Assembly: GCA_964564225.1 (NCBI GenBank) | Contig: CAZMAF010000001.1 | Coordinates: forward strand, 78,980 to 142,132 | Length of the DNA stretch: 63,153 nucleotides | DNA from: an uncultured Lachnospiraceae bacterium | GTDB lineage: Bacteria > Bacillota > Clostridia > Oscillospirales > CAG-272 | Direction of reading: 5' to 3' | Shown: positions 1 through 63,153 of the stretch, piece by piece | How the letters are laid out: the number at the start of each line of letters is the position of its first letter | Numbering within the stretch: position 1 is the first letter of the stretch | The notes under the pieces: generated by a model | What the model was told of the DNA's origin: nothing | Databases searched by the model: none | Seen by the model: only the letters and a program-made list of their open reading frames with translations | Program-made: the position numbers and the translations under genes

Positions 1-624
1 TGGGAAAAGCAATGCAGGGTCGCTGAAGTTTTCATTGAACACACCCTTGCCGCCGTAAGGCTCAAAGAGTTCGATGGGGCTTGAATCCTTGCCCTCTGCC
101 GAAAGCTGAACGTAGATATAGGAGCGAGGCGCATAGGTGTGCGCTGAGTAACCGTCCGAGGTCACGAGCAGCTTTTCCATGCACTCGTAACGTGAAGAAA
201 CGTAGCGGCTGGCAAGGTGGGGATAGGTTTTTCTGATATAGTCGTCTACCTCACGGCAAAATTCGGCATAGCGTTTTTGCTCTGCCGGCGAGGGAAAGAC
301 GGGGCTTTTATAATAGCCTGTTTCGATTTGGGGCAGTGTGATCGGACTGCCTCCTACCTTGCCATCGAGGAAGATGGCGTTTTCGGTGGCGGCGCAAAGG
401 ACGTTTTTCACCGCATCATCCGAAAGATCGGCGGCGGAGGAAAATCCCCAGACACCGTTTTTGAAGGCGCGTGCCGATACTCCCGAGGTGTTGTTCGAGG
501 CGTTGCCGACCTGATTGCCGCAAAACAGCGAAACTGCCGCTGTCATATTACGTTGGGCGCGCAATTCGATATGCGCGCCCTTCGTAAAGGTATTTTTAAA
601 TTGGGATAAGTTGTCTAAAAGCAT
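1..624 (-). CDS. TldD/PmbA-family metalloprotease, N-terminal 208 codons (gene runs off the left edge)
   Basis: Open frame from ATG at 622-624 (GGAG 9 nt upstream) to position 1. My translation MLLDNLSQFKNTFTKGAHIELRAQRNMTAAVSLFCGNQVGNASNNTSGVSARAFKNGVWGFSS resembles TldD/PmbA N-termini. It is absent from the ORF track because it has no stop in the window. Confidence 0.5.
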   Translation of the reverse strand, partial: MLLDNLSQFKNTFTKGAHIELRAQRNMTAAVSLFCGNQVGNASNNTSGVSARAFKNGVWGFSSAADLSDDAVKNVLCAATENAIFLDGKVGGSPITLPQIETGYYKSPVFPSPAEQKRYAEFCREVDDYIRKTYPHLASRYVSSRYECMEKLLVTSDGYSAHTYAPRSYIYVQLSAEGKDSSPIELFEPYGGKGVFNENFSDPALLFP

Positions 625-644
625 CGGTATACTCCGTCAGAATC

Positions 645-2357
645 TTACAGCCAGCTTTCGATGTCAGCTTCGCAAAGCTTTACGGTGTCAGCGCAAGTTG
701 CTTCGTTCTCGCCGTTGATGAGCAGATAGAATTTGATCTTCGGTTCAGTACCGGACGGTCTGACAACTACACTGTTGTTGCCTTCGCACTCGAAGAAGAG
801 TACGTTCGAGGTGGGAAGGTTCGTGGGCGCGGTCTCGCCCGTGGCAAGCGTTGTGATTACGCCCGTTGCGTAGTCGCGCAGAGCGACGACCTTCTTGCCG
901 CCGACGGTTGCGGGGATGTTTTCACGCAGGGTGTTCATCAGCGCTTTCATCTTTTCTGCGCCGTCAAGTCCCTTCATCGTGACGTTGACCGTCTTTTCCA
1001 TAAAGAAACCGTAGGTCTTATACATTTCCACGAGCGCATCGTAGAGTGTCATACCCTTTGCCTTGTAATATGCCGCCATTTCAACGATCAGCATTGAAGC
1101 AACGACCGAGTCTTTATCTCTTGCGTGCGTACCCTTAAGGTAGCCGTAGGATTCCTCAAAGCCGAGTAAGAAGTGACCGTTGCTGACGTCGTCGTGAAGC
1201 TTGATGACCTCGCCGATAAATTTAAAGCCGGTGAGGACGTTGAAGATCTCAATACCGTGCTTGGCGGCGATTTTCGCGGCAAGCTCGGTGGTAACAATCG
1301 TCTTGCAGGCGTAGGGCTTTTCGGGCATCGTTCCCGTGTTTTCATAAGCCGTGAGAACGTAGTCGAGCAGGAGCGCGCCTACCTGATTGCCCGTGATGGT
1401 GACGAATTTGCCTTCGGTATTTCTTACCATAATGCCTACGCGGTCAGCATCGGGGTCAGTGGCAAGCACGAGGTCGGAGCCAACCTTTTCGGCAAGTGCG
1501 ACACCGAGCGAGAGGGCTTCGGGATATTCGGGGTTCGGGCTTTGAACGGTGGGGAAATTGCCGTCGATGACCATTTGTGCGCCGACGGTATAAAGATGCT
1601 TCAGTCCCGAAAGGCGCAGTACCTCGGGAACGAGGCGGTGGCCGCAGCCGTGTAAGGGCGTATATACGACCTTGAGGTCGTCGGCAATGGCGGGGATCGC
1701 ATTCTTATCGACCGCTTCACCGATCACGCACTGAATGAAAGCATCGTCAACGACCGTACCGATGATCTCGATTTTACCTTTGGCGACGGCGGTATCAAAA
1801 TCCATGCGTTTCACACCCTCGAAAATGTCGGTTGCGGCGATGTACGAAGACACAAGGTCGGCCTGCTCAAGAGAAAGCTGTGCGCCGTCTTCCCAATATG
1901 CCTTGTAGCCGTTATATTCTTTCGGATTGTGGGATGCGGTGATGTTAACGCCCGCTACCGTCTTAAGATAACGGATGGCAAAGGATAATACGGGAGTGGG
2001 ACGGAGCGCATCGAAGAAATAGGTCTTGATGCCGTTTGCCGCGAAGACCTCGGCGGTGATCTTTGCAAATAGGGGCGAGTTATTACGCGAGTCGTGCGCG
2101 ATGACGACGCCGTCGTTTTCTCTGCCTTCCTTCAGAATGAGATTGGCAAAGCCTTGCGTGGCGTGAGCGACGGTGTAGACGTTCATGGCGTTAGTACCGG
2201 CGACCATCGTACCGCGAAGACCGCCCGTGCCGAAGGCAAGGTAGGAGATAAAGCGGAATTTGATTTCCTCTTCATCGAGTGAAAGAAGTTCCTTCTTGGT
2301 GGCGTCGTCAACGCTTGTAGCTGCTAACCATCTTTGGTATTCCTGTTTGTAATCCAT
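645..2357 (-). CDS. pgm: Phosphoglucomutase / phosphomannomutase (alpha-D-phosphohexomutase family)
   Basis: 570 aa. Active-site loop TASHNPKEYNGYK, metal loop DPDADR and typical 4-domain length. Confidence 0.9.
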   Translation of the reverse strand: MDYKQEYQRWLAATSVDDATKKELLSLDEEEIKFRFISYLAFGTGGLRGTMVAGTNAMNVYTVAHATQGFANLILKEGRENDGVVIAHDSRNNSPLFAKITAEVFAANGIKTYFFDALRPTPVLSFAIRYLKTVAGVNITASHNPKEYNGYKAYWEDGAQLSLEQADLVSSYIAATDIFEGVKRMDFDTAVAKGKIEIIGTVVDDAFIQCVIGEAVDKNAIPAIADDLKVVYTPLHGCGHRLVPEVLRLSGLKHLYTVGAQMVIDGNFPTVQSPNPEYPEALSLGVALAEKVGSDLVLATDPDADRVGIMVRNTEGKFVTITGNQVGALLLDYVLTAYENTGTMPEKPYACKTIVTTELAAKIAAKHGIEIFNVLTGFKFIGEVIKLHDDVSNGHFLLGFEESYGYLKGTHARDKDSVVASMLIVEMAAYYKAKGMTLYDALVEMYKTYGFFMEKTVNVTMKGLDGAEKMKALMNTLRENIPATVGGKKVVALRDYATGVITTLATGETAPTNLPTSNVLFFECEGNNSVVVRPSGTEPKIKFYLLINGENEATCADTVKLCEADIESWL

Positions 2358-2393
2358 ACGAATATCTCCTTATATTGATATTTGATTTTAAAA

Positions 2394-2660
2394 TTACGTT
2401 TCTTCAAGTGCCGCCGTCAGGGCTTTGGCAAGCTGATCGGGGCAGGACGTACCCTTGTTGCCGCAGTTGATGCCGGAAAGCGCGCCGATAACGTCGGACG
2501 CTTTCTGTCCTTTAACGAGCGAGCAAATACCCTTGAGGTTGCCGTTACAGCCGCCGAGGAAGGATATTTCTTCAATCACGTCGCCGTTAAGTACGACGGT
2601 AATTTCACGCGAGCATGTGCCGCGCGTTTTGTAAACGAAGGTTTTGGACATTGGGATCAT
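2394..2660 (-). CDS. TSCPD-domain small protein (TIGR03905-like 4-Cys protein)
   Basis: 88 aa with GTCSREI...GGCNGNL...GTSCPDQLAKAL, which contains the eponymous TSCPD motif. Confidence 0.75.
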   Translation of the reverse strand: MIPMSKTFVYKTRGTCSREITVVLNGDVIEEISFLGGCNGNLKGICSLVKGQKASDVIGALSGINCGNKGTSCPDQLAKALTAALEET

Positions 2661-2698
2661 CTCTTTTCTTTTGGTAGTATATGAATCTTATTGAATTT

Positions 2699-3583
2699 TC
2701 ATTTCGTCATGTTCCGCCATATTCCGCAAAGGCGGTGGTGGGGATATTCACAGCGAAGGAGAAGCCATATCGGGAACAGCGAGGCGGTACCGGACCGTGT
2801 GAAGATAATACGGTAGGCGTGGGCAAACCCTTCGGTTTCGTCAAGCGCAGCTGCCGTTACGATCGGACAGCCAAGATGCTCAGCCGACAGCATCAGTGCT
2901 GTCAGCGTACGGGGGCTGTCGCTGAAAAGAACTGCCTCCATACGCTCGGCATTGTCAACGGCGATGGGCGTTTGTGCGAAAAGTCCCATCGTCATGGTTT
3001 CGTCTTTGCCGGGCAGGGTGATTTCGCAGGTCAGAGTCAGGGCGAGTTCACAGCGTGATATCTGCCGCGCGATACCTTGGATCATGCCCTCCCTGGAGGA
3101 TGAGATCGGCAGAATGGCAAAGGTGGCAAGCTCGTTGTAGACGTCCCGACATGCCGCGGCGGGCGAGTCGGTATAGTTTGCCGTGGGAGCAGTAAGAAGG
3201 GGAGCGAAGATGCGGAAGGCTTCGTCGGAATAGGCGTTACGGAAATAGACGCATTTGCCTTCCTGCGCCGTTAAGGTTGGTAAAAAGCTGTGGATCGTTG
3301 CCTTTTCGGTGAGTGCTTTAACGGTCTCCGCCGCAAGAAGCGCACGCTCGGTGTGTAAAATTGCATCGGAAAAGCTCTCGGTCGTTTCCGTTTTGTTTTC
3401 AAAAAGCAGAGAAGTGATTTCGTGATAGGAAAGCTCAAGCTCCTCGTCTGTTGCTTCTGTCGTACCGTTGCCGAGCAGAAGCTTTGCCAGCTCGTCGGCA
3501 TAATGGGGAAAGCGACGTGTAAAAAAGGAAAGCTTGCGGTTGTCAAGAGAGAGATTTTCGGCGAGGATCTCTGCATTCTTCAT
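2699..3583 (-). CDS. Hypothetical protein, translationally coupled to htpG
   Basis: 294 aa. Its ATG overlaps the htpG TGA (ATGA overlap at 3581-3585). A weak resemblance to prephenate-dehydratase-like periplasmic-binding folds (AILPISSSREGMI) is not enough for a functional call. Confidence 0.5.
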   Translation of the reverse strand: MKNAEILAENLSLDNRKLSFFTRRFPHYADELAKLLLGNGTTEATDEELELSYHEITSLLFENKTETTESFSDAILHTERALLAAETVKALTEKATIHSFLPTLTAQEGKCVYFRNAYSDEAFRIFAPLLTAPTANYTDSPAAACRDVYNELATFAILPISSSREGMIQGIARQISRCELALTLTCEITLPGKDETMTMGLFAQTPIAVDNAERMEAVLFSDSPRTLTALMLSAEHLGCPIVTAAALDETEGFAHAYRIIFTRSGTASLFPIWLLLRCEYPHHRLCGIWRNMTK

Positions 3584-5433
3584 CAGACGTTACCAAGTGC
3601 TTTACCAAGCAGATCGTAGCCCGATTTGAGAAAATCGCGCATTTCTTCTGCCGTGAGCGAACGTTGTGCCATCGTGGCAAGCGTGAAAATCTGCTTTGCG
3701 GAGAGTTCCGCAAGCGGCGTGTTGATTTTTTCGGCGAGCGAAAGCAGTAAGGGGCTCGTTTGGTTCAGGATTAGCACCGTATCGTCGGGGGTGTTCATAC
3801 CCTCGGGTATCATTCCGCCGTAAAGCTTCATCATATCGGTAAAGCGGCGCGATTCCTCGCTGATTGTCAGAAGCGCGGGAATATCGCTGTCGGTAAGCGC
3901 TTCAAATTTAACGGTGAGCGTTTCGTTGCCGCTGACTCGTTTGAAGAGTGCTACGAGAGCTTCGTTTTCGTATACTTCGTCTTCCTTGCGAAGCGCATCG
4001 GTCGATGCGTCAACGCGCAGGCATTTGATCTTCTTTTCATTTTCAAGAAGGGTGATAAATTGCATATCGAGGGTGGAGGAAAGAATGGCAACGTCAATGC
4101 CCTGATCCTCAAAGAGTTTGATATACTGCGCGCTTACCGTTTTGTCGGTGGCATAGTAGAGTTTGCCCTCGCAGGTGTCCTTCATCTTGTCAAGATATTC
4201 GTCGACTGTGACATATGTGCCGTTTGAAAGCTCAAGAAGAATTGCCGATTTAACGCGCTCGTAGAATTTTTTTTCACGAAGCGCGCCGTATTTTGTAAAG
4301 ATCTGAATATCGTTCCAGAAATTCTCGTAGCGTTCGCGCTCGTTGTTGCAGAGGGAAACGAGCTTGTCAGCGACTTTTTTTGTGATATGCGCTGCAATTT
4401 TCGATACGTAGCCGCTATTCTGAAGATAGGAGCGCGATACGTTCAGAGGCAGCTCAGGGCAATCGAGAACACCGCGCAGCAAGAGGAGATATTCGGGAAT
4501 CACTTCTTTGATATTGTCCGCGACGAAGACCTGATTGTAATAGAGCTTGATCTGTCCTTCGAGGCTTTCGTATTCGTTCTTGATGGCGGGGAAGTAGAGG
4601 ATTCCCTTGAAATTCAAGGGGTAGTCGGCAGAAAGATGGATCTGGAAAAGCGGTTCGCGGAAATCCGAGAATACTTTTTGGTAAAACTCGGTATATTCCT
4701 CATCACTGCATTCCGAGGGTGTTTTGAGCCAGAGAGGTGTTGTGTCGTTGATCGGTGCGGCGGTTTTTTCGCCGTCTTCCGTTTCTTCGCCTTCCACGGT
4801 AAGGAAGATTTCGACGGGCATAAAGGCGCAGTATTTGTCAAGGATAGCGCGGCAGTTTTTCTCATCGAGATATTCTTTGCCTTCGTCGTTTACGTGGAGT
4901 ACGATCGACGTGCCGCGCGAAGCTTTTCCTTCGTAGAGCGACTCGTCGTATTTGCCTGCCTCGTTACAGCGCCAGAGAACCGCGGGGGTGTCTTTATAAG
5001 ATTTCGTGATGACCTCGACCGTGTCGGCAACCATAAACGCCGAGTAGAAGCCAAGACCGAAATGACCGATAATACCGCCTGCATTGTCGCCCTTTTCATA
5101 CTGCTCAATGAAGTCGGCAGCGCCCGAAAGCGCGATGTTGCCGATGTATTTTTCAACCTCGTCGGCTGTCATACCGATACCGTTGTCCGACACCGTCATG
5201 GTGGCATCATCTTTGTTCAACGTGACGGTGACCTTGAAGCTTTCGCTGTCGGAAAGCGTAATCTCACCGAGCGAGTCGAGGCGTTTTAATTTCGTGATTG
5301 CATCGCAGGCGTTGGAAACCAGCTCGCGTAAAAATATTTCTTTTTCGGAGTAAAGCCATTTTTTAATAACGGGGAAAATATGCTCGGTTTTTACCGAAAT
5401 GCCGCCCTTTTTGGCGAACGTGTTGTTTTGCAT
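3583..5433 (-). CDS. htpG: Molecular chaperone HtpG (Hsp90)
   Basis: 616 aa. The N-terminal GHKL ATPase signature is LYSEKEIFLRELVSNACDAITKLR...GIGMT...GHFGLGFYSAFMVA. Confidence 0.95.
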   Translation of the reverse strand: MQNNTFAKKGGISVKTEHIFPVIKKWLYSEKEIFLRELVSNACDAITKLKRLDSLGEITLSDSESFKVTVTLNKDDATMTVSDNGIGMTADEVEKYIGNIALSGAADFIEQYEKGDNAGGIIGHFGLGFYSAFMVADTVEVITKSYKDTPAVLWRCNEAGKYDESLYEGKASRGTSIVLHVNDEGKEYLDEKNCRAILDKYCAFMPVEIFLTVEGEETEDGEKTAAPINDTTPLWLKTPSECSDEEYTEFYQKVFSDFREPLFQIHLSADYPLNFKGILYFPAIKNEYESLEGQIKLYYNQVFVADNIKEVIPEYLLLLRGVLDCPELPLNVSRSYLQNSGYVSKIAAHITKKVADKLVSLCNNERERYENFWNDIQIFTKYGALREKKFYERVKSAILLELSNGTYVTVDEYLDKMKDTCEGKLYYATDKTVSAQYIKLFEDQGIDVAILSSTLDMQFITLLENEKKIKCLRVDASTDALRKEDEVYENEALVALFKRVSGNETLTVKFEALTDSDIPALLTISEESRRFTDMMKLYGGMIPEGMNTPDDTVLILNQTSPLLLSLAEKINTPLAELSAKQIFTLATMAQRSLTAEEMRDFLKSGYDLLGKALGNV

Positions 5434-5490
5434 AAGAAATCCTTTCTTGAAAAAGTCGTGTTTTTGGAAAAATCTTTTTTATCAAACTTT

Positions 5491-5519
5491 ATTATACACA
5501 AATTTTAGCGAAAAGTCAA
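5491..5519 (-). promoter_or_regulatory. Sigma-A promoter of htpG (TTGACT-17-TATAAT)
   Basis: On the minus strand, TTGACT lies at 5514-5519 and TATAAT at 5491-5496 with a 17-nt spacer, about 60 nt upstream of the htpG ATG. Confidence 0.6.
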
Positions 5520-6649
5520 TTGTTCGCGCTCTTTTTCTTCGGATATATTCCGGAATTTATTCCGATTTTCCGATACTCTGTATTTGCCATGATATGACCG
5601 TAATTTATGACGGTTTGAAGGGTACGGTACTTTTTTTCAAAGCTGTCACCGTCAAGTGTCGTGATGAGAAAAAGCGCTTTTTCGGAAAGATGTGAATAGA
5701 GCGTTTTGGAATCGAAAATATCGGTAAGATAGGGTAATACTTTATCAAGATCGCCTTTGATGAAGACAAGATAGCCCTCGGTGAGAAGCGAAGCGGTACG
5801 GAAAAGATCGACGGGCTCAGAGACGTATGCCGGGTTTCGTTCTTTATCCGATGCGTCTGACAGTGCAGTAAGCGCCTCGTCGCAGGAGTTGGCATCGAAT
5901 AGCGATTTTGGTTGAAGCAGCGGTTTGAGCGCGTGAAAACGGGCGGAGAGAGAAATATGAAATTCACGGCGATAGCATTCGGATACGTTTTGGTAAAGCG
6001 TTTTGGCAAGCGCGCGGTCGCCTGACAGCATCAACGCGTAGATCTGATAGTAATGAAAGCTTTCGCAAAAGGGATCAATCGGGACAAGTCTTTGCGCTTT
6101 GCCGTGCGCTTTCTGATATTCGCCTTTGGCAATGAGCAATTCAAGTGCATCGTTGCAAAGCGCGACAAAGGCGCGGTGATAGCGCTCGGCTTCGGGCATC
6201 GTGAAGCTTTCACCTGCAAAAGACGCCAGAAATCTGCCGCGATAAAGTGCCGTTATTTCTTCAAATAATGCGAGCTTTTCCTCGTTTTCCGCGCTTTTGA
6301 AGGCAGTGAGGAGCTTTTCAAAGCGTTCGGTATCTGACGAAAAAACAAGCGTTTGGGAAAAGGCGATACAGCCGTTTTGCAGGATAATGGTTTCTTTTGT
6401 ACCGAAGACTGAGAGCATCCTGCGCAAGCGGTGCAGTGTGGTTTTGACAAGAGATTCATTTTTATATCTTGAAAAATCCTTATCGTTGTGCAGAAAACGG
6501 GAAAATTCTGCCGTTTCAATCACTCTGTTTCGGTTTTTGACAAGATAGGCGAGCGCGCGGAAAAGCCGCCCGGCACGACTTTGTTTTGCGGATAGCGTAA
6601 CATCGTTCTGCGTGAGCGAAAAATCGCCGAAAAAGGTAATATAGATCAT
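5516..6649 (-). CDS. Transcriptional regulator with winged-helix and BTAD/TPR-like (SARP-type) architecture
   Basis: The track ORF is 538 aa, but the credible start is MIYITFFGDFSL at 6647-6649, preceded by GGAGG. The helical BTAD-like region includes ...LYRGRFLA...ERYHRAFV... Confidence 0.6.
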   Translation of the reverse strand: MIYITFFGDFSLTQNDVTLSAKQSRAGRLFRALAYLVKNRNRVIETAEFSRFLHNDKDFSRYKNESLVKTTLHRLRRMLSVFGTKETIILQNGCIAFSQTLVFSSDTERFEKLLTAFKSAENEEKLALFEEITALYRGRFLASFAGESFTMPEAERYHRAFVALCNDALELLIAKGEYQKAHGKAQRLVPIDPFCESFHYYQIYALMLSGDRALAKTLYQNVSECYRREFHISLSARFHALKPLLQPKSLFDANSCDEALTALSDASDKERNPAYVSEPVDLFRTASLLTEGYLVFIKGDLDKVLPYLTDIFDSKTLYSHLSEKALFLITTLDGDSFEKKYRTLQTVINYGHIMANTEYRKIGINSGIYPKKKSANN

Positions 6650-7013
6650 ACAGCCTCCGTTTTTTGCCGTTGCGGTTTTTATTTCCTTTAATAGTATAGC
6701 GTAAAAGATGCGAAAAAGCAAGAAAATTCCCATAAAAACGGAAAAGACGTTTGCATGCGGTCGGCATTCCGCGCAAACGTCTTCTTCGTGAAAAGAGAGA
6801 AATTGAAAAAATTCTTCTTCGTTTTTATTATACCTCATTTTTCTGCATTCGTCAAGACTTAAAAGATAAAAAATGGAATTTTTTTCAAAAAAATTACTGA
6901 ATGTTGTGGTTTGGCTACGTTGCACCACAATATATATGAAAGTTTGTGAAGTGTCTTGCAATTTTCGTAAAACTGTGTTACAATACGCATAAGAAAACAA
7001 TGAGAGGTGGCTT

Positions 7014-7619
7014 ATGGCAAAAAAAGCGTTTGACGGCGCGGTGGTTATGGCGCCCCTTCCTTGCGTTATGGTAACGTCGGGCAGTGTGGATGCGCCAAAC
7101 GTGGCGACGGTGGCTTGGACGGGGATTCTCAATACCCATCCCGCAAAGACCTATATTTCGCTCCGTCCCTCACGCTATTCCTACGGTCTGATCATGGAAA
7201 GCCGTGAGTTCGTGATCAATCTCGTGCCTGCCTCTCTTGTTTCGGCTTGCGATTTTTGCGGCGTGCGCTCGGGCAGGGACGTGAATAAATTTGAACACTG
7301 TCGTTTGACGGCAGTGCCGTCGGTTGAGGTATCGGCACCGACATTGTATGAGTCGCCTCTGTCGCTGGAATGCCGTGTGACCGACATTGTTTCGCTCGGT
7401 ACGCACGACATGCTCGTTGCTGATATTGTGAAAATGACGGTCAGTGAGGACATTATCGACGAAAACGGCAGATTTTGTCTGGAAAAGGCAGACCTTCTCG
7501 CGTATATGCATGGTAATTATTATACGCTTGGTAAAAAGATCGGTTCGTTTGGGTATTCGGTCCGAAAGAAAAAGAAAAAGAAAAAATACACGGCGGGGCA
7601 AAAGCCGCTGAAAAAGTGA
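7014..7619 (+). CDS. Flavin reductase-like (FMN-binding split-barrel) protein with a poly-Lys tail
   Basis: 201 aa. PLPCVMVTSG...NVATVAWTG...FVINL is typical of the flavin reductase domain. The C-terminus is KKKKKKK. Confidence 0.8.
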   Translation: MAKKAFDGAVVMAPLPCVMVTSGSVDAPNVATVAWTGILNTHPAKTYISLRPSRYSYGLIMESREFVINLVPASLVSACDFCGVRSGRDVNKFEHCRLTAVPSVEVSAPTLYESPLSLECRVTDIVSLGTHDMLVADIVKMTVSEDIIDENGRFCLEKADLLAYMHGNYYTLGKKIGSFGYSVRKKKKKKKYTAGQKPLKK

Positions 7620-7664
7620 TTAAACTTGGGTAGTAACGGCAAGTTATGTATCAGGAGGCGTTTT

Positions 7665-8507
7665 ATGACACTGTTGTTATCGTTTATGGCATTATTTTTT
7701 TCGGGCGGCATTTTTTATCTGACGGGGCTCTATACCGTCTGGTATTATTATTTTATTCCGCTCGTTCTCTTTGTTCCGCTTTATTGGCTTTCTTTCGTAC
7801 TCGTCGTGCTTGCGGCAGGTGTTATCGGGCTCTTTTTCTCAAAGAAAAAAGAGGTGGCGAAGCCTTACGGCTTCTTTTATTGGGTCACGGTAAAGGGTAT
7901 TGCCGAGGTGTTGAGATTTCTGCGTGTCAAGGTAGCCGTCACGGGTACTGAAAAATTGCCCGAAGGTACGTTCGTTGCGGTTTATAATCACCGTTCTGGG
8001 ATTGATCCTTTTATTCTGATGACACGCTTGCCCGTTAAGCGCATCGTGATGATCTCGAAACCCGAAAATGAGAAAATTCCTGTTGTCGGTAAGTATATGC
8101 ATTATTCCGGCTTTTTGACGATTGACAGAAAGAGTCCGATGAAGGCGCGCAAAACGGTAGAGCGTTCTGCCGTGTGGGTGCGTGAGGGTATTGCCTCGGT
8201 TGCTATTTCTCCCGAGGGAACACGCAGTAAATCGGGTAAGCTGCTCGCCTTTCGCGCCGCTCCCTTTTCAACGGCGATGAAGGCGCAGTCGCCCCTTGTT
8301 GTGACGACGATGAGAAATACTGAAAAGGTGTTCAAGCGTTTCCCGTGGCGCAGTACGACAGTCGAGCTTCATATCGTTGACGTTTTGTCGGCGGAATTGG
8401 TTTCGTCGCTCGCTTCCTCCGATCTTTCGGCGAAAGTCAGAGAGCTGATGCTTGACGATCTTCACGAGATCGACAGCTTTCCGCCCGTGAAAAAGGAAGA
8501 AGAATGA
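7665..8507 (+). CDS. plsC: 1-acyl-sn-glycerol-3-phosphate acyltransferase
   Basis: The start MTLLLSF follows AGGAGG. The protein has N-terminal TM helices, the acyltransferase HX4D motif (NHRSGID) and a PEGTRS block. Confidence 0.85.
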   Translation: MTLLLSFMALFFSGGIFYLTGLYTVWYYYFIPLVLFVPLYWLSFVLVVLAAGVIGLFFSKKKEVAKPYGFFYWVTVKGIAEVLRFLRVKVAVTGTEKLPEGTFVAVYNHRSGIDPFILMTRLPVKRIVMISKPENEKIPVVGKYMHYSGFLTIDRKSPMKARKTVERSAVWVREGIASVAISPEGTRSKSGKLLAFRAAPFSTAMKAQSPLVVTTMRNTEKVFKRFPWRSTTVELHIVDVLSAELVSSLASSDLSAKVRELMLDDLHEIDSFPPVKKEEE

Positions 8508-8607
8508 CCTGTTTTTTGATAAAATTACGGTAAATCTCATTTTTTATAAAAATCAAGAGCAAGAACACAAGGAAAGCTTCCGTGTGTTCTTGCTCTTTTT
8601 TTGGGGG

Positions 8608-9768
8608 CTATCGCCGTTTTACGCTTAAGTCCTTCAGGGCGTAAATGAGGGCATCGGCATCTTTTTCGGTGTTGAAATAGCCGAAGGAGGCGCGGAGCGC
8701 GCCGATGGCTTCTGTTTTTGTGTGGCGGTGGGCAAGCGGGGCGCAGTGCAGACCGTCGCGCAGAGCAATGCCGCGCTCGTCGAGGAGTTTGGCAACAGTG
8801 GCGGCATCCTTTCGGGCGTGGTTAAACAGTACTGTTCCGAAAGAGGTACGGCGCGGATAATAGACACGTAAATCGGGCAGGGTGAGCAGACGGTCCTTGA
8901 GATAATGGGCAAGATAGGCTTCCTTTTTGCCAATTTCTTCACAAGACGTCTTGTTCACGAAATCAAGTCCCGCTTTGAAGGCGGCAATACACTCGATGGG
9001 AAGTGTACCTGCTTCAAGGCGCTCGGGCAAAAGCGGCGGCATTTTTTCGCTGCGGGAGTCGCTTCCGCTTCCGCCTTCGATGATCGTTTGCAGGCTGTCG
9101 TCGGGAACGCTTTTGGAAAATAGCGCAAAGCCTGCGCCGCGCAATCCGTACAGCCCTTTATGCGATGGCGCACAGAGCGCTGTGATTGACATGGCATTCA
9201 GGTCGATGTCGGCGCTTCCCGCTGACTGCGAAGCATCGACGATGAAAAAGAGCTTTCGTTTTTTGCAAAAGTCGCCGATGGCTTTTAACGGTAGCTCGAC
9301 AGGCAGGCAGTTGGAGCGATGGCATGCAATTACGCCGACGGTATTGGGGCGCAGTCCTTTTTCAAGCGAGGCAAGGACTGCTTCGGTATCTCCGCCGTTT
9401 TCCGCAAAGCTCCGATAGAGGCTGTAACTGACATCCTTTGCGGCAAGAGAGGCAACGGGGCGTAGTGTGGCGTTGTGTTCGACGTCTGAGAGCAGCAGGT
9501 GGCTGTGGTCGGGGGTGAGAGCCTTAACGGTGAGATTTAAGGCGTAGGTGGCGTTTGGGGTAAAGACTACGCGCTCTGCCTCTCCGCCGAAGTGTTCGGC
9601 GATTGCAAGGCGCGTGTCAAACAGAACGTCGGCGGCATTCCGGGCGGCAAAATGCGCCCCTCTGCCCGCGTTTCCGTAAGCGGTTTTCGCTGCTTCGGTA
9701 AAGGCAGCCAAAACCGCGGGTGGCTTCGGGTAGGTGGTGGCGGCGTTATCGAGATAAACGGCAGTCAT
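8608..9768 (-). CDS. Cysteine desulfurase-family class V aminotransferase
   Basis: MTAVYLDNAATTYPKPP start after GGAGG. The PLP-lysine region is APSHKGLYG, and the length fits class V aminotransferases. Confidence 0.8.
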   Translation of the reverse strand: MTAVYLDNAATTYPKPPAVLAAFTEAAKTAYGNAGRGAHFAARNAADVLFDTRLAIAEHFGGEAERVVFTPNATYALNLTVKALTPDHSHLLLSDVEHNATLRPVASLAAKDVSYSLYRSFAENGGDTEAVLASLEKGLRPNTVGVIACHRSNCLPVELPLKAIGDFCKKRKLFFIVDASQSAGSADIDLNAMSITALCAPSHKGLYGLRGAGFALFSKSVPDDSLQTIIEGGSGSDSRSEKMPPLLPERLEAGTLPIECIAAFKAGLDFVNKTSCEEIGKKEAYLAHYLKDRLLTLPDLRVYYPRRTSFGTVLFNHARKDAATVAKLLDERGIALRDGLHCAPLAHRHTKTEAIGALRASFGYFNTEKDADALIYALKDLSVKRR

Positions 9769-9992
9769 TCTTCCTGCCTCCATACCTTTTTATAAGGCAG
9801 ATCCGATACCGTCAGAATATGGGTGGCATCGTTTGCCTTGCGGCAATCAATATCCACACCCCACGCACAGCCTTTATCGGATAACGTGGGCGGTAGTTTT
9901 AAAACGCTCGCCTCGATTTTGTTTGCCGTCAGAACAAGTCTTGCTTTTTGTGCAAATGTCATAGACGGCAGGGTGATGATACATTTGCTCAT
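9765..9992 (-). CDS. DUF3343-like small protein (putative S/Se carrier-associated)
   Basis: 75 aa, overlaps the downstream desulfurase start by 4 nt. Sequence ITLPSMTFAQKARLVL...GCAWGVDI resembles DUF3343. Confidence 0.55.
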   Translation of the reverse strand: MSKCIITLPSMTFAQKARLVLTANKIEASVLKLPPTLSDKGCAWGVDIDCRKANDATHILTVSDLPYKKVWRQEE

Positions 9993-10010
9993 ATTGATTT
10001 CCTTTATCTA

Positions 10011-10580
10011 TTAAAGAAGCATGGGTTGAAGTTGCCGTCCTGAAAGCGCTTCCTCGATCGTTTCGGGAAGCTTGGTCAGGTCGGCAATGAGCGAGGTCGG
10101 TTTGTGAATAGGATCGTCCTGACCGAAGGGAACGAAATAGCAGTTTTTTCTGACAGTCAGGGCGGCAAGGTTGGAAAGTCCTTGCGCGAGCGCATCGTTG
10201 GAGGCGAGAGCAATGACGAGTGGACGGGCGTTTCTGAGATGCGCTTTGGCTGCCATTGGTACGGTGGCGTCAATAATGCCGTGCGCGAGCTTGGCAAGGG
10301 TGTTGCCCGTGCAGGGGGCGATGGCGAGAAGATCAAAGAGTTTTGCAGGACCGATGGTTTCGGCTTCGACGATTGAGCGGATAGCAGGCTCGCCGCAGAG
10401 CGCTTCAACGGTTTTGCAGAAATCCTCGGCGCGTCCGAAGCGCGTGGAGGTTGTTTGCACTGCTTCGCTGAAGATTGGAATTACGCGGTAGCGCTCGCAA
10501 AGGATGGGCAGTAGAGAAAGAAGCGCTTTGTGGGTACAGAACGAGCCGCAGATGGCGAGCCCGACGGTGTGTTCTTTCAT
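10011..10580 (-). CDS. spoVFB: Dipicolinate synthase subunit B (flavoprotein)
   Basis: 189 aa. VGLAICGSFCTHK is a homo-oligomeric flavoprotein motif, and the gene lies immediately downstream of spoVFA. Confidence 0.85.
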   Translation of the reverse strand: MKEHTVGLAICGSFCTHKALLSLLPILCERYRVIPIFSEAVQTTSTRFGRAEDFCKTVEALCGEPAIRSIVEAETIGPAKLFDLLAIAPCTGNTLAKLAHGIIDATVPMAAKAHLRNARPLVIALASNDALAQGLSNLAALTVRKNCYFVPFGQDDPIHKPTSLIADLTKLPETIEEALSGRQLQPMLL

Positions 10581-10589
10581 AGCGACTCC

Positions 10590-11453
10590 TTACAGTCCGA
10601 AGGCATCGCTGACACAGTCTGCGATGATCCTGCCCGCTGTTTTCGGCGAGAATTTACCGGGAAGTCCGAGCGCTGTATTGATACGAAGTCCTTTTTCGCC
10701 CGCCGCGCGCAGATCAATACCGCCGGGCAGGGAAGCAAGCTCAATGACGGTGGCATCCTTGGGGATTTTTTCGATTACCTCGCGTGTGATGACCTCCTCA
10801 GGTACGGTGTTAAAGAGAAAATCGCAGGTTTCAACGAGAGAGGGCAGACTGAGAAAGCCGTATGCCGCAAGTCCTGCGCTGTATGCCCACGCGCGATCGC
10901 GGGCAGAACGCGCGACGACCGTGACGTTTGCACCGAGTGACGACAGGCTGTCGGCAAGCATTTTGCCGATTCTGCCGTAACCCGTAATGATGACGTGCGA
11001 ATTGCAAAGCGTGATCGTACTTTCACGAATGGCGATGGCAAGAGCGCCTTCGACGGTGGCACGCGCGTTTTTAATGGCAAAGGTTTCGCCCGATGCATAG
11101 TCGAAGACCGAGAAGCCTTCGGGAAGTTCTGCGCCGAGAAGTCCGGCCGCTATTTTCTGATGGCGCGAAAGGTGGGCGAAAAGCTCGGCAAGTGTGATGG
11201 GTTTGGTGGAAAGCGGGGCGTTGATCTTTATGCCGTCGTAGCTGTACGGCAGAGGGAGAATGACAAGATCGGCAAGATATAAAGCATCCTTCAGATCGGG
11301 CGCTTTCTGAAGCTGTCCCGCGGTATCACTCACGACGTCAAGCCCGTAGACCGATACCGTAAAGCCCGCGTCGTAAAACGCTTTGGCAGCTTCAAGCTGT
11401 CTGAGATCGCCGCCGATCACGGCGATTTTTTTAGGCAAAGATGTCTGTTTCAT
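10590..11453 (-). CDS. spoVFA: Dipicolinate synthase subunit A
   Basis: 287 aa. Rossmann motif ITGYGRIGK, N-terminal IAVIGGDLRQ, and pairing with spoVFB. Confidence 0.85.
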   Translation of the reverse strand: MKQTSLPKKIAVIGGDLRQLEAAKAFYDAGFTVSVYGLDVVSDTAGQLQKAPDLKDALYLADLVILPLPYSYDGIKINAPLSTKPITLAELFAHLSRHQKIAAGLLGAELPEGFSVFDYASGETFAIKNARATVEGALAIAIRESTITLCNSHVIITGYGRIGKMLADSLSSLGANVTVVARSARDRAWAYSAGLAAYGFLSLPSLVETCDFLFNTVPEEVITREVIEKIPKDATVIELASLPGGIDLRAAGEKGLRINTALGLPGKFSPKTAGRIIADCVSDAFGL

Positions 11454-11723
11454 GGGGGATTCCTTTCCTTTTGGACTTCTTTAACAGTATATGATGAAGA
11501 AACCCTCGGGTGAAAGGAAAAGAGGAAGGGTGAGAACTTTGAAAAATCGAGATTTATCGGTCCGCGGGAGCTGTTAAAAAATGTCCCCATATCCCCAGAA
11601 CTTTCAAAACAAGGCAAAAACAAATTTCATCGAAAAACCGAGGGGCATTTTTTTGTCTTCTGCATAGAATAGGAGTAAAGGCGAAGGTGGCTTCGTCTTG
11701 AATCTATGACAGGAGGGTGAAAT

Positions 11724-12521
11724 ATGCCTGATATCAGAGGAATGTCGCACGACTGCTCGCCGCGGCGTGAAACAGTCTGCATTGACACGTACAGAATCCT
11801 TGATAGCTGTAAGGACAAAGATTGTTTTGAAGATACGAATTTACTTCTGACCGATTACGGACAGGAGATCATTGAAAAGTCGTCAAACGTTCGTGTGGCA
11901 TCTACGGAGCTTGTCTGGAGCGATATTTCGGTATCGCCCGTGAAGTTTAATAAAGGTTTTTATCAAGTTAATATTCGCTACTATACGAAGCTCGTTCTTG
12001 AAGCGTGCGTAACCATGGGTAAGGTGCAGGAGCTTGAAGCGCTTGCCGTCAACGATAAGACCGTCGTTTTATACGGCGGCTGCGGCAGAGTCAGCTCGTT
12101 CAGAAGCGGTGCGCTTGCTGACGATTTTTGTATGTGCAAGAATGACGAGGTCAAAACGACCTCCGATCCCAGTGTCGTCGTCGAAGCGGTCGATCCCATT
12201 GCGCTTTCGATTAAGGTTTGTGAGGAAGTTAAAAAATGCTGTTGTGTTTGTTCCTGCGAAGACGTGCCGATGAAGGTGCTAAACTGCCTTAGCGGCAATC
12301 TCTGCCATAGCAGAGGGCAAAAGAACGTTTACGTTACACTCGGCTTTTTCTCGGTCATTCGCGTAGAGCGTCCCGCTCAGCTGATGATCTCTGCGACCGA
12401 ATACGCAGTTCCCGACAAGGTTTGCTGTAAGCAGGACGAGGAAGATCCTTGCGCGCTTTTTGCCAAAATGTCCTTTCCGACGTCGGAATTTACGACGGGC
12501 TGCTGTCAGAACGAGTGCTGA
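11724..12521 (+). CDS. Cysteine-rich hypothetical protein (possible spore-associated protein)
   Basis: 265 aa after a GGAGGG RBS. Cys clusters include KKCCCVCSCED and a C-terminal GCCQNEC. Divergent from spoVFA. Confidence 0.6.
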   Translation: MPDIRGMSHDCSPRRETVCIDTYRILDSCKDKDCFEDTNLLLTDYGQEIIEKSSNVRVASTELVWSDISVSPVKFNKGFYQVNIRYYTKLVLEACVTMGKVQELEALAVNDKTVVLYGGCGRVSSFRSGALADDFCMCKNDEVKTTSDPSVVVEAVDPIALSIKVCEEVKKCCCVCSCEDVPMKVLNCLSGNLCHSRGQKNVYVTLGFFSVIRVERPAQLMISATEYAVPDKVCCKQDEEDPCALFAKMSFPTSEFTTGCCQNEC

Positions 12522-12578
12522 TTAAAAAAACGGGCGAAATTCAAAGAGCAATTGGCTTTCGCCCGTTATAAAAAACAA

Positions 12579-12608
12579 AAACCAAGATCGTTTGACCTTG
12601 GTTTTTTG
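12579..12608 (+). terminator. Rho-independent terminator after the Cys-rich gene
   Basis: ACCAAG/CTTGGT stem followed by TTTTTG. A second, looser hairpin (CGGGCGAAA...TTTCGCCCG) lies at 12530-12567. Confidence 0.55.
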
Positions 12609-13106
12609 TCATGGTTAGATACGTTTGAAATTTGCGGTATTGGAATGGTTTTGAGGAGTTTTTGAATCAGGATTTCTTGTTTTTTGCTGAAAACGTCCTG
12701 TATTAGTGATAATTTCAAAATAAAAATTTCCTCACGGTTGCGGGTGATACCGCATATTCATATTTTTCTGTTATTATCTGAAAGATCAATGGACGTCGGT
12801 ACAAACTTTACTGTTTCGTTTTCGCAGCGAAAAACACAATTTACTTGCTTTTGAATAGCATACTTGCTTGTAGAACGGCAATGGTTCAACGATGATTACG
12901 AAGAATTTATGAGTGGAAACGGTTTCGGATTAAATACCGTTCGTTGTCTTGACCAAAACATTGTTTTTATTGATGACCGTTTGAGTTTTTCCTGTGATGA
13001 AATTGAAATCGTTCGTGCGGTTTGTAATCCTGATATTGGAAAAACCGTTCAAAATTTACTCGCTAAACGCAAGAAAAATCAGGAGCAAGTGTTATCCTTT
13101 TTCTAC

Positions 13107-13142
13107 AAAAAAACGACCTGCCGCGCGGCAGGTCGTTTTTTG
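13107..13142. terminator. Bidirectional terminator downstream of the oxidoreductase operon
   Basis: AAAAAAACGACCTGCC-GCGC-GGCAGGTCGTTTTTT, a perfect GC-rich stem flanked by A and T tracts. Confidence 0.8.
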
Positions 13143-13161
13143 TAGATTGTTTTTTGATGGT

Positions 13162-13698
13162 TCAGCTCTTGTAATGATAACCGATGGCGAAAGCTTTTTT
13201 ATTGTTTTCGATCAGTTTCGCCTTGGATGCAGGAATGGAGGCTACCATGTGTTCGATGAACTCGTCCTTGTCAAAGATGCCCGATTCGGCAACGAATTTG
13301 CCGAGCATAATGACGTTAGCGCCGCCTTTGAGGTCGTTTTTATCGGCAAGCTCGGTAGCGGGAATGTAGAAAGCGCGGATGTCGTTTCTTTCGCTCTTTT
13401 TGGAAATGAGCGTAGAGTCAACGAGCAGGATACCGCCTTCGGCTACCGTAGGCTCGAACTTTTCAAAGGATTGAATGTTGAAGGAAAAGAGTACGTCGGG
13501 CAGGTTGACGATGGGAGAGCCGATTTCCTCATCCGAGAGAATCACGCTGCAGTTTGCCGTACCGCCGCGCATTTCGGGACCGTAGGAGGGAAGCCACGAT
13601 ACCTTCATATCCTTATCCATACCGACCTTTGCGATCTGCTTACCGGCAAAGAGAACGCCCTGACCGCCAAAGCCTGCAATGAGAATTTTCGTCGTCAT
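13162..13698 (-). CDS. korG: 2-oxoacid:ferredoxin oxidoreductase, gamma subunit
   Basis: 178 aa. N-terminal ILIAGFGGQGVLFAGK is typical of POR/KOR gamma subunits. Confidence 0.85.
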   Translation of the reverse strand: MTTKILIAGFGGQGVLFAGKQIAKVGMDKDMKVSWLPSYGPEMRGGTANCSVILSDEEIGSPIVNLPDVLFSFNIQSFEKFEPTVAEGGILLVDSTLISKKSERNDIRAFYIPATELADKNDLKGGANVIMLGKFVAESGIFDKDEFIEHMVASIPASKAKLIENNKKAFAIGYHYKS

Positions 13699-13699
13699 T

Positions 13700-14452
13700 T
13701 TAGTTTTCCTCCTTGCTCTTGTCCTTGTATACGCCGAGCGGATAGAAGGGCATCATATTCTGTCTGAGCCATTCGAGTGCTTCGGTGGGGGCAAGTCCCC
13801 AGTTGGTAGGACAGGTTGAAAGCACCTCAACGATCGAGAAGCCTTTTTTGTCAAGCTGGTTCCGGAACGCCTTTCTGATTGCCTTTTTGGCCGCGATGAC
13901 GTTCTTGGGGCAGTCGACGGCTACACGCTCGGCGTAAGCCGTGCCGTCAAGCGTTGAAAGCATTTCGCAAACGTGAACGGGATTACCCTGAATTTTGGGG
14001 TCTCTGCCGTAGGGCGAGGTGGTAGTTACCTGACCGAGCAGGGTAGTGGGCGCCATCTGACCGCCCGTCATACCGTAGATTGCGTTGTTGATAAAAATAA
14101 CTGTGATATTTTCACGACGCGATGCGGCGTGTACCGTTTAGGCAGTGCCGAGAGCGGCAAGGCCGCCGTCGCCCTGATAGGTGAAAACGACGTTTTCGGG
14201 AAGCGAGCGTTTGACACCTGTTGCAACAGCGGGCGCTCTGCCGTGTGGCGCTTCGATCATATCGCATTCAAAATAGTTATAAGCAAATACCGAGCAGCCG
14301 ACGGGTGCAATACCGATTGTTTTGCCCTCAATGCCAAGCTCGTCGATCACTTCGGCGACAAGGCGATGCACGATACCGTGCGTACAGCCGGGGCAGTAAT
14401 GGAAGGGTACGTCAGCAAGCGCGTGCGGTTTATCAAATACAACTTTACTCAT
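13700..14452 (-). pseudogene. korB: 2-oxoacid:ferredoxin oxidoreductase beta (TPP-binding) subunit, interrupted by an in-frame TAA
   Basis: Track ORFs 14138-14452 and 13700-14071 are in the same frame. The sequence reads ...[43 protein letters not shown], so the stop (14138-14140) sits inside the GDG...NN TPP motif. Confidence 0.8.
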
Positions 14453-15510
14453 CAGATTTTACCTCCGATTTTACGGATTTCGGCAAGGATTTCTTCGGGT
14501 GTGGGCATCATACCGCCCGTTCTGCCGTAGAAGGATACGGGGCGCGAGCATTCGATAGCGAGCTTAACGTCGCCCGTCATCTGACCTTTATTGAGTTCAA
14601 CGACGAGAAATTCCTTAGCGGTCTTTGCAACCTTTGCCAATGTTTTGTTGGGGTAAGGCCAAAGGGTGATGGGACGAACCATACCGACTTTGATGCCTTC
14701 CTTGCGCGCCATTGAGATGGCAGTTTTACAGATACGGCTCGTAATACCGTAAGAAACGATCACGATGTCGGCGTCTTCGGTCAGATATTCCTCGGCGCGT
14801 ACTTCGTTTTCTTCGATTTCGGCATAACGGATAAAACGCTCGTTGATTGAGTTTTCAAGCTCATCAGGCTTGATAAAGAGCGAGTTGATGATGTTTTTCG
14901 TTCTCTTGCCTTCAGTACCTGTGGTTGCCCAAGGCTTTTCGGGCAGAACGGCAGCGTCGGTATCCTTAAATTCAACCGGCTCCATCATCTGACCGAGCGC
15001 GCCATCGGCGAGCATCATAACCGGAACGCGATATTTGTCGCCAAGTTCGAAAGCGAGCGAGGTGAAGTCAGCTGCTTCCTGAATGCTGCTGGGCGCAAGA
15101 ACGATGAGGTGAAGGTCACCGTGACCGTTTGCCTTGGTTGCCTGATAGTAGTCGCTCTGTGCGGGCTGAATACCGCCAAGACCGGGGCCGCCGCGCTGTA
15201 CGTTCAGAATGAGGGCGGGCAGATCGCTGCCGACCATGTAGGAAATACCTTCGCTCTTTAAGGAAATACCGGGCGAGGAGGAGGAGGTCATAACGCGAAC
15301 GCCTGCCGAGGATGCGCCGAGTACCATATTGATCGCGGCAATTTCACTTTCGGCTTGCAGACAGAGTCCGCCGACCTTGGGCATTCTTTTTGCCATATAT
15401 GCGGCAATTTCGGTCTGAGGCGTAATGGGATAACCGAAATAGTGGCGGCAACCCGAGCGGATTGCAGCTTCAGCAATGGCTTCATTGCCTTTCATTAAAA
15501 CCTTTGCCAT
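14452..15510 (-). CDS. korA: 2-oxoacid:ferredoxin oxidoreductase, alpha subunit
   Basis: Real start [17 protein letters not shown] at 15508-15510 after AGGAGG. Its stop overlaps the beta-subunit ATG (ATGA). Confidence 0.85.
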
Positions 15511-15512
15511 AC

Positions 15513-15725
15513 TCAAACCTCCTTTTCCACTTTGATGGCGACGTCGGGGCACATCATAGCGCAAAGCGCACAGCCTCTGCATTTTGCCATATCGGTCACC
15601 TCTGCGGGATGGTAACCTTTTGCATTTAATTTGTCGGTAGCAAGCACCAGAATTTTGGTGGGGCAAGCCGTCGTACAAAGACCGCAGCCCTTACAGGTAT
15701 CGACAGAGATGGTAACTTTGTTCAT
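15513..15725 (-). CDS. korD: 4Fe-4S ferredoxin-type delta subunit
   Basis: 70 aa from MNKVTISVDTCKGCGLCTTACP ... CRGCALCAMMCP, i.e. two CxxCxxCxxxCP clusters. Confidence 0.85.
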   Translation of the reverse strand: MNKVTISVDTCKGCGLCTTACPTKILVLATDKLNAKGYHPAEVTDMAKCRGCALCAMMCPDVAIKVEKEV

Positions 15726-15754
15726 AGCGGTTCCTTTCGTTTTATGTAAAGTAA

Positions 15755-16405
15755 TTAATAGATCTTTTTGGTGACGTCGCGAATGGCAAACGTCGGGTCG
15801 GGACATTTCGGGAAAACGGTTTCAACGTGTGACGTGTAGAGTAAAGGAAGGCTTGACTTTGCGGCAATTTCGTCTGCGTAACGAAAGGAAGCTTCGATAT
15901 GCCCGGCAGTCGTTTCCGCTCCGAGATTGGAATTGTTGATAAAGCCTGTGAAGGAAAGGGAGCAGTTATCTTCAATTTCGCGCAGGTTTTCAAGCGCATC
16001 GTCAGCCGTTTGGGTGAGCGGTCGGTACATATTGACGACGGCGATCATATCGTAGCCAAGCTTTTTGATGGCGGTTCGGTAAACGCCGAGCGCGATTGCG
16101 CCGTCCTTATCGCCGCCAACGTCGAAAATGACCGTTTCATCCGATGAAAATACCGAATGGATCTGTGGCGGAAGGGTGGGTACATCCACGTTGGTATTGG
16201 CAAACTGCGGCAGGATACATCTTACCCCGTGCGCTTCCAGCTCCGCGCGATTGTCGGCGGCGCGAAAATAGGGATTGACAATGTCAAGGTCAACGAGCGC
16301 AACCTTTTTGCCGTTTTCAGCAAGCTTTAATGCGAGATTGATGGCAATATTTGTTTTCCCCGAGCCGTAATGACCGGAGATAATGATAACTTTTTTATCC
16401 CACAT
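15755..16405 (-). CDS. P-loop ATPase (MinD/ParA/CobQ-like nucleotide-binding protein)
   Basis: 216 aa. It has a deviant Walker A (SGHYGSGKTNIA) and a VDLD Walker B-like block. Confidence 0.65.
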   Translation of the reverse strand: MWDKKVIIISGHYGSGKTNIAINLALKLAENGKKVALVDLDIVNPYFRAADNRAELEAHGVRCILPQFANTNVDVPTLPPQIHSVFSSDETVIFDVGGDKDGAIALGVYRTAIKKLGYDMIAVVNMYRPLTQTADDALENLREIEDNCSLSFTGFINNSNLGAETTAGHIEASFRYADEIAAKSSLPLLYTSHVETVFPKCPDPTFAIRDVTKKIY

Positions 16406-16616
16406 ATTGACGGCAACCTCCTTTAAAAGCTCTTTACATTATAGCATATATTCAGACAAAATAAAAGAGCTTTTTTGATATTTTTTTATTTTTTCACATG
16501 TTTTTTTGTGAAAAACATGGAAAAAAGCAAATTCCTATGACATGCCGCAAAAAGCCGCGCGGCGCGAAGGCTACCCTTTTGTGTGGCACAGATGACATAT
16601 CAGGAATTATCAGAGC

Positions 16617-16640
16617 AGAGAGAGAGAGAGAGAGAGAGAG
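16617..16640. repeat. (AG)12 dinucleotide microsatellite, intergenic
   Basis: 24 nt of perfect AG repeats, read directly from the sequence. Confidence 0.95.
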
Positions 16641-16683
16641 TTCGCACCGACATTGCAGTGAAGGTTTGTTGTGACAGTAAAGC

Positions 16684-16717
16684 AAAAGGCTGTGACCCGG
16701 AGGAGTCACAGCCTTTT
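16684..16717. terminator. Bidirectional terminator after the lipoprotein pair
   Basis: AAAAGGCTGTGAC-CCGGAGGA-GTCACAGCCTTTT. Confidence 0.75.
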
Positions 16718-16724
16718 GCAGTTG

Positions 16725-16994
16725 TCAGGTTGCAGAGTCTTCCGTCGGGATGTCTTCGGTTCCCGGCGTTTCGGTTACGGTACTTGTTGTGTTGGGATAT
16801 TTGATCCAATTCGACATTTCGTAATAGGTCGTATTGAAAAACTCGACGTTTAAGGGATCGGGTACGTATTCGGTACGTTCAGGTGCGGGAAGGGGATTGA
16901 TTTCGATTTCGTTTGCGGGTTTGATTGAGCCGCAAGCGGTAAACAGTATCAGCAAAAGAAGGGAAAGGCTCACAAGAGAGAGTATTTTTTTCAT
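16725..16994 (-). CDS. Small lipoprotein
   Basis: Start MKKILSLVSLSLLLLILFTAC (lipobox LFTAC) after AGGAGG, 10 nt downstream of the preceding gene. Confidence 0.7.
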   Translation of the reverse strand: MKKILSLVSLSLLLLILFTACGSIKPANEIEINPLPAPERTEYVPDPLNVEFFNTTYYEMSNWIKYPNTTSTVTETPGTEDIPTEDSAT

Positions 16995-17004
16995 TTCGTC
17001 CTCC

Positions 17005-18558
17005 TTATTCAACCACAGCAATCATCTGTCGTATGGTGGCAAGCTCGACGGTGAGTGAAGCAACGGTGTATTTGACACCGTCTTTGGTGTAGTATGCTTC
17101 AAGCTTGATGGATTCGATCTCGTGATCGTATTCGATGTTATTGAGCGCCATACTCATAATGTAGCCGCGCTCGTATTGCTCACCGAAATAGCTTGCGGTC
17201 AGTTTTTCGTCATCGTTATCAATAATTGAAGAATAAACGGTTGAGACGCTGACTTCGCAGTTGGGTAGTCCGACGACGTCGCCGTTTTCATCGTAGGCGG
17301 TAAAGACGTAAGAAATACGCGAGGCAAAACGAGTGGGAACGGCGGTAGCGAGCTGCATATTAAACTTATAAATGCCAAGCACGTTCGTCGCATCGGTCAG
17401 ACGGATACGGAGTTTGCCTGTTCCGGTGGCGTTGCCTGCTTCCTCACTGAAATCGTTCCATTCGTGATATTTGGTGGGAATGTAGGTGTAGGGTGATACC
17501 GAAACGCCTTCGCGTGTCAGCACGCAAGAGTCGAGCAATTCCGTGAAATCAAGTGTCTCTTGGGCAACCGAAGTTTCAATGGCATTGCGTGAAAAATGAA
17601 GCTCAAGGTTGAAGGAAAATCCCTGACGTGTCAGGAAATTAACGGTGTCCGAGAAGGGAATGACGGCAAGATAGCCTTCTTCCACTCCGAAATCCTTGAT
17701 GGTCAGCGTTTCGGTTTCCGTGATAACGGTATCGTAGAGCGTTTGTGTTCTGACGCGGCAGAGCGAGGTGCTGACACCTTCGTATTCGCCGTTTTTTTGC
17801 GTAAAATTATAACGAATGCCAACCGTATTGATGTTGAGGGTGGGTATGGCAAAGCAGACAAACATGTTCAGATTGCCGTTGGCATCGGGTAAAGAAGCAC
17901 CGAGATAGTAGATGGAGCTGATGTCGGCATCGTTCGTATGATTTGAGGTTTGGAATTTAATCCATTTTTGCACTTCGATCACCTCGCTTGTTTCCTGGTG
18001 GGCGAAGGGCAGGGGATTGGATAAAATGTGTTCTTCCAGCAGATCTCTGATGACAAAGGTCTGCTTGGCGGTGTAATATTTTTCATTGCCGATAACGTAG
18101 TACGCGGCGATTTCGTAGGTGAGTCCCTCCTCGTCCGTCGGAATGCGGTCGAGCGATCTGACAAAGAGATATCCGTCTTCGATGCCGAAATCTTCGGAGG
18201 TGATAACGGTGCTGCCCTCTTCGTTTTCGATGGTGCGGTAAAGGGTATAGAGTTTGACCGTGGAGCGCGAGCTGCGTGTGCCGTCTGCATAAATGATGCA
18301 GGCTTCAAAACCTACGTAGTCAACGTGGTTAGTGGGAACTGCGCCGACAAACTGTATGGAAAAGCGGTTATCCTCGGGGTTGGAGCATCGCAGGAAAAGC
18401 GTGCCTTGCTGTATGGCTTCGGTTGTGATCTCGGGGAGAGTGCCGACCGAGAGCGCAGCACCTTCACCGTTATTGTTTGCGGCACAGCCCGTACACGCCA
18501 CTGTCAAGACAATTATAAAAACCGCAAGCGTGGTGGCGGCGATAAGTAATCGTTTCAT
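17005..18558 (-). CDS. Secreted/lipoprotein with three internal ~150-aa repeats, function unknown
   Basis: 517 aa. The signal peptide plus Cys is LTVACTGC. Three recurring modules each end in FG(I/V/E)E(D/E/Q)GYL/GYI-type blocks. Confidence 0.7.
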   Translation of the reverse strand: MKRLLIAATTLAVFIIVLTVACTGCAANNNGEGAALSVGTLPEITTEAIQQGTLFLRCSNPEDNRFSIQFVGAVPTNHVDYVGFEACIIYADGTRSSRSTVKLYTLYRTIENEEGSTVITSEDFGIEDGYLFVRSLDRIPTDEEGLTYEIAAYYVIGNEKYYTAKQTFVIRDLLEEHILSNPLPFAHQETSEVIEVQKWIKFQTSNHTNDADISSIYYLGASLPDANGNLNMFVCFAIPTLNINTVGIRYNFTQKNGEYEGVSTSLCRVRTQTLYDTVITETETLTIKDFGVEEGYLAVIPFSDTVNFLTRQGFSFNLELHFSRNAIETSVAQETLDFTELLDSCVLTREGVSVSPYTYIPTKYHEWNDFSEEAGNATGTGKLRIRLTDATNVLGIYKFNMQLATAVPTRFASRISYVFTAYDENGDVVGLPNCEVSVSTVYSSIIDNDDEKLTASYFGEQYERGYIMSMALNNIEYDHEIESIKLEAYYTKDGVKYTVASLTVELATIRQMIAVVE

Positions 18559-18704
18559 AGAATATAAACTTCCTTTTGCAAAAGATCGTTTTCGTAAATT
18601 GTCCTTATGTTATACTGCCTGTATTGTATATTATACAGTAGTTCGCACGTATTGTCAAGGGAATTCACAGCAAAACTGAGGCAGGGATTGTTGGTAAAAA
18701 ACGG

Positions 18705-20177
18705 TTATTCAAAGGTACGGACGGTTTGAACGGCGAGATTCCACCGCGCGACTTCTTTTGCGCGTTGATCGTCCGGCATAGAGGGACTAAAATCGGTATG
18801 CGCTTCGGAAAGCAAGGATAAGCTGTCAAAATCAAGCTTGCCGAGTGTGAATGCCGCCATATATGAAGCGCCGAGCGCCGTTGTTTCGATGTTCGTAGGG
18901 CGTGTGACGGTGATGCCGAGCAGATCGGATTCAAACTGCATCATAAATTCGCTTGCCGAAGCGCCCCCGTCTACCCGCAATATGCTGATTGGACAGCCTG
19001 ATGCTTGTTCCATTGTTTTAACAAGGTCGTATACCTGAAAGGCGATGCCTTCAAGTACGGCGCGGCATAGCTCGCCTTTGCCGACTCCGCGCGTTAAGCC
19101 GAGAAATCCGCCGCGTGCGTACATATCCCAATGGGGAGCGCCGAGTCCCGTAAACGCCGAAACGAAGACGACGCCTTGCGTGGAGGGCGTTTTCAGGGCG
19201 AGTTCGGAGCATTCGGCAGCAGAGGAGATGATGCCGAGCGAGTCGCGTAGCCACTGTACTGAGCTTCCTGCATTAAAGACACTGCCTTCGAGGGCGTAGG
19301 TCGTTTTGCCGCTGAGTCGCCATGCGGGCGTGGTGATGAGGTTTTTATCAAAGGTGGGCGTGTCCCCGATATTCATCAGGGTAAAACAGCCCGTGCCGTA
19401 GGTGTTTTTGACGGCGCCCTTCGTAAGACAGCGTTGACCGAATAATGCGGCGTGCTGGTCGCCGATTGCCGAGAGAATGGGTAAATTCCAGAGGCAGGCG
19501 GGTACGTCGTTATGGGGGATGATCGTTCCGAAGTTGTAAGAAGACTCGACGACCTTCGGCAGCATTGCCATTGGAATATCAAACAGCGCGCAAAGCTCGT
19601 TGTCCCAGCGATTTTCAACGATATTGTAGAGCATTGTGCGCGAGGCGTTGGTGACGTCGGTGACGTGATTGCCGGTCAGCCGCCAGATCAGAAAAGCGTC
19701 TACGGTACCGCAAAGCAGCTCGCCGTGTTTGGCGCGGTCACGCGCGCCCTCGACGTTGTCGAGAATCCAAGCGAGCTTGGTGGCGGAAAAATAGGCGTCG
19801 ATCGGCAGTCCTGTTTTTGCTTTGATGATGTCGGCGCAGCCCTCTTTTTTCAGTTTTTCGCATAAAGGCGCTGTGCGCCGGCACTGCCAGACAATAGCGT
19901 TATAGATTGGCTCGCCGCTTGTTTTGTCCCAAACGATCACCGTTTCGCGTTGATTGGTAATGCCGATACCGTCGGGGACGATCCCTGTTTTATACATACA
20001 TTCGGCGGCAGAGCGCAGAATGCTGACGTAAAGCTCGTCTGGGGAATGCTCGACGTAGCCTGCTTCGGGATAGATCTGCGTGATGGGATAGGATGCCTGT
20101 GAGACGGTTTGAAAACCGTCGTCAAATAAAATGGCACGGGAGGAGGTCGTGCCTTGGTCAAAAACGAGAATGCTCAT
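18705..20177 (-). CDS. glpK: Glycerol kinase (FGGY family)
   Basis: 490 aa. N-terminal ILVFDQGTTSSRAILFD, plus GITNQRET and the FGGY C-terminal domain. Confidence 0.9.
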   Translation of the reverse strand: MSILVFDQGTTSSRAILFDDGFQTVSQASYPITQIYPEAGYVEHSPDELYVSILRSAAECMYKTGIVPDGIGITNQRETVIVWDKTSGEPIYNAIVWQCRRTAPLCEKLKKEGCADIIKAKTGLPIDAYFSATKLAWILDNVEGARDRAKHGELLCGTVDAFLIWRLTGNHVTDVTNASRTMLYNIVENRWDNELCALFDIPMAMLPKVVESSYNFGTIIPHNDVPACLWNLPILSAIGDQHAALFGQRCLTKGAVKNTYGTGCFTLMNIGDTPTFDKNLITTPAWRLSGKTTYALEGSVFNAGSSVQWLRDSLGIISSAAECSELALKTPSTQGVVFVSAFTGLGAPHWDMYARGGFLGLTRGVGKGELCRAVLEGIAFQVYDLVKTMEQASGCPISILRVDGGASASEFMMQFESDLLGITVTRPTNIETTALGASYMAAFTLGKLDFDSLSLLSEAHTDFSPSMPDDQRAKEVARWNLAVQTVRTFE

Positions 20178-20330
20178 AAACTGTCCCCTTCGGTCGTTCT
20201 TGATTATATTATGGCAGAAGGCGGTGATTTTGTCAACCGAGGCGGTGCGGTTTTTGCAAAAATCGGTTGCTTTTTTGAAATATTTTGGTATAATGTAAGA
20301 AAGAATATGTCAAAAAGCGAGGATGGCGGT

Positions 20331-21257
20331 ATGAACGAAACGGTAATCAGCTACGAATCCTTCCGGGAGGGTAAAACGGTACGCGCTTTTATTTACGAGG
20401 GGGAGGGCGAGCCGCGAGGTATCATTCAGATCTTACACGGTCTTGCCGAGCATATCGGAAGATACCGCGAGTTTATCGCTTATTTTACCGCGCGCGGTTA
20501 TATCGTCTGCGGCAACAATCATCTCGGTCACGGAGAGGGGTACAGTGGCGAGGATCGCGGTTATTTTGGCGAGGAACGCGGTTGGGAAGCTCTGATGCAG
20601 GATGCCGTCACGCTTTCCGAGTATATGCTTGAACGGTATTCCTATCTGCCGATTATGTATTTTGGTCATTCGATGGGTTCGTTTTTGGCAAGAAGTATTC
20701 ATCTTTCGGGGCTTTTTTGTCCCGACGGTATGATTTTAAGCGGTACCGGACAATTGCCGCCATTGCTTGTTGCTTGCGGCAGGTTGGTCGGCAAGATGCT
20801 TGTTCGCCGTCACAAGACGAAACGTGTGGAAAGTAAGCTGATGACCGCGTTGACGGTTGGCGGCTACGGTAAAAAATTCAAGGGCGAGGATAAGAACGCA
20901 TGGATATCCTCGCTGCCCGATGAAGTAGAAGCGTACAGCGCCGATCCTCTTTGCGGCTATCCCGTAAAGCTCGGTCTTTATTGCGATATGCTTGAGGGTA
21001 TCGCCTTCGTGATTGACCGGAAGGCAGTCAATCAGTCTGAGACGATCCCGATCTTTCTCGTATCGGGCGAGGATGACCCTGTCGGTGATATGGGTAAGGG
21101 TGTGAAAAAGGCGTTTCGCGCCTATGCCAAGGCGGGATTTGACGATCTTTCGATGATCCTTTATCCCGGTGTACGGCACGAGTTTTTACACGATAGTATA
21201 AAAGAAGTTGCGCTTTCTGACATAGAAGCCTGGCTTTCGGAGCATAGTATAGGATAA
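20331..21257 (+). CDS. Alpha/beta hydrolase (lysophospholipase / monoacylglycerol lipase-like)
   Basis: Start MNETVISYE after GAGGA. Motifs ILHGLAEH and nucleophile elbow GHSMGS. The track ORF has an upstream extension overlapping glpK. Confidence 0.8.
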   Translation: MNETVISYESFREGKTVRAFIYEGEGEPRGIIQILHGLAEHIGRYREFIAYFTARGYIVCGNNHLGHGEGYSGEDRGYFGEERGWEALMQDAVTLSEYMLERYSYLPIMYFGHSMGSFLARSIHLSGLFCPDGMILSGTGQLPPLLVACGRLVGKMLVRRHKTKRVESKLMTALTVGGYGKKFKGEDKNAWISSLPDEVEAYSADPLCGYPVKLGLYCDMLEGIAFVIDRKAVNQSETIPIFLVSGEDDPVGDMGKGVKKAFRAYAKAGFDDLSMILYPGVRHEFLHDSIKEVALSDIEAWLSEHSIG

Positions 21258-21272
21258 AGAAGGTAGAACACA

Positions 21273-21662
21273 ATGACGTATGAAGAGATCTGGTCGTATT
21301 TTCAAAAAGATACGTTCGCAATGGACGTGGGTATCGTAGCCGATGAAATCGGAAAAGAGCGTGTGGTATGCTCGCTTGCCATTGAAGACCGTCACAGAAA
21401 TGCTGACGGCGCGGTGATGGGCGGCGCGATCTTCACGTTGGGAGATTTCGCTTTCGCGCTTTTTGCGAACCGCCATAAAATTGCCACGGTCACGCTGTCG
21501 GCATCCATTCACTATCTCGGTGTGGCAAAGGGTAAAACGCTCATTGCGACGGTTACGCCGATCAAGGAGGGGCGTTCGGTGGTGAATGCCGAGATTATGA
21601 TCACCGACGAGTTAGGGACAGCGGTTGCGCATATGGTGGCAAACGGGTTCTCTAAAGGTTAA
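21273..21662 (+). CDS. PaaI-family hotdog-fold thioesterase
   Basis: 129 aa. The block NADGAVMGGAIFTLGDFAF is typical of this family. Confidence 0.75.
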   Translation: MTYEEIWSYFQKDTFAMDVGIVADEIGKERVVCSLAIEDRHRNADGAVMGGAIFTLGDFAFALFANRHKIATVTLSASIHYLGVAKGKTLIATVTPIKEGRSVVNAEIMITDELGTAVAHMVANGFSKG

Positions 21663-21675
21663 AAACGAAAAAGTT

Positions 21676-22269
21676 ATGAAAATACTTCTGACAGGCTTTG
21701 AGCCTTTCGGTAAAATGGCAACCAATGCCTCGTGGGAGGCGGTGAAGTTGGTGGCGGAACGTTTTGGCGAGAATATTTCGGTCGATAAGCTGCTTTTGCC
21801 GGTGGAATACGGCAGAGCCGCCGACGTCTGTATTGACGCGGTCGATAGGTTTTCCCCCGACTTTGTGTTTTCGGTGGGCGTGGCGGCAAGAAGGCGTGTG
21901 CTGACACCCGAATATCTTGCCATCAACGTCAGGGATTCGTCCATGCCTGATAATGCGGGTAAGATGATGGTTAACGAGAGTATTATTGATGAAGGCGAGA
22001 GTGTTCTCTATACCAATATGCCTTATGCGGAAACGGTGACTGCAATTTTGTCGGCAGGCGTACCTGCCGAGGCATCCTTTGATGCGGGTACTTTTGTTTG
22101 TAACGATCTCTTTTATCGTGTGTTGTACCATATATACCATACAGATCGAAGCGTTTACGGCGGATTTTTACACGTTCCGCCTGAAAGTGTGATTGACAGT
22201 AAGGCGGTAGCCCGAGCGATTGAGGCGGTCCTTCTGATGATGGCAGATCGGGGTATGCTTGGCAAGTAA
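21676..22269 (+). CDS. pcp: Pyroglutamyl-peptidase I
   Basis: MKILLTGFEPFG start, a catalytic Cys context (GTFVCNDLFY) and an HVP block. Confidence 0.9.
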   Translation: MKILLTGFEPFGKMATNASWEAVKLVAERFGENISVDKLLLPVEYGRAADVCIDAVDRFSPDFVFSVGVAARRRVLTPEYLAINVRDSSMPDNAGKMMVNESIIDEGESVLYTNMPYAETVTAILSAGVPAEASFDAGTFVCNDLFYRVLYHIYHTDRSVYGGFLHVPPESVIDSKAVARAIEAVLLMMADRGMLGK

Positions 22270-22278
22270 AGGAGCTTT

Positions 22279-22737
22279 ATGCAGGCAAAAACGGTTAGAC
22301 AGTCGCGTACCGAGCAGGTGCAGATTTTGTCGCAGAATACGCTTAACGGCTACAGACGGTTGTTTGGCGGCAGACTGATGGAGTGGATCGACGTCGTTGC
22401 CGCTGTGACGGCAAGACGGCATTCGGGGAAAAACGTTACGACGGCGGCGATCGACTCGCTGGAATTCAGGAGGGCTGCGTATGCCAACGATACCCTTGTT
22501 CTGACAGGGGAGATCAGCTACGTCGGCAAAACGTCGATGGAAGTGACGGTTAAAACCTACGTTGAGGCGTTATGCGGTACAAGAGAGCTGATCAATCAGG
22601 CGTACGTTATTATGGTAGCTCTCGACGAGGATGAGAGACCGACGCCCGTGCCGCCGATTCTTCCGGAAACTGACTCGGAACGGGGAATGCTCGACGAGGG
22701 CAAACGCCGCGCTGAGAGGCGGCGTGGAAAAGAATAA
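22279..22737 (+). CDS. Acyl-CoA thioesterase (hotdog fold, YciA-like)
   Basis: 152 aa. Sequence NTLNGYRRLFGGRLMEWIDVVAA is typical of acyl-CoA hydrolases. Confidence 0.8.
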   Translation: MQAKTVRQSRTEQVQILSQNTLNGYRRLFGGRLMEWIDVVAAVTARRHSGKNVTTAAIDSLEFRRAAYANDTLVLTGEISYVGKTSMEVTVKTYVEALCGTRELINQAYVIMVALDEDERPTPVPPILPETDSERGMLDEGKRRAERRRGKE

Positions 22738-22813
22738 GACGGTATGGCGATCGGCATGCAGGTGAGTGTGCTATGACCGGATCGGATATACGGAGTAAGG
22801 ACGGTAGAAAGCT

Positions 22814-23335
22814 TTGAAAAAGGAAAAGGTTGATCTTGTGCGGTTGCACGAGATGGAAAAAAGGATCGGATGTGTGTTTTGTGACGACGGCGTATTTGCT
22901 GAAATGAGTCTTGATCTGAAGGATTATACGACGAGGACGGCGCCGATTGACGGGATTGTTTACGGACTGTACGTCGGCAACGCTGAAAAGCTGAGAGATC
23001 GGGTGGCTCTTGTAAACGAAAAGTGGTGCCGTTATTTTCGGGAAGGCACTCGTGTGTTTTGCGGATATGCCAAAGGGGATATCGTGTCCTTTTGCATTGT
23101 TGAGAGCGATGCGGACTGTATTCTTTCAAATCCCGCCGTCAGGGTGGGCAGTATTGGCTGTGTGGGGACGTTGCCCGAGTATAGGGGCAGAGGGATCGGA
23201 CTTCGTATGGTCGATCTTGCGACGCTTTGGCTGAAGGATGAGCGCTGTGATAAAGCGTACGTTTCGTATACCCATCTTGATTTTTGGTACGAGCGGCTTG
23301 GCTACGTGACCTTTGCCAGATTTTCTCTTGTATAA
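22814..23335 (+). CDS. GNAT-family N-acetyltransferase
   Basis: Acetyl-CoA motif LPEYRGRGIGLRMV. The track start is TTG, so the true start is uncertain. Confidence 0.75.
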   Translation: MKKEKVDLVRLHEMEKRIGCVFCDDGVFAEMSLDLKDYTTRTAPIDGIVYGLYVGNAEKLRDRVALVNEKWCRYFREGTRVFCGYAKGDIVSFCIVESDADCILSNPAVRVGSIGCVGTLPEYRGRGIGLRMVDLATLWLKDERCDKAYVSYTHLDFWYERLGYVTFARFSLV

Positions 23336-23391
23336 ACGGGATCAGATTATTAAAACGCCTTCTGACCATTGTGTCGGAAGGCGTTTTAAAT

Positions 23392-24117
23392 TTATTTTCC
23401 TGTTTTCGCGCGTTCGATGCCGCGGGTAAGGTTGTGAACAAAGCGTTCCATATCGTAGCTTGCGACCATGCAGTCGGCAACGAGAGCGGGCGATTCGTCC
23501 CGGTTGCGTATGATAACGGCAACGGTGGGAATGGTATGCTCAATGCCGTCGATGCAGGTTTGTTTGCGCGTTTCGTTGAGAATGGTGGCATCTTTAAGGG
23601 TTACCATAGGAATAACCTTGGCGAAAATCTCAATTTTATCTTCGATGAGCGAGTATTTGCCCCGCCATACGCGCAGATTTACGCCTTCGATGAGTATATA
23701 GGTGACGACGTATACCGTTGAGAAAACACGTCCGTTGCGGTTTTTGCGCAAAGTGAGGCTTTCGTCCATACGGTCATAGCCTTCAAAAACGAAGAAAAGA
23801 TCGGGATTCTGTTCGGGGTGGTTAAAGAAAGCAAGCGCTTCTTCCCGGGCTTTTTTGCGAATGACGTCGATCTGTCCCTTCAAGTGCTTTTCCGAGGTGA
23901 ACATGTTGACGGCAAGGACGAGAATAATGACACCGGGAAGGGCAAAGGGAAGCGCCATAGGTACGAAGCCGTTTGTCATTATTAAAACGATAGCGGCAAT
24001 AGCAAAGAAGGGATATGAAAAATAAGATATGAACGTCCAGCGTTTTGTGCGCTTGTGATCGAAAAATAAAAGATTTTGCTTGTAATCCATAATAGCCTCG
24101 TTTCGTGATATCGTCAT
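23392..24117 (-). CDS. Hypothetical membrane protein (2 TM plus a soluble C-terminal domain)
   Basis: 241 aa. Two hydrophobic helices near the N-terminus and no recognisable catalytic motif. Confidence 0.5.
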   Translation of the reverse strand: MTISRNEAIMDYKQNLLFFDHKRTKRWTFISYFSYPFFAIAAIVLIMTNGFVPMALPFALPGVIILVLAVNMFTSEKHLKGQIDVIRKKAREEALAFFNHPEQNPDLFFVFEGYDRMDESLTLRKNRNGRVFSTVYVVTYILIEGVNLRVWRGKYSLIEDKIEIFAKVIPMVTLKDATILNETRKQTCIDGIEHTIPTVAVIIRNRDESPALVADCMVASYDMERFVHNLTRGIERAKTGK

Positions 24118-24264
24118 TTAAAACCGTTATAGTATAGCATAGAATTTGATACAGTTCAATAGATTTCTGTGGCTTTTTTGTGTTCTTTTTGTAAAATATC
24201 TTGCAAAAGAAATGAAGTGGTGTTATAATAATTACGATTATAGAAGTCATGGAGGTATCGGGCG

Positions 24265-25347
24265 ATGCAGCTTCATAAAATCGTAATTACAGGCGGTCCT
24301 TGCGGCGGTAAAAGTACCGCGAAGGGTTACGTGAAAGACTATTTTGAGGCGAGAGGGTATACCGTTCTGTTTGTTCCCGAAACGGCGACTGAACTGATTA
24401 CGGGGGGCGTTGCTCCTTGGACTTGCGGAAAGAACGTTGATCATCAGAAATGTCAGATGCGTCTTCAGCTTTGTAAGGAGGAGGTGTTTGAATATGCCGC
24501 CTCGACGATGAAAGCAGACAAGATGCTGATTGTCTGTGACCGCGGCGTGATTGATAATTGCGCGTATATGAATGAGGCGGAATTTAAAGAAACGCTTGCC
24601 TATGTCGGTAAGACTGCCGTAGAGCTGCGTGACGGTTATGATGCGGTATTTCACCTCGTAACTGCTGCCGACGGCGCGGAACGTTTTTATACGACCGAGA
24701 ACAATGCCGCGCGCACCGAAACCATTGCGGAGGCGATCGCGCTTGACCGCCGTCTGATTGCCGCTTGGACAGGGCATCCTCATCTTCGCATTATTGATAA
24801 CAGCAGTGATTTTAAGGGCAAAATGTTGCGCCTTCTGGAAGAAATTTCAAGCTTTCTCGGTGAGGGTGAGCATTACGAGATTGAACGTAAGTTTCTGATC
24901 GAGCGCCCCGATCTTGCTTTTCTTGAAAAGGAGCCTTGCTGTCGCCGTGTTGATATCGTGCAGACATACCTGAAGGGCGAGGAGGGCGAGGAGGTACGTG
25001 TCCGTCAGCGCGGTGAGTATGGAAGCTATACCTATTTTAAGACGGTCAAACGCGGTGTCGGTGTCAAACGCACCGAGGATGAAGAACGTATCTGTGAGGA
25101 AATGTATTTTGCACTTTTGAAAAATGCTGATCCCGATTATCGCCCGATCCGTAAAACGCGCTATCTGTACGTTTATGACGGACAGTATTTTGAGATCGAT
25201 GTTTATCCCTTTATGACCGACCGTGCGATCGTCGAGATTGAGCTTTGCCGTGAGGATATGGCGGTAAGGCTTCCCGATGCCTTTCATCTCATCCGCGAGG
25301 TGACCGATGATCCCTTCTATAAAAATCGCGCGCTTGCCAGACGGTGA
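24265..25347 (+). CDS. P-loop NTPase (AAA_28/NadR-like) fused to a CYTH (triphosphate tunnel) domain
   Basis: Walker A is ITGGPCGGKST. The C-terminal half starts with the CYTH ExExK signature (YEIERKFLI). Confidence 0.75.
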   Translation: MQLHKIVITGGPCGGKSTAKGYVKDYFEARGYTVLFVPETATELITGGVAPWTCGKNVDHQKCQMRLQLCKEEVFEYAASTMKADKMLIVCDRGVIDNCAYMNEAEFKETLAYVGKTAVELRDGYDAVFHLVTAADGAERFYTTENNAARTETIAEAIALDRRLIAAWTGHPHLRIIDNSSDFKGKMLRLLEEISSFLGEGEHYEIERKFLIERPDLAFLEKEPCCRRVDIVQTYLKGEEGEEVRVRQRGEYGSYTYFKTVKRGVGVKRTEDEERICEEMYFALLKNADPDYRPIRKTRYLYVYDGQYFEIDVYPFMTDRAIVEIELCREDMAVRLPDAFHLIREVTDDPFYKNRALARR

Positions 25348-25448
25348 GCGGTTGAAAACCGCGGGCTTGTTCATAAAAAGTTTATAATTTACCCCCTTGC
25401 AATATAGCGAAAGATGTGCTATAATGCCCTATGCGACTGAATGAATAC

Positions 25449-25540
25449 GGAGATGTACTCAAGAGGCCGAAGAGGCGCCCCTGCTAAGGGTGTAGGTCGG
25501 TAATACCGGCGCGAGAGTTCAAATCTCTCCATCTCCGCCA
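25449..25540 (+). tRNA. tRNA-Ser (anticodon GCU)
   Basis: 92 nt. Acceptor GGAGATG/CATCTCC, anticodon loop CT-GCT-AA, long variable arm, T-arm GAGAG-TTCAAAT-CTCTC and an encoded CCA. Confidence 0.9.
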
Positions 25541-25543
25541 AAA

Positions 25544-25577
25544 ATCGACAAGTTTCGACAGAAGCTTGTCGATTTTT
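25544..25577 (+). terminator. Terminator after tRNA-Ser
   Basis: ATCGACAAG...CTTGTCGAT stem followed by a T run. Confidence 0.6.
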
Positions 25578-25949
25578 ACTTTTTCACTATTACCTCTTCA
25601 CTTTTCACTCTTAACTTACGAAACTTGTCGATAGATAACAGGTAAAAGTGAATAGTGAAAAGGGGCAGATGTAGCTTTTCTCCCGATGGTCAAAAAGCAT
25701 TTATTTTATACACGAGTTCAAATCCATACCCAAAAACGTAAAATATCTTTTTTCTCCGCCCTTCACATCAAAGGGCGACAAAAAAGATATAGCCCCGAAA
25801 TCCCTTGAGAAATCAAGGGATTTTCGCTTTTTAAGGGCGAAATTATTATGTTTGATTTCGTAGATAAAAAATGAATATTTTCCGATACTGAATAGATTTG
25901 AACTCCCACGCATCTAACAATCTTTTCGTAAAATCCTGCATATAAAATC

Positions 25950-25977
25950 AAAATCCTCGGATTACTCCGAGGATTTT
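25950..25977 (-). terminator. Terminator of the aldose epimerase gene
   Basis: AAAATCCTCGG-ATTACT-CCGAGGATTTT. Confidence 0.7.
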
Positions 25978-25980
25978 ATA

Positions 25981-26856
25981 TTATTCAATCGTAACCGAAT
26001 ACTGATACGAAGCTGATTCCCCAACCTCAAGAGCATTCGTCCAAGGCTTTTCAGGGAGTTCGCCCTCAAAACCTACGCCGTCACATCTGCCATACCATGG
26101 CTCAATGCAAACAAAAGGACAATCCTCCTTATAAGGCGACCAAATACCCACGACAGGAGCATCAAACGCAACCTCAACAAAGGGCTCATAGGTATCGTCA
26201 CAAAGCGCAATCGCATGTACCTGCGAATTTTCAAACACTAACGCATCATTCTTGAAAAGATCCTTTTCAAGACGAATCATACGATTCGGCATAATATGCA
26301 CCGCATCCTTCGCATTTACTTCGACGTCGGCATAACGGTCGGTAATCGTCGTAATCGTCTGCGGCATTTTATCAAACATAATGTAACAGTCCTCACGCTT
26401 AACGTCTTCGGGAAGATTAAACGCGGGATGCGCGCCGATTGCATAATACATCGTACCTTCACTCTTATTTTCAACCGTCCACTTGACAAGCAGCGTGTTA
26501 TTTTGAAGGCTGTATTCAACCGCCAGAACGAAATCAAACGGAAAATTCTCGCGGGTAGCTTCATTTGATTCCAAAGCAAAGGTAATCCGCGTACTCTCTT
26601 TTTCTACAAATGTAAACTCACAGTCACGCGCAAAACCGTGCTGCGGCATATGATAGGACTTGCCTTCAAAACGATAGGTGTCCCCGATTTCCGCCCCTAC
26701 GAAAGGAAACAGAATAGGCGAACGACGTCCCCAGAACGCCGCATCTCCCTGCCACAAATATTCTCTACCGTCAGAACTTTTCACGCTCTGCAATTCTGCA
26801 CCAAGGTCAGAAACCGTAACGACAAGACAATTATTCGATATGGTGTGTAATGCCAT
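25981..26856 (-). CDS. Aldose 1-epimerase-family protein
   Basis: 291 aa. Blocks GAELQSV...REYLWQGD...WGRRSPILFPFVG and HPAFN are characteristic. Confidence 0.8.
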   Translation of the reverse strand: MALHTISNNCLVVTVSDLGAELQSVKSSDGREYLWQGDAAFWGRRSPILFPFVGAEIGDTYRFEGKSYHMPQHGFARDCEFTFVEKESTRITFALESNEATRENFPFDFVLAVEYSLQNNTLLVKWTVENKSEGTMYYAIGAHPAFNLPEDVKREDCYIMFDKMPQTITTITDRYADVEVNAKDAVHIMPNRMIRLEKDLFKNDALVFENSQVHAIALCDDTYEPFVEVAFDAPVVGIWSPYKEDCPFVCIEPWYGRCDGVGFEGELPEKPWTNALEVGESASYQYSVTIE

Positions 26857-27038
26857 AATAGACTCCGTTTATTAAAATGATAGACACCCAAAACGTATTG
26901 ATATCAACAACACGCTCTATTGTATGTATTAGTATAGCACAAATTGAAAAAAATAACAAGACCTTTTGCGAATTTTATCGAAAAAAAGCATTTTTGTCAT
27001 TTTCGAACCATAAGCAAAACATCGACCGCTACCTTATG

Positions 27039-28085
27039 TCATTCAGCTAAAACATAAAGATTCAGATCCCACGCAGGCACGTAAGCAAAACGCCTCAGAT
27101 AAAAACGGTAATCCGGGACAATACTGCTAAGAAAAAGCGGCAATCGGAAAAGATCTTCATTACGGTGATAAACTGACACAAGGAGATCGGGACGGTACCG
27201 TTTGATCGTCTCAAGCGAACCCACAAGTGCCTCATATTCGCTACCTTCGACATCATATTTAATATAATCTACCGCCCTGCCATTAAGAATAAAATCGAGT
27301 GTTCGGACGGCAACACTCCCCCTTCCTTCTCCTGTGCGCGCATTTCGATTGCCGCTTTGACTGAACGACATCTCACCGTTTACAGAATAAGCGGCACAGT
27401 TGTGACATTCCACAAAATCAAGTCCGCTCGCCTCAACAAATGCCGTGAGCTTTTTGAAATTACGGCAATCCGGCTCAAGTGACACAACCTGCGAAAGATT
27501 TGGAAAATGCACCATAAATTCCCGCACACTGTCCCCGTTATACGCGCCAAGATCGGCACAGGTTTCGTAACGCTCCGATGGAAGTAAAGAAACAAAAACC
27601 TCCTCGTACGAGGATGTAGCTTCCTTCAGATAGCAAAGCTTGCCCGTCAACTTATATGCGATCACCGCATCAAAAATACGGCAGGATTCCTCATCCGCCA
27701 GCAAAGCACGCGCCGCATCAAATTCAGCACGGTGCGTTTCATAAAATTCAAGATCAAATACCGCGCCGCCAACAACGGGAACGTCAGGCGCATATACCTC
27801 ATATTCCGCATCCAATGCATACATACGCGCCATCACGTCAGGTAAAGAACTTGCAAAAGCGATCAAAACAATAAAATCTTCAAACCGCTCCTTGATCTCA
27901 TCAAATTTCATCACACGAAGCGAGCGAAAGCTCTGCCCACGCACGAAATCATCCGAAGCAAAATAAGCCGATACAGAAAGTCCGCGGCGTTCAAGCTCGT
28001 CCGCAATTTTATCCGCACCGTTTCCCATACCGTAAATAACGATCGGCTTATTCGCGCCTTGAAGATATGTCCAAAGATCAATCAT
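27039..28085 (-). CDS. FkbM-family methyltransferase
   Basis: 348 aa. The SAM-binding region is DLGAYNGDSV and the C-terminus has the FkbM-like block DYIKYDVEGSE. Confidence 0.7.
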   Translation of the reverse strand: MIDLWTYLQGANKPIVIYGMGNGADKIADELERRGLSVSAYFASDDFVRGQSFRSLRVMKFDEIKERFEDFIVLIAFASSLPDVMARMYALDAEYEVYAPDVPVVGGAVFDLEFYETHRAEFDAARALLADEESCRIFDAVIAYKLTGKLCYLKEATSSYEEVFVSLLPSERYETCADLGAYNGDSVREFMVHFPNLSQVVSLEPDCRNFKKLTAFVEASGLDFVECHNCAAYSVNGEMSFSQSGNRNARTGEGRGSVAVRTLDFILNGRAVDYIKYDVEGSEYEALVGSLETIKRYRPDLLVSVYHRNEDLFRLPLFLSSIVPDYRFYLRRFAYVPAWDLNLYVLAE

Positions 28086-28900
28086 AACGAAAACAGCCTC
28101 TTCGCGTTGCCATACAGGATAGCCTCGCGCTCAACGTCACCCCATCCTTGCATGTCGAAAAGTTCCTTGTACTGCCTAATAGTCATAACCGGAAAATCCG
28201 TACCAAACATAACGCGATCAACGCCGCACGCCGCCGTAATCTCGACCGCGCGTTCAGGTGTCATTGCCCAGAGCGCACTTGAATTATCATACCAAACCTG
28301 CGGATTACCGTATAAAAACGCCGCCGCCTCATCCCACGCCTGATAACCGCCAAGATGGGAGGCGATTACCGTAAGTTTTGGAAATCGTCCAAGCAGCTTT
28401 GCAAGCTTTTTCGGCTCGGAATAACGGTACTCCTCTCGATCGTCACCCATGTGAAAATTAATAATCATTCTTCCCTCCGCCGCCTCACAGATGCGGTACA
28501 TACGCTTGTCCAGAAGATCAAAACGCTGAATGTCGGGATGAATTTTAATACCGGTAAGACCAAGCGATAACGCGCGATCAAGCTCCGCCTCCACTTCATC
28601 AAAATCCTGATGCATCGAAGCAAAACCAACCGTTTCAAAGCCTGCTTCCCTTGCGTTAATCATGCGGGAAGCAATATAATCATTGATACTTTTTACCTGA
28701 TGCGCCGTCGTTGCCACTGAAAAAACGAGAAATCCGCTTGTTTCATTTTCACGGCACTCTGAAAGATATCCGTCATACGTGCCCACGCCGGGAACGTCAA
28801 AATTATAAAATTTCCCAAGTGCAACACGCGCGCGATCAGCAATCGCATCAGGATAAACATGAACGTGCGCATCAAAAAGCTTCTCAGCCATCGCCAGCAC
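28082..28900 (-). CDS. Amidohydrolase-family metal-dependent hydrolase (TIM barrel)
   Basis: 272 aa. N-terminal FDAHVHVYPD metal-binding motif and a C-terminal FGTDFP block. It overlaps the next gene by 4 nt. Confidence 0.75.
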   Translation of the reverse strand: MLAMAEKLFDAHVHVYPDAIADRARVALGKFYNFDVPGVGTYDGYLSECRENETSGFLVFSVATTAHQVKSINDYIASRMINAREAGFETVGFASMHQDFDEVEAELDRALSLGLTGIKIHPDIQRFDLLDKRMYRICEAAEGRMIINFHMGDDREEYRYSEPKKLAKLLGRFPKLTVIASHLGGYQAWDEAAAFLYGNPQVWYDNSSALWAMTPERAVEITAACGVDRVMFGTDFPVMTIRQYKELFDMQGWGDVEREAILYGNAKRLFSL

Positions 28901-28935
28901 TTCCTTTCTTCAAAAACATCTTGAAAAAGACGGAG

Positions 28936-30273
28936 TTATTTTCCGTCTTTTCCGTAAAATTCTTCATAAATCGCACGAATCACGACAGTCATATCCTTCT
29001 CTGCGACACTGAGAATGATACTGAACTCACTCGAGCCTTGGTCGATGGTGCGAATATTCACACCGCTCTTTGCAACAGCAGTAAAAACGCGAGCAGCAGT
29101 TCCTACGCGGTTCACCATACCTCGTCCCACGACAGCGATAAGCGCAAGTCCCTCTTCAAGCTGAATGCTGTCAGGCTCTACCACGCGGCAGATCTGATTG
29201 ATTACCTGATCGCGCTTAGGCAAAAGCGCCTCGGTTGCCGCAATAACACCCACCGAGTCGATACCCGATGGCAAATGCTCAAATGAAATACCGTTATTTT
29301 CAAAAACGTGAAGCACGCGGCGGCCAAAGCCCACCTGCGCATTCATCATATCCTTTTCAATCGTAAGCACCGAAAATCCACATTTACCCGCAATACCGGT
29401 GATCTCACCGCATTCCGTTCCCTTTTCAGCGTGCGCCAGAATCATCGTGCCGGGATCTTCGGGACGGTTGGTATTACGGATATTGATCGGAATACCCGCC
29501 ATACGTACAGGGAAAATTGCATCCTCATGCAAAACGTTCGCACCGCGGTAGGAAAGCTCGCGAAGCTCGTGATACGTAATCACTCCGATCGTCTTAGGAT
29601 TTTTTACAATGCGAGGATCGGCAACAAGAAAGCCGGATACGTCTGTCCAGTTTTCGTAAAGATCAGCATCACACGCGCGCGCAACCACCGAACCGCTGAT
29701 GTCACTGCCGCCACGCGAGAAAGTCTGTACTGTCCCATCCTGACGCGCACCGTAAAAACCGGGAATAACTGCGTGCGTGTGCAGTTTCAATACAGTAGAC
29801 ATCACCTTCTGTGTCTTATAAACATCAAGAAATCCATCCTCATCAAAGAAAAGAACGTCCTTGGCATCAATAAAATCGTAGCCAAGCGCCTTTGCCAGAA
29901 CGATACCGTTCAGATACTCGCCGCGGCTCGCCACGTAATCACTATCACACCCCGATGCAATCGTTTCCTCAATCACACGAAATTCATCCGACAAATCAAG
30001 AGAAAGCGAAAGTCCGTCAATAATGTCCTGATAGCGCTTTTGAATAACGGTAAGAACTGTGCGGAAATCACCCTTCACCTTCGCTACATTATAACATTCG
30101 TACAGCTTATCGGTTATCTTAAAATCACCGTCAAAACGCTTGCCCGGTGCCGAAGGGACGACGTAACGGCGCGTTTCGTCCGCACGGATAATATCAATTA
30201 CTTTTTGGAACTGTGCAGCATCCGCAAGAGAACTGCCACCAAATTTCACTACCTTTACGTATTCGGTCTTCAC
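28936..30273 (-). CDS. lysC: Aspartate kinase
   Basis: 445 aa with a GTG start. VVKFGGSSLADA kinase motif and C-terminal ACT repeats. Confidence 0.85.
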   Translation of the reverse strand: MKTEYVKVVKFGGSSLADAAQFQKVIDIIRADETRRYVVPSAPGKRFDGDFKITDKLYECYNVAKVKGDFRTVLTVIQKRYQDIIDGLSLSLDLSDEFRVIEETIASGCDSDYVASRGEYLNGIVLAKALGYDFIDAKDVLFFDEDGFLDVYKTQKVMSTVLKLHTHAVIPGFYGARQDGTVQTFSRGGSDISGSVVARACDADLYENWTDVSGFLVADPRIVKNPKTIGVITYHELRELSYRGANVLHEDAIFPVRMAGIPINIRNTNRPEDPGTMILAHAEKGTECGEITGIAGKCGFSVLTIEKDMMNAQVGFGRRVLHVFENNGISFEHLPSGIDSVGVIAATEALLPKRDQVINQICRVVEPDSIQLEEGLALIAVVGRGMVNRVGTAARVFTAVAKSGVNIRTIDQGSSEFSIILSVAEKDMTVVIRAIYEEFYGKDGK

Positions 30274-30332
30274 AAATCTATACCTCTACTCTGTGTCATT
30301 CATATCTTCGGCAATTTTCGCCACAACAATAT

Positions 30333-30361
30333 ATTATATGAAATATTTTTCCATTTGTCAA
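30333..30361 (-). promoter_or_regulatory. Sigma-A promoter of lysC (TTGACA-17-TATAAT)
   Basis: On the minus strand, TTGACA lies at 30356-30361 and TATAAT at 30333-30338 with a 17-nt spacer. Confidence 0.6.
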
Positions 30362-30451
30362 GTCGCCGCTTCGACTTTTTTGAGAATTCGCCAAACCACG
30401 CCCTTATTTCCATTAAATCTCTCAAATTATTATTTTATTTTTCCAAATTAC

Positions 30452-30480
30452 TTGACAACGTATCTTAAATTTGCTATAAT
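30452..30480 (+). promoter_or_regulatory. Consensus sigma-A promoter of the tracrRNA
   Basis: TTGACA at 30452-30457, a 17-nt spacer, then TGcTATAAT with TATAAT at 30475-30480. Both hexamers are perfect and the TG extension is present. Confidence 0.8.
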
Positions 30481-30486
30481 AATCAC

Positions 30487-30576
30487 AGTCTTAAATCATA
30501 CCAAAGACTAATAGGTTGCTATGATAAGGTAGTAAACCGAAAAAGCTCTGACGACCCTCGCGGTCGTTATCTTTTT
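30487..30576 (+). ncRNA. tracrRNA: tracrRNA of the type II-C system
   Basis: The anti-repeat at 30490-30525 pairs with the 36-nt repeat through 30 Watson-Crick pairs, 3 G-U pairs and one 2x2 internal loop. It is followed by AAGG, the hairpin ACGACC-CTCGC-GGTCGT and TTTTT. GTTGCTATGATAAGG resembles the N. meningitidis tracrRNA GUUGCUACAAUAAGG as I recall it. The 5' end is predicted from the promoter. Confidence 0.8.
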
Positions 30577-30582
30577 ATACCA

Positions 30583-32191
30583 CTATTAGTTTTTGGTATG
30601 ATTTAACCGCTTGCCCCTTAATGAGGTGCGTGCAAACGTCGTAGCTCCCTATTAGTTTTTGGTATGATTTAACTTTTCGGCGCGTATCGTGCTCTCTTTG
30701 CATGTCGTAGCTCCCTATTAGTTTTTGGTATGATTTAACGGTGTTTTTTACGAGCATTTGCCGAAACCAGTCGTAGCTCCCTATTAGTTTTTGGTATGAT
30801 TTAACCATATTTTTTCGTAGATGTCGAATTCCCAAGTCGTAGCTCCCTATTAGTTTTTGGTATGATTTAACCGTCGTCGTTCCCGCAAACGCGTTTATGA
30901 TGTCGTAGCTCCCTATTAGTTTTTGGTATGATTTAACAAGCACGCTTGAACCGAAACGTATCACGATGTCGTAGCTCCCTATTAGTTTTTGGTATGATTT
31001 AACAAGCACGCTTGAACCGAAACGTATCACGATGTCGTAGCTCCCTATTAGTTTTTGGTATGATTTAACTAACTTCGGGATATTATGTTGTCACTCTATG
31101 TCGTAGCTCCCTATTAGTTTTTGGTATGATTTAACAGCTTTCTCACCGTCCCGTCATCCATGCGGGTCGTAGCTCCCTATTAGTTTTTGGTATGATTTAA
31201 CCAGGCGAAAAGGCGGTATTGATAAATGGATAGTCGTAGCTCCCTATTAGTTTTTGGTATGATTTAACGCATCAATCTGCTTTATGGCTCTGTTCGTAGT
31301 CGTAGCTCCCTATTAGTTTTTGGTATGATTTAACAGATAGCCCGAACGGTATGCACGCGATTCTGTCGTAGCTCCCTATTAGTTTTTGGTATGATTTAAC
31401 AGTACAAGCAGACAATGCAAGCGCGGCACAGTCGTAGCTCCCTATTAGTTTTTGGTATGATTTAACAAGAAAAGTTTAATGGACATATCATGAAAGGTCG
31501 TAGCTCCCTATTAGTTTTTGGTATGATTTAACACAACTACGAAAGAAACGACTAATAACAAAGTCGTAGCTCCCTATTAGTTTTTGGTATGATTTAACAT
31601 CCCGTTCTTTTTGTTGTCGGGTGTCCGAGTCGTAGCTCCCTATTAGTTTTTGGTATGATTTAACATCTGACTTGCCTATAAATTTCTTCGCGTGGTCGTA
31701 GCTCCCTATTAGTTTTTGGTATGATTTAACATAAAGGTGATAAACCCCTGTGGAGGTGGCGTCGTAGCTCCCTATTAGTTTTTGGTATGATTTAACAAAC
31801 GGCTCGCATTCAAGAGAAACAATCTTGTCGTAGCTCCCTATTAGTTTTTGGTATGATTTAACATGATGGTATGTCAACCGCCTTAAAGCGTAGTCGTAGC
31901 TCCCTATTAGTTTTTGGTATGATTTAACGCCACAGCCTCTGCATTGGTCTTTGTTGCCGTCGTAGCTCCCTATTAGTTTTTGGTATGATTTAACTTTTCA
32001 GCGACTTCCTTTTCCACGCCTAAAGTCGTAGCTCCCTATTAGTTTTTGGTATGATTTAACCTCCGCACACTCTGATAGCGAATACGTCTCGTCGTAGCTC
32101 CCTATTAGTTTTTGGTATGATTTAACACAGTAGCAGAGCTGTATGAGCGCCTGCGGTCGTAGCTCCCTATTAGTTTTTGGTATGATTTAAC
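30583..32191 (+). CRISPR. CRISPR array: 24 full 36-nt repeats plus one 5'-truncated repeat, and 24 spacers of 29-31 nt (23 unique)
   Basis: The repeat GTCGTAGCTCCCTATTAGTTTTTGGTATGATTTAAC starts at 30638, 30704, ... 32156, and all copies look identical by eye. A truncated copy (CTATTAGTTTTTGGTATGATTTAAC) lies at 30583-30607. The plus-strand orientation follows from similarity to the Neisseria type II-C repeat GTTGTAGCTCCC... and from tracrRNA pairing. Confidence 0.97.
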
Positions 32192-32200
32192 TGACAGGGC

Positions 32201-32237
32201 AAAAATCCCCGAAATCCATGTGATTTCGGGGATTTTT
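32201..32237. terminator. Bidirectional terminator between cas2 and the array
   Basis: AAAAATCCCCGAAATC-CATGT-GATTTCGGGGATTTTT. Confidence 0.8.
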
Positions 32238-32289
32238 CGTTTTAAAAAAACTGAAATTTCTGTAAAAACAAGTATAAAAAAGTTGTTTT

Positions 32290-32619
32290 TCAAAAAAGCG
32301 TAAGCTGAAGATCCTGCGGCTTTATCAATTCATCTTTTTGATACTGCCCGACCAATAAGCGAATCGCATCATATTGCTTTTCCGTAATCACCAAAAGACG
32401 CACCGATCCGTTTGGCGGCAAATTTCCTTTCAAACGAGCCTCATGCTTAGCAACGGCATCCATACCGTTACACAAACGCGCGTAAACGGAAAACTGCACC
32501 ATATAATATCCGTCTTTCAGCAAAAAATTACGGAATTTCGTAGCAGCGTGCCGCTCCGCTTTAGTTTTAACGGGAAGATCAAAAAACACCAACACTCTCA
32601 TAAACTTACTCGTATTCAT
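32290..32619 (-). CDS. cas2: CRISPR-associated endoribonuclease Cas2
   Basis: 109 aa. MRVLVFFDLPVKTKAERHAATKFRNFLLKDGYYMVQFSVYARLC is a typical Cas2 N-terminus. It overlaps the cas1 stop. Confidence 0.9.
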   Translation of the reverse strand: MNTSKFMRVLVFFDLPVKTKAERHAATKFRNFLLKDGYYMVQFSVYARLCNGMDAVAKHEARLKGNLPPNGSVRLLVITEKQYDAIRLLVGQYQKDELIKPQDLQLTLF

Positions 32620-33505
32620 GTCGTTTTAATTCAGCAAAAGTAGGTAACAAAAGCTTCTTTTCAGGATCATCATAAGCCGAAAGCAAACTATTTACAAGCC
32701 GTTCTGCCGCATAGGCCATCGTATGATGCTCCCCGCCCGACAGCATCTCATAATTCAAAATATTTTGCAATTCCCTCTTGGTCGAAATATCAAATTCATC
32801 AAAATTACAATTTTGAAAAACAAAAGCATCCACCAACGAACGAAACGGCTCAATCAGATCATCGGCAAGATTAAAAGGATTTAACTCACTACGGTGATGA
32901 ATGCCCAAACACGGCTCAAAGCCCCGCGAAGCGATCAACCGAGCCAAATAACCGCGCACGATCGCATAACCGTAATTCAACGCCGCGTTAATGGCAGACT
33001 CATCAGATCGCGTGAAATCCGCGCCAAACAAAAGCCGGAAATAAAGCGCCGCCGCTTTGGCTTCCACGTTTGTCTTATCTCCAGACTGTACCGATGAAAC
33101 AAGCCCCGAAAGCCTTTGTATAAACGATTCATCTACACCGCACACCGAAAGACACGCCGCCTGATTTTGAATTTTAGCAACAACAATACTCTTCCACATC
33201 TGTTTGAGCTGTGGCTGAGACGGCGATAACTGCAACAGTAACTGCTTTCTCTGTCGGGAATGTTGTCCAATCGGTTGAAGCAAAGCACAAGGCAAATGCT
33301 TATCGTCACAAATATACACACAAATACCGTGTATCGCAAACGCTGATAGCGCATAGGTGGAAATCTGCGACGAACGGCTTTCGAGAATCACCGTGCGAAT
33401 ATCCTCAAGCGGTACTCGTCCCTCGGCAGCGCCGGAAATAACCAACTGCTCATTTTTTACCGTGATCGAAACCGAAGACGAAATCACAATGTTGCGATAT
33501 CCCAT
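32606..33505 (-). CDS. cas1: CRISPR-associated endonuclease Cas1 (type II)
   Basis: 299 aa. Blocks ALNYGYAIVRG...GFEPCLGIHHRSELNPFNLADDLIEPFR carry the Cas1 metal-binding residues. Confidence 0.9.
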   Translation of the reverse strand: MGYRNIVISSSVSITVKNEQLVISGAAEGRVPLEDIRTVILESRSSQISTYALSAFAIHGICVYICDDKHLPCALLQPIGQHSRQRKQLLLQLSPSQPQLKQMWKSIVVAKIQNQAACLSVCGVDESFIQRLSGLVSSVQSGDKTNVEAKAAALYFRLLFGADFTRSDESAINAALNYGYAIVRGYLARLIASRGFEPCLGIHHRSELNPFNLADDLIEPFRSLVDAFVFQNCNFDEFDISTKRELQNILNYEMLSGGEHHTMAYAAERLVNSLLSAYDDPEKKLLLPTFAELKRHEYE

Positions 33506-33506
33506 T

Positions 33507-36500
33507 TTACGACCTCTTCTGCGTAAAAGGCTGTCTACGCTCTTTTCCTACCAATCGCACGTTACCAAGCACATCGACCTCGTATTTTTCAATTCTCAAT
33601 GTCGTTTTACCGATAGTGCGATGTGTATACGTTCCGTCGTGCGTTATTCCTCTGAGAACGGCAACCGAAATATCCAGTCCCTTATTATAGAGGAACACAC
33701 CGTCGCCCCCACTTAATGTCTTCGTCTTAGGCAGCGTACTGCCTGCTTTTTCTAGCTTTCCATCAAGTGAAAGTGAAAAATCTTTTTTAAAATACACCTT
33801 TATAAGATCATTGGGATATAATGAAAATTGAAAATCAGAATCTCTCATTTGTTTCCAGATTTTCTTATCATTCTTGTCTTTAGCCGCTGTCGGCGCCATA
33901 CTCGGCAATTCCGCCTTAACCGTATCATGAACGTAGATCGGCACAAAATAATAACCATCATCCTCAACGTAAAATACGTCAATACGGATCATATCGCCAT
34001 TCGCGGCAATACCCGTACCCCCATGCACGTCAACGAACGAAGAAATACGCTCTCGAATCTTGACCGAGGTCACAAGCGTACCCTCGCCGCCTTTCTTAGA
34101 GGGCTTATACACAGGCTTTGCAAAAGCCTGTGACGCATCCCCGTTATGCTCAATCAAGCGGTCTGCAAGAATAGCATACAATACGGGATCGGAATCGTTA
34201 TAATATCCCTCGATCTGTCCGCTTTTCCACTTCAATTTCGTCAAAGGAACCTTGGAAACAAGATATCCGTCATCCTTGAGCTTTCCACTGTAAACCGTTG
34301 CCTTATTAGCAGCTCCCTTGATCTTATGACGGCACATACGCGATACAAAAGGCGCCGTCACACTTTCTAAATCGACCTCTGCATAATTCGGAAAATTCTT
34401 ATCATTCAACTGCTTACGTACTGCCGCATCATCCTGACACAGACGAATCGTCAATTCATCAAGAAACCACGGCCACGGTCTTGGAAATTTAACAATAACG
34501 TCATTCGACTTCTCAATAACCTCACCCGTAATCGCATCCACAAGATACTCCTCCGCATATTGCGTTTCTTCATACCGAGCATGACGATTGATCTCGTTAA
34601 TCATACCTTGTGAAATACAACCAATAACAGTTGCATCAAGCGCATGATGCAAATCGCCGTCAGCACGCACCTTACGAACACCCCATCTTGCACGTACAAC
34701 CGCAGTAATCATACCGTTCACGGCATATACGTGACGCTTTTTACCGCTGCTGAACGGAGAAAATGCAAGATAGTCGTTAATATATCCATACAAAAACCGT
34801 GAAAGATACTGTGTATCTTGTAAATTACGCGCTTTCCATTCCGACTCATTCGAAATCTTTTCCTTCAAAAGCAAAGCTTTTTTATTTGCTTTTAACCGAC
34901 TTGTTTTAACCCAGACTATGAAATCATCACGCTTTTGACCGGTCAGATATTGAAGCGGTAAACGGTTTGACTTATTACGATTTTCCGCCGTTCTGACCAA
35001 AACCTTATTCACCATTCTATCGTCAAAACATTGGCTATACGGAACGATATGATCAACTTCAACCAATCGGTGATCCATAAGCTCCTCAAAGGATATATTT
35101 GTCAAAGAATACGCGCAAACCTTACCCTGTTCATTCCAAAGCTTATACTTAACAAGATCAAATCCGGTGGGCTGTTTTACACCAAGCCCACGAAGTTCAT
35201 CCATCATCCGCTCATTTTGTGCCGCATTTTCCTTCTGCAATTTTTCAATCTTATTGCGTTCCTCAAAGGTCTTGGAAAGCTCCCTTGCAAGCTCGATATT
35301 CAGATATACAGGACTTTCCTCACCCATAAAACGAATAATCGCATTCAAGACTTTGATCGTCTGCGACACCGCACGCTTAACAACAGGGTTCGTAATCGCT
35401 GTACTCGTAGCATCAAGCCCGGGAAGGTATTTAAACTTTTCCGTGTTTTCCGCCTTAAAAGCATACCCTGCCGCCTCGCAAGCCTTATCATAAGTAAGTC
35501 CTTTTTCAAGATGAGGAATAATTTTCCGAAGCGCCTTCAAGGATAAATGTCCGTTTTTCGCCTTATTATCGAGAGTCAGCACACGATCGATAATTTCCTG
35601 CGAAAAATCCGCTTTAAGAAGCTGCTTGGTAATTTCTTCATCCGAATAATTCTTCGAAAACACCATACCGATCACGTCAAGTTGCTCGTGAGAAACGAAT
35701 ACAAATAGATCATCCCCAAGCGCAGCCTTCACTTTGTGATAAAATTCAAGATCGTTAAGCTTTGACTTGTCCTCTGCCTTTTTAACGTCCTCACCCTTCA
35801 CATACGTAATACCTCTAAAAAGCGCATCGTCGCTCAACTGCAAAAGCTTTCTGATTTGTAAATAACTCAACGTTTTCTTTTTATGACATTCATCAACGAT
35901 CAAACGGCGCTCTTCATCCGCCAATGAACGCACGTCCCCGTTTTCGATAATACGAATATGATTAACATGCTGCCACAAATTGAAAATCTGAAATGAATAC
36001 GTCGCCTTCGCCGCGCGAGGCTCGTCCTTTTCAAAGGTACAATTCCCGCGCATTCTGTCTACCTGATTGCCAGCGTACGGACCGCAAGCGGGTCCGTCTG
36101 CAAACGAACGCTGTCTTAATAAAATCTCACAGTATAACGCCTCGTTTTCTTCAGTAGCAAACAAATGTCCGTATTCCCGCTGCTTACCGAAAATCAAATG
36201 CACCTCATCTTCAATCGAAGCACGGTCGACCGTACAGTCAAACTGCCCCGCCCGATTTCGCCTCTGCTCCAAATGATAAAACATCTCGCCAACCGTGCGA
36301 TAACCTTTTTTGGCACAAAGCTCACGGTTTTTGGCAACCGCGCTCAACATTTGCGAGCCTTCAGTATCTTTTTTATCCTCTGCCTTACGATTGGATTTAA
36401 AACCTCTTCTTTGCGCTAAATGAATCAATACACGCGCAAATTCTTCATCTGTCAGACGCTCATCAAGCGCCTTCACACGAAGCCCGTACACGTCGGAAAG

Positions 36501-36791
36501 TTCCTTTCCGTCATATAAAGTATCAAGCGCATCTTGAGTTAAAAGCCCGGAAGAACAAATCAAATTACGAATACGCTCTTTTCTGTGTCTTCTGCGGCGA
36601 ACCGTTCTTCTGGCACAACGGAAAACTCTGCGCTCTTCTGCAAGTGGATCTCCCGTTTTCGGCAACTCTGCCTTTTCAAAAATACGGGAACCAAGCTTGA
36701 TAATACGACAAGGATTATCATTTCCGTCAAGCTCCAATACCGAATATCCAACCGATGCAATTCCAACGTCCAGACCGATAGCATATTTCAT
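33507..36791 (-). CDS. cas9: Cas9 endonuclease, compact type II-C-size ortholog (1094 aa)
   Basis: RuvC-I KYAIGLDVGIASVGYSVL (D8). Arg-rich bridge helix RRVFRCARRTVRRRRHRKERIRNL. RuvC-II NIELARE. HNH VEVDHIVPYSQCFDDRMVNKVLVRTAENRNKSNRLP. RuvC-III DLHHALDATVIG. No csn2 or cas4 is present in the locus. Confidence 0.95.
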   Translation of the reverse strand: MKYAIGLDVGIASVGYSVLELDGNDNPCRIIKLGSRIFEKAELPKTGDPLAEERRVFRCARRTVRRRRHRKERIRNLICSSGLLTQDALDTLYDGKELSDVYGLRVKALDERLTDEEFARVLIHLAQRRGFKSNRKAEDKKDTEGSQMLSAVAKNRELCAKKGYRTVGEMFYHLEQRRNRAGQFDCTVDRASIEDEVHLIFGKQREYGHLFATEENEALYCEILLRQRSFADGPACGPYAGNQVDRMRGNCTFEKDEPRAAKATYSFQIFNLWQHVNHIRIIENGDVRSLADEERRLIVDECHKKKTLSYLQIRKLLQLSDDALFRGITYVKGEDVKKAEDKSKLNDLEFYHKVKAALGDDLFVFVSHEQLDVIGMVFSKNYSDEEITKQLLKADFSQEIIDRVLTLDNKAKNGHLSLKALRKIIPHLEKGLTYDKACEAAGYAFKAENTEKFKYLPGLDATSTAITNPVVKRAVSQTIKVLNAIIRFMGEESPVYLNIELARELSKTFEERNKIEKLQKENAAQNERMMDELRGLGVKQPTGFDLVKYKLWNEQGKVCAYSLTNISFEELMDHRLVEVDHIVPYSQCFDDRMVNKVLVRTAENRNKSNRLPLQYLTGQKRDDFIVWVKTSRLKANKKALLLKEKISNESEWKARNLQDTQYLSRFLYGYINDYLAFSPFSSGKKRHVYAVNGMITAVVRARWGVRKVRADGDLHHALDATVIGCISQGMINEINRHARYEETQYAEEYLVDAITGEVIEKSNDVIVKFPRPWPWFLDELTIRLCQDDAAVRKQLNDKNFPNYAEVDLESVTAPFVSRMCRHKIKGAANKATVYSGKLKDDGYLVSKVPLTKLKWKSGQIEGYYNDSDPVLYAILADRLIEHNGDASQAFAKPVYKPSKKGGEGTLVTSVKIRERISSFVDVHGGTGIAANGDMIRIDVFYVEDDGYYFVPIYVHDTVKAELPSMAPTAAKDKNDKKIWKQMRDSDFQFSLYPNDLIKVYFKKDFSLSLDGKLEKAGSTLPKTKTLSGGDGVFLYNKGLDISVAVLRGITHDGTYTHRTIGKTTLRIEKYEVDVLGNVRLVGKERRQPFTQKRS

Positions 36792-36827
36792 ATTTTAACA
36801 ACCTCCAAATCAATTGGTATCTATTGT

Positions 36828-36856
36828 ATTTTAACAAATATTAACGCATAAATCAA
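36828..36856 (-). promoter_or_regulatory. Candidate promoter of the cas9-cas1-cas2 operon
   Basis: On the minus strand, TTGATT lies at 36851-36856, followed by a 17-nt spacer and TGtTAAAAT with TAAAAT at 36828-36833. GGAGG RBS before the cas9 ATG. Confidence 0.55.
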
Positions 36857-36916
36857 TATATTTTTTTCTTTTTATGAATAAAAAAGAAAAAATTTTACCT
36901 CTTATCTAAATTTATA

Positions 36917-36945
36917 TTGCATTTTCAATCCGGGTATGCTATAAT
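36917..36945 (+). promoter_or_regulatory. Candidate promoter of mgtE
   Basis: TTGCAT, a 17-nt spacer, then TGcTATAAT. Confidence 0.55.
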
Positions 36946-36976
36946 AATTTCATTCTAAAAAATCGGAGGTGACGAT

Positions 36977-38359
36977 ATGATCCTTTCTCCGGAAAATGTA
37001 ATGATGCATATCGAAGCGAAACAGTATTCTATATTGCGCACAGCGCTCAGTGAAGAAAATCCATTTGATATTGCCGCACTTTTATCTGAACTATCACCCG
37101 AAGCCGTATTGCTCGTATTCCGCATACTTTCGAAGGACGTTGCCGCCGAAACCTTCGTCGAAATGGATAGCGACAGTCAGGAGCTTCTCATACACTCTTT
37201 TAACGATAGCGAGCTTCGCTATCTCACCGACGAACTTTTTTATGACGATATCGTAGACTTGATCGAAGAATTACCCGCAGGTCTTGTTACAAGAATTTTA
37301 GCAAACGCAACTCCCGAAACCCGCTCTGCGATCAATCATCTGCTCAAATACTCATCCGATTCCGCAGGTGGCATGATGACGCTCGAATACGTCAAACTAA
37401 AACCCGCAATGACGGTCGAAGAAGCATTTGACACAATAAAACGCACCGGCATCGATAAGGAAACGATCTACACCTGCTACGTCACAGGACCTGCCAAGCA
37501 TCTGCTCGGTGTCGTCACCGTCAAGGATATGCTGCTCGCCCCTTCCTATTCCACAATGGAAGACATTATGGAAACCAATATCATCTCGGTTTCTACGCAA
37601 GACGACAAAGAATCGGTTGCCAATCTCTTTGTCGACTACGGATTTCTCGCCCTGCCCGTCGTGGATACAGAAAACCGCCTCGTCGGTATCGTTACCGTCG
37701 ATGATGCCATGGAAGTCATCTCCGAAGAAAGCGAAGAAGATATTCAGATCATGGCGGCAATCACACCATCCGATACGCCCTATCTTAAAACCTCAGTCTT
37801 TTCCATCTGGAAATCGCGTATCCCGTGGCTTCTGCTTCTGATGATTTCCTCCACCTTTACAAGCCTTATCATCAGCTCATTTGAAGATGCGCTCGCCGCC
37901 TCAATGGCGCTCACCGCCTTTATTCCCATGCTGATGGGTACGGGAGGCAATTCAGGCTCTCAGGCATCCGTTACCGTCATCCGCGCCCTCTCGCTCGACG
38001 AGATCAGTTTCAAGGACCTGTTCCGGGTCATTTGGAAAGAAACATGTGTCGGCTTCTTCTGTGCCATCACGCTCGCAGTCGCAAGCTTTATCAAGATCGT
38101 CTTGATTGATATTATGCTCCTGCCCAATAGTCCGATGACACTCTCCGCCGAGGGCATTCTCATTACCTCCGTCGTGTGTATCGCGCTCGCCGTCACAGTG
38201 CTTTGTGCTAAATTCATCGGCGCAATCCTTCCGCTCGTCGCTAAAAAGGTCGGCTTCGACCCCGCCGTTATGGCAAGCCCTTTTATCACAACCATCGTCG
38301 ATGCCCTTTCCCTGCTCGTCTACTTCTTCTTTGCACAAGCTTTAATTCCCGGACTCTGA
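36977..38359 (+). CDS. mgtE: Magnesium transporter MgtE
   Basis: 460 aa. N-domain, tandem CBS domains (LLGVVTVKDML, LVGIVTVDDAM) and a C-terminal 5-TM domain with GNSGSQ. Confidence 0.9.
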   Translation: MILSPENVMMHIEAKQYSILRTALSEENPFDIAALLSELSPEAVLLVFRILSKDVAAETFVEMDSDSQELLIHSFNDSELRYLTDELFYDDIVDLIEELPAGLVTRILANATPETRSAINHLLKYSSDSAGGMMTLEYVKLKPAMTVEEAFDTIKRTGIDKETIYTCYVTGPAKHLLGVVTVKDMLLAPSYSTMEDIMETNIISVSTQDDKESVANLFVDYGFLALPVVDTENRLVGIVTVDDAMEVISEESEEDIQIMAAITPSDTPYLKTSVFSIWKSRIPWLLLLMISSTFTSLIISSFEDALAASMALTAFIPMLMGTGGNSGSQASVTVIRALSLDEISFKDLFRVIWKETCVGFFCAITLAVASFIKIVLIDIMLLPNSPMTLSAEGILITSVVCIALAVTVLCAKFIGAILPLVAKKVGFDPAVMASPFITTIVDALSLLVYFFFAQALIPGL

Positions 38360-38378
38360 TACCAAAAACTTCACACCC

Positions 38379-38411
38379 AAAAGGAGCTTTTCCGTCAGCG
38401 AAGCTCCTTTT
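38379..38411 (+). terminator. Terminator of mgtE
   Basis: AAAAGGAGCTT...AAGCTCCTTTT. Confidence 0.7.
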
Positions 38412-38609
38412 CAATTTAGTAGAATATCCTCAAAAAACCTTCAATTTTAACTTAATTGCCATAAAAAACAAATCCGTGGCAATAGTATAATAGAGGCAAT
38501 AATCGAAAACGTCAAACATCCTGTAACATACCGACCGTACAAAAAACTATCATTTTTTATTGAACGAACCATCGAGATGTTGACTCGTCAACTTTTTTCT
38601 TAAAATCTA

Positions 38610-38638
38610 TTGACAATTTCCGGAAAATCCTGTATAAT
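38610..38638 (+). promoter_or_regulatory. Consensus promoter of the acyl-CoA ligase gene
   Basis: TTGACA at 38610-38615, a 17-nt spacer, and TATAAT at 38633-38638. Confidence 0.6.
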
Positions 38639-38678
38639 AAAGAAAACTATCCCAACCACACCAAGAAAGGTACGGATT

Positions 38679-40376
38679 ATGAAATATAAAAGTAATAAGG
38701 TTTATGAGATCCGCGACGTTCACTCGATCCGAGATATCTTTGAATCGGCGTGCGAACTCTATCCCGACAATATTGCTTTTTTGAGAAAAAGCAATGATAT
38801 AATTGAAGAAATCACCTATGCACGCACACACAACGAAACCGTTGCACTTGCCACCTACCTGAACGACATCGGCCTTTCCGGAAAAAAAATCGCCGTTATC
38901 GGTCAGAACTCGTACGAATGGTCAATCACCTATCTCGCAGTCACCTGCGGCGTCGGTATCATCGTTCCCTTAGATAAGGAATTAAAACCTGACGAGATCA
39001 CATATCTCTCGAGCGATTCCGGCATTGCAGCCATCGTCTATTCAGAAGAAGTAACCGAAAAACTTAACGGCATCGCCCCCTCGGTGCTTCGTCTGCCGAT
39101 GAGTCAATTCCGTGAATACTGTGCGAAAGGCAGTGAGTTACTTGAAAACGGCGATACTACCTACCGCGATTACACCTTTGATCCTGATGCGATGAGCGTT
39201 CTCATCTACACTTCCGGCACAACGGGGCTCGCCAAAGGCGTTATGCTCAGTCAGACAAACATTGCCTTTGATGTGCATAGCACCCTGCTCCGCATCCGCG
39301 TATACGAAAACGACCGCACACTTTCTATTCTTCCCCTCCACCACACATATCAGTGCATGGCAGGATTTCTCGTCTTCATCTACTCGGGCGCGAGCATCGC
39401 TTTCATCGAAACAATCCGCCATCTCCAGCAGGATATGCTCACCTATCAGCCCACTGTCTTCATCGCTGTCCCCCTCGTTCTCGAATCTTTCCTGAAAGCC
39501 ATTCAGAAAAAATATTCAAAAATTTTTGCAGGTAATGCCGTTTTCACAACGCAAAAAGCCATTTCCTCGCTCTTTAAGCTTGCGCCTTCCGTATCAAAAG
39601 GCATCTTTACTTCGGTCAACAAGGCGCTCGGCGGCAAGATGCGCGCCATTCTCTGCGGTGCTGCCGCCCTTTCCCCCGAGATTTACCGTGCCTACGAAGC
39701 TTTCGGTCTTCGCGTATTCATTGGCTACGGTCTTACAGAAACCTCCCCCGTGTCTCTCGTTCACAACGACTTTTACACCTCGCCAAACGACGTCGGTTAT
39801 CCCATTGAAGGCGTACAGGCAATGCTCGTCAACGTTAACGAAGAAGGCGTCGGTGAGCTGATCCTCAAAGGAAAAAACGTAATGCTCGGCTACTACAACA
39901 ATCCCATCGAAACTGCAAAAGTCTTAAAAGACGGCTGGTTCTATACAGGTGACCTTGCCCGCATGAATAAAAACGGCAGCTTTTCAATCACAGGCAGAAC
40001 CAAGAGTATGATCGTTATTCAAAGCGGCAAAAAAATCTTTCCCGAGGAACTTGAATACGACCTTGAAAAAAGTCCCTTGATCAAAGAAGCTCTCGTCTTT
40101 GGCCATGACGAAGAAGACGGCACAACGCAGGTTGCCGCCTCGATCTATCCCGATTACGAAAAGATCGAGCTGGAAATGGGCAAACAACACCCGCCAAAAG
40201 ACAGTGACGAATACAAACAACAGGTACTTGATATTATCAGTAAGATCGTGCGCGACGTCAACCGCCGCGTTCCGCATTATAAGTGCATCCGCAAGATCAT
40301 TATCAAGAAAAACGAATTTGAAAAAACCTCAACCCGTAAAATCAAACGCATCCCCTCAAATTACCGCGAGGACTGA
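38679..40376 (+). CDS. Long-chain-fatty-acid--CoA ligase (AMP-binding enzyme)
   Basis: Start MKYKSNKVYEI. The AMP-binding motifs are YTSGTTGLAKGVMLS and GYGLTETSP. Confidence 0.85.
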   Translation: MKYKSNKVYEIRDVHSIRDIFESACELYPDNIAFLRKSNDIIEEITYARTHNETVALATYLNDIGLSGKKIAVIGQNSYEWSITYLAVTCGVGIIVPLDKELKPDEITYLSSDSGIAAIVYSEEVTEKLNGIAPSVLRLPMSQFREYCAKGSELLENGDTTYRDYTFDPDAMSVLIYTSGTTGLAKGVMLSQTNIAFDVHSTLLRIRVYENDRTLSILPLHHTYQCMAGFLVFIYSGASIAFIETIRHLQQDMLTYQPTVFIAVPLVLESFLKAIQKKYSKIFAGNAVFTTQKAISSLFKLAPSVSKGIFTSVNKALGGKMRAILCGAAALSPEIYRAYEAFGLRVFIGYGLTETSPVSLVHNDFYTSPNDVGYPIEGVQAMLVNVNEEGVGELILKGKNVMLGYYNNPIETAKVLKDGWFYTGDLARMNKNGSFSITGRTKSMIVIQSGKKIFPEELEYDLEKSPLIKEALVFGHDEEDGTTQVAASIYPDYEKIELEMGKQHPPKDSDEYKQQVLDIISKIVRDVNRRVPHYKCIRKIIIKKNEFEKTSTRKIKRIPSNYRED

Positions 40377-40400
40377 TTCAAATAACGAAAGGATACCGCT

Positions 40401-40667
40401 ATGAACGATAAACACCTTCACAAATTAAAAAATCTCGTGATGATCACCACAGGAACGATCGTATCTCTTGCCGGAATCGCATATATTGCCGTACAGTACA
40501 GCAAGCTTCTTACAACAATCTTTCTGAAAAACGAAGACGAAGACGATACCCTCCGCTATGACGAACGTCTGAATTCCCGCTTCCGTCAGGTAGAAAACGA
40601 AGAAGGAACGCCCCCTGACCTCCTTGATGACGACGATCTTTCAATTGAAATCGAAGATGCGGAATAA
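40401..40667 (+). CDS. Small membrane-anchored protein with an acidic tail
   Basis: 88 aa. One TM helix (VMITTGTIVSLAGIAYIAV) and a D/E-rich C-terminus. Confidence 0.5.
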   Translation: MNDKHLHKLKNLVMITTGTIVSLAGIAYIAVQYSKLLTTIFLKNEDEDDTLRYDERLNSRFRQVENEEGTPPDLLDDDDLSIEIEDAE

Positions 40668-40747
40668 TTACACCGAATTATCTGACAGTAACAGCCGCAT
40701 ATCAACCGCGCTTGCCACTATATAACAAAGATTTCCGAGAATATCAT

Positions 40748-40790
40748 GTAACGAAAAGCTCCCTTGCTTAGCAAGGGAGCTTTTCGTTAC
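40748..40790. terminator. Bidirectional terminator (20-bp perfect palindrome)
   Basis: GTAACGAAAAGCTCCCTTGC-TTA-GCAAGGGAGCTTTTCGTTAC, placed between convergent genes. Confidence 0.8.
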
Positions 40791-40842
40791 ATGAATTATC
40801 AATATTGATATGGAATTGTCAAACCTTTCTCAAAAAACAATA

Positions 40843-42009
40843 TCAACCGATTCCAATGAACAAAGAAGGATTTCCGTCTGTCAAAAGAACCAAAAGCGCA
40901 AGCAATGCTGTCAATCCAAGCCCCAGGAGTACCGCAAAAAAGACCCGCCAAGGCGAGATCGGCGCTCTGCCGCCCACTCTGCCCGTCTGTCCGTTTACCA
41001 TAAAATAATACGCTTTATTACGATACGTAAAATGCGACATCCACACAGGAAGCATCAGATATTTATACGAAATATCCCGATATCGTGTATGCACCGTCAG
41101 GTCGGCAACACGGTCGGCGCGATGTCGACGTCTTATCTCGGACGAAATTGAACTTTGAAGCATCGTCGAAATTCCCGAGCGAGCTCCCGCCCACGCATCT
41201 TCAAGTCCCACCGAATACCGCTCTGCCGCAAAACCGGAAAGATATTCCGGCTTATATACGATACTGCTTTCGGTATCGAAAGGCTCGATTTTTGAAAGAA
41301 GTCCCGCATTATGCCGTGTTGTACCTTTGATCAGGAAATCATTAAAAAACTCCGAATAATGACCGTTCGTATGATACCATCTGACGTAGGTTTCGGTACG
41401 GCGGTTTTTACCGCTCCCCACTGTTCTCGTATGAACGATACCGTAACGCGCCGAGTAACGCGACTCGGTCATTGCATCAAATGTCCAATACGGCAAATAA
41501 ATACCGTTCAGGATAACACGCCCCGCATCCTTTTTTATACGCGACGGACAAAATAAACGGCGCTTGATCCACAGTCGGAAATTATCCTCGGCACGCTTTG
41601 AATCTACTGAAAAAGGGCAAATACCGCCCGGCGCAAGCGTATTGTCATCAGCCGCCTCCATGATCTGATTAGAGCCGCAATACTGACAAACACCCGCTGT
41701 TTCCAAGGCATCATAAAGGGTTTCAGCAGCGCAGTTCTTACAAATAACAACCTTTTTGGCAACGCCCCAGTCACAGCTGCCGCGTACGAGCGCCTCGTCA
41801 AAAGAAAGCTCCTCGCAAAGATCGGCCACACTTTCGTCCTCAATGGAAACCGTGGTTTCACAGTAAGGGCAGTAAAGACAGTTCGTCTTTGGATCAAAAA
41901 CCATGGTTGCATCACAGGCAGGACACTTTTTATCGGTTTTATCGAGCGTTAAAGCAATCGAAGTCTCTTCGAAACCTTCATTTTCCCGAGAATTGAAATC
42001 TGTCTTCAT
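40843..42009 (-). CDS. Zinc-ribbon protein with a C-terminal TM anchor (B. subtilis YdjG-like?)
   Basis: 388 aa. Three CxxC pairs (CPACDAT...CPYCET, CKNC...CQYCGS) and a C-terminal hydrophobic helix FFAVLLGLGLTALLALLVLL. This is the last gene of the 5-gene operon. Confidence 0.6.
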   Translation of the reverse strand: MKTDFNSRENEGFEETSIALTLDKTDKKCPACDATMVFDPKTNCLYCPYCETTVSIEDESVADLCEELSFDEALVRGSCDWGVAKKVVICKNCAAETLYDALETAGVCQYCGSNQIMEAADDNTLAPGGICPFSVDSKRAEDNFRLWIKRRLFCPSRIKKDAGRVILNGIYLPYWTFDAMTESRYSARYGIVHTRTVGSGKNRRTETYVRWYHTNGHYSEFFNDFLIKGTTRHNAGLLSKIEPFDTESSIVYKPEYLSGFAAERYSVGLEDAWAGARSGISTMLQSSISSEIRRRHRADRVADLTVHTRYRDISYKYLMLPVWMSHFTYRNKAYYFMVNGQTGRVGGRAPISPWRVFFAVLLGLGLTALLALLVLLTDGNPSLFIGIG

Positions 42010-42024
42010 TCCCTACCCCCGATG

Positions 42025-43416
42025 TCAAACCAGATCGTTTGTATCAAACAGATCTCCACATTCGGGACAGAATTTCGGAGGCTTCGTAGGGTCTGCCGGC
42101 TCCCAACCGCACTTGTCACAACGGTAAATCAGCGCACACTCAGGCTTTTTTGCGCCGCATTGGGCACAAAATTTACCGGTATTGACCGCACCGCAAGCGC
42201 AAGTCCAACCAATCTTTGCATCATCGGGCTTTTTCGCACCGCAATTCTGACAGAATTTACCGTAATTCTTATTACCGCATATACAAATCCAGCTTGCCGC
42301 CGCCTCAGGTTTTTTCGCACCGCAGCTATGACAGAATTTACCCTTGCATACCGTGCCGCATGCACAGGTCCACTCATCTGCGGAAGGTGCCTGCGCGGCG
42401 GGAGCTGCCGTATTCATCTGATAGAAATTCTGCGCCGCAGCACCGCCTGTGCCCGACACCATATTCATCGCCGCAAAACCCATCATCGCGCCCGTACCGG
42501 TATTTTTAGCAGCATCCTGCATCGCCTGTGCCTGCGCACCGACGAGCGTTGCGCCCGCCATTCTGGGATCGCGATACACTGCGTTGCGCTGAAGCTCCTT
42601 AATCATCTTCTCATCCGCCTCTGGCGCCGTTACCGAATTAACACCAAAAGAATATACACGAATGCCACGAAGTTCACTCCACTTTTTCGACAGTACCTCG
42701 TTAAGTGCGTCAGCAAGCTCCATTGTATGACCGGGCAAGGCACTGTAACGGATACCCATTGCCGAGATTTTCGCAAAAGCAGGCTGAAGCGCCGTCATCA
42801 GCTCGCTCTTTAACTGCGAGTCAAGGGTATAACGCAAAAAATCCCCCTGCACGTTTGCACAAACGTTCGTATAAAACAAGATCGGATCAGAAATTACATA
42901 AGAATACTCACCGTGACAACGAATTTCAATATCCATATCAAGACCGATATTGGTATCGACCACACGAAACGGAATAGGACTTGCCGTTCCGTATTTATTA
43001 CCCGCAATCTCTTTCGTATTCAGAAAATACACTCTTTGATCCTTACCTGTGTCACCGCCAAAGGTAAAACGCTTACCGATAGTTTTAAAAGAATCAAGAA
43101 TACCCTTACCGAATCCTCCGTAAAAAACGCTCGGTTCAGTAGAAGAATCGTAAACATATTCACCGGGCTCGGCGCAAACCTCAGCAACCTTGCCTTGATC
43201 CACGATGATCATACACTGCCCTTCATTAACAGCAATAACCGAACCGTTGGTAATAATATTGTCTTCCCCTTTTCTGTTTGAGGAGCGACGAGAGGTGCGT
43301 TTCTTTCCCTTCGTCACAAGCACATCTCTACTCATCGACTCACAATATATATATTCCTTCCACTGATCGCCAAGAACGCCACCCGTAGCCCCGGCTAAAG
43401 CTTTAATCAATCCCAT
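42025..43416 (-). CDS. SPFH/band-7-like protein (COG4260, YdjI-like) with four C-terminal zinc ribbons
   Basis: 463 aa. The N-terminus MGLIKALAGATGGVLGDQWKEY is typical of the virion-core-protein-like SPFH family. The C-terminus has 3x W-x-C-x-CG-x5-GKFC-x2-CGAKKP plus one variant. Confidence 0.65.
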   Translation of the reverse strand: MGLIKALAGATGGVLGDQWKEYIYCESMSRDVLVTKGKKRTSRRSSNRKGEDNIITNGSVIAVNEGQCMIIVDQGKVAEVCAEPGEYVYDSSTEPSVFYGGFGKGILDSFKTIGKRFTFGGDTGKDQRVYFLNTKEIAGNKYGTASPIPFRVVDTNIGLDMDIEIRCHGEYSYVISDPILFYTNVCANVQGDFLRYTLDSQLKSELMTALQPAFAKISAMGIRYSALPGHTMELADALNEVLSKKWSELRGIRVYSFGVNSVTAPEADEKMIKELQRNAVYRDPRMAGATLVGAQAQAMQDAAKNTGTGAMMGFAAMNMVSGTGGAAAQNFYQMNTAAPAAQAPSADEWTCACGTVCKGKFCHSCGAKKPEAAASWICICGNKNYGKFCQNCGAKKPDDAKIGWTCACGAVNTGKFCAQCGAKKPECALIYRCDKCGWEPADPTKPPKFCPECGDLFDTNDLV

Positions 43417-43447
43417 ACCGTAAATTCCTTTCGTTCTTTATGTAATA

Positions 43448-43924
43448 TTACTGAAAACCGATTTCCTGATGAAATTCATCAAGAGAAATCAACCCGCGGC
43501 TCAGCATTAACAGCTTGTCGTTATAACGATCGACCGTCATAACGGAACAGCGGATCATATAATCGAGAAGTTCAATACCGATCTCGCTGTCAAGATAGTT
43601 AGCCGTCATACGAAACAAAACCGAACCGTTTGGAATATCGTAATCAAACGAACCGTCGGCAAGACGGTAGTTAACCGACGACAACGCAACGGCAAGCTCA
43701 GACACCTTTTCCGCCTCTACCGAAAAAGGCAATGGCGAATACAGCGCCACAATCTGCCTTTCCTCGCTGACAGCCATCGAAAAACGCATCGGGATATCCT
43801 TGCCCGAAACCGTAAAATCAATCTGTCTGTCACTCACCGAATCGTAAGAATACCGCAATGCTTCCATTGCGCGGCAAATCCCATCAAATACCTTTTTGGA
43901 AGCCGCCTGCAAAGCTTCATTCAT
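43448..43924 (-). CDS. YbjN-like (T3SS-chaperone-like fold) protein, paralog 2
   Basis: 158 aa. With its neighbour it shares LPF-V...VN..L..GSFDY...FRM..Y...TVD-YNDKLL...ISL-EF. Confidence 0.5.
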   Translation of the reverse strand: MNEALQAASKKVFDGICRAMEALRYSYDSVSDRQIDFTVSGKDIPMRFSMAVSEERQIVALYSPLPFSVEAEKVSELAVALSSVNYRLADGSFDYDIPNGSVLFRMTANYLDSEIGIELLDYMIRCSVMTVDRYNDKLLMLSRGLISLDEFHQEIGFQ

Positions 43925-43936
43925 AAAAAAACCTCC

Positions 43937-44413
43937 TTACGTCCCGATCTTCTTGACAAATTCACTCAGCGAAATACTGCCAAGCGAATACAGAAGAAGC
44001 TTATCGTTATATTGATCCACTGTCAAAAACGACATCATGATCATACGGTCAAACGCCAATTTGGAAAGCACACTGCCCCGATAGCTTGATGCCATCCGAT
44101 AAAAAAGCAACCCTTTTTTATAGTGATAGTCAAAAGAGCCCTCCCCAAGAAACGCATTCACATAACTGATTGCCTGCGCCATTTCCACGCGGCGTTCCTC
44201 GGGTACGGTAAACGGCAGATGCGAGATCATTGTCACGATCCGTTTATCCCTATCGCAACAAATATCAAGCTCCATAAAAAGGTCCTGACCGTTCGCCTTA
44301 ACGTTTAATCTGAAATTATCTTTGTCCTTTTCATAATACCAATGGCGCTCGTCTAAAGCTGCGCAAAGCGCATCAAACGCCATCTCGGTTTGGTGTAAAC
44401 TATCCTGTCCCAT
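43937..44413 (-). CDS. YbjN-like protein, paralog 1
   Basis: 158 aa, the same length and block structure as 43448-43924. Confidence 0.5.
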   Translation of the reverse strand: MGQDSLHQTEMAFDALCAALDERHWYYEKDKDNFRLNVKANGQDLFMELDICCDRDKRIVTMISHLPFTVPEERRVEMAQAISYVNAFLGEGSFDYHYKKGLLFYRMASSYRGSVLSKLAFDRMIMMSFLTVDQYNDKLLLYSLGSISLSEFVKKIGT

Positions 44414-44431
44414 AACAGCTCCTCCTTATCC

Positions 44432-46480
44432 TTACGGCATAAAACCGATCGGTCGTTTCTTTTTCTGATTCATCACGTTAAATTCACCGTCTTGTGTCGA
44501 AAGCTCGAAATCCACTCGGGTCAGAACAACGGCGGCGTTACCCTCCATCTGACAGCGCAAGGCGGCCTTTGCCCAAACCCGCTCGTAAAGATTTCGTACA
44601 AACCGTCCGTTAGCAAATTCTTTTGCCATGATCATAGCTTCAGGAAGCGTTTCAAAATACTCCCTTGCTACGCAAAGAAGTTCTTCATCACAAGTAAAGT
44701 CGCGTCTCGCCATCGACTCAAAAATCAAATACAGCTCCTCGCGCGTGAAATTCGGAAATTCCACCGTATACGGTATTCGGCTGGCAAGACCGGCATTGCC
44801 TTTCATCATCGTTGCCATATCATCGGTATACCCTGCCATAATGACCAAGAAATCCGAGCGGTGATTTTCCATCTCTGCCACCAACGTGTCAAGTGCCTCG
44901 CGTCCAAAATCGCGCGGATCATCAGGACCGCGATAAAGAGAATACGCCTCATCAATAAAAAGCACCGAGCCATATGCATCACGACAAATTCCGGCTGTAC
45001 GCGGCGCAGTTTCACCGATATACCTTCCTACGAGATCCCTTCCCGAGAACTCATAAAAGCTACCAATCTGTAAAACACCCTTTTCTTTTAAAAGCTTGCC
45101 GATGATTCGCGCCACCGTCGTTTTGCCCGTACCGGGATTACCGATAAAACGCATATGAATACACGGTGATTTCAACGACTGCTTACGCGCTGTTACGATC
45201 TGAGAAACAATCTCATCGATGCGCTTCTTAATATGTGATGCGCCAACAAGACCGTCGAGAAGCGCCTCTGCCGATTTTTCAGTTGTCGGCTTCGTCAGAA
45301 TATTCTTCATATCCTGCTTGCCAATCACCTTACAGGAATCAGCACGGCGCGCATTGGAAAGCTGTTTATTATAAAGCAGCTCGCGCACCACCTTATGTAC
45401 GGTATTCGCGCCGTAAAATCTGCCGTCACTTTTTTCCTCACAAAGCTTTTCATCAAAAAGCTCCCAAGCCGCTCTCGACATCGAAAAACCGAACTCCGAA
45501 AGCGCTTTATCGGCAATCTGACGAAGCTCCTTCTTTGTAAAAGGCGGGAAACTGACTGAACGTACAAACATCACGTCATTCAGAACCGCATACAAAGAAG
45601 CAAGCACCTCTTTATCCACATAAGGAATGCGAAAAACGATCACATAGCCATCCGCTTTCGCCGTGTGCTGTAAAAACTCCTTAAACTCGTGACTTGAAGC
45701 CGCGCTGATCCATTCGCTGATATCAATCGACAAAATATGCACAAAATGCGCATCGCCCTTGTCATATTTTTGATATATCAACGAAAACGGATCAGGCGTA
45801 CGGGAAGTAGTCCGCGGAAGCTTCATTTCAATAACGTCACCATAACTGCTCATTTTCATAAAATCAAGCGACCGGAAAAGCGTATGCATACAGTTCAGTA
45901 CCGTCGTATATCCGCAACCGTCATTGATCGCAAACAAGTACGCCCGCCGTTGTAAACATTGTGCCGTTCTGTTTTTGGCAATTTCTGAGGCAACTGTCAG
46001 AATCTCGTCGCAAAGAGCCTTGAATTCCTCTGCACCGACAAGGTTCTGCACCGTTTGGCGCGCAATCTCCATCTTTTCATCCAGTTCCATCTTTCGTCGT
46101 TTCTTTCTTCTCTTGGGAATGGGACCTTCTCTGGGCGGCGTATACTCCCCCGATTGTTCAAGCATATCCAATATATCCAAAAACTGCCGAGGAGTCTTTT
46201 GGCAATCAATCGGCATTACCTGAAGCGTTACCCCTACTCTTGCAATATTGTACTTTTCCCATAAAAACGACAGAATCTCTTCCGACAGCTCCTCGGTATT
46301 CACAAGAGATTGAGCATAATAAACCGTAAGCTCGCGCGCATCCGCATATTCAAACCACGTAGCTTTCGGATAAAGCAAATGAATCTCGCGAAGCAAAGCG
46401 TCAATCGGACGTTTTTTCTTTTCTGCCATCAAAGCAACCGTTTCATCCGAAAGTACAATACTCATCATTACAATTTCCAA
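44432..46480 (-). CDS. AAA+ ATPase of the CbbX/SpoVK/EccA type with a ~400-aa uncharacterised N-terminal region
   Basis: 682 aa. Walker A GNPGTGKTTVARIIG, Walker B VLFIDEAYSL and the CbbX-like C-terminal blocks LVIMAGY and NGRFVRN. Confidence 0.8.
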   Translation of the reverse strand: MEIVMMSIVLSDETVALMAEKKKRPIDALLREIHLLYPKATWFEYADARELTVYYAQSLVNTEELSEEILSFLWEKYNIARVGVTLQVMPIDCQKTPRQFLDILDMLEQSGEYTPPREGPIPKRRKKRRKMELDEKMEIARQTVQNLVGAEEFKALCDEILTVASEIAKNRTAQCLQRRAYLFAINDGCGYTTVLNCMHTLFRSLDFMKMSSYGDVIEMKLPRTTSRTPDPFSLIYQKYDKGDAHFVHILSIDISEWISAASSHEFKEFLQHTAKADGYVIVFRIPYVDKEVLASLYAVLNDVMFVRSVSFPPFTKKELRQIADKALSEFGFSMSRAAWELFDEKLCEEKSDGRFYGANTVHKVVRELLYNKQLSNARRADSCKVIGKQDMKNILTKPTTEKSAEALLDGLVGASHIKKRIDEIVSQIVTARKQSLKSPCIHMRFIGNPGTGKTTVARIIGKLLKEKGVLQIGSFYEFSGRDLVGRYIGETAPRTAGICRDAYGSVLFIDEAYSLYRGPDDPRDFGREALDTLVAEMENHRSDFLVIMAGYTDDMATMMKGNAGLASRIPYTVEFPNFTREELYLIFESMARRDFTCDEELLCVAREYFETLPEAMIMAKEFANGRFVRNLYERVWAKAALRCQMEGNAAVVLTRVDFELSTQDGEFNVMNQKKKRPIGFMP

Positions 46481-46520
46481 AAAAACACCTTCTTACCACA
46501 ACACACACATATACAAGTGT

Positions 46521-46549
46521 ATTATAGCATAAAGTCCCGAAAATTGCAA
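46521..46549 (-). promoter_or_regulatory. Promoter of the AAA+/YbjN/SPFH operon (TTGCAA-17-TATAAT)
   Basis: On the minus strand, TTGCAA lies at 46544-46549 and TATAAT at 46521-46526 with a 17-nt spacer, about 40 nt upstream of the ATG. Confidence 0.6.
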
Positions 46550-46552
46550 TAT

Positions 46553-46599
46553 ATCATTTGTCCTTTCATGAAAAACATCATTTGTCCTTTCATGAAAAA
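46553..46599. promoter_or_regulatory. Two tandem 23-nt direct repeats, each containing the palindrome TTTCATGAAA (operator-like)
   Basis: ATCATTTGTCCTTTCATGAAAAA occurs at 46553-46575 and again at 46577-46599, immediately upstream of the -35 box. Confidence 0.7.
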
Positions 46600-46636
46600 A
46601 CCGCCTATCGGTTTGAATAAGCCGATAGGGCGGTTT
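46598..46636 (-). terminator. Terminator of the alcohol dehydrogenase gene
   Basis: AAACCGCCTATCGG...CCGATAGGGCGGTTT. Confidence 0.75.
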
Positions 46637-46643
46637 AAAGTCA

Positions 46644-47789
46644 TTAAAGCAAAGAAAGATAGAGTGCCTTGATTTCCTCGACCGAAGTTTCTCTCGGGTT
46701 TCCGGGACGGCAAGCATCGTCATAAGCCGACTGTGCAAGGAAGTCAACGTCCTCAGACTTCACAATATCCTTGAGATCAGCGGGAATACCCACATCAAGC
46801 GACAACTGCTTGACAGCAGCGATCGCGGCAGCTCTCGCCTCGTCAAGTGTCATCGCATCAACGCCGGAAACACCCATTGCTTTGGCAATGTCACGGTATT
46901 TTTCACCCGTCGCAGGCGCATTATATTCCATAACGGTCGGCAAAATGATTGCATTCGCAACACCGTGAGGCGTATCGTAAAGCGCACCGAGAGGATGCGC
47001 CATCGAGTGAACGATACCGAGACCGACGTTCGAAAAGCCCATACCGGCGATGTACTGACCAAGCGCCATGCCTTCTCTGCCCTCGTCTTCACCGTTTACC
47101 GCGCCTCGCAGAGATGCAGCAATAATCTCAATTGCTTTGATATGAAACATATCACTCATCGTCCAAGCGCCCTTGGTGATATAGCCCTCAATCGCGTGCG
47201 TAAGGGCATCCATACCGGTAGCGGCGGTCAAGCCCTTAGGCATCGTCGCCATCATATCGGGATCAACAACAGCAACGACGGGAATGTCATGTACGTCAAC
47301 GCAAACCATTTTTCTGTTCTTTTCGGCATCGGTAATGACATAATTGATCGTAACCTCAGCCGCCGTACCTGCCGTGGTAGGAACGGCTATAATCGGTACG
47401 CATTTATTCTTGGTAGGCGCAACGCCCTCGAGCGAACGAACGTCAGCAAATTCGGGATTTTCGATGATAATGCCGATTGCCTTTGCGGTATCCATCGAAG
47501 AACCACCGCCAATAGCAACGATGCAATCAGCGCCCGATGCCTTAAAAGCGGCAACTCCGCTCTGTACGTTTTCGATCGTGGGATTGGGCTTGATCTCGCT
47601 GAAGATCTCATAAGCAATTGTCTCACCGTCAAGCACGTCAGTCACCTTTTTGGTAACGCCAAACTTAATGAGGTCGGGGTCGGAGCAAACAAACGCCTTT
47701 TTGAAAGCGCGCGCCTTGATCTCAGTTGCAATCTCGGCAATTGAGCCTTTGCCGTGATAGCTGGTTTCATTCAAAACAAATCTTGCCAT
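46644..47789 (-). CDS. Iron-containing alcohol dehydrogenase (lactaldehyde reductase / 1,2-propanediol oxidoreductase-like)
   Basis: 381 aa. Motifs GGGSSMDTAK, the metal-binding HSMAHPLG and the Fe-ADH family layout. Confidence 0.85.
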   Translation of the reverse strand: MARFVLNETSYHGKGSIAEIATEIKARAFKKAFVCSDPDLIKFGVTKKVTDVLDGETIAYEIFSEIKPNPTIENVQSGVAAFKASGADCIVAIGGGSSMDTAKAIGIIIENPEFADVRSLEGVAPTKNKCVPIIAVPTTAGTAAEVTINYVITDAEKNRKMVCVDVHDIPVVAVVDPDMMATMPKGLTAATGMDALTHAIEGYITKGAWTMSDMFHIKAIEIIAASLRGAVNGEDEGREGMALGQYIAGMGFSNVGLGIVHSMAHPLGALYDTPHGVANAIILPTVMEYNAPATGEKYRDIAKAMGVSGVDAMTLDEARAAAIAAVKQLSLDVGIPADLKDIVKSEDVDFLAQSAYDDACRPGNPRETSVEEIKALYLSLL

Positions 47790-47884
47790 AGGAAAAGTCC
47801 TCCTGAAAAATATAATACTGTATTATAACACAAAAAACAGGCATCGTCAACAGCCTCGACAAAAAAGACGTCCGTTTTCAACGG

Positions 47885-48700
47885 TCACCACTTGTCGCGT
47901 ACCGTCTGAAGGCGCGCGTAAAGCGCACCCGCCTGCTTCAGGCTGATGCATTTGGGCAAGTCAGGGTATTTCTTAGCAAGCGATACGCGGTCAGTCTTGA
48001 TTACTTCGATCGCAACAATCTTTTTTCCCTGCTTTTTCGCCGTAGGATATTCGGCACGCATCACGTAATTACCGTCTTCAAGAATCGACGGCGTTACAAG
48101 CAAAATAAACAGATCGCTCTCGTCAAGTGCTTTCATGATCGCGTGACTATAATTGTCTCCCGGCGCAATGATCTCATCGTACCAAAGCGTAAAAGCATCA
48201 TAATTCGGTGCTTTTTTAATGATATCCACCAACCGATGGAGCGCATCCTTCTCTCGCCGACGATAGCTGATAAAAACCGACGGTAAGCTCTCATCAACGC
48301 AACGCGGCTCAGAATTTTTGATATGTGCATACAGAGCACTGAGCGCAAAATCAAAATCATCGCTCGCATCAATATACTGCGACTTACTTAAACGCATATT
48401 GACAAGATCGACAATATGCGCCTGAAGCATTAAGGGGATCACACGGACACCCCGCGACTTTGCCATGAGATATTCCGATTCATAGCCACTGTTTTGCCAT
48501 GCAAAATATTGCTCGGTCGCAAGAACGACCAAAACGTCCACCCCGTCGGGCAGATCCTGCCTTGTGTCCTGCGGCGCATCGGTATAGGTAACAGCGCAGC
48601 CTTCAATGGAGCGCAGCATATCAAACACGCGATCAAAATACAAATATCGGTCGGCAGGATGCCCCGAAATGTGTATATGACGCTGTTGTTTCAGTTCCAT
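47885..48700 (-). CDS. Tandem TIR-domain protein
   Basis: 271 aa after a GGAGGGG RBS. The C-terminal half is a clear TIR domain: VFISYRRREKD...LWYDE...SDLFILLVTPSIL...YVMRAEY...KIVAIEV. The N-terminal half has the same strand pattern: HIHISGHPADR...VLVVLATEQYF...ESEYLMA...VIPLML. Confidence 0.7.
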   Translation of the reverse strand: MELKQQRHIHISGHPADRYLYFDRVFDMLRSIEGCAVTYTDAPQDTRQDLPDGVDVLVVLATEQYFAWQNSGYESEYLMAKSRGVRVIPLMLQAHIVDLVNMRLSKSQYIDASDDFDFALSALYAHIKNSEPRCVDESLPSVFISYRRREKDALHRLVDIIKKAPNYDAFTLWYDEIIAPGDNYSHAIMKALDESDLFILLVTPSILEDGNYVMRAEYPTAKKQGKKIVAIEVIKTDRVSLAKKYPDLPKCISLKQAGALYARLQTVRDKW

Positions 48701-49180
48701 ATTTCCCCTCCTTGTGCCGTTTATTTCATTGTATCACAAAAAATCAGCGCCGTCAACACTCCTCACCCAAAAACGCACAAAAATGTACCACAGAGAAAGG
48801 CCTTCTCCGCGCTGCATCGCTAACTATATTGCTACACAAACAAGTTTATTTTAACTCCACTTTTGCCAAGAGTCTCCGGGTTTGCTTAATGTATTCCATT
48901 AAACGCTCATCTTCTCTCACGCCGTCAAGCCACTTCCAACCGTTATCAATAGTTATAGCGTAGTACAGAAAATATCAATCGTCGCAAAAAAATAACTGTT
49001 GATATGATAGTCATATTCACCGCTCGGAAGCATCAGTCGCCACTCATTCTTTACCGCCTTATTTTGGAAAACAAACGCCAATATAAAAACGTGCTGATTC
49101 TTCAGGCGTGTTATTTGCTCAAAAAAACGGAAGTTTTTATCGCTCATACAGGCAAGTAAAAACTTCCGTCATATCATTCA

Positions 49181-50962
49181 TTATCCCTCAATCGCCTCAA
49201 ACTGCGTGAGCGCATCCTCAAAGGATGCCATGCAAGCATCGAAAGCATCGGTCTTGGTGAGGTCAACACCGGCAAGCTTGAGAAGCTCAACGGGGCTGTC
49301 CGAGCTGCCCGACGAGAGGAACTTGAAATAATCGGCAACGGCAGTCTCTCCTTCCTTTTCAATACGCCCGGCAATCGAAACCGCCGAAATTATACCCGTC
49401 GCATACTTATACACGTAAAAGCCGCGATACAGATGCGGAATACGTGCCCACTCATAAGCGATCTCGTCGTCCGAGATCACGGCATTGCCGTAATACTTCT
49501 GATTCAGCTCGTGATACGCCTTGCAGAGCGAATCCTTCGTCAGCGGAATACCCTTTTCCGCCATATCGTGTGCCATATATTCAAACTCGGCAAACTGCGT
49601 CTGACGGAACAAGGTACCCTTCAGGGTATCCATATAATAGCTCAACAGATACTTTTTCAGCTTCGGATCATTGGTTTTCTTAAGAAGGTGCTTCAAAAGC
49701 AATATCTCATTAACCGTCGAAGCAACCTCAGCAACGAATATCTTATAGCCCGCCTTTTCCTGCGGCTGATTTCTTTCAGAATAATACGAGTGCATCGCGT
49801 GACCAAGCTCGTGCGCAATGGTGAAGATATTTCCGGTCGTTTTCTGATAGTTCAGAAGCACGTAAGGATGCTTCAGCCCATAGACCGAAATCGAATATGC
49901 GCCGCTTCTCTTGCCCACCGTTTCCTCAACGTCAATCCAGCCATCGCCGTACGCTTTATCAAGTAAGCTTGCGTATTCCTCACCGAGCGGCGCAAGCCCC
50001 TCCTTCACAATCTTGAAAGCCTCATCATAATCCACCTTGATCTCGGCATTTTCAACAGGAGAGACGTATACGTCGTACATATGCAGCTTTCTCAGCCCCA
50101 TGATCTTTCGCTTGTCATCAAAATAACGGTGTAAAAGCGGCAAATTTTTATTCACGCTGTTAAGCAGGTTTTCGTACACCTTGACGTCAACATCCTCACG
50201 AGCAAGCGCTTTTGCAAGACAGGAAGGATATTTTCTCGCACGCGCAAGAAAAACATCCTTGTCAATATTACCGACAAATATCGAAGTAATGGTATTGATA
50301 AGCGAAATATACGCTTTGTAATACGCCTTGAACGCCTTTCGTCTTACGTTTCTGTCAGAATGCGACAACAGCACGCCATATGTTCCGTGCGTTACTTCGG
50401 TTTTCACTCCGTCCGCCATAATAATCGGAGCAGGAAAATCCGCATTATCGAGCATCGAGTAGGTTCTTGAAAAACCGCCGAAAATTCTTCCTTCCTGTGA
50501 CAAGAGTGCCTCACATTCCTTGGAAAGCACGTGCGGCTTTTCGGCAATAATCGAACGGATGGTATAGTCATAATCGGCAAATCGGGGATCGTTCATAAAG
50601 CCATCAAGAACTTCCTTATCAAGCAACGTAAGCTCGGGAGTCATAAACGCCGTCGAACCCGCAAGCTTCATCGAAAGCATATCCACTCTCGACTGCAAAG
50701 CGGCATATTCGCTCCTTCGCGTATCCTCGTCGTGACGCATAAACGCATATACACCGAGATGGCTCAGCGTATAGCTCACCGCATTCAGCTTTTCAAGACA
50801 TTCAAAGAGCGTATCCGCATCACCGAGCTTTCCCTCGTAAACCGAAAAATCAAGCTTTCCGGCAACGGTCGCATAATCACGCTCCCAATCTGCAAGCGTT
50901 TCGTAAATATCTTCCACACGCCATTTTAAACGGCTTTCCACTTCGTGTCTTTCTTTAGCCAT
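49181..50962 (-). CDS. pepF: Oligoendopeptidase F (M3B family)
   Basis: 593 aa with the zinc motif HELGHAMH. Confidence 0.9.
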   Translation of the reverse strand: MAKERHEVESRLKWRVEDIYETLADWERDYATVAGKLDFSVYEGKLGDADTLFECLEKLNAVSYTLSHLGVYAFMRHDEDTRRSEYAALQSRVDMLSMKLAGSTAFMTPELTLLDKEVLDGFMNDPRFADYDYTIRSIIAEKPHVLSKECEALLSQEGRIFGGFSRTYSMLDNADFPAPIIMADGVKTEVTHGTYGVLLSHSDRNVRRKAFKAYYKAYISLINTITSIFVGNIDKDVFLARARKYPSCLAKALAREDVDVKVYENLLNSVNKNLPLLHRYFDDKRKIMGLRKLHMYDVYVSPVENAEIKVDYDEAFKIVKEGLAPLGEEYASLLDKAYGDGWIDVEETVGKRSGAYSISVYGLKHPYVLLNYQKTTGNIFTIAHELGHAMHSYYSERNQPQEKAGYKIFVAEVASTVNEILLLKHLLKKTNDPKLKKYLLSYYMDTLKGTLFRQTQFAEFEYMAHDMAEKGIPLTKDSLCKAYHELNQKYYGNAVISDDEIAYEWARIPHLYRGFYVYKYATGIISAVSIAGRIEKEGETAVADYFKFLSSGSSDSPVELLKLAGVDLTKTDAFDACMASFEDALTQFEAIEG

Positions 50963-51084
50963 ACAATCACCTCGTCAAAAATTTGATACTGCTATTGTAC
51001 CACAGTTTTTCCGGCTTTACAATCCATACTCCTATAAGAAGTACAAAAAATCGGAGAGAGCTGTACTCTTTCCGATTTTTCAAA

Positions 51085-52323
51085 TTATTTTACCATAAAC
51101 GCTTCGATTTCCGAAACCTCTTTGATAATATCGGCAGAAAGATTAACAGCTCCCGTCTTCATAATAAGCAGATCGTCCTCAATACGTATACCGATGTTAT
51201 GCTCGGGAAAATACAGACCGGGCTCGTTAGTGATCACCGCACCTACGGGCAAAGGCGCGCCCTTCGGACAAGGATCGTGCGTATCAAGACCGAGAGAATG
51301 CGAAACACCGTGAAAATACACGCGCTTGATCTCCTCTTTTTCCTTGATGAGTCCTGCCGCAAGACATCCCTCGGCAAGCGTTTCAATACAAATCTTTTGC
51401 AGATCCCCCATCGTCATTCCCGCGCGAGCAGCAGATTCTACCTTCTTGTTAGCCGAAAGCACGATCTCATAAACCGTTTTCTGAAGCGGGGTAAATTTAC
51501 CGTTTACAGGAAAGGTACGCGAAATATCGGCAGAATACCCATTACTCTTAGCACCAAGATCAAAGAGAACAAGCTCGCCATCTTTCATTTCGGTATTATT
51601 ATCGGAATAATGAAGTGTCGTGGCGTTACCTCCCGATGCCGCAATAGTCGTAAAAGCCAGATCATGCTGACCTTCGCTTTTCAGTACAAAATCAAAATGC
51701 GCTTCAAGCTCATATTCCTTCATAGAAGGACGGGAATTTCGCATTAAAGCCTCGATTCCCTTCTTCGTAACCGAAAGCGCCTTTTTAATCTCGTCAACCT
51801 CACAGGGCTTTTTCGCATAACGAAGCGAAACGATCAGGGGATACGCATCGACGATTTCGCAAACTTCAGCATACGCCGCCTGCATAGAAAGACCGAACGA
51901 ATGATAGTTGGTATTCCTTTTAGTTTCAAGATCAAGATAAAGCGTAACCCCCTGAAGGAGTACCTTCATTTCAATGTCAAACTGCGAACGGTAACGGACG
52001 CACTTCATTGGAACGCCCGAAATCCGAGAGGCTTCACGGCGCGTCAGCTTATGTCCGACCCATTTGGCGTGCATTTCGTCGTATTCATCAATGTAAAGAT
52101 ATTCTGCGTTAATGCCTGCTTTTCTTGCAAGCACGAGATAAACGTTTTCCTGTGTAATACCGCTCAGATAATAACAGTTTGCATTAGCACGAAAAGGATA
52201 ATTTTCATCTGCCGACATATTCACAGGATATCCCGTCGAAAAAACAGCAACAAAATCCCCCTCTATTTTTTTAAACAGCGCACGGCGGTTTGCGCGAAAA
52301 AATGATTTTTCCATCATAAACAC
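51085..52323 (-). CDS. Xaa-Pro aminopeptidase (M24B family)
   Basis: 412 aa. Creatinase-like N-domain and M24 metal-ligand blocks DLGAKSNGYSADISRT, HGVSHSLGLDTHD and NEPGLY...IRIEDD. Confidence 0.85.
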   Translation of the reverse strand: MFMMEKSFFRANRRALFKKIEGDFVAVFSTGYPVNMSADENYPFRANANCYYLSGITQENVYLVLARKAGINAEYLYIDEYDEMHAKWVGHKLTRREASRISGVPMKCVRYRSQFDIEMKVLLQGVTLYLDLETKRNTNYHSFGLSMQAAYAEVCEIVDAYPLIVSLRYAKKPCEVDEIKKALSVTKKGIEALMRNSRPSMKEYELEAHFDFVLKSEGQHDLAFTTIAASGGNATTLHYSDNNTEMKDGELVLFDLGAKSNGYSADISRTFPVNGKFTPLQKTVYEIVLSANKKVESAARAGMTMGDLQKICIETLAEGCLAAGLIKEKEEIKRVYFHGVSHSLGLDTHDPCPKGAPLPVGAVITNEPGLYFPEHNIGIRIEDDLLIMKTGAVNLSADIIKEVSEIEAFMVK

Positions 52324-53391
52324 CTACTCTTTCATATAATTAACGTACACCTTAAACGCCGTCGGAATTGCATAGTCAGATAAGATCTGCGCTCCCGTTT
52401 GCCAAACAAAGCTATCCGCCTCGTTGACAACCTCAACAGCATATCCCTTCATCTGCCAGATAACGTGCGTAAAAACATGCTTGGCATCGGGTAACGGTTC
52501 GATCCGTAACGCTTGAATACCTTTTTTCGCAAGATAGTTCTCTACATCGCCATCCGAACCAAACCCATCGAAATTCACAAGCTCCCACATATCGGCAAGC
52601 AAGCCTTCGCTCCCACGTCTTGCGATTGCATAACGACCATTTTGAGAACGTATTAACAATACCGTTTTTTTCTCAAGTCGCTTATCCTTTTTCACAAGTC
52701 TTACCGGCAATTCAGCCGTAATACCCTGACGGTAAGCAAGGCAAAGCGCTTTCACAGGACAGCTTTCACAGCGCGGCACACCATTCGGAATACACACGCG
52801 CTCGCCAAGCTCCATAAGTCCTTCAGTCAGAAGTGCTGCTTCTTTCCCTTCGGGATAATGCGCCGCAAGCAATCGACTTACCTCGGTCTTCACACGCGGT
52901 TGCATAATATCATCATACGAAGCAAGCATCCGCGAAATCACACGAAGTACGTTACCGTCAACAGCGGGAGACGGCTTTCCATAGGCAATCGAAGCAATAG
53001 CGCCGGCGGTATACGCTCCGATACCGGGCAGCTTTTCAAGCTCCTCTGCCGAAGACGGAATTTTCCCGCCAAAATTTTCCATAATCAAAACAGCAGACTT
53101 TTTCAAATTCCTTGCACGGGAATAATAACCAAGCCCCTGCCACAACTTCATCAAACGGTCATCCTCAACCGAAGCGAGCGCCGAAACCGTCGGCAAAGCC
53201 TCTAAAAAACGTGCATAATATGATAACACCGCATCAATCCGTGTCTGTTGAAGCATAATTTCGGATATCCAGACGTGATAAGGTGTCGGCTCATTGCGCC
53301 AAGGCAGATCAATTTTATTAACCCGATACCACGAAACGATCCGCGGCAGAATATCCCCAATCAAGCCGTGATACTGTGAAAAATCCGTCAT
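52324..53391 (-). CDS. mutY: A/G-specific adenine DNA glycosylase
   Basis: 355 aa. HhH-GPD region WISEIMLQQTRIDAV, LPGIGAYTAGAIASIA, an FeS cluster loop (C-x6-C-x2-C-x5-C) and a NUDIX-like C-terminus. Confidence 0.9.
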   Translation of the reverse strand: MTDFSQYHGLIGDILPRIVSWYRVNKIDLPWRNEPTPYHVWISEIMLQQTRIDAVLSYYARFLEALPTVSALASVEDDRLMKLWQGLGYYSRARNLKKSAVLIMENFGGKIPSSAEELEKLPGIGAYTAGAIASIAYGKPSPAVDGNVLRVISRMLASYDDIMQPRVKTEVSRLLAAHYPEGKEAALLTEGLMELGERVCIPNGVPRCESCPVKALCLAYRQGITAELPVRLVKKDKRLEKKTVLLIRSQNGRYAIARRGSEGLLADMWELVNFDGFGSDGDVENYLAKKGIQALRIEPLPDAKHVFTHVIWQMKGYAVEVVNEADSFVWQTGAQILSDYAIPTAFKVYVNYMKE

Positions 53392-53750
53392 CTGACAATA
53401 TCAAGCTTTAACGCATAAACAAGGATAAGAATTAACGACAGAATAACAGCAAAACCGATTCCGACCATCACGCCCTGAAAAATACGACTCGCCTTTCTCT
53501 TTTGATTAAGTGCCGCCGTTTCTTCCTGCTTTGCCGCGTATTGCAAGTTATACTTTTGATATAGCGCAGCACTGTCCTTATAATCACCGAGCGCAAGAAG
53601 CGTATCCAGACTTTCCTCGAACAGCTCATTATTCGTAAGAGATGAGGTCAGATAGCCCAGCGCGCGTTGATAAAGCTGTTCTTTTTGCAGATCGGTCATC
53701 GCCGTATCCTTTTGATCAAACACATCTTCTGTGTACTTCATTTCTTCCAT
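53388..53750 (-). CDS. Hypothetical tail-anchored membrane protein
   Basis: 120 aa with a single C-terminal TM helix. It overlaps its neighbours at both ends, which suggests an operon with comFC and mutY. Confidence 0.5.
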   Translation of the reverse strand: MEEMKYTEDVFDQKDTAMTDLQKEQLYQRALGYLTSSLTNNELFEESLDTLLALGDYKDSAALYQKYNLQYAAKQEETAALNQKRKASRIFQGVMVGIGFAVILSLILILVYALKLDIVR

Positions 53751-54511
53751 ACCGAACTCCTTTCCGATTTCAAAACCGGATTTTTTTCTTTAGAATTTCC
53801 AAGATAAACCTTACCGAAGGTCACTACCGTTATACTTTCGGCTCCCGCCTTTTTGAGAAGACGCGCACAAGAACCAAGTGTCGCACCAGTCGTAATAACG
53901 TCGTCATAAAGGATAATATGCCGCCCTTTAATCTGTTCTTTTTTCCTTTCATAGAGACTGTACGCATTCTCTCTGTTCATCCTTCTCTCTCGAACGGTAA
54001 GATGCTTTTGTTCTTTGGCGCGGTTATGCCGAAACAGACTGGCAAAATCCGCACCGAAATAAAGAGCCAACCGCTTTGAGGTCTCTTGCCCCTGATCCAC
54101 TCCCGACTTCGCCTTCCTTTTCGGACTGCGCGGAACAAAAGTAAAAAGACAGGACTCAGGCTCAGTAATACGCGATGCAATAAGGGTAACCAACTCGTGA
54201 GAAAGCATACGATAAAGATATTCGTATCTTCCGTCCTTAGCAGCAAGCACCGCATCCCGCGCAACGCTATCCTCCTTCGTATACTCAACAAGATGCAGAG
54301 CCGCATTAACGCAAGACGACAGCGATTTTGGAAGGCAACCGCAACTCACGTGCGGACTGCCGCACTCGGGACAAAGAAAACCCTTTTCAATCTCATATTT
54401 GGAACGGCAATGCGGACAAAGCGCATCCGTCTTATTATGATCGAGAATATCCCCGCAGGATACACATTTCGGCGGGAACAATAAATTCAGTAAAAAATCA
54501 CCGATCCGCAT
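53738..54511 (-). CDS. comFC: ComF-family protein (phosphoribosyltransferase domain, ComFC)
   Basis: 257 aa. N-terminal zinc-finger CVSCG...CPHC...CPECG and the PRTase motif IILYDDVITTGATL. Confidence 0.85.
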   Translation of the reverse strand: MRIGDFLLNLLFPPKCVSCGDILDHNKTDALCPHCRSKYEIEKGFLCPECGSPHVSCGCLPKSLSSCVNAALHLVEYTKEDSVARDAVLAAKDGRYEYLYRMLSHELVTLIASRITEPESCLFTFVPRSPKRKAKSGVDQGQETSKRLALYFGADFASLFRHNRAKEQKHLTVRERRMNRENAYSLYERKKEQIKGRHIILYDDVITTGATLGSCARLLKKAGAESITVVTFGKVYLGNSKEKNPVLKSERSSVWKK

Positions 54512-54519
54512 ATAAACAC

Positions 54520-54722
54520 CTATACAGCAAAGCTTTCCAGCATAGAACGAAGACCGGTATAGCGTTTTGTCAAGCGGTTGTTTTCTACCATTGTTTGTAC
54601 AACCTGTGCTGAACCCACGAGAATGACGATCTTTTGCGCGCGCGTCACGGCGGTATAAAGAAGATTTCTCGTCAAAAGCTGAGGAGCGGTACGGTATAAC
54701 GGCATAATTACGATGGGATATT
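54520..54722 (-). CDS. recD2: RecD2-type helicase, 3' exon (C-terminal 66 codons plus part of a split Glu codon)
   Basis: It reads (E)YPIVIMPLYRTAPQLLTRNLLYTAVTRAQKIVILVG, which are SF1 helicase motifs V and VI. It continues the frame of 57921-59949 once 54723-57920 is removed. Confidence 0.85.
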
Positions 54723-54796
54723 ATACCGATAGGTAAGCTTTTGAAAGAAATTAGCCTTTTGTTCGAAATAGTTTTGCTACAAAATACTTTTTAGCA

Positions 54797-54825
54797 TTGA
54801 CTATTCTTCATTTGTGTGATATAAT
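54797..54825 (+). promoter_or_regulatory. Consensus promoter of the antisense mini-gene inside the intron 3' region
   Basis: TTGACT at 54797-54802, a 17-nt spacer, then TGaTATAAT with TATAAT at 54820-54825. Confidence 0.65.
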
Positions 54826-54856
54826 TATTAAAAAATCTAACGATTTGAGGTTTAGT

Positions 54857-55036
54857 ATGCAGAATCTTCTTAAAGGAATTTCTTTGATACTGTTTGGTAT
54901 CGCCATAATTCTTGTTGCATTGGTTAACGAAACTGCACATTACTTTTCTGTTGATTTAACCGTTGTAATAACTCTCATTGGAATAATAGTGTCTGCTGTC
55001 GGGTTGACATTCACATTTAGTTCTAAGAGCAAATAA
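54857..55036 (+). CDS. 59-aa two-TM hydrophobic peptide (type I toxin- or holin-like), antisense to the intron
   Basis: MQNLLKGISLILFGIAIILVALVNETAHYFSVDLTVVITLIGIIVSAVGLTFTFSSKSK. GAGG RBS 7 nt upstream, its own promoter and its own terminator. Confidence 0.55.
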   Translation: MQNLLKGISLILFGIAIILVALVNETAHYFSVDLTVVITLIGIIVSAVGLTFTFSSKSK

Positions 55037-55045
55037 TATTCACAC

Positions 55046-55079
55046 AATACTTCTCTCATCAAGGGAAGTATTTCTTTTT
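55046..55079 (+). terminator. Terminator of the mini-gene
   Basis: AATACTTC-(11 nt)-GAAGTATT followed by TCTTTTT. Confidence 0.6.
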
Positions 55080-55227
55080 AGGCAACTTTTTCCTCCAGCT
55101 TTTCCCCCGGTCCACACCGTGCGTGCGACTTTCACCGCACACGGCGTTCCATCGTTTCACTTAATATCACTTTAACATCACAATTTTACAATTATTTCAG
55201 CCTTCATTCGCCTTGGAATACGCTTCC

Positions 55228-57195
55228 TTAGCGGAGCGCAGGTAATCCCGCGAGTTCCCTTAGCTGATTAAGCTTATTAAGTTGCTTGTCATTCAACTTG
55301 AGTAAACCCAAATAGAAATCAATTGTGCTTTTCTTTGTAGAGTGTAGCAGTCGATGCACATCTTCCAGTATAAGCACAAGATTGTTATAACCATCTTTGC
55401 CACCCATTGCTCTTGGAGTTTTGTGATGACAATGTATTTCCTCTTGACATAAAAAGTCTTTGCCAGTGATGGCACATCTACCTCTTTGTGCCGCAAAGAG
55501 AGAAACACGGTTATCGTTATACTCAATTGAACGGTCACTTACTGGGTATTTGTATAGCTCACCCAGTAACCAAGCGTTCCGAAACATTAGGTTGTCGTGT
55601 TTCCATTTTCGTCCTTCAGGCGTGTATAGATTAACAGCTTTCTTCTTACCTACGGTTGTTCTGTGACTTACATATGCTATCGGTAGAATGTAATGTCCTT
55701 GACATTCCATTATCCGTCTGCATTTTCCGTAATTTTTGTAATCTCCTTGTCTTGGGGTTAAGGAGCATTTCTTCAGAGGTTTAAGCCGATTATACAATGC
55801 CTTGTAAATCGAGTTATGGATTTCTTGACAATCCGTTGTAATATCCGTTGCCATTCGGAAATAGTTATGTATTCCTCTAACCTCGGAGTTATACAACTGA
55901 ATGTTTCTCACGGCTTGTTTTGAGTCACCGCTTCGTTGAATGACTTTGATTTGCTTTTTTAATGCAACTTTAGTGCGCTCAATTGCTTTAGGGCACATAT
56001 GGGACACAATGACATCTTTTTTGCCTTTTCTTTTTGTTCTAATTTCAATTCCCAAGAATTCTCCAGATTTTTTCCGAAGATTTACAATCCGAGTCTTTTC
56101 CATTGAAACATCAAGGTCAAGGCGCTTTTTGAGCCATTCCGCGACTCCATATAGTGTTTTCTCTGCTTCACCCTTTGTAGCACACATTATTCGCACATCG
56201 TCTGCATATCGGATGATGTGCATTTCTTTTAGATTGGTTTTTCGCATTTCCCGAAAAGAGCTTCCTTTGCTGAAAGTTCCATTCGGTGCTACTCCGCCTT
56301 TCCATTTGTACGCAAGTGGATTTTCTCCCCATTGACTTTCCATATGCCAATCCAATTCATTGAGAACGATATTGGCAAGTAACGGTGAGATAATACCGCC
56401 TTGCGGTGTGCCTTTTGTTGGTGTCAAGATAGTACCATCGGGCATTTCGATTTTTGCCTTTAGTATCTTCTTAATTATGCAGATAAGTTGCTTATCCCTA
56501 ATTCCCATCGCCCAAATTTGTCTAATCAGTTTGGTGTGATTGACATTGTCGAAGAATCCTTTTATATCCACTTCAATCATATAATACAGATTCGACCGAT
56601 TGATGTATCGGTAAACCTCATTTATTGCATTTTCCGCAGACCGTAAAGGACGGAATCCAAAACTCCCATCGAAAAACTTTGCTTCACAAATAGGTTCGAG
56701 TATTTGTAGAATACATTGTTGTATCAATCTATCCCATATACACGGAATACCTAAAGGTCGTGTTCTACCGTTGGGTTTTGGTATATCCTTTCTCCGAACA
56801 TTTCTCGGTTGATAGTTACTTAGGATATTTCGCACTCGTTTGCATACTACTTCTGGTTCGAGTTTTTCGATATGTTTAATGTTCAGTCCATCCGTACCAG
56901 GCGTTTTACTTCCCGAATTGCGTTTTATGGAACGGTATGCCATCAAGATATTTGCGTTCGAAGTGATATACTTCATTAGCGTATCAAAGATAACTCCGTT
57001 TTTACTGTCACTATACAGTTTATCTAACAACTCTTGCTGGTCGTAGTATTCAGCATATCGAAGTTTGTTTATTTTCTTCTGCTTAATCTTTTTGGCTATC
57101 TGTACTTCTACAGGTTGCCTTGCTGAAATTTGTTCATCCACTGGTTCATCACCCCCACTGTATGAGGTACCTCTTTTGGGCTTACTCACATCCAA
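55228..57195 (-). CDS. Group II intron reverse transcriptase / maturase / HNH endonuclease
   Basis: 655 aa. RT blocks TPGTDG, RPLGIP, GTPQGGIISPLLANI and IRYADDVRIM. The C-terminal HNH region is CAITGK...HCHHKTPRAMGGKDGYNNLVLILEDVHRLLH. The track start is TTG, so the exact start is uncertain. Confidence 0.9.
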   Translation of the reverse strand: MDVSKPKRGTSYSGGDEPVDEQISARQPVEVQIAKKIKQKKINKLRYAEYYDQQELLDKLYSDSKNGVIFDTLMKYITSNANILMAYRSIKRNSGSKTPGTDGLNIKHIEKLEPEVVCKRVRNILSNYQPRNVRRKDIPKPNGRTRPLGIPCIWDRLIQQCILQILEPICEAKFFDGSFGFRPLRSAENAINEVYRYINRSNLYYMIEVDIKGFFDNVNHTKLIRQIWAMGIRDKQLICIIKKILKAKIEMPDGTILTPTKGTPQGGIISPLLANIVLNELDWHMESQWGENPLAYKWKGGVAPNGTFSKGSSFREMRKTNLKEMHIIRYADDVRIMCATKGEAEKTLYGVAEWLKKRLDLDVSMEKTRIVNLRKKSGEFLGIEIRTKRKGKKDVIVSHMCPKAIERTKVALKKQIKVIQRSGDSKQAVRNIQLYNSEVRGIHNYFRMATDITTDCQEIHNSIYKALYNRLKPLKKCSLTPRQGDYKNYGKCRRIMECQGHYILPIAYVSHRTTVGKKKAVNLYTPEGRKWKHDNLMFRNAWLLGELYKYPVSDRSIEYNDNRVSLFAAQRGRCAITGKDFLCQEEIHCHHKTPRAMGGKDGYNNLVLILEDVHRLLHSTKKSTIDFYLGLLKLNDKQLNKLNQLRELAGLPALR

Positions 57196-57920
57196 TGCTA
57201 AGTGATGTTTAGTGTATATTAGTGTAACGACTTGTGGCCATTCCTCCTACTTCCATTACAGAAGTTATCATTGGTTCGACCACTACTTTTCAGCATTAGT
57301 TCGATAACTTATTATTCTTCGTTTACCTATTCTCGTTTCCGAGAACCTAATACCTTTCCTCGTTCCCTTAATTTTATCTGTACATTTTCTCTTTTAGGTT
57401 TCTGCTATAGGCCTGTCGGATTCATATGCGCCTGCCGCATATAAGGTATTTCATAGACGCAGATTTTTACTTTACCTCACCGACGTCCCTCTATGGGGAA
57501 ACTCCGTGTTTCCACGTATCGCCAGTTTAGACCCGTACTTTCGCAGATTCGTCAGTACATTCCGTACATTCTAACCGTGAGAGATTTATAGACCCCCGAC
57601 ATATCATTTCCCTTGTCTTATACTTTAGATGTTTGGAACGGGCGGGCTCTGGCCACTTTTGTACCAATTCTTACTAATCTATTTCTTTGATTTAGGTACT
57701 CTTTCTGCCGACTTTACCGAGCTTCTGACTATTTAACTTTCGTTATATATAGCCAGTCGGAGTCTTAGGGATAGTCCTTCAAGAGGGTTGCCCAATCCTT
57801 TCGGGATTGGCTCTATCATTTGACTATTCGAATTAAGAGTTCTCCTTAAATAAGCTTGTAGTATATAACTACTTCGACTTCTTTAAGTGCCTTAGCTTTT
57901 CACTAAGGAACGAGTCGCAC

Positions 57921-59949
57921 CACTACCCTGACTTTTATGAATCGTAATCGCATAAGCATGCTCAAGCTCGTCCAGCCGACCAAAATCATATAGACAAACC
58001 CGATCGTCAAAATTAATCTGCATACGCTCGGCACTATAATCAATTGCCTCAATTACACCGATGTCACCGTTAAAAATACCACTGCCGCGCTCATGAAAGC
58101 GTTCCCATTCCAACTCATAATTATTTTTAATCTGCATCACTTTATCTCCCTCGCGGAAAATAAAAGAGCGATATTTCTTTTCTCTTTTTTTACCGTCACG
58201 GTAATTCAAAACAGTCTGAAGTGCGCTGTTAAGTGCCTCCGTTCCGCCAATTCCCTTATGCGAAGGCGTAATCACCTGAATTCCCTCACGAAAATCCGCG
58301 CCATAGGTTTTAGGCAAACGGTTGCGGCAAAGATCGACGATCGTCGGTACAATATCCGCCTCATTTTCTCGCGCAAGATAGAAAAAGTCCCCCTTTTTAT
58401 CGGACAAGATCGGCAATTCCCCATTATTGATAAGATGCGCATTCGTTACAATACGACTTTCCTGCGCCTGACGAAATATCTCATTCAAGCGCACCGAAGC
58501 GAAGCCGTCAAACGATAAGAGATCACAAAGCACGTTACCGGCACCAACCGAAGGAAGTTGATCAGCATCACCGATGATCATAAGGCGAGCGCCGGGCTTG
58601 ATTGCCTTCAGAAGAGCCGCCATCAATAAGGTATCGACCATCGAAGCCTCGTCAACGATAATCACGCTTTCATCAAGCAAATTATGCTCGTTGCGACGGA
58701 ATTTCGTCTTCTCGCCGGCAAGATATTCCATATCAAGAAGACGGTGTATCGTTTTAGCTTCGTGCTGTGTCGCCTCAGACATACGCTTTGCCGCGCGTCC
58801 CGTGGGTGCTGCGAGCGCAATTTTAAAGCCCATTCTTTCATAAATCGCAATCACGGCGCGAATAATCGTCGTTTTACCCGTACCGGGACCGCCTGTCAGA
58901 ATCATAACACCGTTGTTTGCTGCTGAAAGAATTGCCTTTCTCTGCATTTTAGCATAAACCACACCGCTTTGCGCCTCAATCTGCCGTATCATATATTCAA
59001 GATTGTCAATTGACGACTTCTCACAAAGCTTGTCGAGAATCGAAAGCTTCGTTGCAATATACTTTTCCGCCTCATAATATTCGGTAAGATACGTACACCG
59101 CCGCGCCTTTACGTCTATCGTCATCACTTCGCGCGAAACCTCAAGCGATGCAAGCGGCGCTTCCACGCGTTCAATGTCCACCTTCAGCGTATCAGCCGTC
59201 AGCTTCACAAGCTTATCGCGCGGAATATAAGTATGACCGTGATTGATCGCGTTATAAGAAAGCATATACTTAATACCCGAGGATATTCGAAACTCATTGT
59301 CGGACGAAAAACCAATTGAAGAAGCAAAACGGTCGGCAGACTCAAAACCAACACCGTGAATCTGATCGCACAGGATATAGGGATTTCGGTTAATAAGATC
59401 AATCGCGCCCGAACCCCATTTTTTATAGATCTTCATAATAGTCGCAGGACCGAAAAAGTCTCGGCAGAACAACATAATGGATCGGACGCCGAACTGACTT
59501 TTAAAACTTTCGGATATTTCCTGTGCTTTTTTATCGGTGATTCCCTTAATATCGGTCAGCCACTCGGGATGTGACTCAATGACGTTGAAGGTGTCCTCGC
59601 CGAATTGCGCCACAATACGCTTCGCAGTTACCGCGCCAACACCCTTGATCACACCGGAGGAAAGATATTTGATCATTGATTCTGCCGACGACGGCAAGTG
59701 CTTTTCATAATACTCTACCTTAAACTGCTTACCGTAACTCGCATGCGTTTCCCATTTTCCCTTGGCGCGTATGCTTTCACCTGCATTCAGATACGGCATA
59801 ATACCAACAACCGTCACAATCTCTTCGCCAATATCAAGTTCGCAAACGGTATATCCGTTTTGATCATTTGAATAAATAACGTTTTCCACAAGCCCCTCAA
59901 GATACTCACTCTCATCAAACTTGCGTTCAAGAGAATCAAACAAACTCAT
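57921..59949 (-). CDS. recD2: RecD2-type ATP-dependent helicase, 5' exon
   Basis: About 676 codons of RecD2. Walker A is LTGGPGTGKTT, followed by IVDEASM and ending at ...AYAITIHKSQGS. The track ORF then reads 9 codons into the intron before a stop. Confidence 0.9.
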
Positions 59950-60059
59950 ACTTTCCCCTCCTTTCTAAAAAAACACGCGCTCCGTATACGCCGCATAGCC
60001 TTTGAAGCTTTGGCGCATACTCAAAAGCGCGTGTCGCAAATTCATACAATTTAAATCAA

Positions 60060-61247
60060 TTATTCAGCAAAAGCTTCCTTCAAAGACTCTGCAAGATCGA
60101 GTGCTTCCCACGGGCTCGAAAGATCTTCTCTGCCCACGTGACCGTATGCAGCATGAGGCGCAAAGATCGGACGGCGCAAGCCGAAACGCTCAATAATAGC
60201 AGCAGGACGAAGATCGACAAGGCGGTCAACAACCTCAGCGATCGCCTCGCCGCTTACTTTAGACGTACCAAAAGTATCAACCATAAGCGAAACGGGACGC
60301 GCCACACCGATTGCATACGCAACCTGTACTTCGCAACGCTTTGCAAGCCCTGCAGCAACAATATTTTTCGCAATATAACGCGAAGCATAAGCAGCAGAAC
60401 GGTCAACCTTCGTCGGGTCTTTACCGGAAAACGCACCGCCGCCATGACGGGCGTAACCGCCATAAGTATCGACAATAATCTTTCTTCCGGTAAGACCGGA
60501 GTCACCCTGAGGACCGCCAACTACAAAACGACCGGTAGGATTGATATAAATTTTGGTAGCCTCGTCAATCAGCACCGCATCTACCACAGGACGAATAACC
60601 TCTCTTTTAAGATCGGCGGCAATCGTTTCCTGCGATACGTCGGGATCGTGCTGTGTCGAAATAACGATAGTATCAACGCGAACAGGCTTATCTCCATCAT
60701 ATTCCACCGTAACCTGCGTTTTACCGTCAGGCCGGAGATAAGAAAGAATCCCATTCTTTCTGACAACCGTCAAACGCTTAGCAAGATTGTGAGCAAGCTG
60801 AATGGGGAGCGGCATCAGTTCGGAGGTTTCATTACAAGCATAACCAAACATCATACCCTGATCACCTGCACCCGTATCGTAAGCATCGTTCAGCTCATTT
60901 GCCTTCGCCTCAAGCGATTTATCAACACCCATCGCAATATCCGGCGACTGCTTATGAAGCGAAGAAAGAACCGCGCAGGTGTCACAGTCAAAGCCGAACT
61001 TAGCTCGGTTATAACCGATCGAACGCACCGCCTCTCTGACTACCGTTTCATAGTCAACGACGGCGGTCGTGGTGATCTCGCCAAAAATATTAATAATCCC
61101 CGTCGTAGTTGAGGTTTCACACGCAACGCGCGCCATCGGATCCTGTGCAAGAATTGCATCAAGGATTGAGTCGGAAATAATATCGCACATTTTATCGGGA
61201 TGTCCTTCGGTAACCGACTCAGAGGTAAAAAGCTTTTTCATCATCAT
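60060..61247 (-). CDS. metK: S-adenosylmethionine synthetase
   Basis: [26 protein letters not shown] and [16 protein letters not shown]. There are three consecutive ATGs, and the second or third is more likely given the AAGGA position. Confidence 0.95.
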
Positions 61248-61280
61248 TTATCCTTTATCTTAAAAATCTTTTTCGTCAGA

Positions 61281-61403
61281 ACAAAACAAAAGCACCCACG
61301 TCATCCGCGGGTGCTTTCTCATCTCCACGGAATTGGCACCTTACGTTTGCAGGTTGCCGTGACTTCATCGGGCTGTGTCCCTCCGCCACTCTTGATAAGA
61401 GCT
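61281..61403 (-). promoter_or_regulatory. SAM-I (S-box) riboswitch with terminator, in the metK leader
   Basis: The minus strand reads CTCTTATCAAGAGTGGCGGAGGGACACAGCCCGATGAAGTCACGGCAACC...GGTGCCAATTCCGTGGAGATGAGA, followed by AAAGCACCC-GCGGATGAC-GTGGGTGCTTTTGTTTT. Confidence 0.9.
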
Positions 61404-61476
61404 TGTACATTTATTATACACGTTTTTTACAACTGTGTCAACTATTTTCACGCTATTTTCAGATTTTTTTAAACAC

Positions 61477-61974
61477 TTACAGCAAAAACGAAAGAAAACT
61501 GACAACGCCATAAGATGCAAGTGTCATAATCACGCCCGCTAAGAGAACACCGATCACAATAGCCAAAAAAGCCTTCCAGAAATTCATTTTCATAAGTGCC
61601 GCAACAAGCGCACCTGTCCACGCACCCGTACCGGGAAGCGGGATCATCACGAAAAGTGTCAATCCCCAAAAACCGTACTTTTCGATTTTCGGGCGATTTT
61701 TTTCCGCCTTTTTCTCAAGCCAAAAGCTGATTCTGCGAAGCCCTTTCACCTTTTTAAGCACTTCAAGAAACCAATTGATCAGGAGCAAAACGAAAATAAT
61801 AGGAAGAAGATTACCGACCACCGAAATCAGATAATTCTGCCACCACGGAATATCGAGCGCCGCGCCGAGAATAATTGAGCCGCGAAGCTCAATAATGGGA
61901 AGCATCGAGCAAAAGAATACAGCTCCCCTTGCTCCCACTACCCTGATAAAAAAATCTTTAATAACCTGTACCAT
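61477..61974 (-). CDS. Small membrane protein (COG2426 small multidrug export-like)
   Basis: 165 aa with 4-5 TM helices. The block LPIIELRGSI...PLPGTGAWTGAL is typical of this family. Confidence 0.6.
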   Translation of the reverse strand: MVQVIKDFFIRVVGARGAVFFCSMLPIIELRGSIILGAALDIPWWQNYLISVVGNLLPIIFVLLLINWFLEVLKKVKGLRRISFWLEKKAEKNRPKIEKYGFWGLTLFVMIPLPGTGAWTGALVAALMKMNFWKAFLAIVIGVLLAGVIMTLASYGVVSFLSFLL

Positions 61975-62010
61975 TCTATTACCTACTTAAAAAGTATATT
62001 TTCAAATCTA

Positions 62011-62688
62011 TTATGCACCAAAATCGACTTGACCGCCAAGAACAATGAAGAAAATAACCAAACTGACCGCCAGAAGAAACAGTGCAAGGAAAACGGTAAG
62101 AAGCGTATTCTTTATAAAATACCTTCCCTTTCCTTCTTTTTTAATCATTCCGGATCGCATCATCACAAGCGAAATCGGCTTATATAGCACCATCACAAGC
62201 GCCGCATTTACCACGCATTTAATTGCGTTAAAAGGCAAAAGCAACATCGGAATAAGCGCCGCTACCTCTTTAACAGATACACCCATATAAAAAGGCGTAA
62301 TCCATACATTAAAAAGCAACATCACCGCCGTCGAAGAAATCGTTGCCATAAAAAGCGCAAAATACGAACCTAAAAGCGTCTTTTGACGTCTGTACAGCAA
62401 CGAGGCAACAAGTGCAAAGGAAGCGGATGACAAAAAGTTCATCACAAATCCGTAAAATCCCGTCGTGCTGTAAAAAATCAATTCCAAAAATGCAGCAGCA
62501 AGCGATATCACAACGCCCGAAACAGGACCGTACACCATCGCCGCAACCGTAATAAAGACATTTTTAATATCAAAGGTCAAAAACTGAACCTTAAAATTTA
62601 CAATATAGATCGAAAGATATGCAATCGCCGTAAAAAGCGAGAGCATCACAAGCATTTTCGTTCTTTCCCGTCTTTTAGAACTGTTCAT
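62011..62688 (-). CDS. ribU: ECF-transporter S component, riboflavin-specific (RibU-like)
   Basis: Start MNSSKRRERTK at 62686-62688. A 6-TM S-component-like profile, and the gene is directly preceded by an FMN riboswitch. Confidence 0.75.
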   Translation of the reverse strand: MNSSKRRERTKMLVMLSLFTAIAYLSIYIVNFKVQFLTFDIKNVFITVAAMVYGPVSGVVISLAAAFLELIFYSTTGFYGFVMNFLSSASFALVASLLYRRQKTLLGSYFALFMATISSTAVMLLFNVWITPFYMGVSVKEVAALIPMLLLPFNAIKCVVNAALVMVLYKPISLVMMRSGMIKKEGKGRYFIKNTLLTVFLALFLLAVSLVIFFIVLGGQVDFGA

Positions 62689-62714
62689 ATTAATACCTAA
62701 ATCGGAGGTATAAA

Positions 62715-62890
62715 AAATCCCCACTACCGTGGGGAAACACTTTTGCCATAAAAGCAAATCTTTTCTCATCCGGACTTTACCGTCGGTACAGGATTTTCAC
62801 CTATTCAGCATTGCCCAAAGCAACACTCACGGACTTGGCGTATACGCCTTACCGTCGGTGTGGAATTTCACCAACCCCCAAAGATCTTTC
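62715..62890 (-). promoter_or_regulatory. FMN riboswitch (RFN element) with terminator
   Basis: The minus strand reads GGGGTTGGTGAAATTCCACACCGACGGT...AGTCCGTGA...GGTGAAAATCCTGTACCGACGGTAAAGTCCGGATGAGAAAAG, followed by the hairpin CCCCACGGTAGTGGGG and a T run. Confidence 0.85.
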
Positions 62891-62953
62891 TGATTAAAAT
62901 TAAATCACAAAATAAAAAACCGCGCAAACAGCACGGCACAATAAAAAGGTTTC

Positions 62954-62987
62954 CCTTTCACTATCGGGAAAACCCGATAGTGAAAGG
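62954..62987 (-). terminator. Terminator of tuf
   Basis: CCTTTCACTATCGGG-AAAA-CCCGATAGTGAAAGG. Confidence 0.75.
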
Positions 62988-63028
62988 AATAAAACATTCG
63001 CTGTTTGTTATAAACCGATCAGACGCAC

Positions 63029-63153
63029 TTATGCCTTGATTTCGATAACAACGCCGGAACCAACGGTTCTGCCACCTTCACGGATAGCAAAACGAAGACC
63101 CTTTTCGATAGCGATAGGCGTGATAAGCTCAACGTCCATATCTACGTTATCGC
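63029..63153 (-). CDS. tuf: Elongation factor Tu, C-terminal 40 codons (gene runs off the right edge)
   Basis: The reverse-strand translation ...[40 protein letters not shown]-stop is the canonical EF-Tu C-terminus. Confidence 0.9.

What the first reader, a model, noticed from the sequence alone, without database searches (positions are those of the whole stretch)
30452..36856. Complete compact type II-C CRISPR-Cas9 locus at the window centre, between lysC and mgtE
All parts of an autonomous Cas9 system can be read directly. The cas9 (1094 aa)-cas1-cas2 genes form one tightly packed minus-strand operon with 1-nt and overlapping junctions. There is a 24-spacer array and a tracrRNA. No csn2 (II-A) or cas4 (II-B) is present, and the Cas9 size matches the small II-C orthologs (NmeCas9-like). 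All catalytic signatures look intact: D8 in GLDVGIASVG, IELARE, the DHIVP...N..N HNH motif and HHALDA. The repeats appear identical throughout and 23 spacers are unique, so the system looks recently active. No transposase or integrase flanks it. The ortholog, its PAM and its guide architecture cannot be matched to a characterised enzyme from the sequence alone. It is therefore a candidate new compact genome-editing nuclease and the main biological system in this window.
Basis: partly seen in the sequence, partly recalled or inferred. Interest (0 to 1): 0.85.

Follow-up and report, generated by a model that had tools for sequence, protein, structure and literature searches.

The report
Ordinary, intact type II-C CRISPR-Cas9 locus
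This is a real, complete and apparently working CRISPR-Cas9 phage-defence locus of the compact II-C kind in an uncultured gut Clostridia bacterium, and its guide RNA design and target motif match already characterised enzymes, so it is a new member of a well-known family.

Summary
cas9 (1094 aa), cas1 and cas2 lie on the minus strand. There are 24 identical 36-nt repeats plus one truncated repeat, and 24 spacers, 23 of them unique. A tracrRNA gene lies beyond the array. The locus sits between lysC and mgtE.

I add the following:
- The tracrRNA and crRNAs are on the plus strand, convergent with the cas operon, as in Neisseria and Campylobacter II-C systems.
- The guide scaffold is Nme1/GeoCas9-like but shorter, about 89 nt.
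- Three spacers nearest cas2 match phage or prophage DNA perfectly, each followed by NNNNCCAA. That is the optimal PAM reported for ThermoCas9 at 30 °C, and the two ThermoCas9 residues that read the PAM C:G pair are conserved here (D1040, R1058).
- Catalytic residues are intact, and dN/dS against an 82 % ortholog is 0.07.
- Two related genomes have lysC next to mgtE with no cas genes, so the 6.5-kb module is an insertion.

The nearest characterised enzymes (ThermoCas9, GeoCas9, AtCas9) are about 41 % identical. More than 3,000 strong relatives (E ≤ 1e-50) exist in public data, many in Clostridia metagenome-assembled genomes. It is a new member of a known kind, and its interest is modest.

The parts
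30452..30480 (+). tracrRNA promoter (TTGACA-17-TATAAT with upstream TG)
   Evidence: 12 of 12 consensus match. The same arrangement occurs in L015, L118 and L119.
30487..30576 (+). tracrRNA, about 89 nt. Anti-repeat 30491-30525, AAGG plus a 3-bp hairpin at 30528-30538, AAAGCUCUG linker, terminator hairpin 30549-30569 and U-tract.
   Evidence: Cofold with the repeat gives 33 intermolecular pairs and -62.2 kcal/mol. The tracrRNA alone folds with z = -4.3. Terminator. The hairpin is kept with compensatory changes in L118 and L119.
30583..30607 (+). Truncated terminal repeat (the 3' 25 nt of the repeat) at the cas-distal, presumably oldest, end. It carries a promoter-like site, 30574-30602.
   Evidence: The same truncated repeat follows the tracrRNA terminator in L015, L118 and L119.
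30608..32191 (+). CRISPR array in crRNA sense: 24 spacers (29-31 nt, sp6 = sp7) and 24 identical 36-nt repeats.
   Evidence: Exact-match count.
31929..31958 (+). Spacer 21. A 30/30 protospacer lies between the tail-sheath and tail-terminator genes of an IMG/VR phage; 3' flank ATAGCCAA.
31995..32024 (+). Spacer 22. A 30/30 protospacer lies in a phage scaffold gene next to the major capsid gene, in 7 Clostridia genome (MAG) contigs, with an eighth at 29/30; 3' flank TCTTCCAA.
32127..32155 (+). Spacer 24, nearest cas2. A 29/29 protospacer occurs in three IMG/VR contigs; 3' flank TAATCCAA.
32192..32289 (.). Putative leader (acquisition end), containing a two-way terminator hairpin at 32196-32243.
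   Evidence: Hairpin of -24.9 kcal/mol, z = -4.2. The sequence is conserved in L015. The leader role is inferred by analogy with Nme II-C and from the position of the matching spacers.
32290..32619 (-). cas2. The ORF is 109 aa; the likely true start is M7 at 32601, giving 103 aa.
   Evidence: TIGR01573 84 bits, with the match starting at residue 7. The L015 ortholog is 103 aa.
32606..33505 (-). cas1 (type II, NMENI class), 299 aa
   Evidence: TIGR03639 277 bits; PF01867.
33507..36791 (-). cas9, 1094 aa. Catalytic residues D8, E500, H581, N604, H716, D719; arginine-rich bridge helix around residue 65; PAM-reading D1040 and R1058.
36828..36856 (-). Promoter-like site for the cas9-cas1-cas2 operon (TTGATT-17-TAAAAT with TG)
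   Evidence: It matches 9 of 12 positions and is a consensus match only.

Best explanation
This is a chromosomal, functional type II-C CRISPR-Cas9 adaptive immune system of an uncultured gut Clostridia bacterium.

The cas9-cas1-cas2 operon is transcribed leftward on the minus strand. On the plus strand a strong promoter drives an ~89-nt tracrRNA. The array that follows it is also transcribed rightward, towards cas2. Transcription could start at an extended -10 element (TGGTATGAT) inside each repeat, as in Neisseria II-C systems, at the promoter-like site in the truncated first repeat, or at both.

The 5' part of each repeat pairs with the tracrRNA anti-repeat. Cas9 loaded with this duplex cuts DNA that matches the spacer and is followed by 5'-NNNNCCAA-3', or a looser N4C-type motif. 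HNH would cut one strand and RuvC the other. Cas1 and Cas2 add new spacers at the cas2-proximal end.

Shown here: gene identities, intact motifs, purifying selection, RNA complementarity and signals, phage protospacers with a shared 3' motif, and an insertion into a lysC-mgtE intergenic site.

Inferred: actual transcription, RNA processing, cleavage, the acquisition polarity, and which PAM positions are required.
For: Identity:
- Cas9, Cas1 and Cas2 are far above the curated cut-offs.
- No fourth cas gene is present; lysC and mgtE abut the module.
- The best solved relatives are all II-C: GeoCas9, ThermoCas9 and AtCas9 at about 730 bits, Nme1Cas9 at 615.

Integrity:
- All six catalytic residues are present.
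- Of 269 columns at least 95 % conserved among 117 homologs, the window protein differs at 12. None is catalytic. Of the 11 that are substitutions, 9 recur in both closest orthologs, one in one of them, and the last is variable within the trio.
- dN/dS against the 82 % ortholog is 0.073 for cas9, 0.067 for cas1 and 0.048 for cas2.

Guide RNAs:
- The tracrRNA has a perfect promoter and a terminator.
- The repeat and anti-repeat form 33 pairs, with the same 2x2 internal loop as in the GeoCas9 and Nme1Cas9 sgRNAs (sgRNA sequences from PMC12514136 and PMC6594998).
- The tracrRNA tail hairpin is conserved with compensatory changes in sister loci.

Targets and PAM:
- sp21, sp22 and sp24 match phage structural regions perfectly.
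- Their 3' flanks are ATAGCCAA, TCTTCCAA and TAATCCAA. The 5' flanks share nothing.
- The chance of an identical 4-mer at one offset in three 12-nt flanks is about 1e-4.
- NNNNCCAA is the ThermoCas9 optimum at 30 °C, and ThermoCas9 Asp1017 and Arg1035 read the C5:G pair (PMC13216068). They align with D1040 and R1058 here.

Polarity:
- Three of the four spacers nearest cas2 have matches, and none of the next four do.
- The degenerate repeat is at the far end.
- In Nme II-C the leader is at the transcription-distal end (PMC12477760; PMC3737331).

Stability:
- The same locus in the same site, with different spacers, occurs in a related strain (L015).
Against: - There are no expression or cleavage data, and the organism is uncultured.
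- The PAM rests on only three independent protospacers. All read CCAA, so required and tolerated positions cannot be told apart.
- Of the nine spacers tried in any public collection (sp1-sp16 were not tried), six had no exact 20-mer match: five against the viral contigs (sp22 matched genome contigs instead), and sp23 also against the metagenome and genome contigs.
- The in-repeat -10 (TATGAT) lies 5 nt further from the repeat end than in Neisseria and in the 40-44 % relatives, whose repeats end in TATAAT. It lacks a -35, and the scan flagged it only in the truncated repeat. Internal promoters are therefore uncertain.
- The cas operon promoter is a weak consensus match.
Confidence: 0.9

Rival explanations
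1. crRNA biogenesis differs from the Neisseria model. The array is made as one long pre-crRNA from the promoter-like site in the truncated first repeat (30574-30602), or by read-through from the tracrRNA promoter. It is then cut by RNase III in the repeat:anti-repeat duplex, and the -10-like element inside each repeat is not used.
For: - The only array-side promoter the scan reports is in the truncated repeat: TTTATA-17-TATGAT with TG, 9 of 12.
- Full repeats have no -35.
- The -10-like box is displaced 5 nt from the repeat end compared with relatives whose repeats end in TGGTATAAT.
- The 33-bp duplex is a good RNase III substrate.
Against: - Extended -10 promoters need no -35.
- Repeat-embedded promoters are documented for the II-C systems of N. 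meningitidis and C. jejuni (PMC5965381).
- The two routes are not exclusive, and in Neisseria both operate.
Confidence: 0.4
2. The locus is a decaying or silenced relic that no longer provides immunity.
For: - No functional data exist.
- One spacer is duplicated (sp6 = sp7).
- Two loci sampled from the sister clade (56-57 % identical Cas9) lack cas1 and cas2, so module loss does happen in this group.
Against: - Catalytic and PAM residues are intact.
- dN/dS is about 0.07 for all three cas genes.
- All 24 full repeats are identical.
- The tracrRNA promoter is perfect.
- Three spacers match circulating phages exactly, each with one consistent PAM.
- The related strain carries different spacers.
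Confidence: 0.05
3. The nuclease has a PAM or guide requirement unlike any characterised Cas9, making it a distinctly new editing tool.
For: - It is only about 41 % identical to the nearest characterised enzymes.
- The tracrRNA tail is unusually short.
- Three protospacers cannot define PAM breadth.
Against: - The protospacer flanks give N4CCAA, already described for ThermoCas9.
- The PAM-contact residues are conserved.
- The repeat:anti-repeat geometry and the AAGG / GCUCUG tail motifs are the same as in Nme1Cas9, and the duplex and AAGG as in GeoCas9.
Confidence: 0.08
4. It belongs to subtype II-A or II-B, or the array is read on the minus strand together with the cas genes.
For: None beyond the general rule that arrays are often co-directional with cas genes.
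Against: - There is no csn2 or cas4 ORF in or next to the operon.
- Cas9 is far closer to II-C than to II-A enzymes.
- The tracrRNA promoter and terminator exist only on the plus strand.
- A conserved motif is found only on the side that is 3' in plus-strand sense.
Confidence: 0.01

Closest known systems
ThermoCas9 (Geobacillus thermodenitrificans T12, PDB 9AR4/9AR6) and GeoCas9 (G. stearothermophilus, PDB 8UZA)
   Same: - Type II-C and about the same size (1082-1087 aa against 1094).
- Best solved-structure matches, about 733 bits over the full length.
- The predicted PAM N4CCAA equals the ThermoCas9 optimum at 30 °C.
- The C5:G-reading Asp and Arg are conserved.
- The crRNA repeat start GTC(G/A)TAG(C/T)TCCC and the tracrRNA GGTT(G/A)CTATGATAAGG are nearly identical, with a compensatory pair at repeat position 8.
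   Different: - Only about 41 % identical.
- The host is a mesophilic gut Clostridia bacterium, whereas the Geobacillus hosts are thermophilic Bacilli.
- The tracrRNA tail is about 50 nt with two small hairpins. The GeoCas9 sgRNA tail is about 95 nt, and the ThermoCas9/GeoCas9 tail includes a pseudoknot.
Nme1Cas9 system of Neisseria meningitidis (PDB 6JDQ/6JDV)
   Same: - Minimal cas9-cas1-cas2 operon and 36-nt repeats.
- The array is transcribed opposite to the cas genes, with the degenerate repeat at the transcription-proximal end.
- An extended -10-like element lies in the repeat.
- The tracrRNA tail has the same layout: AAGG, stem-loop 1, (A/C)GCUCUG linker, stem-loop 2.
   Different: - 615 bits, and the C-terminal PAM domain aligns only in part.
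- The Nme1 PAM is N4GATT (from my own knowledge).
- Stem-loop 1 here is cut down to 3 bp.
- The -10 box lies 5 nt further from the repeat end.
- In the window the tracrRNA gene lies beyond the array; I did not check where it lies in Neisseria.
AtCas9 (Alicyclobacillus tengchongensis, PDB 9WAD/21DZ)
   Same: - Type II-C, 730 bits, and the best match of the C-terminal PAM-interacting region.
- Asp1089, which reads C5, aligns with D1040 here.
   Different: - AtCas9 is 1154 aa.
- Its second PAM contact is Lys1107 where this protein has Arg1058.
- It has a permissive N4CNNN / N4RNNA PAM.
Uncharacterised Cas9 proteins of Clostridia / Oscillospirales metagenome-assembled genomes (for example P0002, P0003, P0006, P0017)
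   Same: - P0002 (82 %) and P0003 (80 %) are orthologs. For P0002 the same lysC-mgtE site and a near-identical tracrRNA and repeat were seen in L015; the P0003 contigs (L019, L020) end before the array.
- The 56-57 % sister clade shares the order tracrRNA, truncated repeat, array, and the repeat end TGGTA(T/C)GA.
   Different: - The two sister-clade loci sampled have cas9 and an array but no adjacent cas1-cas2.
- Their tracrRNA stem-loop 1 is 14 nt longer.
- In the 40-44 % relatives the anti-repeat lies upstream of cas9 on the cas9 strand.

Membership tests
Type II CRISPR-Cas (Cas9 systems) | Single large effector with a split RuvC domain, an inserted HNH domain, and intact catalytic residues | tested here: met
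   TIGR01865 at 750 bits; PF13395 HNH_4 and PF18541 RuvC_III. D8, E500, H581, N604, H716 and D719 are present.
Type II CRISPR-Cas (Cas9 systems) | tracrRNA gene with an anti-repeat complementary to the CRISPR repeat | tested here: met
   33 of 36 repeat positions pair, at -62 kcal/mol. The gene has its own promoter and terminator. Rfam has no matching family.
Subtype II-C | cas operon limited to cas9, cas1 and cas2, with no csn2 (II-A) and no cas4 (II-B) | tested here: met
   Only three cas ORFs lie between the array and mgtE, with 1-nt and 4-nt junctions. The neighbours are lysC and mgtE. ORFs elsewhere in the window were not all scanned.
Subtype II-C | Cas9 groups with II-C orthologs by sequence | tested here: met
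   Scores against solved structures: Geo, Thermo and At 730 bits and Nme1 615 (all II-C), against SaCas9 and St1Cas9 about 220 and SpCas9 46. This is a ranking of scores; no tree was built.
Subtype II-C, Neisseria-type biogenesis | Array transcribed opposite to the cas genes from promoters inside the repeats | tested here: inconclusive
   The opposite orientation is supported by the tracrRNA strand and by the side on which the PAM lies. The in-repeat TGGTATGAT is only a motif match, and it is displaced 5 nt. RNA data are needed.
GeoCas9/ThermoCas9-like PAM class (N4C...) | A 3' PAM with C at position 5, read by a conserved Asp/Arg pair in the PAM-interacting domain | tested here: met
   Three independent protospacers are followed by NNNNCCAA. 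D1040 and R1058 align with ThermoCas9 D1017 and R1035. The sample of three is small.
GeoCas9/ThermoCas9 ortholog group (close orthologs) | High sequence identity (GeoCas9 and ThermoCas9 share about 88 %) and the long pseudoknotted tracrRNA tail | tested here: not met
   About 41 % identity. The tracrRNA tail is about 50 nt with two small hairpins. It works like them but is not a member of that ortholog group.
Functional CRISPR immunity | RNA-guided cleavage of PAM-flanked targets, and acquisition of new spacers | not testable with these tools
   The evidence is indirect only: phage-matching spacers, different spacers in a sister strain, and purifying selection.

The most novel reading that the evidence does not exclude
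The lineage carries a naturally shortened guide scaffold. The tracrRNA is about 89 nt, and stem-loop 1 is reduced to a 3-bp hairpin by a 14-nt deletion relative to the sister clade. It is paired with a mesophilic 1094-aa Cas9 that reads a ThermoCas9-like N4CCAA PAM. If the enzyme is efficient at 37 °C with an sgRNA of about 100 nt, it could be a practically useful compact editor. The shifted in-repeat -10 element could also mean a different crRNA 5'-end rule, with guides of about 28 nt.
Probability: 0.15. Interest if true: 0.4.

Novelty: new member of a known kind. Interest (0 to 1): 0.25.

Why it matters
Biologically, the locus records which phages attack an uncultured Clostridia lineage whose closest genome representatives here are deer-gut (roe deer caecum) and other uncultured Clostridia MAGs. 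The targets found are a sheathed-tail phage, a prophage with an HK97-like capsid module that is widespread in Clostridia genomes, and a third phage. It also gives a clean example of a whole tracrRNA-array-cas module dropped into a housekeeping intergenic region without any mobility gene.

Technologically, it is one more compact II-C Cas9 with a predicted N4CCAA PAM and a short natural scaffold. That is worth a line in an ortholog catalogue but is not a new principle. Thousands of such proteins are known and several close functional analogues are already characterised.

Tried and rejected
- The exact 36-nt repeat in genome contigs and a 21-nt repeat core in metagenome contigs both gave 0 hits. 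I could not collect more arrays of this species to enlarge the protospacer set.
- The whole array against GenBank phages gave only chance-level hits (E ≥ 0.5), and against PLSDB plasmids nothing.
- 20-mers of sp17, sp18, sp19, sp20 and sp23 had no exact match in viral contigs, and sp23 also none in metagenome or genome contigs. sp22 had none in viral contigs but matched genome contigs.
- A partial 20/29 match of sp24 in L023, and 20-mer matches of sp22 in Chitinophagaceae and Flavobacterium, are not protospacers. They have 6-7 mismatches and no CCAA.
- No spacer matches elsewhere in the window; the longest exact match is 15 nt.
- Rfam has no family that recognises this tracrRNA or repeat.
- Alignment of the empty-site intergenic regions (L038, L040) with the module borders was too divergent to place exact insertion boundaries.
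- A 24-nt direct repeat bracketing the module (30472-30495 and 36937-36960) looked like a possible insertion scar. Both copies are TGCTATAAT extended -10 promoters, and the tracrRNA-side copy is not conserved in L015. I rejected it as chance or promoter convergence.

Full report
**Observation**

- The ORF list gives a 1094-aa ORF at 33507-36791(-), a 299-aa ORF at 32606-33505(-) and a 109-aa ORF at 32290-32619(-).
- These score far above the curated NCBIfam cut-offs for Cas9 (TIGR01865, 750 bits), type II Cas1 (TIGR03639, 277 bits) and Cas2 (TIGR01573, 84 bits). Pfam adds HNH_4, RuvC_III and Cas9_a.
- An exact-match search finds 24 identical copies of the 36-nt repeat GTCGTAGCTCCCTATTAGTTTTTGGTATGATTTAAC from 30638 to 32191. 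A truncated copy, the last 25 nt of the repeat, lies at 30583-30607.
- This defines 24 spacers of 29-31 nt. Spacers 6 and 7 are identical, so 23 are unique.
- The flanking genes are aspartate kinase (lysC, 532 bits) and mgtE (445 bits).
- One detail needs correction. The overlap of cas1 and cas2 comes from taking the longest ORF. Cas2 homology begins at Met7 (MRVLVFFDLP), and the ortholog in a related strain starts there, which leaves a 4-nt gap.

**Anatomy and polarity**

The tracrRNA gene is on the plus strand.
- A perfect TTGACA-17-TATAAT promoter with an upstream TG lies at 30452-30480.
- An anti-repeat lies at 30491-30525.
- A G+C-rich hairpin at 30549-30569 is followed by a U-tract ending near 30576.
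- Cofolding the repeat with this RNA gives 33 intermolecular pairs (-62 kcal/mol), interrupted by a 2x2 internal loop at repeat positions 9-10.

It follows that the crRNA sense of the array is also the plus strand, so the array is read towards cas2, convergent with the cas operon. This is the arrangement shown experimentally for N. meningitidis and C. jejuni II-C loci. In those loci the degenerate repeat also lies at the transcription-proximal end (PMC3737331; PMC12477760).

Between the last repeat and cas2 there is a strong hairpin at 32196-32243 (-24.9 kcal/mol, z = -4.2). It can terminate transcription from both directions. A weaker promoter-like site for the cas operon lies at 36856-36828(-).

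**crRNA biogenesis**

The repeat contains TGGTATGAT, an extended -10 element. II-C repeats in Neisseria and Campylobacter carry such internal promoters (PMC5965381).
- Here the box lies 5 nt before the repeat end. In the 40-44 % relatives the repeat ends in TGGTATAAT.
- The scan flags a promoter only in the truncated first repeat.
- I therefore leave two routes open: an internal promoter in every repeat, which would give roughly 28-nt guide portions, or one pre-crRNA processed by RNase III. I rate them at roughly equal odds.

**Guide architecture**

The scaffold can be matched to characterised enzymes, using the GeoCas9 sgRNA (PMC12514136) and the Nme1Cas9 sgRNA (PMC6594998).
- All three start the repeat with GT(C/T)(G/A)TAG(C/T)TCCC.
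- All three end the anti-repeat with GTT(G/A)CTA(T/C)(G/A)AT followed by AAGG.
- All three have the same internal loop.
- Repeat position 8 and its partner change together: T-A in Geo, C-G here.

The tail has the Nme layout: AAGG, stem-loop 1, an (A/C)GCUCUG linker, stem-loop 2, then the U-tract. Both hairpins are small.

Sister-clade loci L118 and L119 have the same order of promoter, tracrRNA, terminator, truncated repeat and array. Their alignment shows stem-loop 2 kept through wobble changes and one compensatory change. It also shows a 14-nt deletion that shortens stem-loop 1 in the window lineage.

In more distant relatives (40-44 % identity) the anti-repeat lies upstream of cas9 on the cas9 strand. 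The position of the tracrRNA gene therefore varies within the wider group, as noted long ago.

**The protein**

- The closest solved structures are GeoCas9, ThermoCas9 and AtCas9 (about 730 bits over the full length), then Nme1Cas9 (615 bits). The II-A enzymes are far behind.
- Identity to ThermoCas9, counted from the HMMER alignment, is about 41 %.
- D8, E500, H581, N604, H716 and D719 are in place.
- Among 269 columns that are at least 95 % conserved in 117 homologs, the protein deviates at 12, none of them catalytic. Nine of the 11 substitutions recur in both closest orthologs, so these are lineage traits and not decay.
- dN/dS against the 82 % ortholog is 0.07 for cas9, 0.07 for cas1 and 0.05 for cas2.

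**Targets and PAM**

I spent the collection scans on 20-mers of the spacers nearest cas2.
- Spacer 24 matches three IMG/VR contigs 29/29.
- Spacer 21 matches three other IMG/VR contigs 30/30.
- Spacer 22 matches seven Clostridia genome (MAG) contigs 30/30, and an eighth at 29/30.
- The targets are phage DNA. The sp21 site lies between the tail-sheath and tail-terminator genes. The sp22 site lies in a scaffold gene beside the major capsid gene. The sp24 site lies in an unknown ORF next to a phage NTP-pyrophosphohydrolase gene.
- In crRNA sense the 3' flanks are ATAGCCAA, TCTTCCAA and TAATCCAA. The 5' flanks share nothing.
- An identical 4-mer at one offset in three independent flanks has a chance of about 1e-4.

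NNNNCCAA is the reported optimal PAM of ThermoCas9 at 30 °C. There, Asp1017 and Arg1035 read the C5:G pair (PMC13216068). Both residues align with D1040 and R1058 here, and AtCas9 Asp1089 aligns with the same Asp.

I put about 0.75 on "N4C with a preference for CCAA". Three sites cannot show which positions are required.

Three of the four cas2-proximal spacers matched and none of the next four did. This fits acquisition at the cas2 end.

**Origin and host**

- The closest proteins are two metagenomic orthologs at 82 % and 80 %. After them comes a large set at 58 % or below, from Clostridia, Ruminococcaceae and Acutalibacteraceae MAGs. In all, 3,366 proteins have E ≤ 1e-50.
- The 82 % ortholog sits in the same lysC-mgtE site with a near-identical tracrRNA and repeat but different spacers.
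- lysC is 90 % identical to that of a roe-deer caecum Clostridia MAG and 75 % identical to that of another uncultured Clostridia MAG.
- In that 75 % relative and in a 63 % relative, lysC and mgtE are direct neighbours with no cas genes.
- The 6.5-kb module is therefore an insertion into a housekeeping intergenic region. No integrase or transposase lies beside it.

**Verdict**

The finding is real and correctly interpreted as a complete, probably active type II-C CRISPR-Cas9 system. It is not unusual. Its guide design and PAM fall within the Nme/Geo/ThermoCas9 range, the family is very large, and new II-C orthologs are mined routinely. It is a new member of a known kind. Its only mildly distinctive traits are a short natural tracrRNA and a displaced in-repeat -10 box.

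Noticed in passing
window 54998-57844 (-): A group II intron: Rfam RF00029 at 54998-55149 and RF02004 at 57585-57844, with a 655-aa ORF at 55228-57195(-) between them that is presumably the intron-encoded protein.
   Followed up: no
window 62754-62889 (-) and 61316-61401 (-): An FMN riboswitch (106 bits) and a SAM riboswitch (67 bits), each upstream of a minus-strand ORF.
   Followed up: no
window 46553-46599: An exact tandem duplication of a 24-nt unit (ATCATTTGTCCTTTCATGAAAAAC) between the SpoVK-like AAA ATPase gene and the lactaldehyde reductase gene.
   Followed up: no
window 30333-30361 (-): A perfect 12/12 sigma-70 promoter upstream of lysC. No lysine riboswitch or other Rfam leader was detected between it and lysC.
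   Followed up: partly
window 30472-30495 and 36937-36960: A 24-nt direct repeat (83 % identity) brackets the whole CRISPR-Cas module. Both copies are TGCTATAAT extended -10 promoters (for tracrRNA and mgtE), and the tracrRNA-side copy is not conserved in L015, so it is probably not an insertion scar.
   Followed up: yes
L038 7336-10317; L040 7358-10317: Related Clostridia MAGs (lysC 75 % and 63 % identical) have mgtE and lysC as divergent direct neighbours about 300 bp apart, with no cas genes. This is an empty site for the CRISPR-Cas module.
   Followed up: yes
L118 5001-9133; L119 5001-9572: Two loci sampled from the sister clade (Cas9 56-57 % identical) have cas9, an array and a tracrRNA but no adjacent cas1-cas2. 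These look like interference-only loci that may depend on adaptation genes elsewhere.
   Followed up: partly
L028, L030, L031, L033-L037: The phage targeted by spacer 22 (scaffold plus major capsid module) occurs in MAGs of several Clostridia species. It appears on two contigs in each of two MAGs, which suggests a widespread, possibly multi-copy prophage.
   Followed up: partly
L004 5329-5636 and 10790-11229: A relative with a 41 % identical Cas9 carries two CRISPR arrays, one on each side of the cas operon, with slightly different repeats.
   Followed up: no
L007, L008, L009, L013: Candidatus Saccharibacteria MAGs encode Cas9 proteins 33-34 % identical to this one over nearly the full length.
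   Followed up: no

Follow-up and report, generated by a model that had tools for sequence, protein, structure and literature searches.

The CRISPR arrays associated with GeoCas9 and CcCas9, like those of N. meningitidis and C. jejuni, are transcribed in the direction opposite to the cas operon, and in the latter two bacteria a degenerate repeat occupies the transcriptionally upstream end of the array. The guide RNA of GeoCas9, from Geobacillus stearothermophilus, is available as an experimentally optimised and validated sgRNA (Harrington et al. 2017, supplementary data 3; PMC5681539), in which the repeat GUCAUAGUUCCCCUGAG... is paired with the anti-repeat ...CUCAGGGUUACUAUGAUAAGGGC. The duplex consists of an 8-bp lower stem opening with a G-U pair, a 2x2 loop of UC opposite UU and an upper stem, and is followed by AAGG (PMC5681539). 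Little cleavage was obtained with GeoCas9 sgRNAs whose tracrRNA part after the tetraloop fell below 91 nt (PMC5681539).

With regard to the location of tracrRNA genes, Faure et al. (2018) distinguished three positions only, none of them beyond the array. Anti-repeats at the end of the array were already catalogued by Chylinski et al. (2013; PMC3737331), who reported the array-distal position to be common in type II-B loci and described a common architecture within one Cas9 subcluster, a pattern that is seen in the present data too. Sites near the array end were also mentioned by Dooley et al.

The DNA analysed here, a stretch of 63,153 nt from an uncultured Lachnospiraceae bacterium (the window), contains a compact type II-C CRISPR-Cas locus. 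The element at 30452-30576 is very probably the tracrRNA gene of this locus, with a predicted scaffold role for its Cas9. Transcription of the element, the exact ends of the RNA, its processing by RNase III or otherwise, and the binding and activity of Cas9 are inferred from the sequence.

Organisation of the CRISPR-Cas locus

The order of elements on the plus strand is the tracrRNA gene, the array including its truncated first repeat (30572-32191), and then cas2, cas1 and cas9, which are minus-strand genes (Table 1). Gene calls and a profile search found neither csn2 nor cas4 in the cas9-cas1-cas2 operon; together with the compact Cas9 and the 36-nt repeats, this is the composition of a type II-C locus. 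Among solved structures, the best matches of the Cas9 protein were chains 8uza/8jtj (~1087 aa) and 9ar4 (1082 aa), with E about 1e-219 and labelled in the table of matches just "Cas9"; from the entry codes we take them to be GeoCas9 and ThermoCas9, respectively. The next solved relatives, the 6jdq group (E 1e-183), are on the same grounds presumably NmeCas9.

Table 1. Features of the CRISPR-Cas locus and its flanks, in window coordinates
Feature	Position	Strand	Description
Aspartate kinase gene (flanking)	28936-30273	-	
tracrRNA promoter	30452-30480	+	-35 TTGACA 30452-30457, 17-nt spacer, extended -10 TGcTATAAT 30472-30480
Predicted primary tracrRNA	30487-30576	+	about 89-90 nt; start A30487 or G30488, end in T-run
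Anti-repeat	30490-30525	+	duplex with 8-bp lower stem opening with G-U, 2x2 loop (UC/UU), 25-bp upper stem
AA and nexus mini-hairpin	30526-30538	+	GGU(30528-30530)-AGUAA-ACC(30536-30538); in MFE fold and cofold
Conserved linker	30539-30548	+	GAAAAAGCUC (family motif AAAGCUCUG)
Intrinsic terminator	30549-30576	+	stem UGACGACC/GGUCGUUA, loop CUCGC, then UCUUUUU
5'-truncated first repeat	30572-30607	+	25th copy, in register; cas-distal end
CRISPR array	30608-32191	+	24 spacers (29-31 nt), 24 identical 36-nt repeats (30638-32191)
Bidirectional terminator	32201-32237	.	perfect 16-bp palindrome (A-run, stem, T-run) between last repeat and cas2 stop
cas2	32290-32619	-	TIGR01573, E 5e-24
cas1 (type II, NMENI class)	32606-33505	-	TIGR03639, E 1e-82
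cas9	33507-36791	-	1094 aa, type II-C; TIGR01865, E 5e-225; RuvC D8 and HNH motif found
mgtE (flanking)	36977-38359	+	

The repeat sequence is GTCGTAGCTCCCTATTAGTTTTTGGTATGATTTAAC, and an extended -10-like motif, TGGTATGAT, is present in 25 of 25 copies, the truncated one included. Spacers 6 and 7 (30938-30967 and 31004-31033) are identical, AAGCACGCTTGAACCGAAACGTATCACGAT, which reflects a tandem duplication of one repeat-spacer unit; one spacer has 31 nt (31202-31232) and one 29 nt (32127-32155). The palindrome that separates the array from cas2, AAAAATCCCCGAAATC-CATGT-GATTTCGGGGATTTTT (-24.9 kcal/mol, z -5.4), was not on the list of the simple terminator scan; it closes the plus-strand unit ahead of cas2 and is also kept in L028, the contig carrying the closest Cas9 relative.

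The truncated first repeat matches the repeat only over its 3' 25 nt (30583-30607), which include TGGTATGAT. In the promoter scan it carries a promoter-like site, TTTATA-17-TATGAT with TG, matching the consensus at 9/12 positions, part of which is supplied by the T-run of the tracrRNA gene; the first copy was the only one among the repeats to be called as a full promoter. A truncated repeat lies beside the tracrRNA terminator in L028, L034, L036, L037 and L040 as well.

Five perfect promoters are present in the 63-kb window, against none expected. Besides that of the tracrRNA gene, a perfect TTGACA-17-TATAAT promoter at 30333-30361 (minus strand) diverges from it towards the aspartate kinase gene, and further sites are found at 18630 (-), 38610 (+) and 61413 (-). 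The site at 38610 coincides with the start of a mechanically listed ORF (38610-40376), so the TTG start of this ORF is probably wrong. A small hairpin followed by TTTT, AAGTCG-CCGCTT-CGACTT at 30362-30385 (+), overlaps the -35 of the aspartate kinase promoter; upstream of it there is no plus-strand gene in need of a terminator.

Structure of the probable tracrRNA gene

The gene contains the parts expected of a tracrRNA: an anti-repeat outside the array that forms a lower stem with the repeat, a nexus following the hybrid, a terminator, a promoter of its own and the appropriate strand. An earlier sequence-only reading of this DNA had proposed most of these parts, including a perfect TTGACA-17-TGcTATAAT promoter, and the promoter scan agrees, scoring the site at 12/12 with TG (-10 TATAAT at 30475-30480). 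The start of the RNA was placed from spacing, 7-8 nt past the -10.

Aligned antiparallel to GTCGTAGCTCCCTATTAGTTTTTGGTATGATTTAAC, the anti-repeat forms 30 Watson-Crick and 3 G-U pairs, with 33 of 36 positions paired. Of the three positions left unpaired, two make up the 2x2 loop at repeat nt 9-10, where UC faces UU, and one is a terminal C/C at repeat nt 36; the sequence-only reading had given the same pairs and loop and had left the terminal mismatch uncounted. Co-folding of repeat and anti-repeat, which it had suggested as a check, gave -46.3 kcal/mol, far below the -9.6 +/- 2.6 of 1000 shuffled anti-repeats; the next-best duplex site in the window reaches -28.5 kcal/mol and falls in G-rich coding sequence (41398-41449).

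The tail past the anti-repeat is 51 nt long. It begins with AAGG (30526-30529), as had been noted, but the stretch between AAGG and the terminator, earlier described as a short A-rich linker, includes a conserved GGU-AGUAA-ACC mini-nexus. The single GC hairpin followed by TTTTT at the 3' end was recovered by the terminator scan, with an 8-bp stem (30549-30569) and TC preceding TTTTT at 30572-30576, and it covaries among relatives. The nexus stem, of merely 3 bp, and the modest z-score of the tail fold (-2.2) are points against the tracrRNA assignment.

The duplex, GUCGUAGC-UC-CCUAUUAG with CUAAUAGG-UU-GCUAUGAU-AAGG, has exactly the geometry of that of GeoCas9, including the lower stem and the UC/UU loop, which bears out the earlier expectation of a bulge typical of Cas9 duplexes. 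The two guides have a common CUAUGAUAAGG junction, and the repeat starts with GUCAUAGUUCCC in GeoCas9 versus GUCGUAGCUCCC in the window. This likeness provides the strongest single argument that the duplex would be recognised by a Cas9 of this family. The tails differ, that of GeoCas9 having 88 nt and several hairpins, whereas the window's has the 3-bp nexus and a single terminator hairpin. L002, L042 and L016 likewise have short nexus forms, so compactness characterises the family and is not peculiar to the window locus.

The sequence-only reading had raised the prospect of a better-pairing anti-repeat elsewhere; none was found within the 63-kb window. No second repeat-complementary site appeared there at up to 10 substitutions, nor a second anti-repeat in a G-U-tolerant scan of 26000-40000 or in a duplex-energy scan of both strands of the whole window, and the covariance model described below scored just 9.3 bits (E 9) in the cas9-mgtE intergenic region. 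A search of 30300-30800 against Rfam (release 15, 4227 models, E up to 10) gave no match to a tracrRNA family, the matches being chance miRNA and snoRNA models, of which the miRNA-precursor models caught the hairpin formed by the anti-repeat and the partial repeat. The tracrRNA model of Rfam is built on Streptococcus-type II-A RNAs, and the missing match is therefore no argument against function.

Conservation in related loci

Scans of genome and metagenome contigs with the Cas9 protein returned only relatives of 24-44% identity; closer ones came from contig look-ups and from a search of protein sequences, which yielded 3366 homologues. The nearest Cas9 among them (P0002, 82% identity) is encoded on contig L028, where the gene order is mgtE-cas9-cas1-cas2-array-tracr-aspartate kinase. 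The RNA body of L028 is that of the window apart from one substitution and an additional A; the intergenic flanks have diverged, and the promoter is present at the same spacing, with -35 TTGACA and extended -10 TGtTATACT.

In six further loci (L034/L035, L036, L037, L039, L040 and L041; Cas9 identity 54-57%) the crRNA strand carries an anti-repeat past the array, on the side away from the cas genes. Ahead of it come TTGACA, about 17 nt, TG and a -10 whose end lies 7-9 nt from its start; behind it come AAGG with a nexus hairpin, (C)AAAGCUCUG as the linker and a terminator hairpin alike in shape and different in sequence; most of these loci have a 5'-truncated first repeat just downstream. Thus all seven of the closest Cas9 relatives that were examined (54-82% identity; L028, L034, L036, L037, L039, L040 and L041, from uncultured Clostridia, Oscillospiraceae and Ruminococcaceae) keep the cas-distal position; their cas9(-cas1-cas2)-array-tracr layout, tracrRNA co-directional with the crRNAs, promoter architecture, AAGG nexus, linker, terminator and, where present, truncated first repeat are those of the window. 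The 54-57% relatives differ in a longer nexus stem, GGUUACUAC-UUAUU-GUAGUAUACC, owing to which their RNAs are about 100-105 nt long, longer than that of the window. In L034/L035, L037/L038 and L039 (Cas9 55-56%) no cas1 or cas2 was called, and cas9 is followed by the array and a cas-distal tracrRNA; these loci appear to have kept the interference genes and lost the adaptation genes.

A covariance model (R1) was built from the tracrRNAs of nine relatives, excluding the window and L028, and was given the nexus and terminator as its structure. It matched the window at 30490-30575 (+) over its full length (model positions 1-103) with 66.8 bits (E 7e-11); no other match in the window spans the whole model, and those of about 20 bits lie antisense to array repeats. 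In a search of 28 sources, R1 found one element per locus in 20 loci, 19 of them besides the window. The resulting alignment has 96% of its cells paired, with double-sided changes at 19/19 pairs; because it was fitted to the structure of the model, these counts are biased in favour of that structure. None of 500 shuffles was as good, and slid controls pair at 22-54%. The three outer nexus pairs are 98% paired with compensatory changes (18 distinct relatives), and the nexus stems of relatives are either longer or equally short. Double-sided changes were found among relatives at 10 of the 10 model pairs of the terminator, and in the linker the AAGC and C-T columns are invariant (alignment A1, nine relatives).

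The promoter is likewise conserved in orthologous loci, where the spacing of -35, TG and -10 is constant and the spacer sequence has diverged. The anti-repeat changes together with the repeat, with GATTTAA/TTAAATC in the window, GAAATAA/TTATTTC in L036 and GGTACG/CGTACC in L037. The R1 match, the conserved promoter, nexus and terminator, and this co-variation uphold the identification of the element as a tracrRNA.

The sequence at the 3' end of the anti-repeat (GGUUGCUAU) recurs in the 54-57% relatives as the 5' strand of the nexus (GGUUACUAC). Because of this resemblance, RNAalifold, applied to the MAFFT alignment A1, paired the 3' end of the anti-repeat with the 3' strand of the nexus. This proposal was not adopted for R1 and was treated as an alternative fold of the free RNA; the pairing could represent the fold of unbound tracrRNA or a trace of the origin of the longer nexus.

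Orientation of the array, protospacers and PAM

The tracrRNA promoter and terminator lie on the plus strand, and plus-strand crRNAs are therefore required. On this strand the repeat opens with GTCGTAGCTCCC, the start of type II-C repeats in the crRNA sense. The direction also agrees with that of the GeoCas9, CcCas9, N. meningitidis and C. jejuni arrays, which run against their cas operons. An exact search of seven cas2-proximal spacers against IMG/VR found matches for two of them (31929-31958 and 32127-32155), which have perfect protospacers in viral contigs (loci L043-L048), and none for the other five. The two protospacers are distinct; in plus orientation their 3' flanks, ATAGCCAA and TAATCCAA, have NNANCCAA in common, and their 5' flanks have nothing in common. 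These two independent protospacers tentatively suggest a 3' PAM near N4CCAA. Since the PAM lies on the 3' side, the plus strand is supported as the crRNA strand, and the repeat orientation and the PAM side agree with the earlier statement that the tracrRNA is co-directional with the crRNAs and antisense to the cas genes. The location of the matches fits acquisition at the cas2-proximal end, from which all the spacers searched were taken.

When the array was compared by BLAST with 50,697 cultured-phage records, only chance-level matches came up (E 0.5 or worse). The spacers of the window and of L028 had no match in any other fetched locus or in the window itself.

Proposed mechanism and alternative interpretations

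The SigA/sigma-70-type promoter is strong and would start the RNA at about 30487/30488, and the terminator would release a transcript of about 89 nt. Most crRNAs would probably be transcribed from TGGTATGAT, the extended -10 within every repeat. Its hexamer, TATGAT, ends 5 nt short of the repeat end, and a start at spacer nt 1-3 is therefore predicted, leaving a guide of about 28-30 nt unless trimmed. The truncated first repeat would have no upstream spacer to serve and one downstream to transcribe, and the ability of its TGGTATGAT part to drive that downstream spacer would explain its retention. The 5' 36 nt of the tracrRNA would anneal to the repeat part of the plus-strand crRNA, at the 5' portion of the repeat downstream of each spacer, and the duplex may be processed by RNase III. 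The duplex, the AAGG-nexus mini-hairpin and the terminator hairpin would then form the scaffold bound by Cas9, and the guide would direct cleavage of DNA with a 3' PAM, tentatively N4CCAA.

The tracrRNA promoter might also act as an array leader promoter. Transcription past the modest terminator would then give a tracr-pre-crRNA co-transcript that contributes some or all of the pre-crRNA; its anti-repeat would pair in cis with the truncated first repeat or with later ones before the RNA is cut, and tracrRNA and crRNAs would belong to one transcription unit instead of being independent genes. The tracrRNA gene is co-directional with the array, its T-run abuts or overlaps the truncated first repeat, the anti-repeat and the partial repeat can form a 24-nt hairpin with 96% complementarity, and the plus-strand unit ends in a strong terminator (32201-32237). 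In the 54-57% relatives, moreover, the -10 inside the repeat is weak, reading TATGAA or similar, which counts against it as the proposed source of crRNAs. However, an 8-bp GC-containing stem followed by U5 should stop most transcripts, a co-transcript would supply one tracrRNA per 24 repeats, and the first repeat lies anywhere between 0 and about 45 nt from the terminator, depending on the relative. Every repeat in the window has a good extended -10, and the truncated copy retains precisely that part, in keeping with the repeat-internal promoters cited for type II-C of N. meningitidis; transcription by way of such a co-transcript is thus considered rather unlikely. A broader proposal, to which we would give only a minor chance, is that in this Cas9 clade the tracrRNA gene has come to occupy the position of the array leader, its promoter, leaky terminator and conserved truncated repeat forming one unit that couples tracrRNA and crRNA output. 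Coupling would proceed either through the cis-folding co-transcript or through the setting of the first crRNA's promoter.

It is far less probable that the element is a decayed inverted terminal repeat devoid of RNA function, with the working tracrRNA located upstream of cas9 or outside the window. Array-terminal repeats are often degenerate, and the tracrRNA is just upstream of cas9 in GeoCas9, in CcCas9 and in 12 of the 20 related loci examined; yet the mismatch search, the duplex-energy scan and the covariance model found no second anti-repeat in the 63-kb window. Nor would decay be expected to spare, in eight loci, the perfect promoter, the nexus, the conserved AAAGCUCUG linker and the covarying terminator; the 3' body, moreover, is homologous to the cas9-upstream tracrRNAs of relatives such as L042 and L002. 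Still more improbable is a functional RNA on the minus strand, of a crRNA-like or scaRNA type, in which the degenerate repeat would guide Cas9 to a partial match for autoregulation. Standalone repeat-like elements with regulatory roles have been described in CRISPR-cas loci (bioRxiv 10.1101/2023.03.03.530964), and a weak promoter-like site (9/12) is present at 30504..30476, but there is no minus-strand terminator, the minus reading enters the tracrRNA promoter, and it is the plus strand that bears the strong promoter, the nexus and the terminator. Such an RNA would moreover leave Cas9 in need of a tracrRNA, none of which is found elsewhere in the window. A plus-strand tracrRNA remains the preferred interpretation.

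Position of the tracrRNA gene and its implications

The window locus resembles that of GeoCas9, whose array is likewise transcribed opposite to the cas genes, and also those of the type II-C proteins NmeCas9 and CcCas9: array and cas operon run antisense to one another, the 3' portion of every repeat contains an extended -10-like motif and the cas-distal end carries a degenerate repeat. The tracrRNA gene is upstream of cas9 in the GeoCas9 locus and upstream of the cas genes in that of CcCas9, whereas in the window it lies beyond the array. The sequence-only reading had correctly placed the gene across the array from cas9, but the position is not unusual in kind, since the array-end site was catalogued by Chylinski et al. 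(2013; PMC3737331); it is less often described for type II-C.

Homologous tracrRNAs situated upstream of cas9 and co-directional with it were found in L042 (Cas9 identity 49%) and in L001-L005, L007, L011, L012, L015, L016 and L020 (33-44%). By this comparison, the cas-distal layout with tracrRNA and crRNAs co-directional is lineage-specific and tracks Cas9 relatedness. The tails of L042 (AAGGUAGAAAACCGAAAAGCUCUGACGG...) and L002 (AAGGUAGAACACCUAAAAGCUCU...) nearly match that of the window, which suggests that the tracrRNA is orthologous between the layouts and that either its gene or the cas-array block was relocated. To interconvert the two layouts, it would suffice to invert the cas9-cas1-cas2-array block once with respect to the tracrRNA gene. 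Recombination between the anti-repeat and the array repeats was ruled out as the cause of relocation, because these are direct repeats in the cas9-upstream layout and their recombination would delete rather than invert. L004 has, beside the tracrRNA and upstream of cas9, a further short array (5397-5564 and 5858-5893) whose repeats belong to the same family.

The tracrRNA of the window leaves the current understanding of type II systems unchanged. For an uncharacterised 1094-aa type II-C Cas9 it provides a guide-RNA solution, comprising a predicted crRNA strand, tracrRNA ends and duplex geometry and a tentative PAM. The tail is 37 nt shorter than that of GeoCas9, the closest solved relative, and, if active, could inform the design of shorter sgRNA scaffolds; should the tracrRNA gene and the array leader indeed form one unit, the 51-nt tail would represent a naturally minimal type II-C scaffold. 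The comparison also documents a 5'-truncated first repeat kept beside the tracrRNA terminator, and homologous tracrRNAs at two positions within one Cas9 family, upstream of cas9 and beyond the array.

Follow-up and report, generated by a model that had tools for sequence, protein, structure and literature searches.

Promoters embedded in CRISPR repeats are published biology for the type II-C subtype. In the Neisseria work of Zhang et al. 2013, the promoter box reportedly makes up the final 9 nt of the repeat, TGCTACAAT, and transcription is said to start several nucleotides into the spacer, with ~24 nt of spacer left as guide. Initiation from repeat promoters sets the 5′ ends of crRNAs in N. 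meningitidis, where RNase III is dispensable (PMC5965381). In C. jejuni, dRNA-seq revealed one primary start per spacer, driven by a −10 box that the preceding repeat carries in its 3′ part, and in this "minimal" type II-C system RNase III and tracrRNA cut within the repeat (Dugar et al. 2013, PMC3656092). The Campylobacter box, GGTAAAAT, is the repeat end, and transcripts start at spacer position 5 (PMC3656092). In C. cellulolyticum H10, for which repeat promoters have been proposed, the terminal nine nucleotides of the repeat resemble an extended −10 element, and every spacer was found to yield crRNA, transcribed in the direction opposite to cas (Fedorova et al. 2020, PMC7038990). RNA-seq established that the array runs opposite to cas in N. 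meningitidis, in C. jejuni (PMC3656092), and in C. cellulolyticum (PMC7038990). Feussner et al. (2025) took it as the rule for type II-C that every repeat has a promoter and that new spacers enter next to the last repeat; they found that mutations of the first or "extra" repeat fall preferentially in its first 15 nt, that terminators can precede the array, and that in Campylobacter a terminator placed before the extra repeat serves to insulate the array (PMC12080349).

The window analyzed here, a stretch of 63,153 nt, contains a type II-C Cas9 CRISPR array from an uncultured Clostridia (Oscillospiraceae-like) bacterium. As a further example of repeat-embedded promoters it is, in kind, a rediscovery. 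What is new is comparative: judged by alignment with relatives, the terminal box of the repeat has been lost, an overlapping twin 5 nt upstream kept, and the tracrRNA gene relocated.

Organization of the locus and polarity of the array

The cas complement identified with NCBIfam profiles consisted only of cas9 (33507–36791; 1094 aa; TIGR01865, 750 bits), cas1 (32606–33505; 299 aa, NMENI/type II class; TIGR03639, 277 bits), and cas2 (32290–32619; 109 aa; TIGR01573, 84 bits), all on the minus strand. No csn2 or cas4 was found at the locus; the gene upstream of cas9 is divergent, with a promoter region between the two. This gene set bore out the type II-C identity proposed in an earlier note on this DNA. 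Inspection of the upstream sequence showed that cas9 is preceded by its own promoter-like sequence, TTGATT-17-TGtTAAAAT. The Cas9 catalytic residues D8, D580/H581, and N604 are intact and lie in invariant columns of our Cas9 alignment (A1).

The array directly adjoins cas2, and cas9-cas1-cas2 converge on it across a bidirectional intrinsic terminator (32201–32237), a perfect hairpin between cas2 and the array that is flanked by A- and T-runs. Folding of this sequence gave −24.9 kcal/mol on the plus strand and −23.5 kcal/mol on the minus strand (z −5.4 and −5.0, respectively), with a U-run on each side, in agreement with the earlier claim that a strong bidirectional terminator follows the last repeat. 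The terminator is conserved in two relatives, L016 (whose Cas9 is 82% identical) and L022. A gap of 9 nt separates it from the last repeat, the end at which type II-C systems insert new spacers; it is predicted to stop the transcripts of both the cas operon and the array.

The array itself (30583–32191, crRNA sense on the plus strand) is composed of a truncated repeat, 24 spacers of 29–31 nt, and 24 identical full repeats of 36 nt, GTCGTAGCTCCCTATTAGTTTTTGGTATGATTTAAC, as determined by reading of the sequence and with a repeat finder. The first full repeat begins at 30638. Both ends of the array had been correctly placed and described before: the last repeat (32156–32191) faces the terminator, and the 5′-truncated first repeat retains exactly the 25 nt that carry the motif TGGTATGAT, discussed below. 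A terminator scan found no plus-strand terminator inside the array; from this and from the array anatomy it follows that each of the 24 spacers is preceded by a copy of the motif and followed by a full repeat, as had been claimed. No spacer was self-targeting within the window at five or fewer mismatches. The base at spacer nt 1 was A in 13 of the 24 spacers, which is statistically marginal; such a bias was rejected as a mark of the start site because it was absent from 551 spacers of relatives.

The first repeat (30583–30607, plus strand), CTATTAGTTTTTGGTATGATTTAAC, is the presumed oldest or "extra" repeat, distal from cas2. It has lost its first 11 nt and retains repeat nt 12–36. These 25 nt are 100% identical in the window and L016; the intergenic DNA between the two divergent promoters is only ~45% identical in the same pair. 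In the oldest repeats of 46 arrays we counted 283 mismatches in nt 1–22 versus 21 in nt 23–36, an asymmetry that is inflated by the criterion used to recognize a decayed repeat (at least 11 of 14 matches at the 3′ end). The window array follows this pattern of 5′ decay and retention of the 3′ part with its putative promoter, in accord with Feussner et al. 2025 (PMC12080349), and in canonical relatives without an upstream tracrRNA gene the first repeat is likewise 5′-decayed and 3′-intact. Conservation of the 3′ part would fit a promoter for spacer 1, and would also fit tracrRNA pairing and RNase III cutting before spacer 1.

The tracrRNA gene was located at ~30487–30575 on the plus strand and consists of an anti-repeat, complementary to repeat nt 2–35 except for a 2-nt internal mismatch, then a nexus-like hairpin, and finally a terminator. 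The tracrRNA fold has a free energy of −25.3 kcal/mol (z −3.1). The tracrRNA is ~98% identical in L016. An Rfam scan matched no tracrRNA or CRISPR family and gave weak, terminator-driven matches only. The gene has its own promoter (30452–30480, plus strand), with TTGACA, a 17-nt spacer, and TGcTATAAT (12/12 plus TG). Its terminator (30549–30575, plus strand), an 8-bp stem followed by UCUUUUUA, ends 7 nt upstream of the truncated repeat. By the concept of Feussner et al. 2025 (PMC12080349), this terminator is also predicted to insulate the array from upstream transcription.

Three independent lines of evidence indicate that the crRNA sense is the plus strand, antisense to the cas operon, and the tracrRNA, the PAM side, and repeat homology thus all sustain the polarity assigned in the earlier note. 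The tracrRNA with its promoter and terminator is on the plus strand, and its pairing requires a crRNA that reads GTCGTAGC... Homologous repeats at >70 related loci are always opposite to cas9. In the plus-strand reading, PAM-like flanks are on the 3′ side of three viral protospacers. These protospacers came from IMG/VR viral contigs that matched spacer 24 (29/29), spacer 21 (30/30), and spacer 20 (24/30). Exact IMG/VR searches covered eight spacers (24–17), and the protospacer of spacer 20 was found by a mismatch search of the fetched contigs; spacers 23, 22, 19, 18, and 17, which lie near the cas-proximal end, had no exact IMG/VR match. The 3′ flanks of the protospacers for spacers 24, 21, and 20 are TAATCCAA, ATAGCCAA, and TAAACAAG, respectively. 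They are consistent with, and suggest, an N4C(C/A)A PAM at the position of type II-C PAMs; the 5′ flanks have nothing comparable in common. The three matched spacers sit at the cas-proximal end, as did all eight that were searched. A BLAST search of the array against GenBank phages gave nothing better than E = 0.5. The polarity of spacer turnover was unreadable from contigs that encode the same Cas9 or one 82% identical to it; these contigs break inside the last repeat or carry two spacers only.

The extended −10-like motif and the repeat family

The motif TGGTATGAT is present on the plus strand in 25 of 25 repeats, once in each, at repeat nt 23–31. Its copies recur every 65–67 nt, from 30594–30602 in the first repeat to 32178–32186 in the last. 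It matches the extended −10 consensus TGnTATAAT at eight of nine positions; the TG, T−12, A−11, and T−7 are all present in all 25 repeats, and the pattern TGnTAnnnT on the crRNA-sense strand is accordingly found in the 3′ part of every one (25/25). A T-run precedes the motif within the repeat, and five repeat nucleotides (TTAAC) separate it from the spacer. The earlier note was therefore right to place an extended −10-like motif in every repeat, and right about both the 8/9 match and its distance of 5 nt from the repeat end. An antisense copy (30495–30503, minus strand) lies inside the tracrRNA anti-repeat, facing the tracrRNA promoter, and there is one further copy elsewhere in the window; across all 63,153 nt of the window, 0.4 copies would be expected by chance. 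The probability that a random 36-mer has an equally good extended −10 in the right place is 0.003–0.006. Because the motif was inherited from the repeat family, this figure does not describe an independent draw, and comparison among relatives is the better test.

Candidate −35 sequences were rejected for the internal repeats, where the best match by inspection was 1–2/6, and the scan scored the first repeat only. There the T-tail of the tracrRNA terminator donates a partial −35, TTTATA at 17-nt spacing, and for that reason this repeat may be the strongest promoter of the array. Extended −10 elements with the hexamer TATGGT are of the galP1 type and are described as needing no specific −35 contacts. 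The hexamer found here, TATGAT, is one step nearer consensus than TATGGT.

For the comparison, Cas9 relatives were drawn from GTDB genomes and other assemblies, which yielded 50 unique 36-nt repeats (>70 loci). The repeats of these relatives have a backbone in common, GTTGTAGTTCCC...TTGGTATGGTATAAT, with which the window repeat aligns base for base. The conserved extended −10 in these relatives is the terminal 9-mer, TGGTATAAT: 35 of the 50 unique repeats end in TATAAT, almost always as TTGGTATGGTATAAT. When the 50 repeats were aligned over the terminal TGnTATAAT, G29 was invariant and T28, A32, A34, and A35 were each conserved in at least 96%; the variable position was nt 30, the "n", which can be G, A, T, or C. 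A variable "n" amid conserved bases is the signature that would be expected of selection on an extended −10 at the level of the family.

The terminal 9-mer of the window repeat is TGATTTAAC, with A−11 changed to T and T−7 changed to C; the other 49 unique repeats all have A at nt 32. A−11 and T−7 are the positions that matter most in sigma-70-type promoters. Because both have been lost, the counterpart of the Neisseria and Campylobacter promoter is dead here. A box formed by the last 9 nt, with a start 5–7 nt into the spacer, was thus not what we found; the intact box ends 5 nt earlier. The earlier note had likened the array to those of N. meningitidis and C. jejuni. That likeness stands insofar as repeat-embedded extended −10 elements are documented for the subtype, but the motif singled out is not the counterpart of their terminal 9-mer.

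Most relatives have TGGTATGGT at nt 23–31, that is, the hexamer TATGGT with an upstream TG, and in three (L040, L052, and L097) TGGTATGAT coexists with an intact terminal box in the form TGGTATGATATAAT. With TGGTATGGT or TGGTATGAT upstream of the terminal box, the family therefore carries two overlapping extended −10 elements, 5 nt apart. The window retains the upstream twin only, the canonical terminal member having been inactivated in its lineage.

A sister clade (Cas9 55–57% identical) of at least eight species has TGGTATGAAATAAC, with no T−7 in either register; two species of this group have ...AATAAT instead. Sister species without a good −10 in either register still hold arrays of up to 24 repeats. 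The substitutions in the window clade are at nt 31, 32, and 36, which are key positions of the old promoter. The terminal T-to-C change recurs, being found in L010, L037, and L076 as well as in the window clade. The exact window repeat had no match in GTDB genomes, where the species is not among the representatives. A degenerate repeat pattern matched only the TATGAAATAAC/T sister group in GTDB; its one match among JGI metagenomes, a canonical array in which a single repeat was variant, was uninformative. Repeat nt 23–29 are also constrained by tracrRNA pairing, with compensatory changes across the family, and because these bases pair with tracrRNA most of the motif conservation is unspecific evidence for promoter use. 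Among the nine motif positions, only T31 is informative on promoter selection; the window retained it and the sister clade lost it.

The position of the tracrRNA gene also differs within the family. In canonical relatives the anti-repeat is just upstream of cas9, on the cas9 strand, 4.6–4.8 kb from the array end. In the window, L016, and the sister group, the tracrRNA gene is on the crRNA strand and precedes the first full repeat by 112–175 nt. These three form one clade in a neighbor-joining tree of Cas9. The clade has moved the tracrRNA gene to the array head, and the terminal box decays in the same clade, a correlated change. Because a strong tracrRNA promoter heads the array and sister species lacking a good −10 keep long arrays, internal promoters may be dispensable in this clade, and this is the chief ground for caution about per-repeat initiation.

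A model for crRNA production and its alternatives

We lean toward the model of the earlier note in a corrected form, per-spacer initiation from TGGTATGAT in each repeat, as a plausible account of crRNA production; the earlier interpretation is thus supported in part. We infer that TGGTATGAT (nt 23–31), without a usable −35, would most likely act as a −35-independent promoter of weak to moderate strength for sigma-A/sigma-70 RNA polymerase. Transcription would begin ~7 nt past the hexamer, at spacer nt 2 (range nt 1–3); the Campylobacter spacing would instead place +1 on the last repeat nucleotide or the first spacer nucleotide. The products would be nested primary transcripts, all ending at the terminator at 32201–32237. 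The tracrRNA (30487–30575) would pair with nearly the whole of the downstream repeat, and RNase III cleavage of this duplex would set the crRNA 3′ end. With the crRNA 5′ end set by initiation, nearly the whole 29–30-nt spacer would remain. The transcript from the last repeat would be the terminator hairpin alone, with no handle. Both published ways of suppressing extraneous crRNA are present, namely an upstream terminator and a 5′-damaged extra repeat, and they count in favor of internal promoters because they are expected of arrays that rely on them. The perfect viral matches of the presumably newest spacers, the intact Cas9, and the conserved tracrRNA make the system in the window lineage look active.

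A serious but less probable rival is that most transcription starts at the head of the array and yields one long pre-crRNA, by partial read-through of the tracrRNA terminator and/or from the first repeat. Maturation would then occur by tracrRNA/RNase III cleavage and 5′ trimming, and the internal copies of TGGTATGAT would be relics, which would persist because this part of the repeat must pair with tracrRNA. The tracrRNA gene, with its 12/12 promoter plus TG, has the orientation of the array and ends 7 nt before it, although its terminator looks competent, with the 8-bp stem and UCUUUUUA. The arrangement of tracrRNA at the array is confined to the clade with the decayed terminal −10, sister species without a consensus −10 in both registers have retained long arrays, and the clade changes at nt 31, 32, and 36 are as expected under relaxed selection on the old promoter; the window, however, retained T−7 (T31), and its upstream register is still a good extended −10. 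The best −35 (TTTATA) belongs to the first repeat, and because nt 12–35, which the truncated repeat retains, pair with the anti-repeat, crRNA 1 could still be freed by RNase III. The decay pattern of the first repeat, on the other hand, is shared by canonical relatives without an upstream tracrRNA, and a near-consensus motif likely binds RNA polymerase, whether needed or not. Per-repeat initiation and transcription from the head are not exclusive of each other.

It is improbable that the motif has no transcriptional role at all, the 3′ end of the repeat being kept only for Cas1-Cas2 integration and for the RNA duplex, and its likeness to a −10 being a leftover, in an array with little or no expression. 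In favor of this reading, the integrase attacks repeats at their ends, tracrRNA pairing takes in the entire 3′ part of the repeat and shows covariation among family members, and the terminal T-to-C change is recurrent (L010, L037, L076, and the window clade). An active system needs crRNA, however, and the signs of activity in this lineage make this explanation unlikely: the presumably newest spacers match extant viral contigs perfectly, the Cas9 catalytic residues are intact, and the tracrRNA gene is conserved and has a perfect promoter. Moreover, the 25 nt of the truncated first repeat are conserved, although this repeat serves neither for integration nor as a handle for Cas9. Rather doubtful, and more tentative than transcription from the head, is the idea that the clade is changing its mode of crRNA production. 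Here tracrRNA and pre-crRNA would come from one strong promoter with partial read-through of the terminator, and the ancestral per-repeat promoter would have decayed after the relocation, in both registers in the sister species; the upstream twin would be left in the window, where it would give full-length, 29–30-nt primary guides.

If per-repeat initiation holds and the box is active, this locus would bring a Firmicute array into the set, as yet small, in which guides arise by initiation and not by processing. It would also mean that the promoter can slide within the repeat, with a change in the primary guide from ~24 to ~29–30 nt. The question has practical relevance for expressing the window Cas9 with its native array, and it bears on how RNA polymerase, the tracrRNA duplex, and the integrase jointly shape the repeat. 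Relocation of tracrRNA together with decay of the terminal −10 provides a testable hypothesis on the evolution of type II-C transcription architectures. The basic phenomenon is textbook for type II-C, and a 5-nt register shift with relocation of tracrRNA is a modest twist that would not surprise specialists.

Comparison with known systems

The N. meningitidis system resembles that of the window in several respects. Both have cas9-cas1-cas2 only and 36-nt repeats starting with GTYGTAGCTCCC; in both the array is opposite to the cas operon and an extended −10 is present in the 3′ part of the repeat, and the tracrRNA pairs with almost the whole repeat. Unlike that of Neisseria, the window repeat has a broken terminal 9-mer and an intact box 5 nt upstream, with predicted starts at spacer nt 1–3, and the tracrRNA gene heads the array. 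Relative to Campylobacter, the candidate box is likewise 5 nt further upstream.

C. cellulolyticum H10 and the ~70 surveyed Oscillospiraceae/Clostridia loci have, like the window, a Firmicute type II-C system with the array antisense to cas. The surveyed relatives have terminal TGGTATAAT and a tracrRNA that is mostly upstream of cas9, whereas the window has TGATTTAAC and a tracrRNA beside the array.

At the level of promoter architecture, the repeat family is reminiscent of the gal P1/P2 region of E. coli, in which two extended −10 promoters overlap with an offset of 5 bp. The family's TGGTATGGTATAAT, or TGGTATGATATAAT in some members, consists of two overlapping TGn-hexamers that are also offset by 5 nt, and the upstream hexamer, TATGGT, is the galP1 hexamer. 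This likeness is an analogy and not a homology; the gal promoters respond to CRP and GalR, and the likeness does not imply a regulator for the array.

The arrays described by Feussner et al. (PMC12080349) share with that of the window a 5′-damaged oldest repeat and a Rho-independent terminator directly upstream of it. The window differs from them in that the upstream terminator is the tracrRNA's own, and the extra repeat is not merely mutated but is without its first 11 nt.

Divergent promoters and the antisense motif in the tracrRNA gene

Two perfect (12/12) sigma-70-type promoters lie back to back beside the CRISPR array. One, at 30452-30480 on the plus strand, drives the tracrRNA; the other, at 30333-30361 on the minus strand, drives the aspartate kinase gene (28936-30273, minus strand). 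The synteny of the aspartate kinase and tracrRNA genes is also found in L016, a relative with an 82%-identical Cas9.

The extended -10-like box of the repeat, TGGTATGAT, has a copy inside the tracrRNA anti-repeat (30495-30503, minus strand), where it faces the tracrRNA promoter. Transcription from this antisense copy is predicted to begin at about 30488, in effect the same place as the start of the tracrRNA (about 30487). If the motif in the repeat is an active promoter, then the antisense copy would be expected to be active too; the tracrRNA promoter would then face competition from it, and its transcripts would run towards the aspartate kinase gene.

Most members of the family (L056, L077, L086, L095, L076, and others) have a mismatching C in the tracrRNA opposite repeat nt 36 (position 30489 in the window), and the remainder of the anti-repeat in these members is complementary to the repeat. 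On its antisense strand, the tracrRNA gene consequently reads TATAAG, and the terminal -10, which is formed by the last 9 nt of the repeat, is broken at T-7. The mismatch may reflect selection against an antisense promoter within the tracrRNA gene, or it may be a mere constraint imposed by the tracrRNA's own start.

Relocation of the tracrRNA gene and decay of the repeat's terminal -10

Within one Cas9 clade, the tracrRNA gene no longer lies upstream of cas9 but has relocated to the array head (L022-L031, L079, and L106-L117 vs. L036-L105). The terminal -10 of the repeat has decayed in this clade and reads AATAAC or TTTAAC. L016 has two full repeats, one of which (TTTCTGGTATGAT; 5807-5842, read on the minus strand) carries a T22 to C change; the substitution falls immediately outside the TG and the hexamer.

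Other features of the window

The GC skew flips from positive to negative at about 24000-27000, where the genes also pass from the plus to the minus strand; this stretch resembles a replication-terminus region or the boundary between convergent operons. Rfam gathering-level matches, all on the minus strand, identified a group II intron (D1-D4 plus the catalytic domain; 54998-57844), a SAM-I riboswitch (61316-61401), and an FMN riboswitch (62754-62889), which are consistent with a Firmicute genome.

Spacers, protospacers, and the candidate PAM

The first nucleotide is A in 13 of the 24 spacers of the window (e.g., 31335, 31401 ... 31863), including every one of spacers 12-20; the frequency of A at this position among 551 spacers of the relatives is 0.27 (p about 0.01 for the window excess, before multiple-test correction). 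This excess could result from a purine preference at a start site located on or close to spacer nt 1, from an acquisition bias, or from chance. Spacers 6 and 7 (30938-30967 and 31004-31033) are identical; thus, one 66-bp repeat-spacer unit was duplicated inside the array.

Protospacers for spacers 24, 21, and 20 were found in IMG/VR viral contigs (L119-L124). An A precedes the protospacer in all three cases. Their 3' flanks, TAATCCAA, ATAGCCAA, and TAAACAAG, respectively, suggest a candidate PAM close to N4C(C/A)A, whose position resembles that of other type II-C PAMs.
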